This document shows positions 1 through 64,000 of a stretch of DNA of 64,000 nucleotides, one piece after another. The stretch lies in NCBI GenBank assembly GCA_050633305.1, contig JBOEGF010000010.1:448001-512000 (forward strand), read 5' to 3'. The translations under genes and the position numbers were made by a program. The stretch comes from Nannocystales bacterium. Its GTDB lineage: Bacteria > Myxococcota_A > Polyangia > Nannocystales > Nannocystaceae. Within the stretch, counting starts at the first letter, position 1; every line of letters begins with the position of its first letter. The notes below the pieces were generated by a model that was not told the DNA's origin, made no database searches, and saw nothing but the letters and a program-made list of their open reading frames with translations.

Positions 1-493
1 CCCGGTCTCCGGCACGGAGGTCTGCCCGCCGTCTCTGGTCCGCACGATTCCCCAGCCAAGCCTGACCGAAGTCGTCCTGTGCGGCGGCGCGCTGTCGCAG
101 GACACGTGCGAGTCGGACGAGTTGTGCGCGGGCTCCATCCCGGAAGGGTTCGGGGAGGCGTTGTGCGTGGCGCAGGAGGGAGAACACGAGTGCCCCGAGG
201 GTTATCCCAACGCTCGTGCGGTGTTCGGAGACGTCGCGGACACCCGTGACTGCACCGAGTGCTCTTGTTCATCCGGTGACAACTTCGAGTGCTCGACCGA
301 ACTCGAGTTGTTCTCGGAGGTCGACTGCCGCGGAACGCAGACGGACGGGGCGTCGGGGCCCGCGAGCTGCTTCGACACGCCAGCATCGATCCGGTTCTCC
401 GAGCCGTCGGTGACTGGAGACTGCACGCCGTCCTCGGTCGAGGCGACCGGGACCGTGGTTGGGGACGAGCCGATCACGATCTGCTGCCAGTAG
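1..493 (+). CDS. Cys-rich secreted or lipoprotein, C-terminal part (5' truncated by the window)
   Basis: Frame is open from base 2 (PVSGTEVCPP...) to TAG at 491-493. Many Cys, ends PITICCQ, typical of myxobacterial Cys-rich surface proteins. Confidence 0.7.
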   Translation, partial: PVSGTEVCPPSLVRTIPQPSLTEVVLCGGALSQDTCESDELCAGSIPEGFGEALCVAQEGEHECPEGYPNARAVFGDVADTRDCTECSCSSGDNFECSTELELFSEVDCRGTQTDGASGPASCFDTPASIRFSEPSVTGDCTPSSVEATGTVVGDEPITICCQ

Positions 494-495
494 AC

Positions 496-528
496 CAAGT
501 CGGGCAACGTGTTGCTCAAGTCGGGCAA
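496..528. promoter_or_regulatory. 12-bp direct repeat CAAGTCGGGCAA x2 (21-bp period), candidate operator
   Basis: Exact copies at 496-507 and 517-528, in the intergenic gap upstream of the 585 ORF. Confidence 0.45.
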
Positions 529-584
529 TGCGTGCGCAGTGAGAAGACCGAGGCCGTTCAGATCCCAGTGGGGAGTTCGGTGGC

Positions 585-1208
585 ATGCCGCTTGCTCTGC
601 TCCGCAGCATGGGCACGTTTCAGTGGTTCGGCGATATCTACCCGTTCCCGCCAGGGTTCGAGGGCCTGTCGGTCGAGCACTGGTACATGCGACTTGCGCG
701 AATCCAAGAGCGTCTCACGGAGGTTGACCGTCTCGACATCCCTGAGATGTTGGATGCGAATGGGGACGAACTGCACCCCGCCGAGGTGTTGATCATCCGC
801 GAATTCGGCTTCCTGTCGTGGGGGCAACTGGAGGCGTTTGTGGATTGGTCCCACTACAGCTGGGCGCACCACTTGGGTGAAGACCGGGGTCACTTGAGGG
901 CCCGAATGACCGCGATGTGCCAAGAGACGCTCGCGCGGGAGAGGGGCGCCGCCGTCTCATCAGGCTCGGCTGTCGTTGAGGATTCGGCGCCCTTCGAAGC
1001 GTTCGTGCAAGTGCAGGAGGCGGTGAACGCCGCCCAACTGCGGGGTGCGGACGGGGCCCGTGTACTCGCGGAGTTCGGATTGACGCTCACCGACTTCGGG
1101 AACCTCGGTGCATACTGGAACAACAAGATGCAGGCAGAGACGACGACGTACCACCAGCTCTACTCCGTGTACTCGACGAAGTACCGCGCCATGTACGGAG
1201 GTGCCTGA
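585..1208 (+). CDS. Hypothetical protein (C-terminus possibly DUF6620-like); start may be ATG 609
   Basis: 207-aa ORF with protein-like composition, abutting the next ORF (TGA-ATG). Confidence 0.65.
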   Translation: MPLALLRSMGTFQWFGDIYPFPPGFEGLSVEHWYMRLARIQERLTEVDRLDIPEMLDANGDELHPAEVLIIREFGFLSWGQLEAFVDWSHYSWAHHLGEDRGHLRARMTAMCQETLARERGAAVSSGSAVVEDSAPFEAFVQVQEAVNAAQLRGADGARVLAEFGLTLTDFGNLGAYWNNKMQAETTTYHQLYSVYSTKYRAMYGGA

Positions 1209-1910
1209 ATGAGTGCTGCATGGACGGCACTGGTTGGGCGTTGGGACGCTACGCGTGAGGCGATTGTGGCGCGCTTCGACGCTGTACTCTCCGAAGCGAC
1301 GGCGGTGAGCGAGCCGCTCGTCGCGGGGGTCACGACCGACGCCACCGCGCTTCAGAGAATGTGGCAGCCGGTCGAAGCGAAGATGCACGCGATGACCGGG
1401 GAAGTCTCGGATGCGTGGGATGAGATCAGCGACGAAATATCCGACGTCGACGGGGCTCCCGGCAATGGTGTGTATGCCGAGGGCATCAAGCGGGATGCGA
1501 CCAACACCGAGATCGAGATTCGGCATGGTCGGGCCCGGGCTGCGCTCTTTGCCAAAGTTGCGGTGGCGATGCACCGCCACGCCGGGACGAGCGGAGACCC
1601 GGCGGCGGTGAAGATGTTCGCGCATGGTGGTGCCGTGTTCCTTGCGGAACAGGCGGCGATCGAACATTGGGCGGGGATGAAAACCGCGGAGACGAAGATC
1701 CACGCCTACCGCAACAAGAAGGCCGTACCGATGCAGTTGCTGACGTACTACGCGCAGGTCTCCTCCAGCTACTGGCGGGTCCGCCATGGAACAGAGGCCA
1801 AGTACAACCAGGCCCTGCGGGCATCGCTGGAGACCAAGATCGAGAACTTCACCCAGGAGTCGCACAAGCTGCTGCACGAGCACCCTCAGTGGCGAGCGGC
1901 TCAGTCGTAG
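1209..1910 (+). CDS. Hypothetical helical protein
   Basis: 233-aa ORF starting directly after the previous stop, with GC-rich third positions. Confidence 0.7.
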   Translation: MSAAWTALVGRWDATREAIVARFDAVLSEATAVSEPLVAGVTTDATALQRMWQPVEAKMHAMTGEVSDAWDEISDEISDVDGAPGNGVYAEGIKRDATNTEIEIRHGRARAALFAKVAVAMHRHAGTSGDPAAVKMFAHGGAVFLAEQAAIEHWAGMKTAETKIHAYRNKKAVPMQLLTYYAQVSSSYWRVRHGTEAKYNQALRASLETKIENFTQESHKLLHEHPQWRAAQS

Positions 1911-1972
1911 CCGCGAGAACCCTGCGCGATCTGGACCGGCGAGGCGGAACGAGGGCTGCTACGGTACGCGGC

Positions 1973-2971
1973 GTGTCGGCCGTTGCCGGGGTTGTTGTGG
2001 CCATGCTTGCCTCGTCACCGCAGGTGTCTCAGCAGGGGCATTGCGAAGACTCGAGCGTGGAGGAAGGGCTCGTTGGTCTGCTCGAGGCAAGCTCCGTCGA
2101 CGGAGCGGGCTGGAGTGTGAAGGTCGATGTTGAGGAGGCGGACGGACCCGTGTTTGTCGCCAAAATCGAGATCGAGGATCCGGAAGGAGGCCTGGCTGTC
2201 CGTAGCGTATCGAGCCCGAGCTGTGTGGTGACGATCGATGCGGTGGCGTTCATCGTCGCAACGGCGCTCGCTGAAGAAAGGCTCCCCGAAGAGTCTCCAC
2301 CGCCCCTCGAACCCGAACCTGAGTCCGAACCCGAGCTCGCGCTCGAGCCTGAACCTGAGCCCATGGTCCCGGAGCCCGTCTCGGATCCGAGCCCGGAGGA
2401 GGCCCGCGGCGAGATGCCGATGCCAGCACCGGTGGTAATACCGCCCCGCGAACCCGCGTCTGTTTCAGGTCGGGTCTTCGCTGGGGCTGGGATCATGCGT
2501 GGGGCGTTGCCTGGTGTCGTCGGTGAGTTCCGACTCGGTGGGGCGGTCGAGGGGGAGCTTTGGAGAGCGGAGCTTGGGCTGGCAGCGACGTCTCGGCATG
2601 ATGCTCGAGCCGCCGAAAACGACTCCGTGGGTGCGGACCTGGGTCACTGGGCGGTCGATGGCCGCGGGTGTGGAGTCTTCCGTCCTGCCGGTACGTTGTC
2701 CGTGCCGCTGTGCGCCGGAGCGGAGGTCGGTCAGCTCTACGCAAGTGGGTTTGGGTTCTCGGGCGCTCGAACGATCACGTTGCCCTGGGGCGCTGCGATT
2801 GCGTCACTGGGACTCGGGTTCGACATCACGCCTCGATTGCGTCTCGCCGCGCAAGCAACGGCCGGCTTGGTGCTGAATCGCGCCGAAATCATCGTCGACA
2901 ACCTGGGAACTCTCCACGTCTTGTCCACCGCGTTTGGCCGAGGCTGGCTTGGGCTAGAAGTGCGCATCTGA
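1973..2971 (+). CDS. Exported protein with Pro/Glu linker and beta-barrel-like C-terminus, upstream of ECF sigma
   Basis: Part of ORF 1667..2971; GTG 1973 follows TGCTACGGT. Hydrophobic N-terminus, EPEP linker, amphipathic strands ending LGLEVRI. Confidence 0.65.
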   Translation: MSAVAGVVVAMLASSPQVSQQGHCEDSSVEEGLVGLLEASSVDGAGWSVKVDVEEADGPVFVAKIEIEDPEGGLAVRSVSSPSCVVTIDAVAFIVATALAEERLPEESPPPLEPEPESEPELALEPEPEPMVPEPVSDPSPEEARGEMPMPAPVVIPPREPASVSGRVFAGAGIMRGALPGVVGEFRLGGAVEGELWRAELGLAATSRHDARAAENDSVGADLGHWAVDGRGCGVFRPAGTLSVPLCAGAEVGQLYASGFGFSGARTITLPWGAAIASLGLGFDITPRLRLAAQATAGLVLNRAEIIVDNLGTLHVLSTAFGRGWLGLEVRI

Positions 2972-3066
2972 CGCTGGTGGGAAGAGCTCGCCGCCCGGGT
3001 TTTTGGGGGAGGTGACGGATCCCCGGGACGGCGGGAAATGCCAAGGTCGACGCTCCGAGTTCCAGA

Positions 3067-3618
3067 ATGCGCGATTCCTCGCCCAGGCCACTGCATGTGG
3101 TCGATTCGCGGCCACCTTCCTTTACGGAGGTGTACCGCGAGCATGCCGCGTTCGTTCGCCGGTCGCTGCGCCATATGGAGGTGCAGGCGGCCGGCCTCGA
3201 CGATGTGTTGCACGATGTTTTCCTCGTCGTTCATCGTCGGCTGGGGGACTACGACGGCCGCAGTTCGATGCGCTCGTGGTTGTATGGAGTGGCGCGGCGG
3301 GTGGCACTTCACCATCGCCGCCGCGGGTTCCGTCGAGTCCGACGGGAGCATCACGCTCCTGTCCCGGTTGGGCATGCCCAGCCCGACGATGTACTGGCGC
3401 GCCAGGAAGCCGCGCAGTGGGTCGAGGCGTTTGTCGCAACGCTACCCGTCGACCAACGGGCGGTATTCGTTTTGTCGGAGGTCGAAGGGTTGCCAGCCCC
3501 GGAGGTCGCTGCGGCGACCGGGGCGAAACTCAACACGGTCTACTCTCGGCTACGGCTTGCTCGCCGCCGGTTCGAGCGAGCGGTGGCTCAGCGGGCGGAA
3601 GGGGGAGCATTGCGATGA
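3067..3618 (+). CDS. ECF RNA polymerase sigma factor
   Basis: Region 2 motifs DDVLHDVFLVVHRRLGDYDGRSSMRSWLYGVARR and region 4 LNTVYSRLRLARRRF. Confidence 0.92.
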   Translation: MRDSSPRPLHVVDSRPPSFTEVYREHAAFVRRSLRHMEVQAAGLDDVLHDVFLVVHRRLGDYDGRSSMRSWLYGVARRVALHHRRRGFRRVRREHHAPVPVGHAQPDDVLARQEAAQWVEAFVATLPVDQRAVFVLSEVEGLPAPEVAAATGAKLNTVYSRLRLARRRFERAVAQRAEGGALR

Positions 3619-4364
3619 AAAAGCTGAGTTCTGAAGCTCGCGACCTGTTGGAGCAGTATCGCGAAGAGTCCGACGTCTGTGACCAGCCCGACGCGGCGGT
3701 GCTGGAGCGGATCGAGGCTTCGATCGAACATGGCGCAGCGGCTCCTGCAAACGCGCGTCCCCGAGCCGCTGCCTGGGTGGCATGGGGAGCCGTCGCCGCA
3801 GCATCGGTGGCGACGCTTTGGATCTGGGATGGACGGGCAGAGCTTCAGGTCGCAGCCCCGAGCCCGGTCTCCACGGCGGTCGACCGCCTCCTCGAACAGG
3901 CGGAGCAGAGCCCCCGGAGGGTGCTTGCGCCGCAACCGGGGTCCCCCGCTACTCCATCTGCCGTGCTGCCTCCAGCGATTGACTCCAACTCGCCGTCGGT
4001 TCCCGCTCCCCAACCTCGCGGCAGGAGAGCGGTCGATGAGCCCGAGGCACCAGCCAAGGACGACGAGCTCCAGCGTGAGCTCGACCTGCTACGCCAGGCC
4101 CGAGAAGCCCTACGCAAGGGTCGAACGGCGGGCGCGAAGGCATCGCTGCGTGCCCACGCGTTGTCGTACCCTCAAGGGCAGCTGGCCGAGGAGCGAGAAG
4201 CTCTTCTTGTGGTGGTGCGCTGTGCCGGGCGCGAGGCAGAGACAGGCCGGGCCGAGTTTGAACGTTCGCACCCTCGATCACATCACTTACCGTCCATTCG
4301 CCTCGCGTGCGAATCGGAGAAAACGCCCGGCGCAGTGACGGACGAGGGCGGCGGTGGGCAATGA
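3615..4364 (+). CDS. Putative membrane anti-sigma factor with C-terminal TPR-like helices
   Basis: ATGA overlap with the sigma gene. One TM (AAAWVAWGAVAAASVATLWIW), Pro-rich linker, ELDLLRQAREAL...YPQGQLAEEREAL. Confidence 0.75.
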   Translation: MKKLSSEARDLLEQYREESDVCDQPDAAVLERIEASIEHGAAAPANARPRAAAWVAWGAVAAASVATLWIWDGRAELQVAAPSPVSTAVDRLLEQAEQSPRRVLAPQPGSPATPSAVLPPAIDSNSPSVPAPQPRGRRAVDEPEAPAKDDELQRELDLLRQAREALRKGRTAGAKASLRAHALSYPQGQLAEEREALLVVVRCAGREAETGRAEFERSHPRSHHLPSIRLACESEKTPGAVTDEGGGGQ

Positions 4365-5308
4365 ACGGCATGATTATCGAAACACAGCGACGCTTGGGTG
4401 TTTGCGCGGCACTTCTCCTGTGCGCTGCGAGCTGCGACAAGGGCTCCGTCGGGGAGTTCGGCGAGACCGAGGGCGAGGCCGGGAGCGATAGCCAGGGGAC
4501 GACGGCCGGGGTGTCCGAGGGGGCTTCGGCGGGCTCGATGTCGGACGGCATGACGACGATCGAAGCGAGCACGACAACCCCGACCGAATCGACGGGCGAG
4601 GGGTCCTCGGACTCGGGCATCCGGCTCGACATCGGCGAAGAGGGCTTCTGCGAGAATCCGCAGCACGGCTGTCAGGGACCCGCCGACTGCGGTGACAATT
4701 GCGGCGCGTTGGACTCCATGTTCGACGAAAACGGCTGCGTCCGTGTTGCGTGCGGGGCAAACGATCCATGTAGCGACGGTGAGTTTTGCTACCGGCCAAG
4801 CGACTACGGCGGGTGTCAGAGCTCGGACCTCAGTTGCACCGAGTTTGACGGGGCGTGCAGTTGCGGACTCGATCCCGACTGCGGCGGGGCGTACTGCGTC
4901 CCGGAGTCGGCCGTCTTTGGTGGAATCGTCGAGGGCCCGACGGTAGGCCTGGTGTCGAGCGACTGCGGCCCCGATGATGGACCGGCGTTCTCGATCTCCG
5001 TGGGGCCATACATCTCCGACGCGTGCGGTGGCGCCTTCGATCCGGGGCCACTCCTGACGATCTTCGTCGCCCAGGAGTTCGGGACGCTCGGGACCACGAC
5101 CAGCGGAGATGGGCTGCTAGCGTCCGCCCGGTTCTCCACCGATGGAACCCCAGAGAACACGCAGGACGCCCAATGGGTCGTTCTACACCTGACCGAGTGG
5201 GAGGGGACGGTCTCTGGAGACTACGAAGTGTTGTTGGAGGATGAGACCCTGGTCGTTGGGACGTTTCTGTCCGTGGTCTCCTGTCCTACGGACATCGTTT
5301 GCGGTTGA
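4361..5308 (+). CDS. Cys-rich lipoprotein
   Basis: ATGA overlap. Lipobox-like LLLCAASC, S/T/G/E linker, Cys-rich domain. Confidence 0.8.
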   Translation: MNGMIIETQRRLGVCAALLLCAASCDKGSVGEFGETEGEAGSDSQGTTAGVSEGASAGSMSDGMTTIEASTTTPTESTGEGSSDSGIRLDIGEEGFCENPQHGCQGPADCGDNCGALDSMFDENGCVRVACGANDPCSDGEFCYRPSDYGGCQSSDLSCTEFDGACSCGLDPDCGGAYCVPESAVFGGIVEGPTVGLVSSDCGPDDGPAFSISVGPYISDACGGAFDPGPLLTIFVAQEFGTLGTTTSGDGLLASARFSTDGTPENTQDAQWVVLHLTEWEGTVSGDYEVLLEDETLVVGTFLSVVSCPTDIVCG

Positions 5309-5359
5309 CGTGGCGGGCCCCTGGCGCTCCTGCTCTCGTTGGGGCAGGCTTGGCGCGCC

Positions 5360-6697
5360 ATGGCGAAAAAGGTCAGCACCAAGCCCCCTAGCGGGATGCG
5401 CGACTTCTTGCCCTCGGACCTGGTGCGGCGCAACCACGTGGTCTCTGTGGTGCGTGGTGTCTACGAGCGGTACGGCTTCGTTCCCCTCGAGACGCCCTCG
5501 ATTGAGAATCTCGAGATCCTCACCGGCAAGTACGGTGAGGACGAGAAGCTCATCTACCGCCTTCTGCATCGTGGTGACTCGCTGAAGAAGGTGTTGGACT
5601 CCGACGAGGCGGTGACTTCGGCTCGGTTGAGCGACCAAGCGCTTCGCTACGACCTCACCGTTCCGCTGGCGCGGGTGGTCGCGCAGTACGGGGACCTGCC
5701 CAAGTACTTCAAGCGCTACCAGATCCAGCCCGTGTGGCGTGCGGATCGGCCAGGCAAGGGACGATTTCGCGAGTTCTACCAGTGCGACGTGGACATCACG
5801 GGCACGACATCCAACGTCGCAGAGTGTGAGGTCTTGGCCGCGGGGTGTGAGGTTCTCTCTACGCTGGGCTTCGAGGCGTTCGAATTCCACATCAACCACC
5901 GCGGACTCCTGCGGGCGCTGATCCGTACCGCGGGGATCGACATGTCCCAAGAAGGCACGGCCCTTCAGGCCGTCGACAAGCTCGACAAAATCGGCCGGGA
6001 TGGGGTCCTGGATGAACTCGATGCCCGAGGGGTCGGTCGTTCGGCCGGCGCGACGTTGCTGGATCTGATCGCAGACGATGTCACGATCGAGAGCCTGAAG
6101 TCGTCGATCTCCGACGACGAGGGACACAAGGCGCTGGCCGAGCTGGAGGAGTTGCTCGCCCTGCTCGAGCACACCCCGGCTGCCGGCAAGGCTCGCTTCT
6201 CCCCGCAGCTCGCTCGGGGACTGGGCTACTACACCGGTCCGATCTTCGAGGCTCGTGTGACCGACCTGGGAAGCTCGATCGCTGGGGGAGGCCGCTACGA
6301 CGAACTCGTCGGCATGTTCGGCAAGCAGACCGTGCCGGCTGTCGGTTTGTCGCTGGGCCTCGAGCGCATCCTGGTCGTGATGGCGGAACGCGGCATGTTC
6401 CCGGAGCTCGCACAGGGGCCCGACGTCATGGTGTGCTGGAGGGACGTGGAGCGGGCTGCGGTCCTGAAGGTTGCGCACGCACTGCGGGGGCAAGGGCTCC
6501 GCGTCGAGGTCTTCCCTGAGCCGACGAAGCTGGGCAAGCAGATCCAGTACGCCGATGCGCCGGGTGTTGGCGCCCAATGGGTGGCGGTGTTGGGCGAGCG
6601 GGAAATCGCGGGCGGCACCGTCTCGTTGAAGCACCTGGAGAGCGGAGCGAAGTCCGACGTCCCGGTTGCTGATGCAGCAGCGGTCGTACGCGGCTGA
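5360..6697 (+). CDS. hisS: Histidine--tRNA ligase
   Basis: GMRDFLP, LRYDLTVPLAR, GRFREFYQCDVD, LARGLGYYTGPIFE, GGGRYD and anticodon-binding domain. Confidence 0.97.
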   Translation: MAKKVSTKPPSGMRDFLPSDLVRRNHVVSVVRGVYERYGFVPLETPSIENLEILTGKYGEDEKLIYRLLHRGDSLKKVLDSDEAVTSARLSDQALRYDLTVPLARVVAQYGDLPKYFKRYQIQPVWRADRPGKGRFREFYQCDVDITGTTSNVAECEVLAAGCEVLSTLGFEAFEFHINHRGLLRALIRTAGIDMSQEGTALQAVDKLDKIGRDGVLDELDARGVGRSAGATLLDLIADDVTIESLKSSISDDEGHKALAELEELLALLEHTPAAGKARFSPQLARGLGYYTGPIFEARVTDLGSSIAGGGRYDELVGMFGKQTVPAVGLSLGLERILVVMAERGMFPELAQGPDVMVCWRDVERAAVLKVAHALRGQGLRVEVFPEPTKLGKQIQYADAPGVGAQWVAVLGEREIAGGTVSLKHLESGAKSDVPVADAAAVVRG

Positions 6698-6779
6698 GTC
6701 GAACGCGCGGCCCCCGGCGTGTCACGTGCGTCATGTGCGTCACAGCGTCAAGCCCGCGTCCGTGGTACGCCAAGCCTCG

Positions 6780-8189
6780 GTGACAGACACGAGCCTCGCA
6801 GGACGCATTCTCGTTGTCGATGACGAGCGCAACATTCGGCGCACGCTTCGCATGGTGCTTGAAGGCGAGGGCGCGACCGTCCTCGAAGCGGCCACTGGGG
6901 AGGAGGCCTTGGCTGCGCTCGAGGGCGCGGAGCCGATCGAAGTCGTCATCACCGACGTGATGATGCCGGGAATCTCTGGTCTCGAACTCCTCGAGAAGCT
7001 CGCGGGCGCCGCTGGGGGCACGCCAGAGGTTCCGGTCATCCTGATCTCCGGGCATGCCACAGTCGACGATGCGGTCAAGGCAACGCGGCTGGGCGCCTTC
7101 GACTTCTTCGAGAAACCACTGGCTCGCGACCGCGTGATCGTCAGTGTCCGCAACGCGCTGCGGCAGTTCGCCAGCGATGCGCAAACCCGGAAACTGCGTG
7201 GGCGCATTCGGGGCGAGATCATCGGGGAATCCAAACCCGTCGCATCGATGCTGGCGCAGATCGCCAAGGTCGGAAGCACGAAGGCGCGGGTCCTGGTCAC
7301 TGGGGAGAGCGGAAGCGGCAAGGAACTCGTCGCTCGTGCGATTCACGAGGCGAGTGACCGACGTGACGCCGAGTTCGTGAAGGTCAACTGCGCGGCGATC
7401 CCCCGGGAGCTGATCGAGAGTGAACTCTTTGGCCACGAGCGCGGGGCGTTCACGGGCGCGACCGCGCAGAAGAAAGGCCTTTTTGAAGTCGCCAGCAGCG
7501 GCACGATCTTCCTCGACGAGATCGGCGACATGTCGCTGGGCGCCCAAGCCAAGGTGCTTCGCGTCCTGCAAAGTGGCGAACTCATGCGGGTGGGCGGCAA
7601 CAAGCTCATCGAGGTCGACGTGCGGGTGCTTGCGGCGACCCACCGGAACCTGCAGGAGCAAGTGCAGGCTGGGGAGTTTCGCGAGGACCTGTTCTTCCGT
7701 CTCAACGTCGTGCCGATCCGCGTTCCACCGCTGCGAGACCGCGTCGAGGACATCCCGCTGCTGGCTCTGCACTTCATCGATGTCGCCGCGGCCGACAACG
7801 GAGTCGCACCCAAGCGTCTGTCCCCTGAAGCCCTGGTCGCGCTCCGCGGTCACGACTGGCCGGGCAACATTCGGGAGCTTCGAAACGTCATCGAGCGGAT
7901 GGTCATCCTGTCGGACGGGGACATCGAGTTGGAGGACGTCCCCGATGAGGTCCGTGGTTCGTCGGAAGAGGCCGCACCGGACGAGGAATCGCTGGTGGAG
8001 CTCAACGCCGCCGCGGTCCCCGACGGCATGACGCTCCGGGAGTTCAGAGAGGCGGTTGAGCGCGCCTTCATCCGCAAGCGTCTGATCGAGCAGGACTGGA
8101 ACGTCTCTCGCACCGCGACCTCGCTGGGCGTCGAGCGCACCCATCTCCACAAAAAAATGAAACTGCTGGGGATCCAGCGCGGGAGCTGA
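6780..8189 (+). CDS. Sigma-54-dependent response regulator (REC-AAA-Fis HTH; NtrC/NtrX-like)
   Basis: ILVVDDE, TDVMMP, GESGSGKE, ESELFGHERGAFTGA, WPGNIREL and C-terminal HTH. Start taken at GTG 6780. Confidence 0.95.
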   Translation: MTDTSLAGRILVVDDERNIRRTLRMVLEGEGATVLEAATGEEALAALEGAEPIEVVITDVMMPGISGLELLEKLAGAAGGTPEVPVILISGHATVDDAVKATRLGAFDFFEKPLARDRVIVSVRNALRQFASDAQTRKLRGRIRGEIIGESKPVASMLAQIAKVGSTKARVLVTGESGSGKELVARAIHEASDRRDAEFVKVNCAAIPRELIESELFGHERGAFTGATAQKKGLFEVASSGTIFLDEIGDMSLGAQAKVLRVLQSGELMRVGGNKLIEVDVRVLAATHRNLQEQVQAGEFREDLFFRLNVVPIRVPPLRDRVEDIPLLALHFIDVAAADNGVAPKRLSPEALVALRGHDWPGNIRELRNVIERMVILSDGDIELEDVPDEVRGSSEEAAPDEESLVELNAAAVPDGMTLREFREAVERAFIRKRLIEQDWNVSRTATSLGVERTHLHKKMKLLGIQRGS

Positions 8190-8224
8190 ATCCCCAACAG
8201 TTTGGGAAAACCGATTCGGTCTTT

Positions 8225-8707
8225 TTAGCGGTTGCGCTCGGTCGCTTGCCGGACGACGAGATTACGACCCGAGAAGTCCTGCCCGTCGAGCTGCTTGATC
8301 GCCTGGTCGGCATCCTTGCGGTTGGCCATCGTGACGAAGCCGAAGCCGCGGGAGTCTCCCGTGTCGCGATCCTTGACGATGTGAACGTCGGTGACCGGCC
8401 CGTACTCTTCGAGCTTCTTCTGAAGCTCGGCGTCGTTGACTCGCCAGTCGAGACCACCGATGAAAAGTCGGCTAGGAATCGTTGCGCGGCGCTGATCTTG
8501 TCCGCCCTCTTCGTCGCCACCCTCGAGGTTCTTCATGACCTGATCGATGGTCATCATCCCTCCTTGGATTTCGTCGACGGTCGCCACGGGCACTGTGCTG
8601 GCGCCACCGCGGCTGCGCTCGCGCGCGCGCTCCATCTTTTCTTTCTTTTTCTTGGCGCGCTCTTTTTCGCGTTGTCGCTTGCCCGCGGAGTAGTTGCTTC
8701 TTGCCAT
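8225..8707 (-). CDS. RRM RNA-binding protein with basic N-terminal extension
   Basis: RNP2 LFIGGL and RNP1 RGFGFVTM; N-terminus KRQREKERAKKKKEK. Confidence 0.9.
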   Translation of the reverse strand: MARSNYSAGKRQREKERAKKKKEKMERARERSRGGASTVPVATVDEIQGGMMTIDQVMKNLEGGDEEGGQDQRRATIPSRLFIGGLDWRVNDAELQKKLEEYGPVTDVHIVKDRDTGDSRGFGFVTMANRKDADQAIKQLDGQDFSGRNLVVRQATERNR

Positions 8708-8958
8708 GCGTTTCCTGGAGACTTCTTGAGCGGTCGTTGGGCCGTTTCGAGGCCCCCGCGCTCCCCACGACGTAGCGCGCGGTCGTTCTCCTTGTCAATC
8801 GCACACGTAGCGGGCCCGGTGGAGACCTGTTTTGCTGGGGGATCGGAGGCCAAACCGGTGAAAGAACCCCGTTTTCAGCATTTCCCGCCGATGGCGAATT
8901 CGCGGGGTATCCTGTGTGCGGCGCTTGGCGCCGTGAGAGATAGGAAGAGAACGAGACG

Positions 8959-9408
8959 ATGTCGAACAAGTTGTTTGTCGGTGGCCTGAGCTGGGACACG
9001 AATGATGCGGGCCTACGAGACGCATTTACGGCTTTTGGAGAAGTCGTGGAGGCCAAGGTCATCAACGATCGAGAGACGGGACGCTCCCGAGGCTTCGGCT
9101 TCGTGACGTTTACGGACGCGACCGCAGCGAAAACCGCGGTCACAGAGATGGACGGGAAGAGCCTTGATGGCCGCGCCGTCCGTGTGAGCATTGCCGAAGA
9201 GCGCAAGCCCCGAGGTGGCGGTGGCGGACGCGGCGGCGGCGGTGGTGGACGTGGTGGCGGTGGCGGTGGCGGTGGCGGTGGCGGCTACCGTGAGGAACGC
9301 GGCGGTCGCGAGAGCCGCGACGGCGACCGAAGAGACCGAAACCAAGGACACCGCCGTGGTGGACGTGGCGGTGGAGATCGAGGCGGCGGCGGAAACTACA
9401 ACTGGTAG
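8959..9408 (+). CDS. Gly/Arg-rich RRM RNA-binding protein
   Basis: KLFVGGLSW, RGFGFVTF and an RGG-rich tail. Confidence 0.95.
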   Translation: MSNKLFVGGLSWDTNDAGLRDAFTAFGEVVEAKVINDRETGRSRGFGFVTFTDATAAKTAVTEMDGKSLDGRAVRVSIAEERKPRGGGGGRGGGGGGRGGGGGGGGGGGYREERGGRESRDGDRRDRNQGHRRGGRGGGDRGGGGNYNW

Positions 9409-9433
9409 TTCCGCTTCGCGCTTTGCGAAGACG

Positions 9434-9469
9434 GCGGCCGTTCCTTCCGCGAAGGGGCGGCCGCTTTTT
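9434..9469 (+). terminator. Intrinsic terminator
   Basis: GCGGCCGTTCCTT-ccgcg-AAGGGGCGGCCGC hairpin (with G-U pairs) followed by TTTTT, just after the RRM gene. Confidence 0.8.
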
Positions 9470-9481
9470 CTGTATCGCGGC

Positions 9482-10087
9482 TCAGTTGGTCGGGAGCGTT
9501 TGTTCGAAGCTCTCGTGTTTTCCCCAGTGCTCCGCCAGCTCGACGAGTTTGGGGTGCTTCGAGACGTCGTAGGTGCCTCGGAACCGCATCCAGTCGATGG
9601 TGGTGACCATCGCAACTTCGGGAAGCCCGAGCTGCTGGACCTGCGACAGCCACGGACCCGTCGCCCATTGCTCGAGCCACGTCATGGCGCTGCGGGCTCG
9701 TTCCTGTTGCTTGCGAGCGTAGGCCGAAGCTTCTGGCGTGACGCCGTCGCGCGCCAGATAGAAGGCGTTGATGAGGGCGTCGAGCGCTCCGTCTATGACG
9801 GAGAGTAGGTTGCGCGTGTGGACGTTGTCGCTGTGAAAGCCCGCCATCGTGCCGGGGCCGTGGTTGTGCAGCAGATACTCGCAGATCGTGGCCGAGTCGA
9901 GGATGCTCAGCTCGCCGACGGTCGCCGTCGGTACCTTCCAGATCGGGTTGACCGCACGCATGTGCGCCTGGCCATCATCCTCGAATGTGTTCACGAGCTC
10001 GACATCCACACCGAGCTCTTGGGCGATGACGCGGACGCGTCGAACATACGGGGAGGTGGTGGTGCCGTAGACGGTCAACGCGCTCAT
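9482..10087 (-). CDS. Glutathione S-transferase family protein
   Basis: SPYVRRVR, NPIWKVP, LDSATICEYL. ATG at 10087 inside the longer ORF. Confidence 0.9.
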   Translation of the reverse strand: MSALTVYGTTTSPYVRRVRVIAQELGVDVELVNTFEDDGQAHMRAVNPIWKVPTATVGELSILDSATICEYLLHNHGPGTMAGFHSDNVHTRNLLSVIDGALDALINAFYLARDGVTPEASAYARKQQERARSAMTWLEQWATGPWLSQVQQLGLPEVAMVTTIDWMRFRGTYDVSKHPKLVELAEHWGKHESFEQTLPTN

Positions 10088-10142
10088 CGCCCGGGAGCTT
10101 GCCACCGCACTCTGGACGGCGCCAGACTGGCGGGAGGCCCCT

Positions 10143-10832
10143 CTATTGGACGCAGGCGCAGGCGCAGACGGCTTCGATCTCGTCTTGAAGCGTCCACCCA
10201 TCCCCCGTGGTCCCGCCACCGCTGCCTCCGCTGGTGCCCCCGTCTCCCGAATCGCCGACCGACGCGGATGCCCCGCTCTCCGCGCCACTCGAGCTGCCGG
10301 AGCCGACACTCGTCCCGAGGGTCTCCGCCGGATCGCCCGACCACGGACACGGCGTGAACGCGCTGAGCCCGTAACACAGGTTCGTGGCGTCAACGAGTTC
10401 CACGCTGCCGTCGACGACCCGGTAGTACCAGCTGACTCCTTCAGGACAGCTCGCCTCCGGTTGGAAGCAACCGTCCAGGCCCTCCTCGATGACGCAGGCC
10501 CCGCTACCCGTCGCCCACGAGTCGCACGAAAGGACATCGTGACCGTAGGTCGGGTACCAGCTGCACTGCTCGAAGTTGGGGTCACTCGCGGCGGCACACG
10601 ACTGTGCGTCGTAGGCGTCCTGACATCCGAACTCGGGGGTCCCCGAACTGGACGAGCCCGATGTGGTCGCCGAGCCTGGTGCCTCTCCGCTGGAACCGCT
10701 GGAGCCCTGGACGGGGTCGGGTTCTCCGGTGGAGGTCCCCGTCTCGTTGGATACGCGTTGCGGGACAGGAGGGTCGGAGAAACACGCGGCACAGCCGGCG
10801 GTGAGGAGGAGTAAGCCAAATCGCAAGGTCAT
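10143..10832 (-). CDS. Cys-rich lipoprotein
   Basis: Signal LLLLTAGCAAC, S/G/T linkers, ends VCACACVQ. Confidence 0.7.
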   Translation of the reverse strand: MTLRFGLLLLTAGCAACFSDPPVPQRVSNETGTSTGEPDPVQGSSGSSGEAPGSATTSGSSSSGTPEFGCQDAYDAQSCAAASDPNFEQCSWYPTYGHDVLSCDSWATGSGACVIEEGLDGCFQPEASCPEGVSWYYRVVDGSVELVDATNLCYGLSAFTPCPWSGDPAETLGTSVGSGSSSGAESGASASVGDSGDGGTSGGSGGGTTGDGWTLQDEIEAVCACACVQ

Positions 10833-10919
10833 ATCCGCTGCAATGGCCGGAAGCCGGGGAACCCGTCACGGGTGCGCCAAAAAATCGGAGCTTCGCACGG
10901 TGCATGCTACGGCGATCCT

Positions 10920-11720
10920 GTGAAGGCTCGTTTGCTCCTCCCTCTGGTGTGGCTCGCCGCGTGTGCGCAGCCGCCCGCCGAGTCGAGCGAGCCCGACCTG
11001 ACCGTTCCTGACGCGGTCGAGATCGACGACTACCCCGGCTCGCCCCGAGACCTCTTCGCGGAATTCGATCCGATGCCCGGGGGCGCCGTGACGGTGGAGT
11101 ACGCGGTGACCGGTCCAGGTGGGATGGCAGGAACGATGACGGTGACCGCGGCGGCCGGGGCTCGACGAGCCGAACAGTGGTCGCTGTCGATGCCGATGCC
11201 GGGTGCTGAGGCCGTGGAGATCCGCGGAGCGTCGATTCAAACCCCCGCGCAGTCGTGGACCGACGCCGCGGAGGGATCAGCCGAGCTTGTTGCGCTCCCC
11301 TTGGGACGGGTTGGTCAGCGATTCTTTTCCCTCGATGTAGACACCCAGCACGCGATCGTCGACCACGTTCGGACCTGGCACACCGAGGTGCTCCAGGGCC
11401 GTCAGGCGCATCCCGGAACGATGGACGCGGTGGCGGGCAGGCCTTGCCTACGAAGCCAAACCGCAGGCCAGTCGTTGTGTGTCTGGGAGCAGACCGGGTT
11501 GCCGCTGGAGTATCGTTCGGAGGCGTTCACACTCGTCGCAACCGAGGTCCTCGAAGGCGTCCTGGTGGATGAGACGACGTTCGAAATCCCCGGTGGCGCG
11601 CAGCGAAAAGCGGACGCACTCGAGGCTTTCGATGTGAAGAAGAGCCTCGAGAAGCTGGCTGCTGGAGACCTGGCTGAACTTCCCGGACTCCTGCAACCGC
11701 GCCTTCGTCTGACCGGCTGA
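10920..11720 (+). CDS. Lipoprotein (possibly DUF4412/LolA-like fold)
   Basis: Lipobox WLAAC; VAGRPC...CVWEQTGLPL...FEIP pattern. Confidence 0.7.
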   Translation: MKARLLLPLVWLAACAQPPAESSEPDLTVPDAVEIDDYPGSPRDLFAEFDPMPGGAVTVEYAVTGPGGMAGTMTVTAAAGARRAEQWSLSMPMPGAEAVEIRGASIQTPAQSWTDAAEGSAELVALPLGRVGQRFFSLDVDTQHAIVDHVRTWHTEVLQGRQAHPGTMDAVAGRPCLRSQTAGQSLCVWEQTGLPLEYRSEAFTLVATEVLEGVLVDETTFEIPGGAQRKADALEAFDVKKSLEKLAAGDLAELPGLLQPRLRLTG

Positions 11721-11798
11721 GCGTCCGCGAGGTTGGGGCCGTCGCTGAGAGCCCGGCCCGCGCACGCCGCCGAGGATGTGCTCTACACTGCCGACACC

Positions 11799-12173
11799 GT
11801 GGCAGACGAAGATCGCATCCAGTCGTTCGCGGAGTTTTGGCCGTACTACATCGGAGAGCACCGCGATCCGACCTGCCGAGGTCTGCACTACGTGGGCAGC
11901 ACGATGGCCGTCAGTTCGGCTGTGTCGGCCGTGGTCTTCGGCAACCCGTGGCTGGTCCTCCTCGGCTTCGTCTTGGGCTATGGCCCTGCTTGGGTAGGCC
12001 ACTTCTTCATCGAGCACAACCGCCCCGCAACGTTCAAGTACCCGCTGTGGTCACTCGCGTCCGACTTCAAGATGCTGTTGTATTTTGTGACCGGCAGGAT
12101 GGGTGCGGAGATGGAGCGGTTGTATGGCAGCCGAGCCCCGGCCAAGGACGCACCGCTGCGCACGAGCACCTAG
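11799..12173 (+). CDS. DUF962/Mpo1-like membrane protein
   Basis: SFAEFWPYYIGEH, LHYVG, AWVGHFFIEHNRPATFKYPLWS. Confidence 0.9.
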   Translation: MADEDRIQSFAEFWPYYIGEHRDPTCRGLHYVGSTMAVSSAVSAVVFGNPWLVLLGFVLGYGPAWVGHFFIEHNRPATFKYPLWSLASDFKMLLYFVTGRMGAEMERLYGSRAPAKDAPLRTST

Positions 12174-12396
12174 CGGCCGTTCGCAGTGACGGCCTGCTCG
12201 TGTCGCGCGGAGCATGAATCCGTCGCACGTGAACGACGGCCCCGAACACGGCCGAGCGAAACCGATGCGTTGATGTGCGGGTCGCGGACACCCTGAGGTT
12301 CGGATCCGCTCATGACTCGGTTGCGCCGCGCATCCAAGCCGGCCTGCAGGTGCAACAATCGTTTTTGGCTGCGCTGTCTGCGGTACTATCGTCATC

Positions 12397-14259
12397 GTGA
12401 CGTCGGCTCACGATCCTGCCGGGGGTTCGCGGGCAGCCACCACCCCCAAAGAGGCGTCCACGCGTGCTTTCTCCGAGTACCTGCGGGTGCTGGAGGATCA
12501 CGGCGTCGACCTCGAGCCGTTGTGCGACGGCTTGCCCGTGACGGTCGCGGAACTCCGCCGGACCGACGGCTGGATGGCGTGGGACACGTCATGCGAACTG
12601 CTCGAGCGGATTCCCCGGATGCTGGGCGGGGACAAGCCGTGGGCTGTGCTCGCCGGTGCGGTCGTCACGAGGCCGAAGGCGTGGCGGATGGTCCAGGTGG
12701 CGATCGGCCCCATGCAGCTGTACCGCTTGACCGCCAGCTTTACCGCGTCGCGCCTGTGGCCCATCCACCGGGCCGAAGTCCAGGTGCTCGGACCGACGCG
12801 GCTTCACATCGAGCTGTTTCTTCCCGAGGACGTTCGCGGAAGTGAGGACTTCTTCGTTGTCGCCAGCGAGATCTTCCGTGCTCTCCCGACGGCGCTGGGA
12901 CTCCCTCATGCCCGGGTCGAGGCGAAGACGGGGACGCATCACGGCGAATACGACATCCTCGTCCCGGACTCGATGACGCTGTTTGCCCGAATCAAGCGAC
13001 GGGCGGCGTTGGTCTTGGGCGAGGACCCCACCACGGAGCTGCTCGACCACCAGCGAGCGCTCAACGATAGCTACGATGCGCTCTCGCGCGCCCATGCCGA
13101 TCTCGAGAAGCGGCAAGGAGCACTGCTTGCAGAGATCGAAGAGCGACGCCGGACTGAGCGAGCACTCCGTGAACGCGACGAGCAGCTGCAGCAGTCACAG
13201 AAGCTCGAGCTCGTGGGCCAGCTCGCTTCTGGAATCGCGCACGACTTCAACAACTTGCTGACCGTCATGAGCGGCTGCACCGAGCTCCTGTCGAGCTACG
13301 TCGACGCGGCCGACGGACGGGTCCTCCTCGAGGACCTCCGTGGCACCTTGGAACCCTCGGGGCGCCTCATCGCCCAGCTCCTCACCTTTACGGCCGGACG
13401 AAGCGTCGAACCGCGTCGTGTCTGCCTGTGCGGTGCACTCGAAAGTCAGCGCGCCATGCTGGAGCGGGTGACCAGCGGGTTGGATCTCGTGCTCGAGGTG
13501 CCAGACGAGCTGCCCTGCATTTTTGTCGCGCCCTCGCACCTCGACCAGATCGTGCTCAACCTGGTTGTCAACGCGCGGGACGCGATCTCTGCTGAAGGAA
13601 CGATTCACATCTCCGCACGGATGGCGGACGGGATGGTCGCGCTCGAGGTTGCCGACGATGGCGTCGGGATGACTGAGGAGGTCCGGGGCAAGGTGTTCGA
13701 TCCGTTCTTCACCACGAAGGATGCCAACGGGACTGGCTTGGGGCTGGCGACCGTCAAGACCTTGGTGGACGAGTGCGGCGGCGCAATCGATCTGCATTCC
13801 ACGCCCGGGGTTGGCACCCGGTTCGTCGTCTCATTCCCTCCCGTCGAAGGGGTCCCCGACACTTTTGTCGGCAGCGAGAGCTCGGGGGACGTGCGGGCGC
13901 GTCCGGGGGAGACGGTCTTGCTCGTGGACGATGACCCCATCCTGCTTCGGTTGCTCGGGCCTTCGCTCGAGCGAGCCGGGTTCCGGACGTACACGGCTCG
14001 CGGCTTGACCGAAGCCCAGCGGATTCTCGACGTGCTCGATCGTCCGCTGGACCTGCTGATCACGGACATCAACCTACGGCGTCGTCGTGGCACACAACTC
14101 GCAGAGCTCGCTCGAGAGCGCTTCTCTGAGGTGGTTGTCGTCTACATTTCGGGCGCTGAGGGGGCCCCGGACGACCCTGGTTCTCACTTCATCGCGAAGC
14201 CCTTCGGACCTTCACGGCTGCTTGAGTTTGCCCGGGCCGCCCTCGACGACGCCCTCTGA
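12397..14259 (+). CDS. Cytoplasmic hybrid histidine kinase/response regulator
   Basis: GIAHDFNNLL H-box, NLVVNARDA, DDGVGM, FDPFFTTK, GTGLGL and C-terminal REC (LLVDDD, LLITD, AKPF). Confidence 0.93.
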   Translation: MTSAHDPAGGSRAATTPKEASTRAFSEYLRVLEDHGVDLEPLCDGLPVTVAELRRTDGWMAWDTSCELLERIPRMLGGDKPWAVLAGAVVTRPKAWRMVQVAIGPMQLYRLTASFTASRLWPIHRAEVQVLGPTRLHIELFLPEDVRGSEDFFVVASEIFRALPTALGLPHARVEAKTGTHHGEYDILVPDSMTLFARIKRRAALVLGEDPTTELLDHQRALNDSYDALSRAHADLEKRQGALLAEIEERRRTERALRERDEQLQQSQKLELVGQLASGIAHDFNNLLTVMSGCTELLSSYVDAADGRVLLEDLRGTLEPSGRLIAQLLTFTAGRSVEPRRVCLCGALESQRAMLERVTSGLDLVLEVPDELPCIFVAPSHLDQIVLNLVVNARDAISAEGTIHISARMADGMVALEVADDGVGMTEEVRGKVFDPFFTTKDANGTGLGLATVKTLVDECGGAIDLHSTPGVGTRFVVSFPPVEGVPDTFVGSESSGDVRARPGETVLLVDDDPILLRLLGPSLERAGFRTYTARGLTEAQRILDVLDRPLDLLITDINLRRRRGTQLAELARERFSEVVVVYISGAEGAPDDPGSHFIAKPFGPSRLLEFARAALDDAL

Positions 14260-14484
14260 GCCGCTGGACGGCGAGCGTAGCGCTGCGGTCAAGGCGTCCA
14301 CGAGAACGTGGGCACGTCGCGGGCGCGAGCGCCGGTCACGACGACCGACAACTCCCGACGGCCGTCGTGAAAGCACCACTCCCGGTCGAGGTGCCGGCCG
14401 AACCGCATCCGCAGACAGTTGTGTTCCCGCAGGTCGGCCCGCGGACGCATGAGGGTGCTGCCGGTCGACGACTGCGAGCCGTCA

Positions 14485-15930
14485 TCACTCCCAGAGTTCG
14501 GACAGCGGTCCCTCGGCGACGCGGGTTCCGGGATCCGCGTGTCCGAAGTCGTCGACCGCCTCTCCTGCACCGTGGAGCATCGAGTTGAAGACGTTCGACG
14601 TTTGGCGGTTGTTGTCGCGGTCGACCCGGGGGAAGGCGACGGCACGACCGTCGGTCTTGAAGCCCATGTTTGATCCGCCGAGCAAGAGCATCGCCCACTC
14701 CTCGGCCACCGAGTGGTGCTTCTCGCCGTTGTCCGACATGTACAGCAGGAGGGTGTTGTCCAACATCGTCCCGCCGTCCTCGGGGATGGCGTCGAGTTCG
14801 CGGGCGACGTTGCACATCTGACCGACGTAGCGACGGCTGAGCTCGGCGAGCACGTTCGCGGCGTCGGGGGAGCCCGAGTGGCGCAGGTCGTGCCCGCCGA
14901 TGAGCGTCCCGTTGGGGTAGAGGTTGGAGAGTGTTGGGTACTGCTGCGACCAGAGGTATCCACCTGCGCCCATGGAGACGACCACAACGTTCGTCAATCC
15001 GCCGATGAGGGCCCGCGTCGCGATGTCGACCTGAAGGTTGAGCCGATCGAGTGGAGCGGTGGACGTGTACGGGTCGGGGTCCAACTCGCCGGGTTCGGGC
15101 GGCTTGACCGCCTGGAGGGCCTCGTTCATGCCGATGATCTGCTCATCGCGGGTCATCAGGTCGGCAAGAGAGGCCTCGAAGGTCTCGAGTTTCGCGCGCC
15201 CACGGCTGGATCCGGAGAGCGCCTCGAAGCTGGCCTCGACGTCGTCCATCGCGTAGTCGAGCAGGGCTCTGCGCGCCGCGAACGCCTCGGCGGCGGCACC
15301 GGTCGCGACCGAACCAAACAGCGTGCTGAAGGACGCCGCGGGATCGAGCAGGACCGGGGCGGGCTCGTCGGAGTCGAAGGCGCAGGTCAGGTAGTTCAGC
15401 GGGTTGCCTGAGGCTCCTGTTCCGACTCGGACGACGTCGAAGGGGGTGTTCCCTCGGACGCCCGCAAGCCCGCCCAGGACAGCGTCGATGCTGGCGTGGT
15501 CCGGGCCGCCGCGTCCGGGCGATGCCGTGAGTGCGCCATGGTTCGTGGAGTGGCCGCCGCCCAGGTAGGTTCCCGAGAGGCCGAGCAGCACAGCGGCCTT
15601 GTCCGTGAGGGATGGGCCCGACTCACCGGCGGCGAGCGCCGACAGAGATCGCGCCTCGCTCAGCGGCGCGCCGGCGGTGAGGATGACGTCGTTGTGGTTG
15701 TAATCGCGGTTGGTGGTGACGGCGCCGCCTGCCGCCGACTCGAGGGCGGAGAGGGTCTGGGGGTCGGTGAAGTTTAGCGGGCGCGTACCGTTGCCTTCGA
15801 CGAAGATGACGAAGCGGCGGGGTGACCCGCCCCCGTGATGGGCAGGCTTGCGATCGACAAAGGACGCTCCGCTCAGCAGCGCGCTGGAGGTGAGCAGTCC
15901 GGAGAAATGGAGAAAGTCTCTACGGTTCAT
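14485..15930 (-). CDS. DUF1552 family protein (Tat-like signal)
   Basis: MNRRDFL, RRFVIF..NG, SID, PEDGGTMLDNTLL..SD; lies downstream of a DUF1588-type gene. Confidence 0.85.
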   Translation of the reverse strand: MNRRDFLHFSGLLTSSALLSGASFVDRKPAHHGGGSPRRFVIFVEGNGTRPLNFTDPQTLSALESAAGGAVTTNRDYNHNDVILTAGAPLSEARSLSALAAGESGPSLTDKAAVLLGLSGTYLGGGHSTNHGALTASPGRGGPDHASIDAVLGGLAGVRGNTPFDVVRVGTGASGNPLNYLTCAFDSDEPAPVLLDPAASFSTLFGSVATGAAAEAFAARRALLDYAMDDVEASFEALSGSSRGRAKLETFEASLADLMTRDEQIIGMNEALQAVKPPEPGELDPDPYTSTAPLDRLNLQVDIATRALIGGLTNVVVVSMGAGGYLWSQQYPTLSNLYPNGTLIGGHDLRHSGSPDAANVLAELSRRYVGQMCNVARELDAIPEDGGTMLDNTLLLYMSDNGEKHHSVAEEWAMLLLGGSNMGFKTDGRAVAFPRVDRDNNRQTSNVFNSMLHGAGEAVDDFGHADPGTRVAEGPLSELWE

Positions 15931-15938
15931 CGGGCACC

Positions 15939-18017
15939 TCAGTTGGGGACGCGGCACGTGAAGCTCTCGCTGGTGAACAACACCGCGAGCATTTCGGCGA
16001 GGGACCCTCCGCTGTCGTCATAGGCTTCTTCGAGCGCGACGAACGTGCATCGGTCGTGGATGGTTTCTTCGCGCCCTGCGAAGTAGCGGAAGGTCTGCCG
16101 GATGAAGCAGCGTTTGACCCACTGCGACTCGGCGAACTTCTGGCTCATGTCCAGAGCACTGGTGACCGGCCCGCCCAGTTCGGCGGAGGGCATGAGGATG
16201 AGCTCGCTCGATCCGTCGGGCGAACCGCCGTGGTCTTCGACTCGCACGAATCCAGCGTGGTTGTAGATCTCGAACGGGTACCCCAGCGGATTCATCATGT
16301 TGTGGCAACCCGCGCAGTAGTCGTCTTCGTCGATCTGCTCGACCATCCGCTGGCGTGCGGATTGTTCGAGCGACGCTTCGGACAGGGCGGCATCCACAGT
16401 GAGAGGGATGTCGGGGATGTCTTGGCACAGCAGCTCCTCGCGAATCCACTTGCCACGGTGGATCGCGTTGGGGTCGTTTTCCGCCGCGAGGGAGTGCGCG
16501 CCTAGCCATGCCGGGTGGGTCAGGACGCCCGAGCGCTCGTCCGCAGGCAGCTCCTTCCATCGGTCCTCGCGCGTGTGCGGCGTAACGCCCTCGACGTTGT
16601 ACACACGGCTCATCTCGGCGGTGGTGTTGGAGACCGACGAGTCCTGATAGTCCGCTGTTGCCGGGGTGTAGAACATGCGCGAAGTCAGGAGCTTCGCCAG
16701 CAGGTCCGAGTCCTCCGCGAGGATCCGGGCGATCATGTCGTCGAGGTGATCGGTGAGGGTGTTTTCGTAGCCGTTGCCGCCCCCGACCGCGTTGCCGTAG
16801 CTGAGCTCGACCACGCCGCCGGACCACGCTGAGGTCTCCGACACCTCGACCTTGGGGATGGCACCGACGTCCTCATAGCCCAGCCATTCGCGGAAGAAAC
16901 GGCGGACTCCGATCGCCATTCCGAACTCTCCGCGGTTATCCCAGTGGCGGCTGTCTCCGCGGTCATGGCGGAGGTCGAGGCGCTCCTCGTCGAGGCCGCC
17001 GATGTACTGGTGGACGAGGCTGCGGACGGTCTCGAGGTCGGTGATCGTCCCGTCCTCCGCCGCCTCAGCAAAGCCGGAGAGGTACCCGTTGACGTCGCCG
17101 AGGGTGTGGACCTCGTGCGCACGCCGAACGCTGGGGACGCGGGGAGCACTTCCACCGATCGCGTACGCCATCGCTTGGGCAAGTTCCCAATCGGTCAGGT
17201 GTGTACGACCGTGTTCATCGAGCTCCCCTGATCCGACCTCGGTGCGGTGAAGCGCTCCGGCACTCATCCAGGCTGCGGCCGCGACCTTCCGAATCGTGGC
17301 TGCGCGCTCCTGAGGGCTGGTTTCATCGGCGAGCGCTTCTTGGGTGAAGCTGACGAGTCGGTCCACTTCGTCCTCAGTTGCGGGTCGGAAGTGGGAGCCA
17401 CGCTCCAGGTATCGCTGCGCGAAGTACCGCACACACTCTGCGCTGGGCGACGCCTCATCGTGAAAGCAAAGCGTCTGGGGGTCGTTGACGACCGTCGCGT
17501 TGGCGTTGGAGTCGTACGACCTCGCGCCGGTCCACGATGTTCCCGCTTCGCCGACGGTGTCGAGGTACAGGCTCAGAATGCTGGAGTCGACGGACTCCGT
17601 GGAGCTGAACGTCGAGTACCGATCCTCAGCGCGCGCGTAGAAGGGGTTTCTGTCCCGGTTGGTGCCGTACCAGGCTCCAACATTGCGGGTCCACTCGTCG
17701 TGATCGATCAGCCGGATGTCGGCGGAAGGAAGGGCCGGGGAACCGTCGCACATGAACAACTCGTCCTGGTCGACTTCGTTTCCCGATGGTGTGTCCTCCC
17801 CGTCGTCATCGTCCTCGTCATCGCCCCCGCTGGTGTCGTCTGCGGCCCCTTGGCTGCCACTCGCTTCGTCGAGCCCACCGCTTCCTGGACCTTCGGCGGT
17901 GCCCGTGTCGTCGGCGCTGTCGGTACCCGACCCGCTGTGGCTCCCCCCTTGGTGACAACCGACACCCGCCAGCAGCGCAATCGACGCGGTGCCCAGCGGC
18001 TTCCAAACCTTCAGCAT
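15939..18017 (-). CDS. DUF1592/DUF1588/DUF1585-type lipoprotein with CxxCH
   Basis: Lipobox LAGVGC; ERSGVLTHPAWL, IHRGKWIREELLC, CAGCHNMMNPLGYPFE, CFIRQTFRYFAGR. Confidence 0.88.
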   Translation of the reverse strand: MLKVWKPLGTASIALLAGVGCHQGGSHSGSGTDSADDTGTAEGPGSGGLDEASGSQGAADDTSGGDDEDDDDGEDTPSGNEVDQDELFMCDGSPALPSADIRLIDHDEWTRNVGAWYGTNRDRNPFYARAEDRYSTFSSTESVDSSILSLYLDTVGEAGTSWTGARSYDSNANATVVNDPQTLCFHDEASPSAECVRYFAQRYLERGSHFRPATEDEVDRLVSFTQEALADETSPQERAATIRKVAAAAWMSAGALHRTEVGSGELDEHGRTHLTDWELAQAMAYAIGGSAPRVPSVRRAHEVHTLGDVNGYLSGFAEAAEDGTITDLETVRSLVHQYIGGLDEERLDLRHDRGDSRHWDNRGEFGMAIGVRRFFREWLGYEDVGAIPKVEVSETSAWSGGVVELSYGNAVGGGNGYENTLTDHLDDMIARILAEDSDLLAKLLTSRMFYTPATADYQDSSVSNTTAEMSRVYNVEGVTPHTREDRWKELPADERSGVLTHPAWLGAHSLAAENDPNAIHRGKWIREELLCQDIPDIPLTVDAALSEASLEQSARQRMVEQIDEDDYCAGCHNMMNPLGYPFEIYNHAGFVRVEDHGGSPDGSSELILMPSAELGGPVTSALDMSQKFAESQWVKRCFIRQTFRYFAGREETIHDRCTFVALEEAYDDSGGSLAEMLAVLFTSESFTCRVPN

Positions 18018-18060
18018 GTCCGCTGAGTCGTGAATGAAGCCGCCTCATCCACGAAAAACT

Positions 18061-19032
18061 TCAACGACAGGGCGGTTCGACCTGCTCGGCGATGTCGTGA
18101 AGAACCTGGCTCGCATCTTCGTTGACGGGTTGGACTCCCTCGACGGCGTCCAGCGAGACTCCGGTCAAGGCGACGAAGAAGACACTGGCGTTGAGGTACG
18201 TGCCCACAACAGACGGGTGATACTCGTCCCCGCCCCAGGGGTAGTACATTTCGCCGTCGGGGGAGGACCAGAGCGTTTGCCAGGCTTGCCCGGCTGGGAC
18301 CACCCGAGCCCCGGTGAGATCGGACAGCATCCGGTAGCCGTCACTCACCGCGTTCTGCATCTCGTCAGGATTAGTGTATCCGAAGTTCGGGTCGTCCCAG
18401 ATGTCGTGCACCCAGGAGCGCGCCCAGGTTTCGTACAGCAGCGGTTCAGCCCCCGCTTCCTCGATCCAGCCGACGAGCGTCTCCCCGTTTTGGAGGAAGC
18501 CGTCGAGATCGGTGAGTGTCTCGAGGCTGTGTCCTTGAATCACCACGTAGTCCCAGGCTTGGCTTTCGAGGATCGGAAGCGTGGCTTCGTTCTGGACGTG
18601 AAAGGACAGTGGTTGCCCCCCCTGGGTCAGGGAGTCCGTCTCAATGGGGATTCCCGCGTCCTCGCCGAGCCCGGAGACCATGCCCGGCAGGTCGTTGGAG
18701 AAGGTGAAGCTGTTCCCCAAGAAGAGCACCGCCAGCGACTCCGGGGGATCGCAGACGACAGCCGGGCCAGACGAGCTACTCTCGTCCGCGGACGTGCTGC
18801 TCGCACCGGTGGTCTCGCCGGCTTCGGTCGTTCCTCCACTCGAAGTGTTCGAGTTGCCCTCGCTCGTCGAGCCCGATGTCGAACTTGGGGACACCGTCAC
18901 CGAGGAGTCATCGTACGTCGAGGTCGCCGTGCCGCCGTCGGTGTCGGTGGCCGTTGCGCTCGAACCGGCGCCGCTCCCACAGGCAGCCGCCGTGAACGAG
19001 AGCGCAAAGATGCAAACCCAGGAGCGTCGCAT
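18061..19032 (-). CDS. Lipoprotein with SGNH/GDSL-type (DUF4886-like) domain
   Basis: Lipobox TAAAC, S/T linker, VLFLGNSFT, WDYVVIQ, DEYHPS..GTYL. Confidence 0.85.
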   Translation of the reverse strand: MRRSWVCIFALSFTAAACGSGAGSSATATDTDGGTATSTYDDSSVTVSPSSTSGSTSEGNSNTSSGGTTEAGETTGASSTSADESSSSGPAVVCDPPESLAVLFLGNSFTFSNDLPGMVSGLGEDAGIPIETDSLTQGGQPLSFHVQNEATLPILESQAWDYVVIQGHSLETLTDLDGFLQNGETLVGWIEEAGAEPLLYETWARSWVHDIWDDPNFGYTNPDEMQNAVSDGYRMLSDLTGARVVPAGQAWQTLWSSPDGEMYYPWGGDEYHPSVVGTYLNASVFFVALTGVSLDAVEGVQPVNEDASQVLHDIAEQVEPPCR

Positions 19033-19052
19033 GCCCGGAGCGTCGCATGCCC
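19021..19052. repeat. Exact 16-bp tandem duplication GGAGCGTCGCATGCCC x2
   Basis: Read directly; spans the start codon of the SGNH lipoprotein gene. Confidence 0.85.
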
Positions 19053-19317
19053 GTTCGGGCCGGGCGGCGTCGATTGTGTGGTCCACGGCAACTTCCGCGC
19101 TTGTCGCCGGGGCCGTGTTCGAGGATGCGAGCCCTCGCCACGGATGACACGGTTTCGTGACTCGGTGGCGTCCAGGGCCGCGGCGCACGCGGGCCTCTCC
19201 GGCGTCCGGAGCATGCGCTCGGGTCCGCACGGATGACCGGGGCGCGGACCGAAGAGGACGCTCGGATGACCGCTTCGGACCTCGTTGGCCGATGCCGTGT
19301 CCTGTGTTCTCGTGGGC

Positions 19318-19977
19318 ATGAAATATCGCCTGCTGCTCGTCTCCTCTGTGCTCACGCTCGGCTGGTCGTCGGTTGCTCATGCATCTACAGAACCCTCGGA
19401 GCCGGTCGCCTCGAGCCCGGCTCAGCCGACTTCGGAGGGTCCTGCCGAGGTCGAGCCCAAGCGGGAGCGCGCCGCGTCTTGGCTCGACTACAAGCGAGGG
19501 CCGGCGTTCGAGGTCAACGTCCTGTGGCCGTTCTTCCCCGGAGGCATCGTGGACCTCAAGGTTGTGATCCCCGTGCTGCGACGCGACTACGCGAACTGGA
19601 GGGGAGAGCTCATCACGGGTCTACACAGCGACTTTGAGTGGCGCTTCATTCGGGATGACCGGGACAACTACGGGCAAGTCGCGTTTCTCGGGGTGAAGCT
19701 GGGCTGGCGCCAGTTCCTCGCCTACGGGTTGCACGTGGACCTCACGGTCAATGCCGGTTGGCGCCACGAGCGGGACAACCCTCATGCGACCGGGACCATC
19801 AACTCGTTTCAGGGACGGTTCTGGGGATTCGCCGGCTATCAGCACGAGTTCACCCGTCGTGTGTACGCCAACCTCCGCGGGGGCCTCGGTGTCCACCTGT
19901 GGCGGACGGACGAACTCGCCCACCGAGAACGGCAGTTCGCCGGCGGTGCCGATCTCAACCTGGGCCTGCGCTTCTAG
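19318..19977 (+). CDS. Small outer-membrane beta-barrel protein
   Basis: Signal peptide ending VAHA, alternating strands, C-terminal DLNLGLRF. Confidence 0.75.
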   Translation: MKYRLLLVSSVLTLGWSSVAHASTEPSEPVASSPAQPTSEGPAEVEPKRERAASWLDYKRGPAFEVNVLWPFFPGGIVDLKVVIPVLRRDYANWRGELITGLHSDFEWRFIRDDRDNYGQVAFLGVKLGWRQFLAYGLHVDLTVNAGWRHERDNPHATGTINSFQGRFWGFAGYQHEFTRRVYANLRGGLGVHLWRTDELAHRERQFAGGADLNLGLRF

Positions 19978-20060
19978 TTCGGATCTCTCATCTGTGGGGC
20001 GGACTTCCGCGCGCGGTTGCGCGGTACTCTCGAGGTCTGCCGCTCCGAGGATGACCGACG

Positions 20061-21317
20061 ATGATCGTTGAACCAACCGCTGGAAAGTCTCCGCCCGATT
20101 CGTCTGCAGACACGATGATGGCCAGTGGCGCGCAGACCTTGGATGCGCCCCACCAAGTGGCGTCGCAGCGGGGGCAGGGGGGGTCCCGGCCAACGACCAG
20201 TCGGATGGGGAGCGTGCTCCCCGAGGTGCGCTCCAAGGGAGAGACACTGGTGCTCGTTCCACGGGACGCGACGCGGTACGTGCACGACCAGCTGCTCGGG
20301 CGCGGTGGCATGGGCGAGGTCCAGCTCGCGACCGATCACGACATCGGCCGGAAAGTTGCTGTGAAGCGGGTACTCGCGGCTGACAACCCTCACGCGGTGG
20401 CACGCTTCATCGACGAGATCCGGACCGTCGGCAACCTCGAGCACCCCAACATCGTGCCGATCCACGACGTGGGGGTGGACGACGATGGCGCGCTGTTCTT
20501 CGTCATGAAGTACGTCGAGGGGGAAACGCTCGCCGATGTGATCGGCAAGCTCGCGGCCGGGGACTCGGCCTATCACGCCCGCTACTCGTTCGAACACCGG
20601 CTCGAGCTGTTCGCGGGACTGCTGCGCGCCCTGAAGTACGCGCACAGTCGGGGTCTGGTCCACCGCGACATCAAGCCCGAGAACATCATGGTCGGGGCGT
20701 TCGGTGAGGTGATGTTGATGGACTGGGGCATCGCGCATCAGCTCGATGCCGACAAGAGAGTCACGCTTGCGGTCAGCCCCGTGCCGCGAGTCGCCAAGGC
20801 GGCTGCGGAAGGCACGGTGGTGGGGACGCCGCAGTACATGTCTCCGGAGCAAGCGGCGGGGGAGGTTGCGGGTCTCGACGGACGCTCCGACCTCTACAGC
20901 GCGTTCACGGTGCTGTTCGAGCTGCTGACGCTGACGCCGTACGTGCGCCCTGGGGGATCCGCAGTCCAGACCGTGCTCGCTGTCCAAGATCGAACGCTCC
21001 CCGGGGTCAGGGACGCGGTCTTCGACCACTCCGCGCAGCCAGCCGTGGCCGTAGAGCTTCGCCATTTTCTTCGGCACGGACTTGTACCCGCCAAGGACGA
21101 CCGATTTCCAGACGCGGCCGAGGCTCTCGCAGAACTCGAGCGGGTGCGAGCCGGCGACTTTGCAGTCGAGTGCGCGGTCACGCTGCTGAAGTCCAACAAC
21201 ACACGCCTGGGACGGTTTATGGATGAGTACCCGTCCGGCTCTCTCGTGCTGGCCGCGGGAACCGGTGCGGCGGTGCTTCTTGGGCTCGCGGGTTGGGTCG
21301 CGTTCGCACTGTCATAG
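20061..21317 (+). CDS. Ser/Thr protein kinase with C-terminal TM
   Basis: LGRGGMGEV, VAVK, HRDIKPEN, DWG, GTPQYMSPEQ. Confidence 0.95.
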   Translation: MIVEPTAGKSPPDSSADTMMASGAQTLDAPHQVASQRGQGGSRPTTSRMGSVLPEVRSKGETLVLVPRDATRYVHDQLLGRGGMGEVQLATDHDIGRKVAVKRVLAADNPHAVARFIDEIRTVGNLEHPNIVPIHDVGVDDDGALFFVMKYVEGETLADVIGKLAAGDSAYHARYSFEHRLELFAGLLRALKYAHSRGLVHRDIKPENIMVGAFGEVMLMDWGIAHQLDADKRVTLAVSPVPRVAKAAAEGTVVGTPQYMSPEQAAGEVAGLDGRSDLYSAFTVLFELLTLTPYVRPGGSAVQTVLAVQDRTLPGVRDAVFDHSAQPAVAVELRHFLRHGLVPAKDDRFPDAAEALAELERVRAGDFAVECAVTLLKSNNTRLGRFMDEYPSGSLVLAAGTGAAVLLGLAGWVAFALS

Positions 21318-21363
21318 TCGCTGGCGACCCTGGGCTTCCGGAGCCCGGGAACCGTGGCGTCGG

Positions 21364-22053
21364 CTACGACGGAGAGGCTGTCGCTTGTAGCGCTGCCTCG
21401 TCCAGCAACACCAGGCGGTTGTCTTCGAGCGTCAGCCATCCTGCGGCCATCCATGACCGCAGCTGCTTGTTCACCGACTGCCGCGTGGAGTTGGTGAGGT
21501 CGGCCAGCTCTTGCTGCGACAACGAAAGGGCCAGCACCGTTCCGTGGGGGCTTGGCTCAGCGCAGTCGCGCGCCAGCGTGAGCAGCATTCTGGCCAAGCG
21601 CTGGGGCATCGTGAGGGAGACCGTTTGTACGTGACGTCCAGCGAGGTGCAGGACGCGTTGCGCCAAGACGTCGAGGAGCTGCCGGGACAGTGTCGGGCAG
21701 CGTGGGAGCGCGCGCTCGAACGCGGTCTTCTCCACCAGGACGAGCACGGTCTCGGTGAGCGCAACAACCCGAGCAGCGCGAGGCTGCCCGAGAAGCAAGG
21801 CGGGGATCCCGAACACGTCTCCGGAGCTGAACAACCCCATCGTTGACGTCCGGCCCTCGGCAGTCGCAGCGACGACCTTGAGGTGGCCTGTCGCGACGCC
21901 GAGGAGGTGGCCTGCGGTGTCCCCCTCGTCGAGAACAATGCTCCTCGCATCGTAGCGCCGTGTTCGGGCGGCGGAGGCGATGATGCTGAGTTCGCTCGGC
22001 GGCAAGGCGGCGAAGATGTGGACGCGGCCCATCGCGAGCGCGAGCGATGACAC
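21364..22053 (-). CDS. Crp/Fnr family transcriptional regulator
   Basis: cNMP-binding-like domain (EGD...GHLKV...GDVFG...PRAA) and HTH LSQQELADLTNSTRQSVNKQL. Start GTG 22053 or ATG 22032. Confidence 0.9.
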   Translation of the reverse strand: MSSLALAMGRVHIFAALPPSELSIIASAARTRRYDARSIVLDEGDTAGHLLGVATGHLKVVAATAEGRTSTMGLFSSGDVFGIPALLLGQPRAARVVALTETVLVLVEKTAFERALPRCPTLSRQLLDVLAQRVLHLAGRHVQTVSLTMPQRLARMLLTLARDCAEPSPHGTVLALSLSQQELADLTNSTRQSVNKQLRSWMAAGWLTLEDNRLVLLDEAALQATASPS

Positions 22054-22170
22054 GTTGTGTTCATAACACGGGGCGGGGATGGGACCGCGTCGCTTCGCAC
22101 GCGTGATCTCCATGCGGGTGTCGGCCAGCCGACTCCTTCGATGTCGCGGCATCGCTATGCTGCTGCCTCG

Positions 22171-22596
22171 ATGCGTACCGGACGATGTCTCTGCGGACGT
22201 GTGACCTACGAGGCCGAGGGCGAGCCGGTCATCGTTGCCCATTGCCACTGTCGAACGTGTCAGCGACGCAGTGGTAGCGGGCACAGCACCGGGGCGATGT
22301 TCTCCGCGGACCAAGTACGAATCGAGGGCCAGACTGCCCAGCATCAGGGGACGAGTGACTTGGGGACGACGGTGACGCGGACGTTTTGCCCGTCATGCGG
22401 CAGCCCCATCTACGGACGGAACACCGGAGCGCCGGACTTCATCACGCTCACCGCCGGTACCTTCGACGACCCCGACACCCTCGCCCCTGAGGTGATCGTT
22501 TTCACCGAGGACCGCTGCGCATGGGACCCTATCGATCCCTCGCTCCCGGCGTTTGAGACCCAGCCCGCGTGGGACCCTGCCGCTGCGTCGAAGTAG
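22171..22596 (+). CDS. GFA/CENP-V family Zn protein
   Basis: GRCLCGRV, CHCRTCQR, RTFCPSCGSP. Confidence 0.93.
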   Translation: MRTGRCLCGRVTYEAEGEPVIVAHCHCRTCQRRSGSGHSTGAMFSADQVRIEGQTAQHQGTSDLGTTVTRTFCPSCGSPIYGRNTGAPDFITLTAGTFDDPDTLAPEVIVFTEDRCAWDPIDPSLPAFETQPAWDPAAASK

Positions 22597-22633
22597 GCGC
22601 ACGGGTGCTGGGACGGAGTGTTGACCGCGGAGA

Positions 22634-23452
22634 CTATCCCCCGGCAGGTCCTGCGAACCGCACCGCGAGCGACGCTGCGGTTTCGTCCTCCAACTCGATG
22701 TCGAAGTGTTCGAGCAACACCGCCTGCAGCCCCGGTCCGTCATCGACCTGCGACTCGGCCACGTCTGCGCCGCGCCGTACCTGGAGTCGCCCATTTCGAA
22801 GCGTGACCCGACCGCCGTCCGAGGCAGCGCGGGCCGCCATCAGCGAGCGGCGGAACGTCGAGTCCGGGTGCGTGCTCGTGTACCAATGCGCAACCTCGCG
22901 GTCGATGCGGGGCATCGGTCGCATCGAGAACTGGGCAACGTCCTCCCATCGGTCGCCCAGCTTTGCCTCGTGCATGTAGTCGTCCCCGAACCGCGTGATT
23001 CGACGGGGTTCGTGCGGGGTCGGTTGCTCCTCGTCGAGCGTGAAGCGGAGCGCGGCGGAGGATGATGCTCGCCCGATGCCGACGTCGGCCAACCATGTTT
23101 CCCCGTCGAGATCGACTCCGACGAATGCGTGTGTCGGCGCCGCCATCTCATCGCGTGACGCGCCGATGCGGGCCCTCGCGGCCAGGATGCGCGCGTCGTA
23201 GCCCAGAGTCTGAAGGACGGCGCACAGCAGCGTGTGGTGCTCAAAGCAGTAGCCACCGCGCCGACGTCGTACGAGCTTGTCTTCGAGCGCTACGAGTTCC
23301 AGCGGCATCGGTCGCTGCAGAAGCACGTCGAGGTTCTCGAAGGGGATCGCTCGGACATGGGCCTCGCAGAGGTTGTGAAGCACCGCGAGGTTGGGGTCCC
23401 GCGACCCCCGATAGCCGATGCGTTCGAGATAGGCGTCGACGCCAACGCTCAT
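22634..23452 (-). CDS. Arylamine N-acetyltransferase family protein
   Basis: AYLERIG, IPFENLD, RRGGYCFE, conserved His and ADVG triad residues. Confidence 0.93.
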   Translation of the reverse strand: MSVGVDAYLERIGYRGSRDPNLAVLHNLCEAHVRAIPFENLDVLLQRPMPLELVALEDKLVRRRRGGYCFEHHTLLCAVLQTLGYDARILAARARIGASRDEMAAPTHAFVGVDLDGETWLADVGIGRASSSAALRFTLDEEQPTPHEPRRITRFGDDYMHEAKLGDRWEDVAQFSMRPMPRIDREVAHWYTSTHPDSTFRRSLMAARAASDGGRVTLRNGRLQVRRGADVAESQVDDGPGLQAVLLEHFDIELEDETAASLAVRFAGPAGG

Positions 23453-23759
23453 CGAACAACCTCGTCCTCGTCGGTTGCGAAGGGGCCGCGTGGGGATGTC
23501 CCGCCTTGGTCGGCGGCCGTTGGCGCGCGCTCGGAGGTTCCGAGCACCTCGAGCTGCCCAGGTACAGGAAGGAGTGCGTGGCCCAGATCGTGTTCGCAGC
23601 GGGGCATGGCAGGCCTCGTATGCCGAGCGTTGCGTACGGTCAAGCGGGCGCTTGTCGGGTCTCGTTGACGCGGCGCAGCCGACGCGCGGCAGGTGAAACC
23701 CCAACCCGTGTCGCGCTGATGTGAACCCGCAGACCGCTAGGGAACGGGGCGGCCGGCTG

Positions 23760-23789
23760 CTGCAGTGTCCGGCTTCCCGGACACTGCAG
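23760..23789. other. Perfect 13-bp inverted repeat CTGCAGTGTCCGG-cttc-CCGGACACTGCAG
   Basis: Read directly; about 50 bp upstream of the LuxR gene, with no U-tract after it on either strand. Confidence 0.8.
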
Positions 23790-23838
23790 AAACCCAAACA
23801 AAGCCTGCAACACCCCCGATGGGTGGCCGACAGGGACG

Positions 23839-24594
23839 GTGCCCATGACCACCGTCGAACACCTCCCCGCACCTGCCCCTTCCCTTGGCGGATCTCGCAT
23901 CCTGGTTGTTCAGACTCGGCCGAGCTCGGTCCTCGGAATCGGCGCAGCAGTCGTGCGCACCGGCGCCCGGGTGAACGTGTGCCGGTCCAGCCACGCCGCG
24001 CTCGACATCATGAATTCACCGGGCAACGCGTTCGACGCGGCGGTCCTCGACGGAGAGTTGAACCGCGCCTCGCTCATGAGGCTCTCGCGGGCACTGCGCG
24101 AGGGCGCCCGGCCATGTCTGAGCGTCGGGGTGGGCACAGCCGGCGACGAGACCGCCGTCCGCCGTCTGGTCGAGGCTGGCGTCATGGAGCTCGTCATTCC
24201 GCCGCTTTCCGCCGAGGCAGTCGTTGACGCACTTGCTCGTTGCGTGGATGAAACGCGTCGGCTCCGCGACCGGGTTGTCGCCGGTCCTCGAGGCCTTCGA
24301 GAGGCGGGACGGCGACGCAGCCCGCCGCATTGGAGCCTGGCAAGCGGAACCCAGCCCGTGCCGCGTTTCAACCCGGACATCGAACAGGCTGTCGATCGCT
24401 ACGCCGTACTCGTGAGGCTGTCGCCGCGGGAGACCTCGGTCCTCAAGCTCATCGCCTTGGGATATCTCTACGACGAGATCGGCGAAGTCCTGTCGATCGC
24501 CAATCGCACGGTCAAGATGCACGCGGCGAACGTTCGCAAGAAGGTGGGCGCGCCCAACCGTATGGCGCTCGTTCGAAAGGTTCTCTGCGCGTGA
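23839..24594 (+). CDS. LuxR-family regulator with degenerate receiver domain
   Basis: LSPRETSVLKLIALG...IANRTVKMHAANVRKK HTH. The REC-like N-terminus lacks the DD and KP motifs. Confidence 0.85.
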   Translation: MPMTTVEHLPAPAPSLGGSRILVVQTRPSSVLGIGAAVVRTGARVNVCRSSHAALDIMNSPGNAFDAAVLDGELNRASLMRLSRALREGARPCLSVGVGTAGDETAVRRLVEAGVMELVIPPLSAEAVVDALARCVDETRRLRDRVVAGPRGLREAGRRRSPPHWSLASGTQPVPRFNPDIEQAVDRYAVLVRLSPRETSVLKLIALGYLYDEIGEVLSIANRTVKMHAANVRKKVGAPNRMALVRKVLCA

Positions 24595-24866
24595 GCGTGT
24601 CGACCGTCTTTGCGCTCGCGGTCACGGCTCTCCCCGTTCCGCCCCCGACCGCGCTGCCTCGCCACTGCGACGCCGAGGCCATCGACTGTGCCGAGGCGTG
24701 TGCCGACCAATGTGTGAGCGCGGAATGTCTGAGGCCTTGTCTTCGGTCTTGCAACCGCGAGTCCACCCGCTGCCGGCGTTCGGTTCGGCGTCAGCGAAAC
24801 CGGTCTCGTCGGAGGCGTCGCCATCGGGTCTCGAAGCCGCGGCGGTGTGCTCTACTGCCCCGGTGA
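24591..24866 (+). CDS. Small Cys-rich protein with Arg-rich tail
   Basis: GTGA overlaps with both neighbours; hydrophobic N-terminus; symmetric 8-Cys spacing. Confidence 0.6.
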   Translation: MSVSTVFALAVTALPVPPPTALPRHCDAEAIDCAEACADQCVSAECLRPCLRSCNRESTRCRRSVRRQRNRSRRRRRHRVSKPRRCALLPR

Positions 24867-25459
24867 GCATCGCGCACGAGGACGACGTAGAGTGGGTCTC
24901 GACCGAGCGAGGGACCGTCTTTGAGAACCGACGACGCGGACTGGCCGCGGCTGCCGGAGGATCCAAGCTCGGATGCACCCTCACCGAAGTGCCTCCGGGA
25001 AAAACCGCCTGGCCCTTTCATGCTCATCTCGGCAACGAGGAGGCGATCTATGTCCTGGAGGGGCACGCGACGCTTCGTCTCGGGGATCGAAGACACGCGC
25101 TGAAACCCGGAGACTACGTGGCGTTGCCTGCTCGGGCCGATGCGGCTCACCAGATCATCAATACCTCGGAGGCCCCCGTCCGCTACCTCGTGATGTCGAC
25201 GAAGAACGCGACCGACGTCGTCGTGTTTCCAGACTCGAAGAAGCACGGAATCTTCGCGGGTGGACCGGCCGGAAGCGGTTTCGACAGGCTGACCGCGTTC
25301 GTGCCGACCGATGCTTCGGTGGACTACTGGGACGACGAACCCTGTGGTGATGCAGAGGCCGTGGCCGAGGCAGCCGCGGCTGAGCAAGAGGCGGAGATCG
25401 AAGAGCTGGTCGACGACGAACTCGAGGCGATGAAGAAGCGTTTGAATCTCGAGGACTGA
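24863..25459 (+). CDS. Cupin domain protein (COG3837-like)
   Basis: VPPGKTAWPFHAHLGNEEAIYVLEG, AHQIINTS, DVVVFPDS. Confidence 0.9.
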   Translation: MSIAHEDDVEWVSTERGTVFENRRRGLAAAAGGSKLGCTLTEVPPGKTAWPFHAHLGNEEAIYVLEGHATLRLGDRRHALKPGDYVALPARADAAHQIINTSEAPVRYLVMSTKNATDVVVFPDSKKHGIFAGGPAGSGFDRLTAFVPTDASVDYWDDEPCGDAEAVAEAAAAEQEAEIEELVDDELEAMKKRLNLED

Positions 25460-25496
25460 CCCGTTTCAGGTCCTGCAGGGGCCGGGGCCCGACACC

Positions 25497-26057
25497 TCAA
25501 CCTTCCGACGCATCTACGCTCAATCCCTCGAGAGCGTTCAAGGTGCTGTCGAGGGCCTTGCGGGCGCGGGAGAGTCGGCTACGGACGGTGTTGGGGTTGA
25601 TGCCCAAGACCCGGCCAACCTCAGGGGCCGAGAGGTTCTCCCAGTACGTCAGCTCGACGGCGATCTGAAAGTCGACCGGGAGTTCGCGGAGCGCAGCGAC
25701 GAGTGCGGCGCGACCCTGATCTCGTGCGACTGCTTGACTCGGTGTGGTGCCGAGGTCGACCAACGAAACCTCGCTGAAGTTCAGCGGTTCCCCGCGTCGG
25801 TACTCCTTGCGCAGACGGTCGAGCAGGATTCGGCGGGCGATCACGAACAGGTAGGTTCGGAAGCTAGACTCTCCGCGAAACTGCTCGCGCCGTTCGACGC
25901 ATCGCAGCAGAACGTCTTGAACGAGGTCCTCGACCCCGCTGTCGACCTTGCTCCGGAAGAAATTGCACAGCGAGTCGAAGTGGCGGCGCATCAGCTCGTC
26001 GCCCGCATCGGTGTCGCCGCTTTTCCACCGGTCGAGGAGCGTGAAGTCGTCGGACAC
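25497..26057 (-). CDS. ECF sigma factor (kinase-associated)
   Basis: EDLVQDV, FRGESSFRTYLFVIARR, NTVRSRLSRAR. Confidence 0.92.
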   Translation of the reverse strand: MSDDFTLLDRWKSGDTDAGDELMRRHFDSLCNFFRSKVDSGVEDLVQDVLLRCVERREQFRGESSFRTYLFVIARRILLDRLRKEYRRGEPLNFSEVSLVDLGTTPSQAVARDQGRAALVAALRELPVDFQIAVELTYWENLSAPEVGRVLGINPNTVRSRLSRARKALDSTLNALEGLSVDASEG

Positions 26058-26090
26058 CGAGACAACACTGCGCTGGGCGAGGATGCTCCG

Positions 26091-28688
26091 TCAAGGTGGG
26101 CCGGGTGTCGCGTCGAGGAGGCCTTGCATCCGGACCGTCTCGGGGTGCTCGGGACCAAAGGCCGCGCGAGCGACGTCGAGGCACGCCGAGTACTGCTCTT
26201 GGGTTTGCTCGAACTCGCCGCGATCGTGATGGATCTTCGCCAGTTCGAGACGGACTAGAATCACGTGCGGATGCTTGGGGCCGATCTGGTCCTGGACGAC
26301 GCCGAGCGCGGTTGTTGCGTTCGCGAGGGCCTCGTCGGTACGCGCGAGCATGCGTAGCGCCATCGCGTACGTGGTGAAGATCGCGGCGCGAAGGCGAGGC
26401 TCGAGGGTCTCGTCGTGCTTCGCGATGTCCAACGCTCGAAGGATCACCCGTTCGGCGTCTTGTGCCTGGCCCGCCTCCACAAACGCGGACGCAAGCCCCT
26501 GGAGCGGGGTGTTGAGGAACGGATGGGTTGGGCCGTACGTGGCCTCGTACTCCTGTAGACACTGCTCGAACATCGCGATGCACCGCTCGTGCTCGCCGCG
26601 CCCCAACAACATGGAGGCGACGCTGAGGCGGGCCATTGAAGTCTGGATGTGGGCCGCGCCCAAGGTGTCTTCGGCGAGCGCGAGCGTCTCTTCGAACTGA
26701 GCGACAGCGCGCTCTTCCTGCCCCATCTCTGCATACAACACGCCGATGTTGCCCATCGGGGGGATCAAGCTGGGGTGGTGCTCGCCCAGTTTCTGCTCCA
26801 TCGCTGCGAGAGCGGACTGTTGGGCCTGGAGGGCGGCCGCGGTGTCGCCTTGCTGGTAGCGAATGCCCGCGAGGACGGTACCCATTTGTGCGCGTTCGGG
26901 GTGATCGGCAGGCAGTGATTCTTCGGCGACCTTCAGTGCGGCGAGGGCTTCGTCGAAGTTTCCCAAGGAGTAGTGCGCCGCAGCGGTCCGCAGCGCGACC
27001 CAGCCACGGCTGAGCGCCGATGCGTCCGCGCGTTGGAGGGCAACACGGGCGTTGCGGATCCATCGCCGCGCCGCGTCTGGGTCGGCGAACTCCGAGGCCT
27101 GAAGCGCCGCGAGTTCGGCCGCGGCCTGGCCCGATATCGGGTCGCGCTCGGCGAGCAGAGCGAGGAGGTAGGCCTTTTCAAACTCCTGGGCTGCACTCGA
27201 GAAGTGGCCCGAGCCCTTGTGTGCCCTCGCAAGCGCGAACGCGTGGCTTGCGAGGCGCTGCGCGTACCGTCGCGTCTCGAGCGGGGTGGACATGGAAAGT
27301 AGGAGCTCACGCGCATCGTCGTACCGACCCGCGGACAGCATGGCCTGGGCACGCTCGAGCGATGCATCAAAGGGCGCCAACTCCAACGGGGGAGGTCCAG
27401 CCTCGGCGACCGTGCACGCGGACGGATCCGGGATGCCTCTCAGCGCGTCGGCCACATGCGCGATGTCGTCTGCTTCAACCTCGGAGAGCCACGAGACGAA
27501 CTCGTCCAAGCCCGCGCGCTGGGCAGCCGTGCACGCGAGGACGGCGGAGTCCTGTGTTGCGCAGGCGTGTGTGTGGGTCTCGACCCAAAGTCGGGAGGTC
27601 TCCGAGAGCGTTTGGTCGAGCTTGAGGAAGGTGCGTCCTGCGTAGGGGAGTTCGGCGTCGTTGAACCGGCCCTCGACCGCGCTCCGCTGTTGCTGACTCC
27701 AAGGCTCCGCGCCTGCTGCTGATGGCTCGCACGGACTGCGTGGAGCGGGGTAGAGAAGGCCCAAACCCACAGCTGCGCTCGAGAGGGTACCGGCGGCCCA
27801 AGGCACCAAAGCTCGCAGCGGAGACCGAAGGGCCCGGCGGAACTCGTCGCGCCACCCGGGGACGTCGGAGATCCGTTTGGCCGGGTCGGCAGCGAGCCCG
27901 CGGCGAAGGAAGCGTTGCAAACGGGGGGGGATGGATGGACGCGGCGGCAAGTCCAGGTCGCCTCCTGATGTTGCGGCGTCCATCGAAGGAGGGCGACCGA
28001 ATAGGACCGCGTGGACGATCGCGGTCAAGGAGAAGACATCGGCACGGGCGTCGCTGACCCGGCCCGCGACCTGTTCGGGCGCCGCGAATCCCCACGTGCC
28101 TCCACGGGCGGGCTCGTTGCCGTGAAGGAGCCTTGCGAGCCCAAAATCGGCGATCTGCGCGACGCCAGCTTCGGTGATCAAGACGTTGGATGGTTTGATG
28201 TCGTGGTGGACGACACCACGAGCGTGCGCAGCTTCGAGACCGTCGGCGACCTGCTCGAGCTTGGGCCCTAGTTCTTGGAGCGATGCGCCACGTTCAAGCA
28301 GATCCGAGAGCGTCCGGCCTCCGACGTACTCCATGACGATGAACAGCTCGTCCCCCTCACGGCCGACGTCCAACACCTGGACGATGTTCGGGTGCGAGAG
28401 CCTTGCGAGAGCCTGAGCTTCCTTGACGACCTGACCAGATTGGGCGTTCTTCGGGTGCAGAACCTTGATCGCGACCTGCCGCTGCAGGGTGGGGTCCCAC
28501 GCGCGATATACGACCCCCATGCCTCCGTGGCCGATTCGCTCCAGGCGCTCGAATCGACTCACGCTGACACCTTCACCCCGCGCGAAGAGGCGCTGTCGCA
28601 GCTCGGAGAGGACCCTCCGGGACTCGACATCCCGTCGCGGTTCAAACTCGGTCATGAACCGAGAAAGCCGGTCGTCAGTTGGAGCCAT
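26091..28688 (-). CDS. Membrane Ser/Thr kinase with TPR repeats
   Basis: IGHGGMGVVY, VAIK, HHDIKPSN, DFG, APEQ, a TM and repeated GxxHP TPR units. Start uncertain. Confidence 0.92.
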   Translation of the reverse strand: MAPTDDRLSRFMTEFEPRRDVESRRVLSELRQRLFARGEGVSVSRFERLERIGHGGMGVVYRAWDPTLQRQVAIKVLHPKNAQSGQVVKEAQALARLSHPNIVQVLDVGREGDELFIVMEYVGGRTLSDLLERGASLQELGPKLEQVADGLEAAHARGVVHHDIKPSNVLITEAGVAQIADFGLARLLHGNEPARGGTWGFAAPEQVAGRVSDARADVFSLTAIVHAVLFGRPPSMDAATSGGDLDLPPRPSIPPRLQRFLRRGLAADPAKRISDVPGWRDEFRRALRSPLRALVPWAAGTLSSAAVGLGLLYPAPRSPCEPSAAGAEPWSQQQRSAVEGRFNDAELPYAGRTFLKLDQTLSETSRLWVETHTHACATQDSAVLACTAAQRAGLDEFVSWLSEVEADDIAHVADALRGIPDPSACTVAEAGPPPLELAPFDASLERAQAMLSAGRYDDARELLLSMSTPLETRRYAQRLASHAFALARAHKGSGHFSSAAQEFEKAYLLALLAERDPISGQAAAELAALQASEFADPDAARRWIRNARVALQRADASALSRGWVALRTAAAHYSLGNFDEALAALKVAEESLPADHPERAQMGTVLAGIRYQQGDTAAALQAQQSALAAMEQKLGEHHPSLIPPMGNIGVLYAEMGQEERAVAQFEETLALAEDTLGAAHIQTSMARLSVASMLLGRGEHERCIAMFEQCLQEYEATYGPTHPFLNTPLQGLASAFVEAGQAQDAERVILRALDIAKHDETLEPRLRAAIFTTYAMALRMLARTDEALANATTALGVVQDQIGPKHPHVILVRLELAKIHHDRGEFEQTQEQYSACLDVARAAFGPEHPETVRMQGLLDATPGPP

Positions 28689-28777
28689 TGTCCACGTAGA
28701 CGCATCTTGACCCGAAACTGATCCCGAAATGCGGAAAAGGGGATCAGTCGAGGAAGCTGCCGCGTCTAGCCCCCTCG

Positions 28778-30268
28778 ATGACCCGCGTTTCGACTTCCTT
28801 GGCATTGGCTTTGTGTGCAGCGCTTCCGCTCGGTTGCGACGATTCGTCTCCGTCCGGCGAGGGAACGGATACAGAGGCGGGCTCGGAAGGGGGTGATACC
28901 GGGGGCACGCCGCAGACCACGGCAGGGAGCAAGGGTGGAGCCTCGACAAGTGAAGGAAGCACAACTTCGGCGACGTCCGCACCGGAAACCGATGGCGATG
29001 ATGCCGGAGCTGGCGAGGACACACAGACGGGTACGGACGCGGATACGGATGCTCCCGCACCCGAGTGCGACGCAGAGGATCCGGCCGTGACCTGCTACGA
29101 CGGTGACCCCGATACGCTCAACGTTGGGTCGTGTCAGGCCGGGACCCAAGCCTGCGAGGACGAGGTGTGGAGCGAATGCAATGAGCAAGTCCTTCCCGAG
29201 CGAGAGTCGTGCAACGGTGAAGATGACGACTGCGACGGCGAAACCGATGAAGGGTGCGAGTGCGTGCCGGACCAGACGGAGTCCTGCTACGAAGGTCCGG
29301 ACGACACCGAGGGCGTGGGGCAGTGCAGCGCCGGTGCCCTCGCGTGCGAAGATGGGACCTGGAGCGAGTGTTCGGGGCAGGTGGTACCCGACGTCGAGAC
29401 CTGCAACGGGTCGGACGACGACTGCGATGGTGACGTGGATGAAGGGTGCGACTGCTTGCCCGGCGAGACCCAGAGCTGCTACCCGGGGCCGGCGGGGACA
29501 CTGAATGTGGGGGCTTGCGGTGGTGGCGAGCAAACCTGCAACGGCTCAGGGGCGTGGGGACCGTGCCTGGGGTCGGTGGTTCCCGAGCCTGAGTCGTGCA
29601 ACGGATCGGACGACGACTGCGATGGTGTCGCCGATGAACTCGATGAGGCGGCGACGTGCGACACCGGGCAAGACGGGTTGTGCGGAGCGGGCGTGCAAGC
29701 GTGTTCGGGTGGTGGCCTGGTCTGCGAAGCTGTCGTGACTCCGGAGGTCGAAACCTGCGACGGGGAGGACAACGACTGCGACGGCGCGACTGATGAGGAC
29801 TTGGTCGACGACCCGATCCTGCTCGAGGGGGAACTCTCGGGCGACTGGTCCGGCAGCGTTCTCGTGGGAAGCTACCCTGGGCAGTCGTCGGGGTTCGTAC
29901 CGGCTCGTCTGGATAGCTTTGACGACGTGGATTGGTTCTCCGTGTTCGCGGAGGAGCAAGTGATCGACCTCTTTGGCGACACACCGGTTACGGGAACCGT
30001 GTCGATTCAGTCTCCGGGCGCCGGTTTTTCGTACCGGGTCTGCGCGTGCTGGTCGACGGCCACCACGCTGTGTGGAAAAAACGCTTCGGGGGGCGCGGCG
30101 AGCTGCGCGACGGCAAACAACGGCGCGTCGGCCCAGGTCAGCGTGGACATGTCGATGATCCAAGGCACCACGGACGTGGGCTACCTCGATGTACAGGTGT
30201 TCGCGACGGCCGGGAGCGAGACCGGGTGCGAGGTCTACGACGTGCAGTGGTCGGTGAACGAGAGCTGA
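28778..30268 (+). CDS. Lipoprotein with MopE-type putative metal-binding repeats
   Basis: Lipobox LPLGC; four E[ST]C[ND]GxD[DN]DCDGxxDE repeats. Confidence 0.88.
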   Translation: MTRVSTSLALALCAALPLGCDDSSPSGEGTDTEAGSEGGDTGGTPQTTAGSKGGASTSEGSTTSATSAPETDGDDAGAGEDTQTGTDADTDAPAPECDAEDPAVTCYDGDPDTLNVGSCQAGTQACEDEVWSECNEQVLPERESCNGEDDDCDGETDEGCECVPDQTESCYEGPDDTEGVGQCSAGALACEDGTWSECSGQVVPDVETCNGSDDDCDGDVDEGCDCLPGETQSCYPGPAGTLNVGACGGGEQTCNGSGAWGPCLGSVVPEPESCNGSDDDCDGVADELDEAATCDTGQDGLCGAGVQACSGGGLVCEAVVTPEVETCDGEDNDCDGATDEDLVDDPILLEGELSGDWSGSVLVGSYPGQSSGFVPARLDSFDDVDWFSVFAEEQVIDLFGDTPVTGTVSIQSPGAGFSYRVCACWSTATTLCGKNASGGAASCATANNGASAQVSVDMSMIQGTTDVGYLDVQVFATAGSETGCEVYDVQWSVNES

Positions 30269-30272
30269 CAAC

Positions 30273-30518
30273 TCAGATCGCCAGCGCGACCCGCAAGCGA
30301 GACGTGTCGAGAGCCGCCCCATCCAGGGTGGTTGCGGCGGTTCGCGCTTCCTCCGGATCGCCGAAGGTGACGTAGCCAAAGCCGCGGTGCGGCCCGTCTC
30401 CATCGCCGCCGACGACTCGGACCGACTCTACACTCGCGTATTGCTCGAACAAGCCGCGAAGCGAGTCGGCATCTGCGCTCATGGGTAGTCCGCCGACGTA
30501 CAGGGTGCTCATCTGCAC
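30273..30518 (-). CDS. Minimal RRM RNA-binding protein
   Basis: LYVGGLP and RGFGYVTF. Confidence 0.88.
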   Translation of the reverse strand: MQMSTLYVGGLPMSADADSLRGLFEQYASVESVRVVGGDGDGPHRGFGYVTFGDPEEARTAATTLDGAALDTSRLRVALAI

Positions 30519-30823
30519 ATCCTCTCCGACACTCTATCCCCCGGAGATCGGGGGCGCCAGGGGTTTTGTACCCGCGCGCAGCCCGCTCTCGGAGACCTCC
30601 TGCGGGAGCGGGTTCGAGACTCGCTTGGACTGCTAGGGACAGGGTGCCGCGTCGCACGCGTGGCATATGCACCGGGCCTAGACGTTGAACGGACGGGCGC
30701 CATCCGGCGAGACAACTGCGGTGGTCCTGCGAAGTCCGTGGGCTGGCATTCATCGCGGGCCGCGGAGTTGTCGTCGGTGCAGTTGAACCCCGCGAACGGA
30801 AGCGGGGGTCTCGGACCGCCCGG

Positions 30824-31450
30824 CTACGCGTTGGTCTGCGCGGCTTTGCGAGCCTTGGCGTCGGCCATCAAGCTCTTGATGTTGCTGATGTGCCGGAACC
30901 AGATCAGGGCACACGACGCCACGGCGGTGGCGACGTAGGCGGTTGGTTTGTCGGCGATCAACATGCACAGACAAATCGAGCTGACGGCGGTCAACGAACC
31001 CACTGCGCTGGTCCGGGTGAGAACCAGACCCTGCACGTACATGAACATTGCAGCGAACGCGACGGGTGGGTCGAGGGCCAGGAAAATACCGAGCCCACAC
31101 GCAACACCCTTGCCGCCGCGGAACCGGAGGTAGACCGGGAAGATGTGGCCGACCACGGCCATGAGTGCGACGCCCGCCAGGGGCCAGCTGGGATCGTCGA
31201 GCTGTCCGAGGGCCCACGACGATGAGGCGAGCCAGACGGGGGCGGCCGCTTTGAGCACGTCGAGCGCGAACACGACGAGCCCGAGCTTGGTGCCCAGCGC
31301 TCGTGCGGCGTTGGTCGCCCCGATGTTTCCCGAGCCGATCTTTCGCAGGTCGATGCCCTTCGCCCGCGCGAGCACGACCCCAACCGGGATCGCGCCCATG
31401 AGGTAGGCGACAACCCACCACGCGGGTGCGCTTTGAAGGAGGTCCGGCAC
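30824..31450 (-). CDS. plsY: Glycerol-3-phosphate acyltransferase PlsY
   Basis: GSGNIGATNAAR, DVLK, GHIFPVYLRFRGGKGVA, RHISNI. Confidence 0.96.
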   Translation of the reverse strand: MPDLLQSAPAWWVVAYLMGAIPVGVVLARAKGIDLRKIGSGNIGATNAARALGTKLGLVVFALDVLKAAAPVWLASSSWALGQLDDPSWPLAGVALMAVVGHIFPVYLRFRGGKGVACGLGIFLALDPPVAFAAMFMYVQGLVLTRTSAVGSLTAVSSICLCMLIADKPTAYVATAVASCALIWFRHISNIKSLMADAKARKAAQTNA

Positions 31451-31470
31451 GAGTCCGGTGAGGATAGGCG

Positions 31471-32973
31471 CTAACCGGTCACATCACCGCGGGCTGGCTC
31501 ACTGGGGCGGGCGATCTCCCCGAGCGCGTGGCGGAGGCGGAGGTCCTGCTCCCGCACGGCGATGTGGGCTTCGATGGAGCGAAGTTCGGCTTCGACCCGC
31601 AAGGACTCGGCTTCGAGCATGTCGACCACGCCGACCGCTCCCACCCGATAACGGGCTGAAACCTGCTCGTACGCCGCTTCTGCGCTCTTTAGACCGACCT
31701 GACTCAGCCCGACCGAGCGACGCGCGGCCTGGAGTTGATGGACTGCTTGCACCACTTGGAGCCGGACGCCGCGCTGGAGCTGGGCGAGCTGAGCGGCGAC
31801 GGCCCGTCGCTGCGCTCGTTGCGTGCGAATCTTGGACCGGGTCGCGATCGCGCCCCGAACATCGTAGCTGAGGCGGGCTCCCGCGGCCCACGTGGTGTCG
31901 AACTGGTCGCGCTGCGGCACGACGCGCTGGTTGGGGTTGGCGGTATCGAGCTGAACAACGAGGTCGAGACGGGGGGCGTAGCGGGTTCGCGAGACCTTGA
32001 TCTGCTCTCGAAGCGACGCGTCGCTGGCTTGCAGGAGCTGGAGCTCGAGCCGGCGTCCGAGGGCTTGTTCCACCAGGGCGGTGGTGCCCTCGCGCTTGCG
32101 GTCGGCGGCGAAGGTGGCGGTGATGTCCTCGCCGAGGCTGAGGGTGGTGGGGTCGGCCGCGATGCGGGCCCCGAGGTCCTCAGCGGCGATGAACACGAAC
32201 GCCTCCGCTTCCGCGATACTGCGCTGCGCTGCGGCGAGCTGGGCCTGGAGCCGAAGCACATCGGTCTGTGTGATCGAGCCCGCGCGAAGGCGTGCAGTGG
32301 CTTCGTCGATGCGTTTTCCGACGCGAGCCGCGGAGCGGTCCGCGAGCTCGAGGTTGGCCTGCGCTCGAACCCAGTTGTAGTAGGTGATCTGGGCGTCGAC
32401 GGTGGAGTCCACCCGGGCAATGTCGCGGGCCAGTTCCGCGGCTCGCTCTCCGTGGCGCGCGGCGGCGACGGCGTGCGGAATGGTGAAGATGTCATCCGAG
32501 ACCGGAACCCCAACCGAGGCCGAGAGTGCGTAGGTGTCCTGAATGGCGGCGAACTGAAACGACTGCGAGACCGCGGGAACACCTTGGGAGTCCACGACGC
32601 AGCCGGTGGTGCCGTCGGGGCAGGCCCCGACCGCGAGTGGTCCTGGGTTGAGGGTCCCGGTGAGGGCGCCCGAGCTGCCGCCACCGGGGAGCGGGCTCAG
32701 CCGCATGTACTGCGCAGAGAGGTCGAGCGCTGGAATGTAGCCGGCGCGGGCTTCGTCGACCCGGGCGGCCGCTGCCTCGAGCTCTGCTGCACGAAGTTCA
32801 ACGTCGGGGGCGTCGAGCAGCGCTCGTTGAGCCACACGATCCGCGGTCAGGCCCCCGTCGGTGGGGTGCAGCACCGAGGACACGGTGTCGAGGGGAGCTG
32901 CGAGATCGTCGGGACGCGCCTGCGAAGGGGATGGTGGGGCCACCAGGACCAGAGCGAGCAGTGCGGCGATCAT
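31471..32973 (-). CDS. TolC family outer-membrane efflux protein
   Basis: Signal peptide, two OEP repeats (YIPALDLSA, YAPRLDL, RYRVGAVGVVDML); overlaps the RND gene. Confidence 0.88.
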   Translation of the reverse strand: MIAALLALVLVAPPSPSQARPDDLAAPLDTVSSVLHPTDGGLTADRVAQRALLDAPDVELRAAELEAAAARVDEARAGYIPALDLSAQYMRLSPLPGGGSSGALTGTLNPGPLAVGACPDGTTGCVVDSQGVPAVSQSFQFAAIQDTYALSASVGVPVSDDIFTIPHAVAAARHGERAAELARDIARVDSTVDAQITYYNWVRAQANLELADRSAARVGKRIDEATARLRAGSITQTDVLRLQAQLAAAQRSIAEAEAFVFIAAEDLGARIAADPTTLSLGEDITATFAADRKREGTTALVEQALGRRLELQLLQASDASLREQIKVSRTRYAPRLDLVVQLDTANPNQRVVPQRDQFDTTWAAGARLSYDVRGAIATRSKIRTQRAQRRAVAAQLAQLQRGVRLQVVQAVHQLQAARRSVGLSQVGLKSAEAAYEQVSARYRVGAVGVVDMLEAESLRVEAELRSIEAHIAVREQDLRLRHALGEIARPSEPARGDVTG

Positions 32974-35900
32974 TGGGCTTGTGCCTCCTGTTTGACGTAC
33001 GCGGCCGAGCGGCGAAACAGGACCTTGTACAAAGCGGGGACGACGATGAGCGTGAGAGCGGTCGACGCAGCGAGTCCGCTGATCATGGCCCACGCCAACG
33101 GTGGCCACAGGGAGGTGGCCGACAGCGCGAGCGGCATGAGGCCCGCGATGGTGGTGATCGTGGTGAGCAGGATTGGACGTGCCCGCTTGCGCACCGCATC
33201 GACGAGAGCCTCGTCGAGGCTCGCCCCCTCGTGTCGTCGACGTTCGACAACATCGACCATCACGATGGCGTTGTTGACGACGATACCGACCAGCGCGATC
33301 ACGCCAAGCAGCGACATGAACCCAAAGGGCTGACCTCCAAGGATGAGGCCCGGGATGACGCCCGCAGCAGCGAGAGGAACGGTGGTCATCACAATGCCCA
33401 CCCGGCGGAACGAGTTGAACTCGATCATCAGGAAGCCGATGAGCATCAAGACTCCCAGCGGAAGCGTCTGTAGGAGTGCCGTGTTGGCCTCGTTACTGCC
33501 CTCGTTCTCGCCGCCCACCTCGAGCGTCACGCCCTCGGGCAAGGTCGTGCCCTCGAGCTTTTTCAGCAGCTCGGCCACGATCGCCGCAGAGGTGAAGTTG
33601 GCTTCGACTCCCGAAAGGACGGAGACCTTGCGTTCGCCTTTGTAGTGATAGATCGCCGCGGGTCGCCAGATGACGGAGGTCTGCGCGATCTGAGCCAAGG
33701 GGACCGAAGATGCGGCATCGGGACCGACTTCGAGGGCAGGCAGACCGTCGACCGGGGTGTTCTCGCCTTGCGGTGAGCGAACCATGATGGGGACGGGGTC
33801 CTCGCCGCCGCGGTATTGACCGACGTTGAGTCCGTAGGTGTGGCCTCGCAGGGCGTGTGCAACGTCCATTCGGGTCACGCCGTGGCGTGCGGCCGCTGCA
33901 TCGTCCACGTCGACCTCGATGTTGGGCACACCGAGACCGCCATCGTCCCGAACATCGACAGAGCCGTCGATCGTCCGCAGCTCGCCCATCACGAGTTCGG
34001 CGGCCTGACGAAGCTGACCGAAGTCATCCCCGGTCAGTCGCAGCTCGACGGGGGCGGGCAGTCCTGGGCCTTGTTCCAGTCCGCGTGCGACGACCTGCAC
34101 CTGGGGCATGTCTTCGGCCGCAAACGCACGCACGTGCTCGATGAGCGCCTGGTTCTCCTGCTTGCTCGTGGTGTTGACGACCAGCTGCGCGAAGTGAGGC
34201 GCCCGCGGGATGGTGCTGAGGTTGTAGTAGAAGTGCGGGGCCGATCGCCCGACGAACGCAACGACACTGTGCACGTTGTCTTGGTCCGAGAGGTTGGCCT
34301 CCAGCGCCTGTGCGTAGCTGTCGATCTCGTCGAGGTGCGAGCCCTCGGGCAACTTGAGGTCGATGAGGACCTGGTTGCGGTCCGACGCGGGGAAGAAGCG
34401 CTGCTCGACCATGCCGATCGAGCCAAAGCTTGCCGCGACGACGCCCAGCGCGAGTGCGATGACGATCAGGGGACGACGAATCGAGATGCGACCGACGGTC
34501 CCGGAGACGCGCTCCAGCAACGACTCCTTGCGTACCGCCTTACGCTGCCGCAGCAGCCAGTTTGAAAGCACGGGTGTCACCAGCACCGCGTAGGCGTAGC
34601 TGATGCCCAGCGTCAGCATGATGAGGATGGGGATGGCGCGGGTGAACTCACCGACGCCGCCCTCGGCCAGCAGCATGGGAACAAACGCGGCCATCGTGGT
34701 GCCGGTGGCGGCGCCCAGAGGAAGAGCGAGTTCACGGACCGAGCCCGCCGCCGCGCGCAGCGGCGGTATCCCCTCGTCGATTCGGCCTTGCACGTGCTCT
34801 GCGACGACGATTGCGTTGTCGACGAGCATGCCCAGCGCGATCACCAGCGCGGCGATCGACATCTGGTGAAGCATGCCGCCGGCTGCGGCGTAGAGCGCGA
34901 GCGCGGCGAAGGCCACCAGCGGGATGACGGCGGAGACGACAAGCCCCATCCGGACGCCCATCGCGACACACAGCACCACGGCAACGACGCCGATACCCAT
35001 CAGCAGTGACGTGCCGAGCCCGGCGATGCGAGCCTCGACGCGTTCGGGCTGGAAGATGAGTTCTTCGAGTTGGACCTGGGGGTATCGAGCGCGCAGGCCA
35101 TCTGCCGTCTCGCGCATCGTCTCTCCGAAGTCCACGAGGTTGATGCCCTCTCGTGGCACGACTGCGACCGCCACTGCGGGGACGCCGTCGTGGCGAACGC
35201 GGTCGATCCGTGGGTCAGCCTCGCCAAAGCGGACATCCGCAATTTCATCGAGCGGGACCGTGACCCCGGTGGGCAACACGATCGCGGTCGAGCGCAGCTC
35301 TTGGAGGCTACGGAACTCGGTTCCCGGGCGTAGCGAGGCCATCTTGTCGCCCACACGCACCGCGCCCCCGGGAACCCCGGCGTTGCGGGCATACAGTTGG
35401 TCTCGCAGGAAGACCGGGGTGAGGCCGTATCGGTGCGCCGCGGCGTCGTCGAGCTCGATGGTGAGCTGTTGACCCGGGTCGGCGATCAGCTCGACCTTGG
35501 CGACGTTGGGCGCGGAGAGCAGGTCGTCTTTGATGTCTTGCGCCGCCTGGTGAAGCGTTCCCGAATCTCCAGGTCCGGTGATCGCCCACACGACCGAGGT
35601 TTGGTCCGCGATGCCGCGGTCGAGCACCGCGTCTCCGGCGCCCTCGGGAAACTCTTGCTGCGCCGCTTCGAGAGCGTCTTCGACGTCCTTCCAGGCGTCA
35701 TCGAGGGCGTCGGCGTCGACGCTGTCGCGGAAGACCAACTGCACGCTGCCAAACCCGGCGCGAGCGGTGCCGAAGGTCCGGCGCAGCTCGTCGACTTCGG
35801 CCAGGTGTTCCTCGAGGGGATCGATGATGAGGCTCTCGACCTTCTCGGCGTCGGCGCCCGCAAACTCGACGGACACCAGTGCCCACCGAACGGTCATGTC

Positions 35901-36014
35901 GGGGTCCTCTTGGCGCGGCATGGTCAGCCACGCGAACAGCCCGACCGCCGCCAGAAGGCCTGCGGCGGTCATGATCAGCCGGGACTGGCCCAGCATCTTC
36001 ATGATGGCGTTCAT
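32970..36014 (-). CDS. RND efflux permease (AcrB/AcrD/AcrF family)
   Basis: 1014 aa; PRQEDP, ALGMLVDNAIVV, GIVVNNAIV, RARPILLT. Confidence 0.95.
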   Translation of the reverse strand: MNAIMKMLGQSRLIMTAAGLLAAVGLFAWLTMPRQEDPDMTVRWALVSVEFAGADAEKVESLIIDPLEEHLAEVDELRRTFGTARAGFGSVQLVFRDSVDADALDDAWKDVEDALEAAQQEFPEGAGDAVLDRGIADQTSVVWAITGPGDSGTLHQAAQDIKDDLLSAPNVAKVELIADPGQQLTIELDDAAAHRYGLTPVFLRDQLYARNAGVPGGAVRVGDKMASLRPGTEFRSLQELRSTAIVLPTGVTVPLDEIADVRFGEADPRIDRVRHDGVPAVAVAVVPREGINLVDFGETMRETADGLRARYPQVQLEELIFQPERVEARIAGLGTSLLMGIGVVAVVLCVAMGVRMGLVVSAVIPLVAFAALALYAAAGGMLHQMSIAALVIALGMLVDNAIVVAEHVQGRIDEGIPPLRAAAGSVRELALPLGAATGTTMAAFVPMLLAEGGVGEFTRAIPILIMLTLGISYAYAVLVTPVLSNWLLRQRKAVRKESLLERVSGTVGRISIRRPLIVIALALGVVAASFGSIGMVEQRFFPASDRNQVLIDLKLPEGSHLDEIDSYAQALEANLSDQDNVHSVVAFVGRSAPHFYYNLSTIPRAPHFAQLVVNTTSKQENQALIEHVRAFAAEDMPQVQVVARGLEQGPGLPAPVELRLTGDDFGQLRQAAELVMGELRTIDGSVDVRDDGGLGVPNIEVDVDDAAAARHGVTRMDVAHALRGHTYGLNVGQYRGGEDPVPIMVRSPQGENTPVDGLPALEVGPDAASSVPLAQIAQTSVIWRPAAIYHYKGERKVSVLSGVEANFTSAAIVAELLKKLEGTTLPEGVTLEVGGENEGSNEANTALLQTLPLGVLMLIGFLMIEFNSFRRVGIVMTTVPLAAAGVIPGLILGGQPFGFMSLLGVIALVGIVVNNAIVMVDVVERRRHEGASLDEALVDAVRKRARPILLTTITTIAGLMPLALSATSLWPPLAWAMISGLAASTALTLIVVPALYKVLFRRSAAYVKQEAQAQ

Positions 36015-37099
36015 CGTTGCACCTGGACCGTTTGCCCGGGGACGAGTCCGAAATGACCGGCGCTGACGACCTGCTCGCCGGCGGTCAGCCCCTGCGTGAC
36101 CAGAGCGTCCACGCCCAGCAGCTGGGAGACCTCGACGGAGCGGCGCTGCGCGAGTCCGGCGTCGTCGATGACAAACACGGTCGTCTGACCGCCTCCTGCA
36201 TCGACGACGGATGACACCGGGACTGTGACCCCGGACTGGCCTTGTCGGGAGAGCACGAAGTCCGCCGTCATCCCCGGGATGAGGTCGGCGTCAGAGGGCA
36301 GCGCGACGACGACCGGAAAGAGGCGGCCCGCCCCTTCGCCCCCATGCCCGATCGATTCGATGCGTCCGGTGATGCGTTCTCCCTTCTGCAGCGGGAGGGT
36401 GAGCTGGGCGGTGTCGCCGACCCCGATGTCGGCGAGGACGGTCTCGGGCACCTGGACCTCGACCTCGAGCGCGTCCCCGTTGATCTGGACGACGGACTGT
36501 CCGGCCCCGACGAACTCGCCCGGCTCGGCGTTGACCCGAACGACCGTGCCCGTGAACGGGCTACGGATGATGCCGTCCCGGTGCACGCGGTTCGCCTCGT
36601 CGAGCTCGACTTGGGCGGCATCGCGGGAGACGGAGTACATGGAGACCGCGTGGGCGGCGGATTCGAGCTCCGCTTGTGATGCGGCTCGGTCGGCTGCGAG
36701 CTGGTCGGCGCGCGTGTGGTCTCGTTTCCCCTGCGCGAGTTGCTCGCGCGCCTGCCGAATGCCGGCCTTGGCGCGCGCGATGCGGTTGGAGGCCCCACGG
36801 CGGTCGAGGGCGGCGATCACGGCCCCCGCTTCGACCCGGTCACCGACCTCGACCCAGCGTTTCTGGACCCGGCCTGGCCCGGTGAACGAAAGCTTGGCCG
36901 CGCGCTTCGCTCGGACCACCCCGGAGAACCGAAGCTCGTGTGCGGTCTCGGACGCGGTGGCTTGCGACACGACCACGCTCTTCTGCGTCTTCTCGGGGCT
37001 CTCCGCGACGGCCGCATCGGACGACGGCATCAAGGGAAACGCGAGCGCACCGGCCACGGCGACCAGGGCGAGAACTCCAAGCGGCTTGCGGGGATTCAT
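36011..37099 (-). CDS. RND periplasmic adaptor (membrane fusion protein)
   Basis: GRV...VEVGDRVEAG..IA, IRSPFTGTV, LIPGMTA. Confidence 0.93.
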   Translation of the reverse strand: MNPRKPLGVLALVAVAGALAFPLMPSSDAAVAESPEKTQKSVVVSQATASETAHELRFSGVVRAKRAAKLSFTGPGRVQKRWVEVGDRVEAGAVIAALDRRGASNRIARAKAGIRQAREQLAQGKRDHTRADQLAADRAASQAELESAAHAVSMYSVSRDAAQVELDEANRVHRDGIIRSPFTGTVVRVNAEPGEFVGAGQSVVQINGDALEVEVQVPETVLADIGVGDTAQLTLPLQKGERITGRIESIGHGGEGAGRLFPVVVALPSDADLIPGMTADFVLSRQGQSGVTVPVSSVVDAGGGQTTVFVIDDAGLAQRRSVEVSQLLGVDALVTQGLTAGEQVVSAGHFGLVPGQTVQVQR

Positions 37100-37146
37100 C
37101 AGGACCTCACGAGCAAGCTAGGTCTCGGACCGGGGAGGCGCTGTGG

Positions 37147-37226
37147 GTCGAACGGCGAATTTCGAGGCGAAACCGGCCGGTCGCACGCTGATCCGCCCAA
37201 AATACGCCGTTTGGCGAACGGCGATT
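37147..37226. promoter_or_regulatory. Cluster of CGCCGTT/AACGGCG boxes in a divergent promoter region
   Basis: AACGGCG at 37151-37157; palindrome CGCCGTT-N5-AACGGCG at 37205-37223. Confidence 0.5.
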
Positions 37227-37257
37227 CGCCGGGGCCGCTCGTAGGATCGGTGGGGCA

Positions 37258-37494
37258 ATGACGAGCGCTCCGGTCAGCGAAACTTCAGACGGCGCCGCGA
37301 CGTACCGAATCTGCGTGAAGGGGCACTTCGGCCGGGGATTGCGCGCGGCACTGGAGCCGCTCAAGGCGTGCGAGGTGCACGGCCGTACCGTATTCGAGGG
37401 ATTGGTACGCGATCAGGCCGCGTTGTATGGCCTGCTTCGGCGTCTCGAAGGCACCGGATGCACGCTACTGTCGGTGCTCAAGGTCGACGAGTGA
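37258..37494 (+). CDS. Small ACT-like hypothetical protein coupled to a MalT-like regulator
   Basis: YRICVKGH...[11 protein letters not shown]...G.TLLSV; GTGA overlap with the next gene. Confidence 0.8.
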
Positions 37495-40274
37495 GCAGAG
37501 GCGTGCATACGAGAACGGGACCGGTGGTCCAGCTACGCAGGGTCGAGGGCGCGAACGACCCCACTTCGGCGCGGACGCTAGAGCCGCGACTGCTCGCCAC
37601 GAAGCTGTTCGTCCCGGTGACCCGTGCTGCGTGTGTGCCGCGGAAGCGATTGCAGGCCTTGCTCGACCAGGGCACCAAGGGTCCGCTCACGTTGTTGTCG
37701 GCTCCGGCGGGCAGCGGCAAGACAACGCTCGTCGCAAACTGGCTGCGCACCGCGGATCGGTCGGCCGCGTGGTTCTCGCTCGATGAGCGCGACAACGACC
37801 TGGCGCGGTTCTTGCGCTACTTCGTGGCCGCGATCGAACGACTCCATGGGGGCTTCGGTGACGACCTCTTGTCGGAACCCAAGGCCGCGTCCGTCGAGGA
37901 CCCGCTCGATCTCGCCACCGACCTGATCAACGAAGTTGCGTCGCTGGGGGTCCCACTGGTCGTCGTTCTCGATGATGTCCACGTGCTCGACGATCCCCGC
38001 GTGCACGAGGTCTTGGCGTTCTTGGTCGATGCGTGCCCGCCGAACCTGCACCTGGTGATGACCACCCGAGCCGACCCCGCGTTGCCGCTCAGCCGGATGC
38101 GCGCGCGAGGATTGCTCACCGAGGTCCGGGCGCCCGAGCTTCGGTTCACGCAGGATGAGACGAGCGCGTTCTTCGGGGATGTCATGGGCGTGGCGCTGAC
38201 GACTGAGCAAGTCAGCCAGCTCGAGTCCCGTACCGAGGGGTGGGCGGTCGGACTTCAGATGGCCGCGCTCTCGCTACAAGGCCGAGAAGACGCGAGTACG
38301 TTCATCGAGGGGTTCGCGGGAAGCCACCGCTACGTTCTCGACTACCTGATGGATGAGGTCCTGCAGAGGTTGCCGGAGGACAGCCGGACGTTCTTGGTGC
38401 AGACCTCGATCTTGCGGCAGCTCACCGGGCCGCTCGTGGACGCGGTGACGGAGCGAACCGACGGGGCCGCGGTTCTGAGCAGCCTGGAGCGCAGCAATGT
38501 GTTTACTGTGCCGCTCGACAGCCGGCGCACCGCGTACCGCTACCATCATCTTTTTGGCACGTTGCTTCGGCACGAACTCGAAGCCACGGTTTCGCGGGAG
38601 ACGCTTCAGGGCCTGCACGGGCGGGCGAGCCGTGCGCTGGAGGCTCAGGGACAGTGCGAAGACGCCGTCGAGCACGCCTTGCTCGCCGAGGACTATGACC
38701 GGGCGAGCGAGTTGTTGATCCCGCTCGTCATGAGCTCCACGATTCGCGGGGAGAGTCATGCGCTAGAGAGGCTTCTGGTTCGCTTCCCATCGGCATACTC
38801 CGATTCCAACCCGCGAGTTGCCCTCCTCGAAGCTTGGCTCGACTACTACTCGTTCAAGTACTCCTCGGCATCGGTTCGACTCCAGGACTTGCGGGATTGT
38901 CAGCGCGCAACGACCGGGCCCGGGCTCGACGCCGAGATCGAGCTGCTGATCGGCATGGTGGCGATGGAAGGTGGGGACCTCGAGCTCGCCGCGCAAGCCC
39001 TGCACCACATCGATGCGTTGCCTACGGACCGGCCGTACCTCCATGCGTTCAAGTCGATGCATCGCGCTGTGCTGGCGATGATGCAGGACCGACTGGGGGA
39101 CGCACGCACCGAGCTCGAACGCACGCGCCAAGCCGTCCGCAAGACCGGCGACCCGTACGCTGAGATGTGGGTGGACTGGCAGTGCGCCCACGTGGACCTG
39201 CTGCGCGGGGCGCTTGACGTGTCTCGTCGCGCCCACGAGATCTTGCTGCAGGTTGCGATGGATGAGTTCGGCGGGGCCCCTCCCAGCAGCGCACTTGTGG
39301 GTTTCGGGACCGCGATCTACTTGGCCCTCCACCAACACGACATTCCGAGGGCAACCGAGTTGGTGGCGACGGCCACTGCGTTCGGCAAGGGCCTCGATCG
39401 CAAGCACGGCTACGCATCCTGCCTGCTGATGCCGCGGGCGCTGACGGAGGTTCAGTCGGGCAAAGGCGGGGATTGGCAGGGGACGATCGACCAAGCGATT
39501 CGGCACCTCGATGCGCTGGACTCTCCAATGTCCGTCTCGCGGATCGAGGCCCAGCGGGTCCGGTTGGCTCTTCATCCTCGGGCGGGCGTCGAGCCGAAGC
39601 AGGACGCTGAGCGTTGGCTCCGGGTCCCCGGGATTCGGGAGGGAAGCCACGAGGTCTACAAGCCGAACCCGATGCCCGGTGTTCAAGTGGACCACCCTCG
39701 CTTCGTGCTCGCGCGTTGCCTGGCCGTACTGGGCGAGTTTGATGAAGCTCTCGAAGCGGTCGACGACTGCATCGCCCGTTCGTCGGCAGCTGGGCGGCGA
39801 ACCTGCGAGGTTGAAGGGGAACTCCTGCGCGCCGAGATTCACGTGTTTCAGGGGGCGGTGCCCGACCTTCAGCGTGCGGTCGAACTCGCCGCGGCGGTCG
39901 GCTTGGTCGGGCCGTTTGTGGAGTTTGAGCGGACCGTCATGTCGCCCGCGATCGAGGAAGCGGAGCGACAAGGTGCTCGCACCTTCGCTGCACAGCTTCG
40001 TGCTGCCCAGTGCCCGGGCGTCGGTCCCTCTGCCACCACTCGGATCGAGATCAAACCCGAGGTTGCGGCACCGGCCGAGGCGCTCTCGGAGCGCGAGTTG
40101 GAGGTGCTTGGGTTGATCGCGGTGGGGATGTCCAACGCAGAGGCGTCTCGCAAACTCTTCATCGCCCCCAGTACCGTCAAGAAACACCTCGAGCACATCT
40201 ACGGAAAGCTCGGGGTCAACCGCCGGACACAAGCGGTGGCGAGAGCTCGGGCGCTGGGCGTGCTCGAGGGGTGA
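37491..40274 (+). CDS. MalT-like ATP-dependent LuxR regulator (STAND)
   Basis: [43 protein letters not shown] and C-terminal LuxR HTH. Confidence 0.95.
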
Positions 40275-40292
40275 GTGTCCCCGGGCCTCGGT

Positions 40293-40982
40293 TCAGCTGC
40301 GAGAATCCTTCTCGTCGATGCCGCTGAGCCCGAAGCGTCGGGCGAACTCGGCGGCCACATCGGCCCACTGCGCGTCTCGTGCGGCGAGTCCGACCATCGT
40401 GTGGAAAACCAGGTCTGCGGCTTCGGACACGACGCGATCTGCCGTTTCTCCACGCATCGCGGCAATCAGCTCTTCGGCCTCTTCGGTGACCTTGGACGCG
40501 ATCTTCTCCACACCTTTGTCGAGAAGCGACCGGACGTAACTCTTCCCCTCCTTGTTTGTCGCGCCGCGCCCCGCTTTGCGGTCGAGAATGACCGCAAACA
40601 CGCGTTCGAGGGCGTTGCCGCGCGGCCCATCATCATTGGCCCCTTCGGGGAGAACCGGCGCAAAGAAGCAGCTGGTCGTCCCGGTGTGGCACGTCGGCCC
40701 CCGAGGCAGGGCGAGCGCCAGCAAGGCATCGCGGTCGCAGTCGGTCCGGAGCTCGACGAGCTCCAGCGTGTTGCCCGAACTCTCTCCCTTCTCCCAGAGC
40801 GTCTGCCTGGACCGACTGAAGAACGTCACGTGGCCGCTTCGAGCACTGGCGGCCACGGCCTCTGCATTCATGTAACCGACCATGAGAACTTGGCCCGAAC
40901 GCGCGTGCTGCACCACGCAGACCACGAGGCCACGCTCGTCGGGCTTGAGGCTGGACCACACGGCGTCGGCGTCAAACGACAT
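40293..40982 (-). CDS. hisIE: Bifunctional phosphoribosyl-AMP cyclohydrolase / phosphoribosyl-ATP pyrophosphatase
   Basis: FSRSRQTLWEKGESSGN, DCDRD, TCHTGTTSCF, KVTEEAEE, EAADLVFH. Confidence 0.96.
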   Translation of the reverse strand: MSFDADAVWSSLKPDERGLVVCVVQHARSGQVLMVGYMNAEAVAASARSGHVTFFSRSRQTLWEKGESSGNTLELVELRTDCDRDALLALALPRGPTCHTGTTSCFFAPVLPEGANDDGPRGNALERVFAVILDRKAGRGATNKEGKSYVRSLLDKGVEKIASKVTEEAEELIAAMRGETADRVVSEAADLVFHTMVGLAARDAQWADVAAEFARRFGLSGIDEKDSRS

Positions 40983-41077
40983 GCTGCGCGTTGTACCGCG
41001 GGCCGTGTGGCCGCGGGGGCTGAAGGGTGCAGCGGGCCGGGACGAAAACCAGGCCGAGCTTGGTACTCTGAGTTCAC

Positions 41078-42037
41078 GTGAGCCTGGGCGCAAGCGGTGG
41101 GGTGTCGGTCCGGGCGGGACCGTCGGCCAAGGTGAAGAGCCGGAGGGTCCGGGTGCGACGCGAGCGGGTGCGCGACGATGAGGACGATGAGGTCGTCCGG
41201 GCGACAGGTGCGATCTTGTGCTCCGAATGCGGTCGGTTGGGCTGGCCGGACTCCGGCGCCGCGTCGCCGCACCGCGCATCGGACCACGCTCCGCAACGGG
41301 CCGAGTGCCCGCACTGCCAGTCTCAGGCGTGGATCGACCTACGGCGGGAGTCGACGGCGATCGCGATTCGCGAAGGCGAGCAAGGTTTGGCCGCCGCAGA
41401 GTCGGCATCGGTGGATATCTTGCGCAAGGCGAGCCTGGGCGTCGTCGTCGGCTCGTTTGTCGGCATTTTGGCGACGAGCTCCTTGTTGGCCGGACTGTGC
41501 TCCGCCCTCCTGGCGGGGATTGCAGGTGGGCTGGCGGGCGTCCGCCTCCGAAAGATGTCCGCGCCACCCGAGCGGACGCTGCCCGATCGGTGGTCCCTTG
41601 CCCTGCCGCCCGCAACGGAGGGCACGACCACGGTCGAAGGCGAGGCCTCGGACGTCGAGTTTTTGCGAAGCCCGATCTCGGGCCGGGCCTGTGTCGCGTA
41701 TGAGGTCGGCTTGCGCGCAGACCTCAACGGCGCCGGTGAGTTGCCGACGTGGGCTCTGCTCGAGCAGGGCGTCGCGTCGATGAGCATCTCGGGGACGGTT
41801 GTAGACCCAGCCGCGACCTTCGTTGAACTCCAGCGAGAACCGCTTGGAGAACTCGCTCCCGACGCCTTGGATGCCGCGGCCTTGGAGTGGCTGCTCGAGC
41901 GGGGATTCAGTCCGGTAGGGTCGAATCTGGTCGTGTTCGAGTCGGTGCTTTTGCCGGAGGGAAGGCTGTCCTTGTCTCTGTCACCGCAGGGCGCCGTGTT
42001 GCGGGCTGCGAGCACGGCGCTGCAGCGGCAGCAGTAG
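41078..42037 (+). CDS. Membrane protein with Zn-ribbon (CSEC...CPHC), two TMs and GIDE-like C-terminus
   Basis: CxxC pairs, hydrophobic helices, LRSPISGRACVAYEV motif. Confidence 0.65.
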   Translation: MSLGASGGVSVRAGPSAKVKSRRVRVRRERVRDDEDDEVVRATGAILCSECGRLGWPDSGAASPHRASDHAPQRAECPHCQSQAWIDLRRESTAIAIREGEQGLAAAESASVDILRKASLGVVVGSFVGILATSSLLAGLCSALLAGIAGGLAGVRLRKMSAPPERTLPDRWSLALPPATEGTTTVEGEASDVEFLRSPISGRACVAYEVGLRADLNGAGELPTWALLEQGVASMSISGTVVDPAATFVELQREPLGELAPDALDAAALEWLLERGFSPVGSNLVVFESVLLPEGRLSLSLSPQGAVLRAASTALQRQQ

Positions 42038-42050
42038 CCCCGGGAGAGGC

Positions 42051-44318
42051 TCAGGACTGCGAGTCCGGTGTCGGACGGGGCTCGACGAGCAGTGGACCGG
42101 TGAGACGGTATCCATCGCCGCTGCGTTCCAGCTGCTCGTGCAGGCCGGACTTCCGCAGTCGGGAAAGCTCCACGTTGAGGCGATTGCGCGAGGCTGTGTC
42201 GACGCGTTTACGGTCCGGCCAGCCCACGAGGATCAAGGCGTCCCGGTGTACGGTCGCTGTCGAGCCACGCTCAAATGCTTCGACAAGCGCAGCGAGGATG
42301 TTGCGGGCGGCGTCGGAGCGAACCTCGGCCCGGCCTCGGGTGGGGTGCTCGACGACGCTGCCGTCCTCGCGGATGGAAACTCGGGTTTGTGTACGCCGCT
42401 GTATCGCTGCGACCACACGCTGCGCGTATCGGGCCTCGTCCGACCGTGTCGTGGGCTCAGGAGGTGGGGACCCGGCCAGAAACGCAGCGTAGAGATCGAG
42501 GGTCTCGGTGGCCTGGAGGTCACCGGAGTCCACGGACTGTCGAGCCTTCTGCAGCTCGAGCCAAGCCGTGCCGGGGTCTCCGCCCTCGCTGGAACAGATG
42601 CCAAGCAGTGCGTGGGTCAGACCGATCTGACGCCGGTCGCCGATGTGCTGCAGGGCGTGGAGGGCCCGGCATAGGACCCGCCCCGCCGCTCCGATGCGGC
42701 CGCGCTCGAGAAGCAGCGCGCCCAGGTCGAAGCTGGCGATGGCGGCGAAGCGGCTGGCGCCCGAGGCTTGGTGATCGCGCAGGGCCAGGGAGAACGCGTG
42801 CTCGGCCGCAGCGAGGTCGCCACGCTCCTGGGCGAGCAGCCCCCGAAGGTGCCGAGCGCGGGCGACCCCGGCGATGTCGCACAATCTCTGGAACAGGTCT
42901 TCGGCTCGTTGGAGGTGCCGCTCTGCGACCGCGAGCGACCCCTGCTCGAATTCCAGTCCTCCCAGATGCTCCAGTGCTCGGGCGCGTGTCGAATCGGGAG
43001 CGGTGTCCGTGTCGATGATGCGCTCAAACATTGCGCGCGCACGCTGGACCTCGTCGGCGTGGCGCCAGGCGGTGGCGAGTGCACAGGCAAGCTCGGCCTT
43101 CAGCTCGGGGTCGGTCGCGTCGTCGTGCCCGGCTTCGAGTTCTTCGAGTCCACGCGCGGGCTCCCCCGCGATCCGGGCGAGGTTGCCGAACGCGAGGCGT
43201 TGCCGTGCCGTCGGCTGCTCTGGCCACAGTCGGTTCAGCGCCGTGAGAGCCCGACGCGCCGATCCGCTGTACGCTAGGGCGGGAGCGGCGCAGACCCATA
43301 GCGCCAAGGCTTCCGTGCGGTCTGTCGTGGAGTCCGCCGCCGCGGCAAGTTCCCGCCATGGGGGGTGCTCCGGGTGAGCCTCGGCGCGAGCGAGGAAGAA
43401 GGCCCGATGGCGGCGCTGCGAGGCTGAGTCGGGAGCGGTGTCGAGCGCGAAGTCCCGCAGCAGAGGCACGACTTCCAGCCGCTTCCTCCTGTCGACAACC
43501 CGGCTGCGAACCGCCGAGTGGGCGAATAGAGCCTCCAAGACCGTTGCATCGACCTTGGAAACCGCTGCGATGTCTTCGGGGAGCGCGGGCTCGGCGAACA
43601 CAGCGAGCGCCGAGGCGGAATCCCGCAGGCTCGTCGGGAGGGTTGTCCACCCCTCGTCTGCGGCATCACGCAGCGTTCCGGCGGCCGTCGGCAGGTCGAG
43701 GCGCCCCGCCGCGTGGGACACCGATGTAAACAAGGTGTCGGGATCCAAGACGAGCGCACGCCGGGCCAGTCCGAGGATTGCGAGGGGATTCCCCCCGAGG
43801 TCTTGCAGTGCTCGTGCAAGCCCGGCGCGGTGGGCACGGGTGTCGAACGGGGTCCCCACGTTGTGCAGGAATTGCTCGAACAACGCCGTCGCTGTGCCGA
43901 ACTCGAGCGGGGGCATCCAGAACGTCGTGTCGCAGTGTGGTCCAAGCCTGATCCGGCTGGTCACCAGTGCACGGCGAGTCTCGTGGACGCCAAGCCACCG
44001 TGGCAGCAGGGCCCGAACCGCGTCGGGGGCTCGGTCGGCGGAATCGATGACGAGCAAAGGGTGCTCGTGGACGGGGAGCGCCCCGAGCTTCGTCTCAAAG
44101 CTCTCGGTCGTCTCTTGCACCTCGAGTTGCACATGGACGGAAGGCGGTGGACCAGCCTCGACACCGGCTTCTCGAGCGAGTCGGGTCTTGCCGCTGCCGA
44201 CCGGCCCCACGATGGTGACCCAGCGTGACTGTGCCAAGGTCTCGGCGACGCCATCGACCCACGCTCGTGGGCCCGTCCAGGGGCACGGCGGTGGAGACAG
44301 CTGATCAGAGCGCAGCAT
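42051..44318 (-). CDS. P-loop ATPase-TPR-winged-helix regulator (STAND-like)
   Basis: GPVGSGKTRLA, LLVID, LVTSR, GGNPLAI, TPRs, C-terminal NRLNVELSRLRK...GDGYRL. Confidence 0.8.
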   Translation of the reverse strand: MLRSDQLSPPPCPWTGPRAWVDGVAETLAQSRWVTIVGPVGSGKTRLAREAGVEAGPPPSVHVQLEVQETTESFETKLGALPVHEHPLLVIDSADRAPDAVRALLPRWLGVHETRRALVTSRIRLGPHCDTTFWMPPLEFGTATALFEQFLHNVGTPFDTRAHRAGLARALQDLGGNPLAILGLARRALVLDPDTLFTSVSHAAGRLDLPTAAGTLRDAADEGWTTLPTSLRDSASALAVFAEPALPEDIAAVSKVDATVLEALFAHSAVRSRVVDRRKRLEVVPLLRDFALDTAPDSASQRRHRAFFLARAEAHPEHPPWRELAAAADSTTDRTEALALWVCAAPALAYSGSARRALTALNRLWPEQPTARQRLAFGNLARIAGEPARGLEELEAGHDDATDPELKAELACALATAWRHADEVQRARAMFERIIDTDTAPDSTRARALEHLGGLEFEQGSLAVAERHLQRAEDLFQRLCDIAGVARARHLRGLLAQERGDLAAAEHAFSLALRDHQASGASRFAAIASFDLGALLLERGRIGAAGRVLCRALHALQHIGDRRQIGLTHALLGICSSEGGDPGTAWLELQKARQSVDSGDLQATETLDLYAAFLAGSPPPEPTTRSDEARYAQRVVAAIQRRTQTRVSIREDGSVVEHPTRGRAEVRSDAARNILAALVEAFERGSTATVHRDALILVGWPDRKRVDTASRNRLNVELSRLRKSGLHEQLERSGDGYRLTGPLLVEPRPTPDSQS

Positions 44319-44328
44319 CGAACCTCAA

Positions 44329-44868
44329 CTACATCACACCCTCGTACTCGATGGTCAGGATGGACTGTTCATGGTCCGAATCCGCCACCAGCACACGACC
44401 CCGGTACAGCGCGCCTGCGCTCGTTCTCAGCAGCAACCCCGTGTTGGCGAAGTCGGCGTTCCCGGTTCCGATGAGGCCGAAGAGAGCGGTGTGATCCCAG
44501 CAACCCCCGATCTCACAGTCGCAGATCGACGCGTCGGTGGGGACGTCGTCCAGATGCTCGAATGGCTCCGAGAGTAGACAAACCAGGGGCTCGTCCAACT
44601 CGGACTGGAGCACGAGGTACCGGCCGATGCTCGCCCGAACACGCCCCTCGCCGAGGGACGCCGGAGGATGCGACGGCGTCTCGACCGCGACACTGGCGTG
44701 CTCGAGGTTGAGCACGGCGTGTTCATCCCAGTTTGGAAGCAGGGTCACCTCGCAAACCTCCGCCCAGGGATCACACCCCGGCTCCTCGACCGACTCTTCC
44801 GTCTCGACCGCGGGACCACACGCTGTGAGCGCCACCAGGAGGAAGGAAAGGCCGGTCGTTCTGTTCAT
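44329..44868 (-). CDS. Lipoprotein
   Basis: Lipobox VALTAC. Confidence 0.7.
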   Translation of the reverse strand: MNRTTGLSFLLVALTACGPAVETEESVEEPGCDPWAEVCEVTLLPNWDEHAVLNLEHASVAVETPSHPPASLGEGRVRASIGRYLVLQSELDEPLVCLLSEPFEHLDDVPTDASICDCEIGGCWDHTALFGLIGTGNADFANTGLLLRTSAGALYRGRVLVADSDHEQSILTIEYEGVM

Positions 44869-44958
44869 GACGGCACTGGACCACGTTGCCGCTTAACAGG
44901 GGCCTTAAAGCGCTGACAAGGGCATCGCCGTTTTCGATGCAGTCCGACAGGCGGGTCC

Positions 44959-45005
44959 CGACCCCCATCATGGGGGTCGTCATGGGGGGCGTCATGGGGG
45001 TCGTC
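44959..45005. repeat. Three 12-bp tandem repeats (TCATGGGGG[T/G]CG) plus a 10-bp inverted copy
   Basis: Units at 44968, 44980 and 44992; palindrome CGACCCCCAT-c-ATGGGGGTCG at 44959-44979. Confidence 0.85.
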
Positions 45006-45037
45006 GAGGTGGCACCAACCGGATGGGCCGCGCCGCG

Positions 45038-45826
45038 CTACTTCGAGGGGCGAACGGGGATGTTGTGCTCGTTGAGGTAGCCCTTGGCTTGCCCAATCGA
45101 GTACAGCCCGAAGTGGAAGATCGACGCTGCGAGGGCCGCATCGGCTTCGCCCTCACCCGTTGCGAGGCCTTGCCGAAGGTGTTCGAGCGAGCCCACGCCT
45201 CCGCTTGCGATGACGGGTACGTCTACCGAACGCGAGACGGTGCGGGTGATCCACAGGTCGTAGCCCTCGCGGCTTCCATCGCGATCCATGCTGGTCAGCA
45301 GGATCTCTCCGACGCCCAAGTCGGCCAACGTCTTGCACCACTGGATCGCTTCGAGGCCGGTACCCCGGGTTCCGCCGTACGCGACGACTTCGTAGACTGG
45401 ACCCTCATCTTGGGGGATGGGGGGCAGGCGGCGAACGTCGACGGCGCCGACGATGCATTGCGAGCCGTAGCGCTTGGCGAGGTCCGCGATGAGCAGTGGG
45501 TTGGTGACCGCGGCCGAGTTGACGGCCACCTTGTCGGCACCCGCGGCGAGCATGCGGTCCACGTCGCTGGCGCGTCGGACACCGCCGCCCACGGTCACTG
45601 GGACGAACAGGGACGGAGTCACGCGCCGGATCACGTCGATGAAGGCGGTTCGGCCTTCCGTGGTGGCGGTGATGTCGAGCATGCACAGCTCGTCGGCACC
45701 TTGTTTGTCGTAAGCACGAGCGGCTTCGATGGGGTCGCCTGCGTCTCGCAGCCCGCCAAAGTGCACGCCTTTGACCACGCGGCCGTTCTTGATGTCCAGA
45801 CAGGGAATGATGCGTCGCTTCAACAT
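45038..45826 (-). CDS. hisF: Imidazole glycerol phosphate synthase cyclase subunit
   Basis: [35 protein letters not shown]. Confidence 0.98.
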
Positions 45827-46539
45827 CGGCTCAGCGCCTCCTCGACGGTAAAAGCGCCCTCATAAAGGGCGCGTCCCAGCACGACCCCAGCAATGTCGGC
45901 GCGGGCGCAAGCTTCGATGTGATCGAGGCTGCCCACGCCGCCGCTGGCGTACACTGGGATGGAAACTTCTTTTTGGATGGATGCGGTGCCATCGACGGCG
46001 GGACCGCCTTGCATGCCATCGCGGGACACGTCGGTGTGCAGCACGGCTGCGGCGCCCCAACGTGCGGCAGTTTGTGCGAGCTGAAGGGCTGTGACCTCGC
46101 TCTTCTCGGTCCAGCCTTCGAGGGCCACCATGCCGTCGCGAGCGTCCGCCGCGACGACGATGCGGTCCGCGTGCTTTTGGCACAGCGCCTCGACCGTGGT
46201 GGGGTCCTTGATGGCAAGGGTTCCGAGGACAACGCGATCGACACCGGCATCGATGAGCGCATCGACCGTCGCAGCATCACGAATGCCTCCGCCGGTTTGG
46301 ACGCGGACGTCGTGTTCGGCGGCCGCACGGCAGATGTCGACGACGATCTTGCGATGCGTGGGGTTGCCTTCGAAAGCGCCGTCGAGGTCGACGACGTGAA
46401 TGCAGCCCGCGCCCGCGCGCGCAAATCCCTGAGCCAACCCGACGGGATCGTCGGAGTAGGTCGTGACGCGGTCGCGCTCACCTTGAGCCAGTCGCACCGC
46501 TTTTCCGCCCATCAGGTCGATGGCCGGAATGAGGATCAT
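45820..46539 (-). CDS. hisA: ProFAR isomerase
   Basis: [35 protein letters not shown]. Confidence 0.97.
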
Positions 46540-47426
46540 CCCCCGCCCCCGAGCAGGAAGGCGCGAAGGAACTTGAGGCCCGATCGCTGACTCTTCTCGG
46601 GGTGGAACTGGCAGCCAAGGACGTTGCCGCGCCGCACTGCAGCTGGGAAACGAATGCCGCCGTACGTCGTCATCCACATGACGTCGTCGTTGTTTTCGCA
46701 GGCGACGTAGTAGCTGTGAACGAAGTAGTAGTGCTCGTTGGTCGGCTCGACCTGGTTCCAACCCATGTGTGGGACCTTGAGCCGTCGGACGAGACGCTGT
46801 GGCTTTGCGGGCTCGACGATCGGAGCCGGAGCTGGCTCGATGATTGGAGCAGGAGCAGGAGCCGCGACGGGGGGTGGTGCGGCAGTCGGGGCCGCGAATC
46901 CGGGGAGCTGTCCCTGGTCGTGCCCAGAGAGCGGCTGTTGAGCCGGTGCGGGGGGTGGGGGCGCGGGCGTCGGGGTGGCCGCCGGGAGATCTGTCGCGAC
47001 GGTCTGAGCGTGGCTGGTGTCGGCTCTCGGGTCGGCGGCTGCGGGTGCGACCTCTTGGGCGCCTGACTCAGCGGGCATCTCCATTCCATCAGGGAAACGC
47101 CGGCATCGGCCAGGAAGGATCCCGAGCCCTTTTTGCCCCTCGTTTTCCTCACTGCTCTGAAAAAGCAGCTGCATGCCGAGGCAGATCCCCAAGAAGGGAT
47201 CACCGCGCTCGATGACCATGCGCAGGGCATTGCCCATCCTGCCTTCGACAAGCTTCTGGGTTTTTGCGCCAAATGCGCCCTGGCCGGGGAAGACGACACA
47301 GCGGGACATGGCGACTTCGTCTGCGTTCCGCGTGACATTCACGGCTCCACCGACTTGGATGAGAGCGCGTTCCACGCTAGCGATGTTGCCGAGCCCGGCG
47401 TCGACGAGGGTGACTTCGCGCGCCAT
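46536..47426 (-). CDS. hisH: IGP synthase glutamine amidotransferase with a 101-aa insertion
   Basis: GNIASV, PGQGAF, GICLGMQ, KVPHMGWN, YFVHSY, QFHPEKS. Confidence 0.95.
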   Translation of the reverse strand: MAREVTLVDAGLGNIASVERALIQVGGAVNVTRNADEVAMSRCVVFPGQGAFGAKTQKLVEGRMGNALRMVIERGDPFLGICLGMQLLFQSSEENEGQKGLGILPGRCRRFPDGMEMPAESGAQEVAPAAADPRADTSHAQTVATDLPAATPTPAPPPPAPAQQPLSGHDQGQLPGFAAPTAAPPPVAAPAPAPIIEPAPAPIVEPAKPQRLVRRLKVPHMGWNQVEPTNEHYYFVHSYYVACENNDDVMWMTTYGGIRFPAAVRRGNVLGCQFHPEKSQRSGLKFLRAFLLGGGG

Positions 47427-47562
47427 GAAGGCCGCATGAATACCACAAACGGCCCCGCCCGCAGAATCGGCGCGCGATCCCCCCTGTACGGGCTTTCACC
47501 TGAGGGTGACCTTCGGTGACACGCCTGTGGGGGGCAGGCTCGGCGCGCTCGGTTCCGTCCGC

Positions 47563-47579
47563 TCTGTGAAGGATTGTTA
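47563..47579 (+). promoter_or_regulatory. Putative OmpR-family binding box, copy 1
   Basis: TCTGTGAAGGATTGTTA; 15/17 identical to 49813-49829. Confidence 0.6.
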
Positions 47580-47675
47580 GCGGATGGCCAACGATTGTTT
47601 GGCCCGCCGAGTGCCGAGCCGACCGACGCGTACTCTGCCACGGCGCACCGTGTAGGGTACCGGGCGGATCGAGTC

Positions 47676-48380
47676 GTGCAGGCGCTGCGAGTTGCATACG
47701 TCGAGGATGACGAGAAGCTCGGTCGTCTCACGGCCCGGTACCTCGAGTCCCACGGAGTCGAAGTCGCGGTCTACCAAGACCCCGAAGAGGCGATCTCAGA
47801 GATCCTCCGCGCACGCCCGGACGTCGTACTGCTGGACCTGATGTTGCCGGGGATCGATGGGTTCGAGGTGCTGCGACGGCTTCGCAAACATCTCGACGTC
47901 GCGATCATCATGGTCACCGCCCGGGGCGAAGAGGCCGATCGGGTGATCGGTCTGGAAGGCGGGGCGGACGACTACGTGTCGAAGCCGTTCGCTTCGCGGG
48001 AACTGTTGGCCCGCATTCGAGCGCAGGGCCGACGGGTCCGCCAGCGGACGATGGCCCCCAACCGGCGTGCCCAAGCTGGCCCCTTGGTCATCGATGGCCG
48101 GACCCGGTCGGCCTTGCTCGACGGCAAGCGGCTGGAGCTGACGACGTACGAGTTCGAGCTGCTGCAGGTGCTGGTGCAGCGTGCTGGCGAGGTCCTCACG
48201 CGAGAGCAACTCGTTGAGGCCGTTCGCGGCAGCGCGGAAGAAGCGTTCGAGCGCTCGATCGATGTGCACATCTCGAACATTCGCAAGAAGCTCGGCGAAC
48301 CCGCGCGGCATCCGACGTTGCTCAAGACCGTCAGAGGCATCGGCTACATCCTGGCGTGTGGCCCTGAAAGCGACTCGTGA
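47676..48380 (+). CDS. OmpR-family response regulator
   Basis: YVEDD, LLDLMLP, GADDYVSKPF, ERSIDVHISNIRKKL, TVRGIGY. Confidence 0.96.
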   Translation: MQALRVAYVEDDEKLGRLTARYLESHGVEVAVYQDPEEAISEILRARPDVVLLDLMLPGIDGFEVLRRLRKHLDVAIIMVTARGEEADRVIGLEGGADDYVSKPFASRELLARIRAQGRRVRQRTMAPNRRAQAGPLVIDGRTRSALLDGKRLELTTYEFELLQVLVQRAGEVLTREQLVEAVRGSAEEAFERSIDVHISNIRKKLGEPARHPTLLKTVRGIGYILACGPESDS

Positions 48381-49819
48381 AGTCCACGCTCTCGTTTCGG
48401 ATCTATGCGTTGGGGCTGCTGCAGATCGCGGTTGTCCTGTTTGGATTCGGCGTGGTTGCTCAGTGGGATCGCCCGGCACCTCCGGACGAGATGCGCAGGC
48501 AGGAGGTTTCGCTCGCGTCCGCAGTCGAGCTTGATCTTCACGATGCGGTCTCGGTCCAGCGTCACCTCGACCTGGCGCTGGCGGAGCAGGGCGTAGAGGT
48601 GGAGGTCTTCGACCACGAAGACCGGCGAATCGCCACGACCATTCCGGAGGATGCGGAGCCATGCGTCGAGGTGATGGGCGCAAGTCCGCACGATCAGCCG
48701 CCGCCTCCCCCGGGGCCGGGAAACCCGCCCGGGGGTCCACCCGGCGGCCCTCCGAGGGGCGACGGCAGGGCCGGCGTCGTCACGGGTCCGCCCCCGGGCA
48801 GTCCGCGACCCTTCTGCTACTCGCTTCCGATTCGGTCCGGAGCCGGCCTTGGCAAGGTCGTGTTCCGGCGCGTCATGCCTGGCATGACGTCCCCGTTCGC
48901 GCCGTCGGTGATCCTGCTGACGCTCGTCACGGTGGCCGTCGCGTCGTGGTTGCTGATGCGGTCCCTCGTGCGACCCCTTCAGACCCTGGGCAACGCGGCT
49001 CACGCCTTGGGAAAAGGTGACCTCGCCGCGCGGACGGGAATGGAGCGGGACGACGAGCTGGGAGAGGTCGCGCATGCGTTCGACACGATGGCCAACCGTA
49101 TCGAGGAACTCGTTCGCGGCGAACGGGAGTTGATCGCGAACATCTCGCACGAGTTCCGCACCCCGTTGGCCCGGATCCGGGTCGCGCTGGACTTGGCCGC
49201 GGAGTCGGACTCGGCAGATGACGTGCGCGCGTCCCTCGGAGACATCGTCGAGGATCTCGAAGAACTCGACCAGCTCGTCTCCGATGTTCTCGACTCGGCG
49301 CGGCCGGTCTTGGACCCGCAGGGAGCTTCGGGGACACCGACCCTTCACTCGAAGTCGTTCGATGGAACACAATGGTTGCAGGCGTCAGCAGAGCGTTTTG
49401 CCGGGCTGTATCCGGACCGTGCCCTCGAGATCGAACTGGCCGCGGGGGCGCCCTTGCGCGGAGATCCCTCGCTGCTTCGGCGGATGGTCGACAACCTGTT
49501 GGACAACGCGCAGAAGTTTTCGGCGTCGGATCCACGGCCTATCTCGCTGTCCTCGCGTCGCGTGGGAGAATGGTTGCACATCGAGGTCCGCGACTTTGGG
49601 ATCGGCATCGGCCCCGAAGATCTCGACCGGGTGTTCGAGCCCTTCTTCCGGGCGGACCCCAGTCGAGCGCGCAGTACGGGTGGCACGGGATTGGGCTTGG
49701 GGCTGGCCCGGCGCATCGCTCACGCGCACGGCGGGACGTTGGCCCTGGAGAGTCAGGTCGGTGTAGGAACCACCGCTCGCATCCGCTTGCCGGTCGCCGA
49801 TGCGGAGCCCCGTCTGTAA
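48377..49819 (+). CDS. HAMP-domain sensor histidine kinase
   Basis: Two TMs, Pro/Gly-rich periplasmic loop, HAMP, SHEFRTPL, NLLDNA, GGTGLGL; GTGA overlap. Confidence 0.95.
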   Translation: MKSTLSFRIYALGLLQIAVVLFGFGVVAQWDRPAPPDEMRRQEVSLASAVELDLHDAVSVQRHLDLALAEQGVEVEVFDHEDRRIATTIPEDAEPCVEVMGASPHDQPPPPPGPGNPPGGPPGGPPRGDGRAGVVTGPPPGSPRPFCYSLPIRSGAGLGKVVFRRVMPGMTSPFAPSVILLTLVTVAVASWLLMRSLVRPLQTLGNAAHALGKGDLAARTGMERDDELGEVAHAFDTMANRIEELVRGERELIANISHEFRTPLARIRVALDLAAESDSADDVRASLGDIVEDLEELDQLVSDVLDSARPVLDPQGASGTPTLHSKSFDGTQWLQASAERFAGLYPDRALEIELAAGAPLRGDPSLLRRMVDNLLDNAQKFSASDPRPISLSSRRVGEWLHIEVRDFGIGIGPEDLDRVFEPFFRADPSRARSTGGTGLGLGLARRIAHAHGGTLALESQVGVGTTARIRLPVADAEPRL

Positions 49820-49829
49820 GGGATTGTTA
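49813..49829 (+). promoter_or_regulatory. Putative OmpR-family binding box, copy 2
   Basis: TCTGTAAGGGATTGTTA overlapping the kinase stop, about 64 bp upstream of the YHYH gene. Confidence 0.6.
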
Positions 49830-49892
49830 AGAACCCTCGCGGAACTGTTTGCGGCGGACGGTCTCCGGCCGCCCCGCGACTAGCCTGCGTGG

Positions 49893-50888
49893 GTGAACTG
49901 GCGACACTTCGGACTTCGGGACAAGCGCGGTCGCGCTCTTCTTGCCCTGTGCCTGCTCTCGCTGGCCTGTGGAGACGAGGGGGGCGGAGATACGGTTGGG
50001 GCATCGACGGGCGCAGAGGGATCAACAACCTCCGCGGCATCGTCGTCGGGCTCGACCGCTTCGGGCTCCTCGGGCGCAGTCGGCTCCTCGAGTGGCGTTG
50101 CCGACTCGAGCTCTTCGGGCACGGCCAGCACCGGGTCCGGGGGCTCGGGAACGACGGGCACCACCGGAACCACCGGCGGTCTGCATCCGGCGTTTGCAGA
50201 GTTTGATGCGGAGAACTTCACCATCACGCTCGATGGGGACGAGGTCGTGCTGGAGTCGAACGGCCTCCCCAACCACGTCTCGCCGTACTGGTCCAACACG
50301 ACGGCCCGTGCGTCTCCCGACGGCATGGGACCCGCCACTCCGGCAGCCGACGAAGACCATCCGTTGTTCGTGGCACCCACGGCGACGAGCTTCGAAAGCA
50401 TGGCTCCGGGCAACATCGACGACTTCATGGGCTCCTTCGAGCTGCGGGTTCCCGTCTCGCCCCAGCGGGCCGACCAATCCACGGCAACGGGCTTGGGTCC
50501 GATCGGGATGGCTGTCAGCGGAGCGATGATCTACAACGACGAGGAGGGGCCCAACGTACCGCTCGACAACGCCGTCCCTTCGCTCGACTTCACCGCAGCG
50601 CACACCGGCCCGCAGAGCTATCACTACCACCTCGAGCCCAAGGCCTGGTCCGACGATGACGACGCCCTCATCGGCGTGATGGCCGACGGCTTCTTCTTGT
50701 ATGGGCGTCGGGACAGCGCGACCGGAGACTACCCTGACGACCTGGATGTCTCTGGAGGGCACGAGGGGATGACTCCGCACGCACGCACGCCCGAGTACCA
50801 CTATCACATCCAGAACGAAGCCTACTTGAACGAGTACTACGTGCTCTTTCCCGGCGACTATCAGGGCACCCCCACGGGGATTCAGTAG
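49893..50888 (+). CDS. YHYH-domain lipoprotein (copy 1)
   Basis: Lipobox LSLAC, S/G/T linker, SNGLPNH, LGPIG, SYHYH, IGVMADGFFLYG, EYHYH. Confidence 0.9.
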   Translation: MNWRHFGLRDKRGRALLALCLLSLACGDEGGGDTVGASTGAEGSTTSAASSSGSTASGSSGAVGSSSGVADSSSSGTASTGSGGSGTTGTTGTTGGLHPAFAEFDAENFTITLDGDEVVLESNGLPNHVSPYWSNTTARASPDGMGPATPAADEDHPLFVAPTATSFESMAPGNIDDFMGSFELRVPVSPQRADQSTATGLGPIGMAVSGAMIYNDEEGPNVPLDNAVPSLDFTAAHTGPQSYHYHLEPKAWSDDDDALIGVMADGFFLYGRRDSATGDYPDDLDVSGGHEGMTPHARTPEYHYHIQNEAYLNEYYVLFPGDYQGTPTGIQ

Positions 50889-50901
50889 CGGGGGCTCGAC
50901 G

Positions 50902-51495
50902 GTGGGCAAGAGAGTCCCATGGCTTGTGGTGTGCGTCGGAGGCCTCGCCCTCGGTGCCGCTTGGCCTCAGACGCAACCGCGAGCGGCCGCGGCCGTGACC
51001 GAGATCGAAGCCGAAAGGCTCGACGTGCGGGCCGATCAGGGGCTCGTTGTTCTCGGCCGACTGCCGTACACAGGGGTCGCGCTTCGTCACGATGAGATGG
51101 GCCGACTCGTCGCGCGAAACCAGTATCGGTTTGGCAAAAAACACGGTCGTCAGGAGATGTGGTTTGCGGACGGCACGCGGAGTTTTTTCAGCGACTACGT
51201 GGTGGGGAAGCGACATGGCGAGACCCGGAGCTGGTGGCGCAACGGCAACCCGCGGACGCGCTCGAACTTTGTCGAGGGGCGGGCCGACGGAGTCCAGCTC
51301 CAGTGGTACGTCAGCGGCGCGAAGTTCAAGGAGATGCGGCTGCGGGCCGGGCGAGAGGTCGGGATGCAGCGCTCCTGGCGAGAGAACGGAAAGCTCTACA
51401 ACAACTACGAAGTCCACGATGGCCGCATCTACGGACTCAAGCGAAGCAAACTGTGTTTTCGGCTCGACGATGAAGAAATCCAAATCTCGAAGTAG
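50902..51495 (+). CDS. Exported MORN-variant repeat protein (YwqK-like annotation family)
   Basis: Signal peptide; PYTG; repeats GKKHG...WF.DG, GKRHG...WW.NG, GRADG...WY.SG, GREVG...W.ENG; ends GLKRSKLC. Confidence 0.85.
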   Translation: MGKRVPWLVVCVGGLALGAAWPQTQPRAAAAVTEIEAERLDVRADQGLVVLGRLPYTGVALRHDEMGRLVARNQYRFGKKHGRQEMWFADGTRSFFSDYVVGKRHGETRSWWRNGNPRTRSNFVEGRADGVQLQWYVSGAKFKEMRLRAGREVGMQRSWRENGKLYNNYEVHDGRIYGLKRSKLCFRLDDEEIQISK

Positions 51496-52300
51496 TGGTT
51501 TGCTGGCGCTCGTCGTACTCGTCGCGGGGGCCTGCGATGCCGGGGACGGCGAGGACGAAACCGGAGCTGGCGCCACGGAAGGCTCCGCGGACGTCCACCC
51601 GGCGTACGCGGAGTTCGATGCCGACCGCTTCACGATCAGCCTCGACGGGGACGAGGTCGTGCTCGAGTCGACGGGCTTGCCCAACCACGTTTCGCCGTAC
51701 TGGTCGAACACGACCGCTCGGTCGGCTTCGGATGCGATGGGACCAGACACGCCTGCCGCTGACATCGATCACCCACTGTTCGTGGCACCCACCGCGACCG
51801 ACTTTGCGTCCATGGCACCGGGAAATATCGACGACTTCGTCGGGTCCTACGAGTTGCGGGTCCCCGTGTCTCCGTCGTTGGCGAGCAGCTCTTCTGCCAC
51901 CGGCTTGGGCCCCATCGGCATGGCGGTCAGTGGGGCGATGATCTACAACGACGAGGAGGGCCCCAACGTTCCGCTGGATGATGCTGTGCCCTCTTTGGAC
52001 TTCACGGCCGCGCACACGGGCCCGCAGAGCTACCACTACCACCTGGAACCGAAAGCGTGGTCGGACGACGACGACGCGCTCATCGGCGTGATGGCCGACG
52101 GGTTCTTCCTGTACGGGCGTCGGTGCAACTCGACCGGGGAGTACCCCGTAGACCTGGATGCATCCGGTGGCCACGCGAGCACAACGCAGCACGTCCTCGT
52201 GGCCGAGTATCACTATCACATCCAAAACGACGCCTACTTGAACGAGTTCTACCTGCTCTTTCCCGGCGACTACCAAGGGACCGCTTCGGCGATTCAATAG
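51470..52300 (+). CDS. YHYH-domain lipoprotein (copy 2)
   Basis: ATG 51470; lipobox VAGAC; YHYH domain nearly identical to copy 1. Confidence 0.9.
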   Translation: MKKSKSRSSGLLALVVLVAGACDAGDGEDETGAGATEGSADVHPAYAEFDADRFTISLDGDEVVLESTGLPNHVSPYWSNTTARSASDAMGPDTPAADIDHPLFVAPTATDFASMAPGNIDDFVGSYELRVPVSPSLASSSSATGLGPIGMAVSGAMIYNDEEGPNVPLDDAVPSLDFTAAHTGPQSYHYHLEPKAWSDDDDALIGVMADGFFLYGRRCNSTGEYPVDLDASGGHASTTQHVLVAEYHYHIQNDAYLNEFYLLFPGDYQGTASAIQ

Positions 52301-52312
52301 ACGAGTCTGGCG

Positions 52313-53086
52313 ATGGAAAACTCGAATCCACATCGACCTTTGCGTGCACCGGGCCGGAGCCTGATGCTCGTTTGTCCGTTGGCCTCGGTACTTCTGGGTG
52401 GGGCATGCAGTGCGGACGAGCGAGCATCGCAGGATCCCGCGTCGGCTCCTGCGGCCGGGGCGATGTCCGCGGTCGTCCCCCGGCCGGAGTTTGTCGAGCG
52501 CGCGCGCGACGAGGGACCGCTTCCCTTCTATGCCGATGCGGCCTTCACCCCGCACTGGCTCTCACCGGGCGGGGCCGAACTCGACGAGTTTCATACCGTC
52601 GCTCCATTCGAGCTCACGAACCAGGACGGGGACCTCGTCACGCAGGAAACGTTCGACAAGAAGATCTACGTCACCGATTTCTTCTTTTCGACGTGCCCGG
52701 GTATCTGCAAGGCGATGACGAGAAACATGGCGGACTTGCAGGAGACGTTTGCCGACGACCCGGACGTGCTGTTCCTGTCGCACTCGGTCACCCCCGACGT
52801 GGATGACGTCGAGCAACTCGCCGGGTACGCCCAGGCCAATGGCGTGCAGTCGGGAAAGTGGCACCTCGTCACGGGCGATCGGGAGCTGATCTATCGTCTC
52901 GGTCGGCGCAGCTACTTCGTGGATGAGAACCAGGGCGAAGAGGTGGGGCCGGACCAGTTCCTGCACACCGAGAACTTCGTCTTGGTCGACAGGCACCGTC
53001 ACATTCGCGGGATCTACAACGGTCTCAACAAAGCGTCGCTGGCGCAGCTCGTCGCCGACGTGAAGCGGCTGAAGCAAGAGGGGTAA
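52313..53086 (+). CDS. SCO1/SenC family copper-chaperone lipoprotein
   Basis: Lipobox LGGAC; DFFFSTCPGIC (CxxxC), SHSVTP, LHTENFVLVD. Confidence 0.93.
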   Translation: MENSNPHRPLRAPGRSLMLVCPLASVLLGGACSADERASQDPASAPAAGAMSAVVPRPEFVERARDEGPLPFYADAAFTPHWLSPGGAELDEFHTVAPFELTNQDGDLVTQETFDKKIYVTDFFFSTCPGICKAMTRNMADLQETFADDPDVLFLSHSVTPDVDDVEQLAGYAQANGVQSGKWHLVTGDRELIYRLGRRSYFVDENQGEEVGPDQFLHTENFVLVDRHRHIRGIYNGLNKASLAQLVADVKRLKQEG

Positions 53087-53331
53087 ACGGCCCGGCGCCG
53101 CTTCGTGGCGCCCTCGGCAACCACGCGGGAAGACCGGGTTTGACGGCCGACGTCGGCTCGCTCGATGGGCCATCGCGGCCCCCGTCACCGGTGGTTCCGA
53201 AGTGCCCTGTGTTGGTCAGGGACCCCGGCGTGCGTGCGGTCGACGCGTTGCGTCGGCGACGAGCCGTACGACGCGGCCCTCGCCCGCGGTGAACCGGCCT
53301 TGGCCAGCGGGCCGAACGAACCAACGACCGA

Positions 53332-53760
53332 CTACGGTCGGACCGGACTGGGGCCCACTGGCGCGTCGGTGGTCCCCACCGGAATCAGAACCTCGCGCTC
53401 GATACTGGCCGGCGCGGCGTCGAGCTCGGACATCATGTACAGCGCTGCCACCGCAAGGATGACGACGACGCTGAGGAGCTGAAGCGGGACCGCGATCAGG
53501 CTCAGCCACGACGTCGTCTGTGGCTGCATGATCTGCCGTCGACGCAGGCGGCGGTTGAGCTTCTCGTAGAAGTCCTCGGGCGCCTGCACCTCGCCCAGGC
53601 CTCCCACGAGGGAGATGACCTTCTGGAGGTCTGCGAGCTCCTCCGCCACCTCGGGCGAACTCTCGAGCAGGTCCTCGAACGCCTTGGCGTCGTCGGGCTC
53701 GAGTTCGTCGTCGAGGTAGGCACTGACCATGTCGGTGCCTGTGTTGGTAGAAGTGCTCAC
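53332..53760 (-). CDS. Anti-sigma factor (ZAS-like fold lacking Zn ligands) with TM
   Basis: VSAYLDDEL...FEDLLESSPEV and a TM helix; follows an ECF gene. Confidence 0.8.
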   Translation of the reverse strand: MSTSTNTGTDMVSAYLDDELEPDDAKAFEDLLESSPEVAEELADLQKVISLVGGLGEVQAPEDFYEKLNRRLRRRQIMQPQTTSWLSLIAVPLQLLSVVVILAVAALYMMSELDAAPASIEREVLIPVGTTDAPVGPSPVRP

Positions 53761-53807
53761 GGTGTGGGACGGCTCGCTGTGGAGTGATCGTAGTGCCGGA
53801 AGGGCCG

Positions 53808-54515
53808 TCAGGCCAGGTGGGGTTTGAGTCGGTCCCGCAAAGCGACGCGGGCGCGGTGTAGGCGCGACTTGAGCGTGCCTTCTTGAAGACCGGTGATTCG
53901 CAGGATCTCTTGGTAGCTGAGCCCCTGAACGTCCCGTAGGACGATCAACAGACGGTGCTCAGGGTCGAGCGCTGCAAGTTCTCGCTGGACGGCCGCCTCG
54001 ATGCGATTGCCCTGGGCCATGGCTTCGGGGCCATGGACGCGACTCTGCAGCGGGTTCCCCGGCCCAGCCTCTCCGGCGGGCACGTTGGCTTCGGGCGTGT
54101 CTTCGACCGGGACGCTGCGGTGAAAGTGTCGACCGCGCAGGTACTTGATCCGGTTCTTACAGGTGTTGGACGCGATTCGGTACAGCCAGGTGTAGAAGCG
54201 CCCTTCACCACGGTACGAGCCGATCGCCCGGTGGAGCGTGATGAAGACCTCTTGTGCCAGGTCCTCGGCCTCTTGCCGGTTTCCGATCATCCGGAGGGAC
54301 AGCGCGAAGATGCGGTCCTTGTAGAGCCGGACGAGCTCCTCGAACGCTCGGTTGTCCCCCGCCTTGAGCCGTTCGACGAGCAGTCGGTCCCGAGTGTCCG
54401 CGGCGGCGCGATCTGTCGCGGGCGCCTTGGATGCGGCCTCCTTGGACGCTCCGGGCCCGGTGGGCTCGGACTTCGCGGCGCCTTGCACGTCAGAATCGAC
54501 TTCCGAGGCCGTCAA
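53808..54515 (-). CDS. ECF sigma factor (RpoE/SigW-like)
   Basis: AFEELV, EAEDLAQEVF, FYTWLYRIASN, GTLKSRLHRAR. Confidence 0.93.
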   Translation of the reverse strand: MTASEVDSDVQGAAKSEPTGPGASKEAASKAPATDRAAADTRDRLLVERLKAGDNRAFEELVRLYKDRIFALSLRMIGNRQEAEDLAQEVFITLHRAIGSYRGEGRFYTWLYRIASNTCKNRIKYLRGRHFHRSVPVEDTPEANVPAGEAGPGNPLQSRVHGPEAMAQGNRIEAAVQRELAALDPEHRLLIVLRDVQGLSYQEILRITGLQEGTLKSRLHRARVALRDRLKPHLA

Positions 54516-54567
54516 AAGTTCCCCTCTCGCTCAGATTTTCATACGTCGGCGTTTTTGGCTACAGGAG

Positions 54568-55674
54568 TCATTCCACGATGATCGTGGTGACCCGGTTCCG
54601 GCCGCCCCGTGTCGACTCGACGCGAAACTTCTTGGTGCTCTTGAGGCGTCCGTACAGCCCGAGCATGGCGAGCTGGTTGTTGGTCCGGCTGCCGTTGACC
54701 TTGGTGATCACCTCGCCGACGGCAAAGCCAGCCTTCCTCGAGGCTGGTCCCACGAAGCTGATCTTGTAGCCGCTGCCGATGCTCTTGCCCCGCATCTGCT
54801 GCTTGGCCTTGGAGGAGCTTCCGACGAGACTGTCGAAGTACCACTTGGGGACGCGGCACGTGCTCCCGGTGCAGCGGACGGGAACGGCGGCGGGCTTCGA
54901 ACCGCCCGAGGGCTTGCTTGGGGTCAGCTTCCCCGCCTTGCTCGAACCTCCTGAGGACGAACTTCCTGAAGACGAACCTCCCGCGGGCCGTTTGCTGGGC
55001 GGTGGTTCGAAGGAGCGCTCGCCCTCGACTTCGAGGTAGCGCGTCCACGCCAGGCCAGGTTCGATGCGGTAGTGCAGGGTCTTCGCGGTCCCGTTTCGTT
55101 GGATTTCCACGGAGAGCGTGCCCTCCCGAGGGATGCGTTTGCGAAGCTCGAGCAACCTCTTGGGTCCCGGTGGTTTCGCGCCCTGGACTTCGAGGACGAG
55201 GTCGCCCGGCTGCAGACCGAGTCGGCGCCACAGGGAGGGCTTGGGCAACTCGCCGACTCGGAACGCTGCGGGTACGCCATCGCGCCGCTGTTTCTGTGTC
55301 GTTCGAGCGAACGGGATCTCCTCTTCGCGCCCGAGGGTGTCGGCGACGAGGGTCAAGACAAAGGGGTCGATGCGGTACGTCCCCGCCTCACCTGGAACTT
55401 CGATGATGGCTCGAGCCAGCGCCGCGTCGAGCTCGGCTTCGGGAGGCGGCGGCTCGGTCTCTGGCTTGGCCTTCCGCTTGGCCTTCCGCTTGCGTCGCTT
55501 CTTGCGCCCGGGATCGTCCGTCTCGGCGTCGACCTCGGAGCCGACGTCCCGAAGTTGCTGGGTGCTGGTGTCTGAGGTGTCTTCGTCGTCGAGCCCGAGC
55601 TGCGACGAGATCGCCTGGCAGCCACACAGGCCGAGCAGGAGGATGCATGCCGCCCGACCCACCGCTCGAACCAT
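54568..55674 (-). CDS. Lipoprotein with two GspC-like PDZ domains
   Basis: Lipobox LCGC; SLWRRLGLQPGDLVLEVQG and KAGFAVGEVITKVNG. Confidence 0.7.
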   Translation of the reverse strand: MVRAVGRAACILLLGLCGCQAISSQLGLDDEDTSDTSTQQLRDVGSEVDAETDDPGRKKRRKRKAKRKAKPETEPPPPEAELDAALARAIIEVPGEAGTYRIDPFVLTLVADTLGREEEIPFARTTQKQRRDGVPAAFRVGELPKPSLWRRLGLQPGDLVLEVQGAKPPGPKRLLELRKRIPREGTLSVEIQRNGTAKTLHYRIEPGLAWTRYLEVEGERSFEPPPSKRPAGGSSSGSSSSGGSSKAGKLTPSKPSGGSKPAAVPVRCTGSTCRVPKWYFDSLVGSSSKAKQQMRGKSIGSGYKISFVGPASRKAGFAVGEVITKVNGSRTNNQLAMLGLYGRLKSTKKFRVESTRGGRNRVTTIIVE

Positions 55675-55696
55675 CGACGGCAGTGTATCGCGACTC

Positions 55697-56797
55697 CTAC
55701 AAGTCCGGGTGCAACCGCAGTCCGAGGTTGAGCCCGAGGATGGTCTCGGGCATTGGCCCTGAGACCTGTTGCTGGAAGCCGAAGCCGATGTCGACACCCA
55801 TGCCTCCAGGGCGAGCATCCTTGGCGTAGGCGATGCCGCCTGCCACGTAGATGCGATCGTCGTCGGTACCCTTGCCGCGGTTGTCCCAGATGGTGCCAAA
55901 GCGAATCGGCACGGGGCCGGCGATGAACTCTGCGCTGCCGCCGTAGGTGAGGCGGGTGTGGTCTTCGAACCGGAACGACGTGAAGTCGTAAGTTCCGTCG
56001 AAGTTGATGCTGAGCTTGGGGTTGCGCAGCGGGAAGACGGATAGCCCGTGCACCAGGGTGAGCGGATAGTCGGACAGCTCGGAGAGGTGCCCTCGCTCGA
56101 TTGTGCCCTCGGTGACGGCGAGGCCTTCCAAGGAGATCTCCCGGTCATCCGTGAAATAGGGGTCGTGGTTGCCGACGACGTTCAGGCCGAGGACGGAGAT
56201 CGCAGCGAAGCCTGCGATGTTGAGGGAGAGAGCGGTGTCGAGCCCGAACGCGTTGAGTTTCTCGTGTGCGTTGCGAGCGAGTCCCTCGGTGTCTCGGTAC
56301 CGGAGGCTGGCGTACTGGTACTTCGGCTTGAGGCCCAAGGCGACCCAGTTGGGGACCGCGACAATGCTGAGGGCACCGAAGGCTTCGTGGCCAAAGCGCG
56401 ACAGCTCCAGCCGGGTGTCTTCACCCGTGGCGGAGTCGAGGTAGTTGATCTCTGGGGCGCCGCGCATGAACAGGTAGCCCAGGCCCAGCCCGATTCGCGA
56501 GTTGTTCAGCGAATCCATGACCACGAACCCAAGGCCGTTGGTCCGCTGCTGGATGTTGAGCTGATACATCGCCTCCACGGTGAAGACCGGGGAGAAGGAC
56601 ATCATCGCGGGGTTCGCTAGGGCTGCATTGGAGCCGAAGCTCGAGCTGTGCGACACCCCGCCCAGCGACACGTTGCGCGTGCCATCGACGGCCGGACTGG
56701 CCTGTGCGTTGCTGGACAACAACCCCACGGTCATCGCCGCAGCGAGCCCGAAACCTGTTCGCACCGCGGTGCTCGCGCGTTTTCGCAACTTGAACAT
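55697..56797 (-). CDS. Outer-membrane beta-barrel (FadL/PorV-like N-terminus)
   Basis: Signal ending AQA, GTRNVSLGG...ANPA motif, amphipathic strands. Confidence 0.7.
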   Translation of the reverse strand: MFKLRKRASTAVRTGFGLAAAMTVGLLSSNAQASPAVDGTRNVSLGGVSHSSSFGSNAALANPAMMSFSPVFTVEAMYQLNIQQRTNGLGFVVMDSLNNSRIGLGLGYLFMRGAPEINYLDSATGEDTRLELSRFGHEAFGALSIVAVPNWVALGLKPKYQYASLRYRDTEGLARNAHEKLNAFGLDTALSLNIAGFAAISVLGLNVVGNHDPYFTDDREISLEGLAVTEGTIERGHLSELSDYPLTLVHGLSVFPLRNPKLSINFDGTYDFTSFRFEDHTRLTYGGSAEFIAGPVPIRFGTIWDNRGKGTDDDRIYVAGGIAYAKDARPGGMGVDIGFGFQQQVSGPMPETILGLNLGLRLHPDL

Positions 56798-56868
56798 CCG
56801 TTTTCGGAGCATACGGCCCCGCAGATCGGGCGCCAAAAAAGTCAGCAGGTCGCGTAGAGTCTTTCCCA

Positions 56869-58119
56869 GTGGCAGCAGGCGAGGCGTACGACGTCGTTGT
56901 GGTTCGTGATCCCACGATGACAGTGGGCGCGATCAGAACGCTTTCACGAGATCTGGCTCACCTCACTGGGGTGAAACAAGCGGACGTGGAGCTGGCCATG
57001 CAGAAGGGCCGCTTCGTTGTGTATCCCGCGCTCGCTGGTGAGCGGGTCGAGGCCGCGACCGAGCAGCTTCGCGGGATGGGAGCCGTCGTGCAGGTGAAGG
57101 CCTCGGCGAACGCACACGCCACGGCGAACATCCAACCGCGGGCGGGTGCGGCGCCCGGGGCCGATGACTTCGGCGGTCCGGTCGCGCGCTTCTCGGATGT
57201 GGATCTCGGACTCGACTCCGGAGCGTTCAACACGGGCGCAGGCGCGAAGGTTCCCGAGTTGGCTCCGCCGCCATTGTTCGGCCAGGCCGGCGCAGGACAG
57301 GCTGCCGGCGGTCGGTTCTCACCGGTGGGTGGCGCTGAGGAGGCCCGGACGAGTCGGTATGAGCCCGTGCCGCAGGACCTCTCCGCGTTGGCCACCGAAC
57401 TCGAGACCGTGGGCGGACCGCCGAGTGGTGACGACATGTTGGCGCTCGCGACGGGACTCGACGCCGCCGCCCTCGACTCACCCTCGGTTCAGACGATCGA
57501 CGGCATGGACGGCGACGCGTTCGATGCCGCGGAGAAGGAGGCTGCTCGTGCCGCAGCGCCCGACCCCACGCCTGCCGCGGCCCCTCCCGAGGAGGAAGCG
57601 GAGCTGACCCTCGACGTCGATCCTCCGGCGGGATTGTCACCGGTGGGCCCCGCCGATGGTGCCGTGATCCGTCCTCAGCATCCGCCAGAAGAGGGGCTGA
57701 GCCTCGATCGCCCGGCGCAGTCCTCGGCCAGCATGTCCTCGCCGAGCTACGCCGCTCCGAGGGCCCCAATGTCCTCGCCGGGAATGCCGGTGGCCAACGT
57801 GGACCGACCCGAACGTGGGCTCTTGCTCGAAGACCCGGTCGCGAACACGCTGGGCCTGATCGCAGCTGCGTGCCTGGTCTGTGTCGTCGTGGCATTCGGG
57901 ATGACACGAGCGACGAAGCGCGAGCCCGTCGAAGGGCTCGAGACCGAGATCTCGGAGAGCTACCGCAGCCCCAGTGACGTGGAAGCGGGCAAGCAGCGCG
58001 CGCCTGCCACGATTCAAGAGGAACTCGACGACCTCTATGGCTCCGCCCGATTTCAGTTTCTGGCCGTGTTGATCCTGGGGATCCCCATCGGCCTGGGGCT
58101 CGGCCGAATTCGGCGCTAG
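56869..58119 (+). CDS. Membrane protein with N-terminal L7/L12-C-like domain and long disordered linker
   Basis: EAATEQLRGMGAVVQVK, A/P/D/E-rich middle, two C-terminal TMs. Confidence 0.7.
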   Translation: MAAGEAYDVVVVRDPTMTVGAIRTLSRDLAHLTGVKQADVELAMQKGRFVVYPALAGERVEAATEQLRGMGAVVQVKASANAHATANIQPRAGAAPGADDFGGPVARFSDVDLGLDSGAFNTGAGAKVPELAPPPLFGQAGAGQAAGGRFSPVGGAEEARTSRYEPVPQDLSALATELETVGGPPSGDDMLALATGLDAAALDSPSVQTIDGMDGDAFDAAEKEAARAAAPDPTPAAAPPEEEAELTLDVDPPAGLSPVGPADGAVIRPQHPPEEGLSLDRPAQSSASMSSPSYAAPRAPMSSPGMPVANVDRPERGLLLEDPVANTLGLIAAACLVCVVVAFGMTRATKREPVEGLETEISESYRSPSDVEAGKQRAPATIQEELDDLYGSARFQFLAVLILGIPIGLGLGRIRR

Positions 58120-58637
58120 GCCACTGCTGCGAGCGTTGCGGGCTCGGGGACTTCGATGTTCTCCGTCTTGGGCGACGTCTTGGCGCCCCGCATCATTCGC
58201 GCAGCGGCGACAAGAAGGGCGAGCTGCATCAGCGTCATCACGCCGACCAACACGTTGTCTTGCCACTGCATGCGGTCGCCCGTGAGCACGTGCTCGATCG
58301 GCCGTGAAGCGACGAGGTCCGCCATGCTCCATGCCCCGTACATCGCAGGGAGGATCACAAAGCGCTGAAGGCCCGAGAGGCCGACGAGGACCAATGCCAC
58401 GCTGGTGGCCCAACGCGCCTCGAGCCATCGGCCTGCCGACGCCGCGATGAGGAGGTGAGCTGCGAGCACGACCTCTGCCAGCCGAAGGTGGAGGGGCTCG
58501 CTCAGGGAGGCGATCAAGTTGGCGTCGATGAGGTTCGACTGTGCCGCCAGCTCGGGCAGCACAACGACGCGCCCCACGAGCTGAGCGCCCATGGCAGCTG
58601 CGCACGCGAGCAGACCGAGTACGGAGAGCGGCTTCAT
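58116..58637 (-). CDS. Four-TM membrane protein (DUF4149-like?)
   Basis: Four hydrophobic segments; ATG 58637. Confidence 0.65.
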   Translation of the reverse strand: MKPLSVLGLLACAAAMGAQLVGRVVVLPELAAQSNLIDANLIASLSEPLHLRLAEVVLAAHLLIAASAGRWLEARWATSVALVLVGLSGLQRFVILPAMYGAWSMADLVASRPIEHVLTGDRMQWQDNVLVGVMTLMQLALLVAAARMMRGAKTSPKTENIEVPEPATLAAVA

Positions 58638-58750
58638 GACACTAGGGGTGGCACGAAGCGAGAGGCGGACCAAGTTCTCGGCAAATCGCTGTCGTGGAGG
58701 CGGACGGGAGACGGGTCACGGCCATGTATTCTCTCTTGCTGTGTGTGTGA

Positions 58751-59765
58751 TGGGTCTTCGGGGCGCTCGTCGACAACTCTGGAAGCATGTCGGAGGAGGC
58801 GGCGGGCCTGGAGGCAAACATCAACACCAGCTTCACTCAGGAACTCGCATCGGCGAGCGTCGACTACCGCGTCTTGTTGGTGACCAACCATGGGAGCGCC
58901 TCGACCTCCGTTTGCATCGCGCCCCCGCTTTCGGGCACCGCCAACTGCGCCGGCCCTCCCGTCTCCATTCCCGGTCAGCTCGCCCACTACGATGTTGACG
59001 TTCAGAGTGACGACGGCCCGTGCGTTCTCCTCGATGGGTTGTTCGCGGGAGAAGCCGACGATTGGGCGCTCTTCCCAGGGGGGCTGGAACGCGAGCCTCC
59101 GGCCTGAAGCACCCGAGATCTTCGTCGTGCTGACTGATGATGGGACGCAGTGCACCTGGAACGGGACTTCGCTTGCGGATGGCAACACGGATGCGGAGGG
59201 GCAGAGCGACGCTCTTGCGTGGGAGCAAGAACTCCTTGCCTCGTCACCGCTCCAGTTCGGAACCGCGGGCGAACGCAACTACGTCGTGCACGGGATCCTC
59301 GGGGTGGAGGCCGCCGATGGTGATGCCCCTGCGGCGCCGTACCTCCCGGGCTACGCCGTCGCGCTCGAGGAGCGCACTCCCGGTGCTGTCGACCCAGGCA
59401 CCGCCTCTCAGTGGTTGGCGAAGAACACCGGGGGCCGGCGCTTCCCGCTGTGCGGCCCGAGCAACTACGACGAAGTCTTCGAGCAAATGGTGGAGGACAC
59501 GGTCGATCAGGTGGTCGTTGACTGCCAGTACCACTTGCCGACGCTCGAAGGCGAGGCGATCGACGATGGCTACGTTCGCCTGACCTACACCCCGCCTGCC
59601 GCAGAGGCCGCGACCTATCTGCCCGTCGCATCCGCGGACGACTGCGGTGTGTTGACGGAGGCGTTCTACATCGACGGCGAGACGGTCCATCTGTGCCCCG
59701 AGACGTGCAGCGCGGCTGTGGCAGAACCTGACGCTGTCTTGGAGCTGCAGGCGCTCTGCGAGTAG
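58751..59765 (+). pseudogene. Frameshifted, 5'-truncated vWA-like myxobacterial surface protein
   Basis: VDNSGSM MIDAS motif with no upstream start (TGA at 58748-58750). A +1 frameshift in the G6 run at 59078-59083 separates LFPG from GWNASLRPEA..VVLTDD. Confidence 0.75.
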
Positions 59766-59815
59766 GGGCGCTCGGGCCGGCCGGTGTGGCTGGTTTCGGC
59801 TGCTACGATTACGAA

Positions 59816-61774
59816 ATGAGTCGCGAGCCCATGCGCGGACTTGTTCTCTTGGGAGCACTGGTCGCTGGGATGAGTTGTGCGCTCGAAGGGCCTCGCGCAT
59901 CCACGGACACGTTCGGTCCGAAGGCGAAGATCTCGCCGATGCTCACGCCTGCCACGAAGGCCGCATGGACGTCGTTCGTCGACCGACGCTGTCGTCCCTC
60001 GAAAAGGAGCGCTGAGCAGAAGGGGTTGCAGGTCGACTGCGAGCCCGCGACAGTGGACGCGCAGATGGAGTCTTGTGTTGGCGCGCAGACTTGTATCGTC
60101 GCGGCTCGTCGAGCCAATGCTTGCGCCCGTCGTGGCGAGGGACCGATGATGGCTGGTGAGCGGCTCGACGTGTTCCTCAGTGGCGTGGTCGGCCTGGACT
60201 GCGACGGGATGCTCGACGCCTTGATGCGCAGCCCGTCTGGGCACGCTCCTTGGTGGGCGGGGGTCTCGATCTCCGAAGACGGGCTCGCGTGCCTGGCACG
60301 AAGCAAGCATCCAGACGCTCGACGCTTGCTGATCGTGGGCCGGGGTACGGGGCGTAGGGAGCAGTTGCTCGAAGACGTCGAGGGCACGGTCGCCTGGATG
60401 AGGCGGTGGCTGCTTCGGATGGAGACTTCTCCAAGCGGGGCGTTAGAGGCATGGGACTTTTGGTCGTTGTTCGACGCACTTCCGGATGCTCGACAGAACG
60501 AGCTGTTGCCGTCGCTTCGTCGGGTCGCATCAACCGAGTTTGTGGACCGTTGGGAGCAACGTGGCTGGCGGCATGAGGCGCTGGAGCGTCTCGGACGACT
60601 TGGCGACGCTGAGTCGGTCCCCATCATGCGTTCTGCGCTTGGCGAGTCGAGGAACGTGTGGTTGCAGGTTGCAGGTGCGACCGCGCTCGGGGAGATGGGG
60701 CCCGCGGCGAGGGCTGCGTCCGAAGACCTCGAGCGCGTGGCGAGCGAACACTGGTCTCTGGAGGCTCGGGCGGTTGCCGGACGGGCCGCGAAGCAGGTCT
60801 TGGGGGGGATGCCTCCGGAACTCGAGCCTCGAAGTTTCATTCCACCGAGTGATCCCGGGTCCCCCGAGATCTACGTCCCCATGCTCGGTGGCTCGGGGAG
60901 CGGCAGGTATCGTCGCTACGAGCCCGCCTCGGTTGTTGTGGACGGCGAGCGGATCGAGTTTGAACCCCAGCGCCGCCCCGTAGGGGCTCTGCCCGCCGAA
61001 CTCGCATCATTCGATCTCGCGGCGGCGGTTCCGGACGCACCCGGGATTCGCTCGTGGCGCAAGAGGCTGACCGCCATCGAGCGAGTCGGGCGGGGCTGGG
61101 TGCTGGGAACCGACATGGGAGAGTTTGGCGGGGGTGCGTGGTTTGTGACGCGCGACGGGCGGGCCCGGACGCTTTTGTCGAGGAACATCGTGGGTACCGT
61201 CGAGTTTGCGGGAGTTCGCTACCTTCTCGAAGGACTCGGGCACATGGGGAGTGAGGGGGCGATCCTGAAGATGCAGGAAACCGCTGGTGGCGTGGAACTT
61301 CGCCGGATGGTCGAACTTCCGGCCGCGCCCTATGACGTCGCCATTGTGGGCGACCATCTGCTTCACGCGACGCGGGCCGGGGTTGCCGTTGTCTCGACAT
61401 CATTCGAGATCGAGCTTCTTCCCTACGCGACTCGCCGACGTCCGCCGTCCGAGCTCCCGTCCGGGTACGGAGCGGAGGTTCTAGCCGCGGTGGAGGGGGA
61501 CGAGGTTGAAGTGCAGCGCTGCCTCGCTCCGCTGGACGGAATCACGGACCGCTGTTCGGCGCGAACCATCCCAGCCGGAGTCAGCCTCTGGTTCGACGTC
61601 AACGCAGCAGGGACAGTCACCGCGGTCGTTCCGTTCGAGGGCCGCGACGAGGCGTACCGTCGCCCGCCCACGCCCGAGGTCGCCGCTTGCATTGAAGCCG
61701 TCGCCACCTCGTGGACGCTCCCCGCCCTGGACTCTGGCTGGACCACGTTTGGGCTCACGCTCGAGCCGGACTGA
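59816..61774 (+). CDS. Lipoprotein with HEAT repeats and AgmX/TonB-C-like C-terminal domain
   Basis: Lipobox-like VAGMSC, LGRLGDAESVP, ATALGEMGPAA, GTDMGEFGG, EVAACIEAVATSWTLP. Start 59816 or 59831. Confidence 0.7.
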   Translation: MSREPMRGLVLLGALVAGMSCALEGPRASTDTFGPKAKISPMLTPATKAAWTSFVDRRCRPSKRSAEQKGLQVDCEPATVDAQMESCVGAQTCIVAARRANACARRGEGPMMAGERLDVFLSGVVGLDCDGMLDALMRSPSGHAPWWAGVSISEDGLACLARSKHPDARRLLIVGRGTGRREQLLEDVEGTVAWMRRWLLRMETSPSGALEAWDFWSLFDALPDARQNELLPSLRRVASTEFVDRWEQRGWRHEALERLGRLGDAESVPIMRSALGESRNVWLQVAGATALGEMGPAARAASEDLERVASEHWSLEARAVAGRAAKQVLGGMPPELEPRSFIPPSDPGSPEIYVPMLGGSGSGRYRRYEPASVVVDGERIEFEPQRRPVGALPAELASFDLAAAVPDAPGIRSWRKRLTAIERVGRGWVLGTDMGEFGGGAWFVTRDGRARTLLSRNIVGTVEFAGVRYLLEGLGHMGSEGAILKMQETAGGVELRRMVELPAAPYDVAIVGDHLLHATRAGVAVVSTSFEIELLPYATRRRPPSELPSGYGAEVLAAVEGDEVEVQRCLAPLDGITDRCSARTIPAGVSLWFDVNAAGTVTAVVPFEGRDEAYRRPPTPEVAACIEAVATSWTLPALDSGWTTFGLTLEPD

Positions 61775-61792
61775 GCTGCTACGCTGCGCCGC

Positions 61793-62746
61793 ATGCTCCT
61801 GCGTCGACGCTGGATTCAAGGTGCCGCGGCGGCGACGGCGGCTCTGGCGTGCGGCGTCCGTTCGCAGCCGACCTTGGCCGCGGGCGAGAGCGTGCTCGAA
61901 GAGGCCGAGTCCGCCTACAACCACATCGTCGTGACCGAGCGCGGGACGGTGCGCACGATGTACTTCGTCGTCGACGGCACGTACTACATCGAGTCTCGGC
62001 TCGACCGGGGGTACGCAGAGAGCCTCGACCTCGACTACACGCGCACGATGATGGCGGGCTTCTTGGTGAAGCCCGATGTGAAGCGGTTCTTGATGATCGG
62101 GTTTGGCGGTGGCCAGATCTCGAACTACTTGTTCAAGCGCTTCGAGGGGATCGAGATCGATGCGGTCGACATCGACCCCGAGGTGATTCGGTTGGCTCGG
62201 AAGTACTTCGAGGTTCCCGAGAGTCCGCGCTATCGAACCCACGCCGCGGACGGTCGGCTGTTCGTCGAGCAAGCGAAGGGGCAAACCTGGGACTTGGTCT
62301 TGCTGGATGCGTTCCGGGGCGTGTTTGTGCCGATGCACCTCAAGACGGCGGAGTACTACACGGCGCTTCGAGAGCATCTGACTCCCGACGGCGTGGTGGC
62401 GGCCAACTTGCACTCGCGCACCGACAAGTACCCCAGCGATCGCAACACGTTCGCGTCGGTGTTCCAGCAGCAGTACGCCTTCCGCAGTGAGAACCAACGA
62501 CAGACTTGTTTCGTCGCGGGGCCAGGGCAGGACCCCGTCTCTGTGTATGCGCTGCGTCGTCGGGCTCGCGAGCTGCAGCCGAAGTTCGACTTCGACATGT
62601 TGGGGCTGGCTGCGCGCCTACACCTCTCGCGAGACTGGAACCCCACCGCCCCCGTGCTGCACGACGACTTCGAGCAGAGCGAGGCCGGCGCGCAGCGGCA
62701 CAACAAACGATGTGAGGGCGACGACTGCCCGTACAGCACGCAGTAG
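61793..62746 (+). CDS. Spermidine-synthase-like SAM-dependent methyltransferase with Tat/lipoprotein-like leader
   Basis: ESAYNHIVV, MIGFGGG, VDIDPEVIRLARKYF, DGRLFV, DLVLLDAF, HLKTAEYY. Confidence 0.88.
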   Translation: MLLRRRWIQGAAAATAALACGVRSQPTLAAGESVLEEAESAYNHIVVTERGTVRTMYFVVDGTYYIESRLDRGYAESLDLDYTRTMMAGFLVKPDVKRFLMIGFGGGQISNYLFKRFEGIEIDAVDIDPEVIRLARKYFEVPESPRYRTHAADGRLFVEQAKGQTWDLVLLDAFRGVFVPMHLKTAEYYTALREHLTPDGVVAANLHSRTDKYPSDRNTFASVFQQQYAFRSENQRQTCFVAGPGQDPVSVYALRRRARELQPKFDFDMLGLAARLHLSRDWNPTAPVLHDDFEQSEAGAQRHNKRCEGDDCPYSTQ

Positions 62747-62830
62747 GACGATCCTCGCGGGGGCGCAACGGCCGCCCATGAGCGCGACGCGACATGGGGG
62801 CCTGGGAAAAGCGCTGCTACTATCCCGACC

Positions 62831-64000
62831 ATGCTTGGCTTGCACAGAGGCGCGACTGCGCTCGCGTTGCTTTCGGTTGTCGCGATCCCCTCCACTGCGG
62901 TCGCGGCACCGACCAACCCTGGCGAGCTGATCAACGATCTGGCGCCCGCGACGGACTGCAACTACTGCCACGCCTTCAGCAACCAAGACAACCTGTTCAC
63001 CGAGACGCCCTACGCTCCGCAGACCACGTGGACACCCACGCTGATGGCGAACGCGGCACGCGATCCGGTCTTCTGGGCGGGTGTAGCCATCGCGGCGCAA
63101 GACGACGCTGAGCACACCATCGACTGCATCCGCTGCCACTCACCCAACGCGTTCCTCAACGGTCGCGGCGGAGCCACGGCGATCGAGCAACTCGAGCCCG
63201 ACGATGGCGATCTCGAGGGAGTGACGTGCGAGTTTTGCCACCGCATGACTGAAGGCAGCCTTCTGGGCAACGCTCAGTATGAACTCGACGACGTTCTTCA
63301 GGGAGAGACGGTCGCGCGGCGGGGGCCGTGGGACTACACCGATGGCGTACCGCAGCCGGTCCCCGGCGAGGAGGGGCACGTCACCGCGTTCGATCCGTTC
63401 ACCGGAAGCTCGGAGATGTGTGGCACCTGCCACGAGGTCACGACCCATCGCGAGCGTGTCGACGCTCGTGGAAACGGGATGGGTTCGGACTTCAACGAGC
63501 AACGCACGTACTCCGAGTGGGCCCGGTCCGACTTCGCAGCGGCCGGGGACGGGTTCCGCTCGTGCCAGGACTGCCACATGCCCGAGGTTCCAGACTCGGC
63601 AGCGTGCGGTCCCTACAACAACGTGCACGAACATCCGCTGGGCAACCGGCGCCACGATTTGATGGGCGCCAATCGATTCATGCTCACGATGCTCGCCGAG
63701 GATGCACTGCCGGGCTTCGAGGCCGCCACATACGAACTCGCGCTCGACAAGATCGACGAGTTTGTCCGGACCTCCGCGTCGATGGAGGTCACCCCGCCAG
63801 AGTCCGTCGAGCTTGGCGCGGGCTTGCAAGACTTCGTCGTCCGGGTCACCAACGAGACGGGGCACAAGCTCCCCTCGGGGTACTCCGAAGGTCGCGTGAT
63901 GTGGATCGAGGTCGTGGCCAGCTACAACGACGAGGTCGTGATCAGCTCGGGTCGGTGGGATCAGTCGACAGGCAGCATCCAAGAGGACCCGACCGTGCGC
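62831..64000 (+). CDS. Secreted multiheme c-type cytochrome (3' truncated by the window)
   Basis: Not in the ORF track. ATG 62831, signal peptide, and in-frame CNYCH (62957), CIRCH (63125), CEFCH (63227), CGTCH (63419), CQDCH (63563); later VTNETGHKLPSGY. Confidence 0.92.
   Translation, partial: MLGLHRGATALALLSVVAIPSTAVAAPTNPGELINDLAPATDCNYCHAFSNQDNLFTETPYAPQTTWTPTLMANAARDPVFWAGVAIAAQDDAEHTIDCIRCHSPNAFLNGRGGATAIEQLEPDDGDLEGVTCEFCHRMTEGSLLGNAQYELDDVLQGETVARRGPWDYTDGVPQPVPGEEGHVTAFDPFTGSSEMCGTCHEVTTHRERVDARGNGMGSDFNEQRTYSEWARSDFAAAGDGFRSCQDCHMPEVPDSAACGPYNNVHEHPLGNRRHDLMGANRFMLTMLAEDALPGFEAATYELALDKIDEFVRTSASMEVTPPESVELGAGLQDFVVRVTNETGHKLPSGYSEGRVMWIEVVASYNDEVVISSGRWDQSTGSIQEDPTVR

Follow-up and report, generated by a model that had tools for sequence, protein, structure and literature searches.

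Closest described systems

Sco/SenC proteins work with PCuAC proteins (PccA, PcuC) to deliver copper to the CuA centre of aa3 oxidase and NosZ and to the CuB centre of cbb3 oxidase. CuB is a three-histidine site. Sco proteins bind copper through a CxxxC motif and a histidine, and their additional service to the CuB centre of cbb3 oxidase sets a precedent for a three-histidine client (PMC7558416). The locus described here encodes the same kind of membrane-tethered SCO with a thioredoxin fold, CxxxC and His, which would also work with a second periplasmic protein. Unlike in the Sco/PCuAC pathway, this partner is a sheet of MORN repeats with one cysteine rather than a Met/His PCuAC barrel, the putative client is a lipoprotein without a solved fold, an FTPxW motif of the SCO is the predicted docking site, and the oxidase genes lie elsewhere.

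Repeats resembling MORN_2, and the automatic name given to them, link the MORN protein to the YwqK immunity proteins of YwqJ-type toxins, and the MORN gene likewise lies directly 3′ of the gene for a putative metalloenzyme. In contrast to YwqK, the MORN protein is exported, usually lipidated and highly conserved, with an invariant tail cysteine and an SCO partner. A profile search of its YHYH neighbour detected PF14240 as the sole domain, and no trafficking domain of the YwqJ type (LXG or other).

For the YHYH family (PF14240) a metal-binding role has already been predicted, as zinc and not copper: a Zn hydrolase with three His and an Asp (PMC7824862) and a three-His Zn site (bioRxiv 10.64898/2026.10.18.759936). 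The portions of these two sources that treat YHYH make no mention of a tie to MORN or SCO. The proteins discussed below share the family's D...H...YHYH repeats, score above its cut-off and have a fold common to phage members, but form a subfamily of single-domain lipoproteins tied to MORN and SCO. MbnP and MbnH provide a further parallel: an exported metal-binding protein is encoded along with a dedicated maturation factor, and these genes at times share an operon with YHYH, MORN and SCO. This pair has been linked to copper binding, and MbnH makes kynurenine by diheme chemistry (PMC11951088). Here the maturation factor would be an SCO plus an adaptor, not a diheme MbnH.

The locus and its inserted block

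The window comprises 64,000 nucleotides of a Nannocystales genome (GCA_050633305.1, contig JBOEGF010000010.1). An earlier note on this DNA proposed an undescribed metal-loading system, in which a two-component system is followed by a YHYH/MORN/YHYH/SCO operon. All six open reading frames are present on the + strand (GC3 of 0.76-0.81), and the claimed spacings of the four exported-protein genes (a 13-bp gap, a 26-bp overlap and a 12-bp gap) are exact. The OmpR-family response regulator (47676..48380; PF00072, Response_reg, and PF00486, Trans_reg_C) lies in a frame open from 47574, and its close orthologue in genome L124 starts at a GTG equivalent to the 47676 start. The HAMP sensor histidine kinase (48377..49819; Pfam HAMP, HisKA and HATPase_c) has a Pro/Gly-rich sensor segment. 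It is separated by 73 bp, with a conserved motif inside, from YHYH lipoprotein 1 (49893..50888; 331 aa, lipobox Cys26). The putative MORN-repeat adaptor (50902..51495; 197 aa, tail Cys185), recognised by alignment, predicted structure and complex model, is followed by YHYH lipoprotein 2 (51470..52300; 276 aa, lipobox Cys22) and a cassette-type SCO lipoprotein (52313..53086; 257 aa, lipobox Cys32).

These genes make up an inserted block (47539..53330, ends approximate) between hisH and an anti-sigma gene. Genome comparison places the end of similarity to congeners at about 47538 and its restart at about 53340-53380. The two flanking genes adjoin in four of five congeners, and the fifth carries a different insert of about 4 kb. 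The window holds no cytochrome oxidase genes, as had been noted earlier; COX1 occurs solely on contigs C7 and C21 of the genome.

Conservation of the cassette

The earlier note mentioned a similar YHYH-YwqK-SCO neighbourhood in Bacteroidota, and neighbourhood analysis bears this out. The three genes are kept together in many Bacteroidota, where the linkage is chiefly found, and in some myxobacteria, far beyond chance. Among the best 80 of 293 genomic loci, which are closest relatives only, MORN comes next after YHYH in 79, the sole miss being at a contig edge. SCO is present in 75 of these 80, the misses being three contig edges and two true gaps. Both genomes with a true gap encode a cassette-type SCO elsewhere (330-337 bits, FTPxW), without MORN or YHYH neighbours. 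In metagenomes, searched from the MORN gene (best 80 of 240 loci), all 65 loci with 400 bp or more upstream contain YHYH, and 67 of the 72 with 300 bp or more downstream contain SCO. An even draw of 301 Bacteroidota genomes, several of them near kin, yielded 16 MORN matches that score 110 bits or more (the next reaching 84) in 15 genomes, and all 16 adjoin both YHYH and SCO. In this draw, the 15 MORN loci ranked next and 15 weaker YHYH loci all lack a partner within 1.5 kb. Of 300 Bacteroidota genomes drawn, 14 (about 5%) carry the cassette. Gene order and company hold over three subclades of YHYH whose identity falls to about 35%, and YHYH is frequently duplicated within the cassette. The papers searched contain no description of the cassette.

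The two-component system does not share this conservation. The earlier view of one system from regulator to SCO holds for YHYH, MORN and SCO, but an orthologous two-component system adjoins the cassette in just one of the 80 loci. The regulator pair and the second copy of YHYH were added in particular lineages and lie outside the conserved unit.

The distribution of the cassette is patchy and mobile, and myxobacteria have acquired it on more than one occasion. In one decayed locus, the Cys tail of MORN and the SCO gene are both gone. Of 112 flanking genes picked, 90 were scanned; they include one TonB receptor and no copper pump, Cus component, multicopper oxidase or oxidase subunit. Directly beside the cassette, 3 of the 80 loci encode MbnP and 4 encode an MbnH-like diheme peroxidase.

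The component proteins

The SCO protein scores 83.1 bits against PF02630 (SCO1-SenC; cut-off 22.8). Its CxxxC and His, reported earlier as intact, are indeed so: the motif reads CPGIC here, and C128, C132 and H218 are found in all 76 aligned rows. A subfamily motif, F78-T-P-x-W82, precedes them, with F78 in 14/14 cassette SCOs versus 1/16 sister solo SCOs. A quick tree splits cassette SCOs from those of oxidase operons (95 SH-aLRT, one solo SCO inside). The cassette has a dedicated SCO paralogue that is distinct from those of the oxidases. In the same genome, the aa3 oxidase operon on contig C7 has two SCOs of its own, and a second COX1-type gene lies on C21, a contig without SCO. Other cassette genomes also hold further SCOs, one within an oxidase operon. 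The surroundings are not those of an oxidase-assembly Sco: the 90 flanking genes scanned contain neither oxidase nor PCuAC, and oxidase genes lie elsewhere, although the cassette SCO may still serve an oxidase in trans.

Both YHYH proteins pass the PF14240 cut-off of 25 bits (38.3 and 35.5) and are 82% identical over a 235-aa core; YHYH-1 has a Ser/Gly/Thr linker and two D-x3-[GA]H...YHYH repeats. The earlier count of two YHYH motifs per protein was right, although it missed a sixth core histidine; each half reads D-x3-[GA]H...YHYH. In YHYH-2 numbering the residues of note are H73, H182, H189, H191, H235, H248 and H250 together with D177, D210 and D230, and alignment groups the histidines into the triplets H182/H189/H191 and H235/H248/H250, plus H73. 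The six core histidines are kept in 115-123 of 124 rows, and a Glu follows two residues past the first YHYH in 110 of them. Assignment of YHYH-2 is further supported by its conservation and by a structure model (pLDDT 95.8, pTM 0.92), for which comparison with solved structures gave no fold match. This His pattern is also seen in YHYH proteins outside the cassette: among 30 Bacteroidota genomes with YHYH, 15 lack a MORN of this subfamily, as do all four tested myxobacteria with distant YHYH only. The link to SCO argues for Cu over Zn in the cassette YHYH. These proteins are very acidic and His-rich. A motif resembling the surface-export signal defined in PMC5080379 follows the lipobox Cys in 56/85 YHYH, 2/68 MORN and 3/73 SCO proteins, a count weakened by the overall acidity of YHYH bodies.

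The MORN protein stays below the Pfam MORN_2 cut-off (23.1 versus 29.6 bits); its look-alikes in the Atlas are MORN_2 proteins. Its model is a MORN-type hairpin sheet, with SET7/9 and MORN1 as nearest structures (E about 3e-4 to 1e-3). Modelled alone, the sheet has a pLDDT of 92 and the tail one near 50. Tail Cys185 is present in 80/80 aligned rows. Its description as one of four exported proteins, with a C-terminal Cys, agrees with this invariance and with a signal-like N-terminus, but the lipobox Cys carried by 70 of the 80 rows is absent here.

Predicted three-chain complex

Prediction of YHYH, MORN and SCO together scored 0.73, compared with 0.38 for the best of three controls and 0.00 for unrelated partners. 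Of 157 solved complexes, 116 attained the score mark applied, as did 2 of 215 mismatched pairs; these counts are valid here only in rough terms (own alignments, Zn included). At least 53% of contacts recur between runs, and partner pLDDT is at least 79. In the model, MORN sits between its partners and thereby backs the earlier suggestion of a scaffold. The first MORN repeats are predicted to hold YHYH, and the last to dock on F78-T79-P80, I234 and N236 of SCO, such that the C-terminal repeats and Cys tail lie on its copper-site face. Cys185 and the SCO copper-site residues each appear in the interface lists. The YHYH histidines are absent from the listed interface, where only their neighbours P185 and Q186 appear. 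Since the control with YHYH replaced still scores 0.38, MORN-SCO is the better supported contact.

Conservation follows the SCO side of the model. Fourteen positions distinguish cassette SCOs from sister solo SCOs, and nine of them lie among the 36 predicted interface residues of 196; the comparison retained 9 of 14 cassette rows after near-copy removal, and its members, being kin, are not independent. The SCO interface, which includes the copper site itself, is more conserved than the remainder (28/36 versus 52/160). The YHYH interface is no more conserved than elsewhere (9/28 versus 77/209).

A proposed copper relay and its alternatives

At roughly even odds (about 0.5), our preferred reading is that SCO loads copper by way of MORN, an adaptor that bears the Cys, into a YHYH protein likely bound to the surface. 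The predicted bridging of a dedicated SCO and YHYH by MORN makes the YHYH His sites the likely recipients. YHYH, MORN and SCO travel together in one order. In the controlled predictions, the end repeats of MORN would dock to the SCO-specific motif and place the Cys185 tail at the C128/C132/H218 face. Cys185 could then act as a relay ligand, taking copper from SCO and handing it to one or both three-His sites of YHYH. In Bacteroidota, the acidic export-signal-like motif on YHYH, mostly missing from MORN and SCO, points to loading in the periplasm, after which the mature protein would be flipped outward. Once loaded, YHYH would most likely be a surface copper redox protein or enzyme. A bolder version, which we put forward only tentatively and consider rather unlikely, is that cassette YHYH proteins form a new class of surface copper enzymes. 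Their fold would be one that the PDB lacks, their two His3 repeats would bind two coppers, and they would mature by an undescribed route, with MORN docking on SCO and using its tail Cys as a swinging relay ligand. On this view, thousands of so-called 'YwqK antitoxin' proteins at such loci would be metallochaperone adaptors.

Several of the same features could be read otherwise. A lone invariant cysteine, on a tail disordered alone and placed at the CxxxC face in the model, also suits a mixed disulfide, and an oxidoreductase role has been proposed for T. thermophilus Sco1 (PMC7558416). SCO might thus be a disulfide oxidoreductase acting on Cys185, with MORN chaperoning or switching a Zn-hydrolase YHYH, for instance by the Cys capping the metal until oxidised; the predicted Zn hydrolase (PMC7824862) or three-His Zn site (bioRxiv 10.64898/2026.10.18.759936) and the Glu past the first YHYH (110/124) would agree. 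This is improbable in our judgement, as the copper histidine H218 of SCO is invariant (76/76), the core of YHYH offers no conserved pair of cysteines for oxidation, and the model sets the Cys tail region at SCO, away from the YHYH histidines. Copper might instead flow in reverse, from YHYH as a surface or periplasmic sponge via MORN to SCO, for uptake, storage or oxidase assembly. Such a sponge is suggested by the acidic, His-rich and often duplicated YHYH, by occasional MbnP/MbnH neighbours, by Bacteroidota regulators resembling the CnrH/CnrY/CnrX layout (PMC6851896) with conserved Spy-like histidines, and by the COX1-type gene on the SCO-free contig C21. Weighed against one TonB receptor in 90 flanking genes, no conserved transporter beside the cassette, and the other SCOs of cassette genomes, it appears somewhat less probable still; invariant Asp, Glu and His with 65-75% identity across phyla also seem to fit a catalytic site better than a sponge.

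Very improbable, finally, is a toxin-immunity pair, in which YHYH would be a cell-wall hydrolase effector, MORN a YwqK-like immunity protein and SCO a passenger. Databases do name look-alikes of MORN 'YwqK family antitoxin', the YwqJ deaminase has YwqK as its cognate immunity protein (bioRxiv 10.64898/2026.09.29.755374), YHYH-MORN adjacency is tighter than MORN-SCO, and the distribution is patchy and mobile. But no trafficking domain, secretion system or hypervariability was found, SCO accompanies 16/16 sampled cassettes and is retained elsewhere after operon breaks, MORN-SCO is the best-supported predicted contact, and the decayed locus has lost both the Cys tail and SCO.

If copper loading holds, the common 'antitoxin' annotation would be corrected, and the cassette would add an undescribed family of copper proteins, whose fold differs from those solved so far, and a new SCO hand-over route. 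Many bacteria have extra SCO paralogues that lack a known client, and YHYH is a widespread domain without experimental function; the cassette offers a specific client, an adaptor class and testable residues (MORN C185; SCO F78, C128, C132 and H218; YHYH H182/189/191 and H235/248/250).

Regulation

The cassette is probably controlled by regulators of extracytoplasmic signals, here by the OmpR pair that was inserted with it and would act at a repeated operator. Candidate operator 1 lies 5′ of the response regulator (47564..47601, + strand) and ranks second in the 11-Mb genome at 28.6 bits, with the following site at 15.0. Candidate operator 2 lies 5′ of YHYH-1, across the kinase stop (49814..49851, + strand), and ranks first (46.7 bits). 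The matrix was built from 7 sites in genomes L008, L124 and L309, all of which encode kinase orthologues; operator 2 is kept 5′ of YHYH genes in L008, in L124 and twice in L309. Direct repeats of operator 1, at about 0, +10 and +31, suggest OmpR-type spacing. In one congener the orthologous two-component system stands 5′ of YHYH genes without MORN and SCO. The system is local, inserted together with the cassette and sharing the candidate operator with it. It differs from the heavy-metal systems CusRS, CopRS and CzcRS in failing their models: the response regulator scores 157.9 against 279.2 for TIGR01387, below every NCBIfam cut-off shown, and the kinase 157.7 against 292.55 for TIGR01386.

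In Bacteroidota cassettes, the two-component system is replaced by ECF/anti-sigma/Spy-like or LytTR regulators. ECF sigma genes occur in 35/80 loci, short anti-sigma-like genes in 19 and 11 of 80, and Spy/LTXXQ/Metal_resist-like genes in 32/80. Control there may fall to the ECF sigma with the anti-sigma-like and Spy/CnrX-like proteins, or to a LytTR pair. Such upstream genes recall CnrH/CnrY/CnrX, but the Spy-like protein stays below the Metal_resist cut-off (20.7 versus 29.2), the targets are not efflux pumps, and genes of this kind are absent from the window. One member gave no sequence match in the PDB. Within the Spy-like proteins, H66 is conserved in 32/32 and H118 in 30/32.

Gene content and conserved residues

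The locus begins with a two-component system (TCS), made up of a response regulator (47676-48380) and a sensor kinase (48377-49819), followed by YHYH-1 (49893-50888), MORN (50902-51495), YHYH-2 (51470-52300) and SCO (52313-53086). All six genes of the layout described in the earlier note are present, and the distances along YHYH-1/MORN/YHYH-2/SCO are the 13, -26 and 12 bp reported there. Pfam confirms the families of these genes, the MORN_2 match being sub-cut-off. The surrounding genome (11 Mb, GC 66%) carries its COX1 genes on contigs C7 and C21, the C7 operon having two SCOs of its own; COX1 is indeed absent from the window, in which the earlier note had seen no cytochrome oxidase genes. 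Synteny at this locus extends to another Myxococcota locus, L008.

Each YHYH protein contains a D-x3-[GA]H...YHYH repeat twice, yielding six His, each present in 115-123 of the 124 rows aligned, at identities down to ~30%; H73 is found in 108/124. The same genome encodes a third, distant, Cys-rich YHYH lipoprotein (L001, G000:C4:367396-368400; PF14240, 165.7 bits), whose vicinity shows neither a MORN nor a SCO match.

Linkage of YHYH, MORN and SCO

YHYH, MORN and SCO form a conserved unit, in line with the co-occurrence anticipated for them. A YHYH-2 search gave 293 genomic loci. In the best 80 of them, Bacteroidota almost throughout, MORN lies 3′ of the YHYH gene in 79 and SCO 3′ of MORN in 75. 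The SCO-less loci comprise three contig edges (L019, L041, L068) and two true absences (L066, L086), whose genomes retain a cassette-type SCO standing alone at another site. A MORN search of metagenomes gives a similar picture. Of its 240 loci, the best 80 include 74 with YHYH (65/65 where the upstream stretch reaches at least 400 bp) and 69 with SCO (67/72 where at least 300 bp follow downstream). Because both sets represent closest relatives, an even draw was added, consisting of 300 Bacteroidota genomes around a centre genome picked for carrying the cassette (total 301). YHYH matches occur in 30 of these. With the MORN profile, 15 genomes yield 16 matches scoring 110 bits or more; the next match scores 84. 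Several of these genomes are near kin, so that independent cases are fewer than counted. YHYH and SCO adjoin all 16, while the next 15 MORN loci and 15 weaker YHYH loci have no partner within 1.5 kb (0/15 each).

The cassette occurs in three YHYH subclades, each retaining the MORN tail Cys. Two genomes hold two complete cassettes from different subclades: G302 (L034 and L237) and G402 (contigs C3 and C5). In the window's phylum, 18/301 genomes have a YHYH match; of the 13 places fetched, out of 20, three show the full cassette, one lacks SCO and pairs YHYH with a MORN truncated ahead of its tail, and nine have neither MORN nor SCO beside YHYH.

The YHYH-MORN-SCO module is real and widespread, and it is apparently undescribed so far: a literature search, with most subscription papers and supplements outside its coverage, found no paper on the cassette. 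Published sources address Sco roles (PMC7558416), YwqJ/YwqK (bioRxiv 10.64898/2026.09.29.755374), MbnP/MbnH (PMC11951088) and CnrHYX (PMC6851896), and two others mention YHYH (10.1101/2024.06.08.598090, PMC7029224). The module would add to SCO-based maturation a new type of adaptor and a client fold without a solved match.

Predicted structure and docking

The YHYH-2 core is modelled as a loop-rich fold (pLDDT 95.8, pTM 0.92) resembling models of phage YHYH proteins (TM about 0.6), and no matching fold was found among the solved structures searched. MORN is predicted to form a hairpin sheet (pLDDT 92), its final 15 residues, including C185, falling to ~50. The scaffold role proposed for MORN gains support from a prediction with three chains and three Zn, in which MORN, scored as partner, reaches 0.73; the best control, with YHYH replaced, reaches 0.38 and two unrelated partners 0.00. 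The mark for this score was reached by 116/157 solved complexes and 2/215 mismatched pairs, counts only roughly valid for this prediction. At least 53% of contacts agree between runs and partner pLDDT is at least 79. No comparable complex was found among solved structures.

The tightest predicted pairs join SCO 77-80 to MORN 165-179, and the interface lists include the putative SCO copper ligands C128-C132 and H218 together with MORN C185; the first MORN repeats contact YHYH 55-59 and 122-130. Cassette SCOs are specialised: F78, part of the FTPxW motif, is present in 14/14 of them versus 1/16 sister solo SCOs, and 9 of 14 discriminating positions fall inside the predicted interface, so sequence backs docking on the SCO side. 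It does not on the YHYH side, since no His is among the residues touching MORN and their conservation does not exceed that of the other YHYH residues. YHYH is strongly acidic and MORN basic. The solo SCOs without FTPxW (L284-L299, L235) form a widespread Bacteroidota sister family with neither YHYH nor MORN within 1.5 kb.

Proposed copper loading and its alternatives

In the favoured reading, which we put at roughly even odds (about 0.5), SCO would take up copper, MORN would dock on SCO while holding apo-YHYH, and Cys185 would pass the ion to the YHYH His3 sites; the loaded lipoprotein would then serve on the cell surface as a redox protein or enzyme carrying copper. That YHYH represents a new class of copper enzyme is rather less likely than not. 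Consistent with surface display, a polar-acidic-acidic pattern following the lipobox Cys occurs in 56/85 YHYH, 2/68 MORN and 3/73 SCO Bacteroidota rows, a count weakened by the acidity of YHYH along its whole length. The pattern resembles the lipoprotein export signal of PMC5080379, which is not known to extend to myxobacteria. The sole copper-linked cassette neighbours are MbnP (3/80) and MbnH-like genes (4/80).

Several observations argue against copper loading. Cassette-type MORN is missing from 15/30 YHYH-bearing Bacteroidota genomes, and a scan of 90 of the 112 flanking genes picked shows neither a copper pump nor an oxidase. Zinc is moreover predicted for YHYH in PMC7824862, where it figures as a phage-tail Zn hydrolase, and in bioRxiv 10.64898/2026.10.18.759936, which describes a three-His Zn site and calls the family uncharacterised. 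A thiol-redox switch acting on a Zn hydrolase is an unlikely alternative reading. Copper capture, with flow from YHYH to SCO, is slightly less likely still, and a toxin-immunity pair is very improbable.

Regulators and neighbouring genes

The earlier note counted the TCS into its candidate system. As a general linkage this fails, an orthologous TCS preceding the cassette in 1 of the best 80 loci plus a close relative (L124), but the local link stands: the TCS entered with the cassette as one insertion, and a common motif, with repeats at ~0, +10 and +31, lies ahead of both the regulator and YHYH-1. A matrix built on 7 sites from three other genomes puts the two window sites at the top of the 11-Mb genome, with 46.7 and 28.6 bits against 15.0 for the third-ranked site; the ranking is partly circular because the site-collecting pattern was taken from the window. 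In the congener G605, an orthologous TCS (79% and 56%) and two motif copies precede five distant YHYH genes, with MORN and SCO absent across 14 kb and the cassette at another site, so the regulator accompanies YHYH genes in general. The TCS scores below heavy-metal NCBIfam cut-offs.

The five G605 genes (L309, G605:C30:296000-310000) are Cys-rich, one with an HD-repeat stretch. The island bearing the G605 cassette (L308, G605:C4:33000-52999) also holds a Spy-like gene, two TCS pairs and two further YHYH genes, together with a weak diheme peroxidase family match and a long ORF resembling an IS91-type transposase.

Of 80 loci, Bacteroidota cassettes are accompanied by an ECF sigma gene in 35, a short anti-sigma-like gene in 30, a Spy/LTXXQ-like gene in 32, an EF-hand gene in 28 and, in 8, a pair that appears to be LytTR-type. 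EF-hand/YHYH fusions and CotH kinase genes often adjoin the cassette (7/80 genomic and 13/80 metagenome loci; L144, L158, L183, L190, L191). SCO is followed downstream by polyphosphate kinase 2 in L009, L018 and L063, two of which also have Ppx/GppA.

History and spread

In a quick tree of 72 YHYH rows, from which roughly half the close Bacteroidota sequences were omitted, window YHYH-1 and YHYH-2 nest in a Bacteroidota-dominated group (SH-aLRT 100). Cassette YHYH of myxobacteria occupy three separate positions, and in L008 the pair arose by a duplication of its own. Cassette transfer out of Bacteroidota is likely, no more than that in a tree whose root is unplaced and whose long branches meet deeper. 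A cassette-clade-like YHYH protein (P0147) is filed in a brown-alga gene set, possibly through bacterial contamination.

Congener comparison identifies the whole block (~47539-53330) as inserted DNA, flanked by hisH and an anti-sigma gene; the site is empty in four of five congeners fetched and holds another insert in one. HisH itself (46536-47426, minus strand) has a ~90-residue Pro/Ala-rich insertion inside its amidotransferase domain, shared by relatives at varying length. Elsewhere in the window, the minus strand encodes a DUF1552 (HXXSHH) and DUF1588/DUF1585 gene pair (14488-18017) and, outside the inserted block, an RND efflux operon with an outer-membrane factor, an AcrB-type pump and a membrane-fusion protein (31474-37099).
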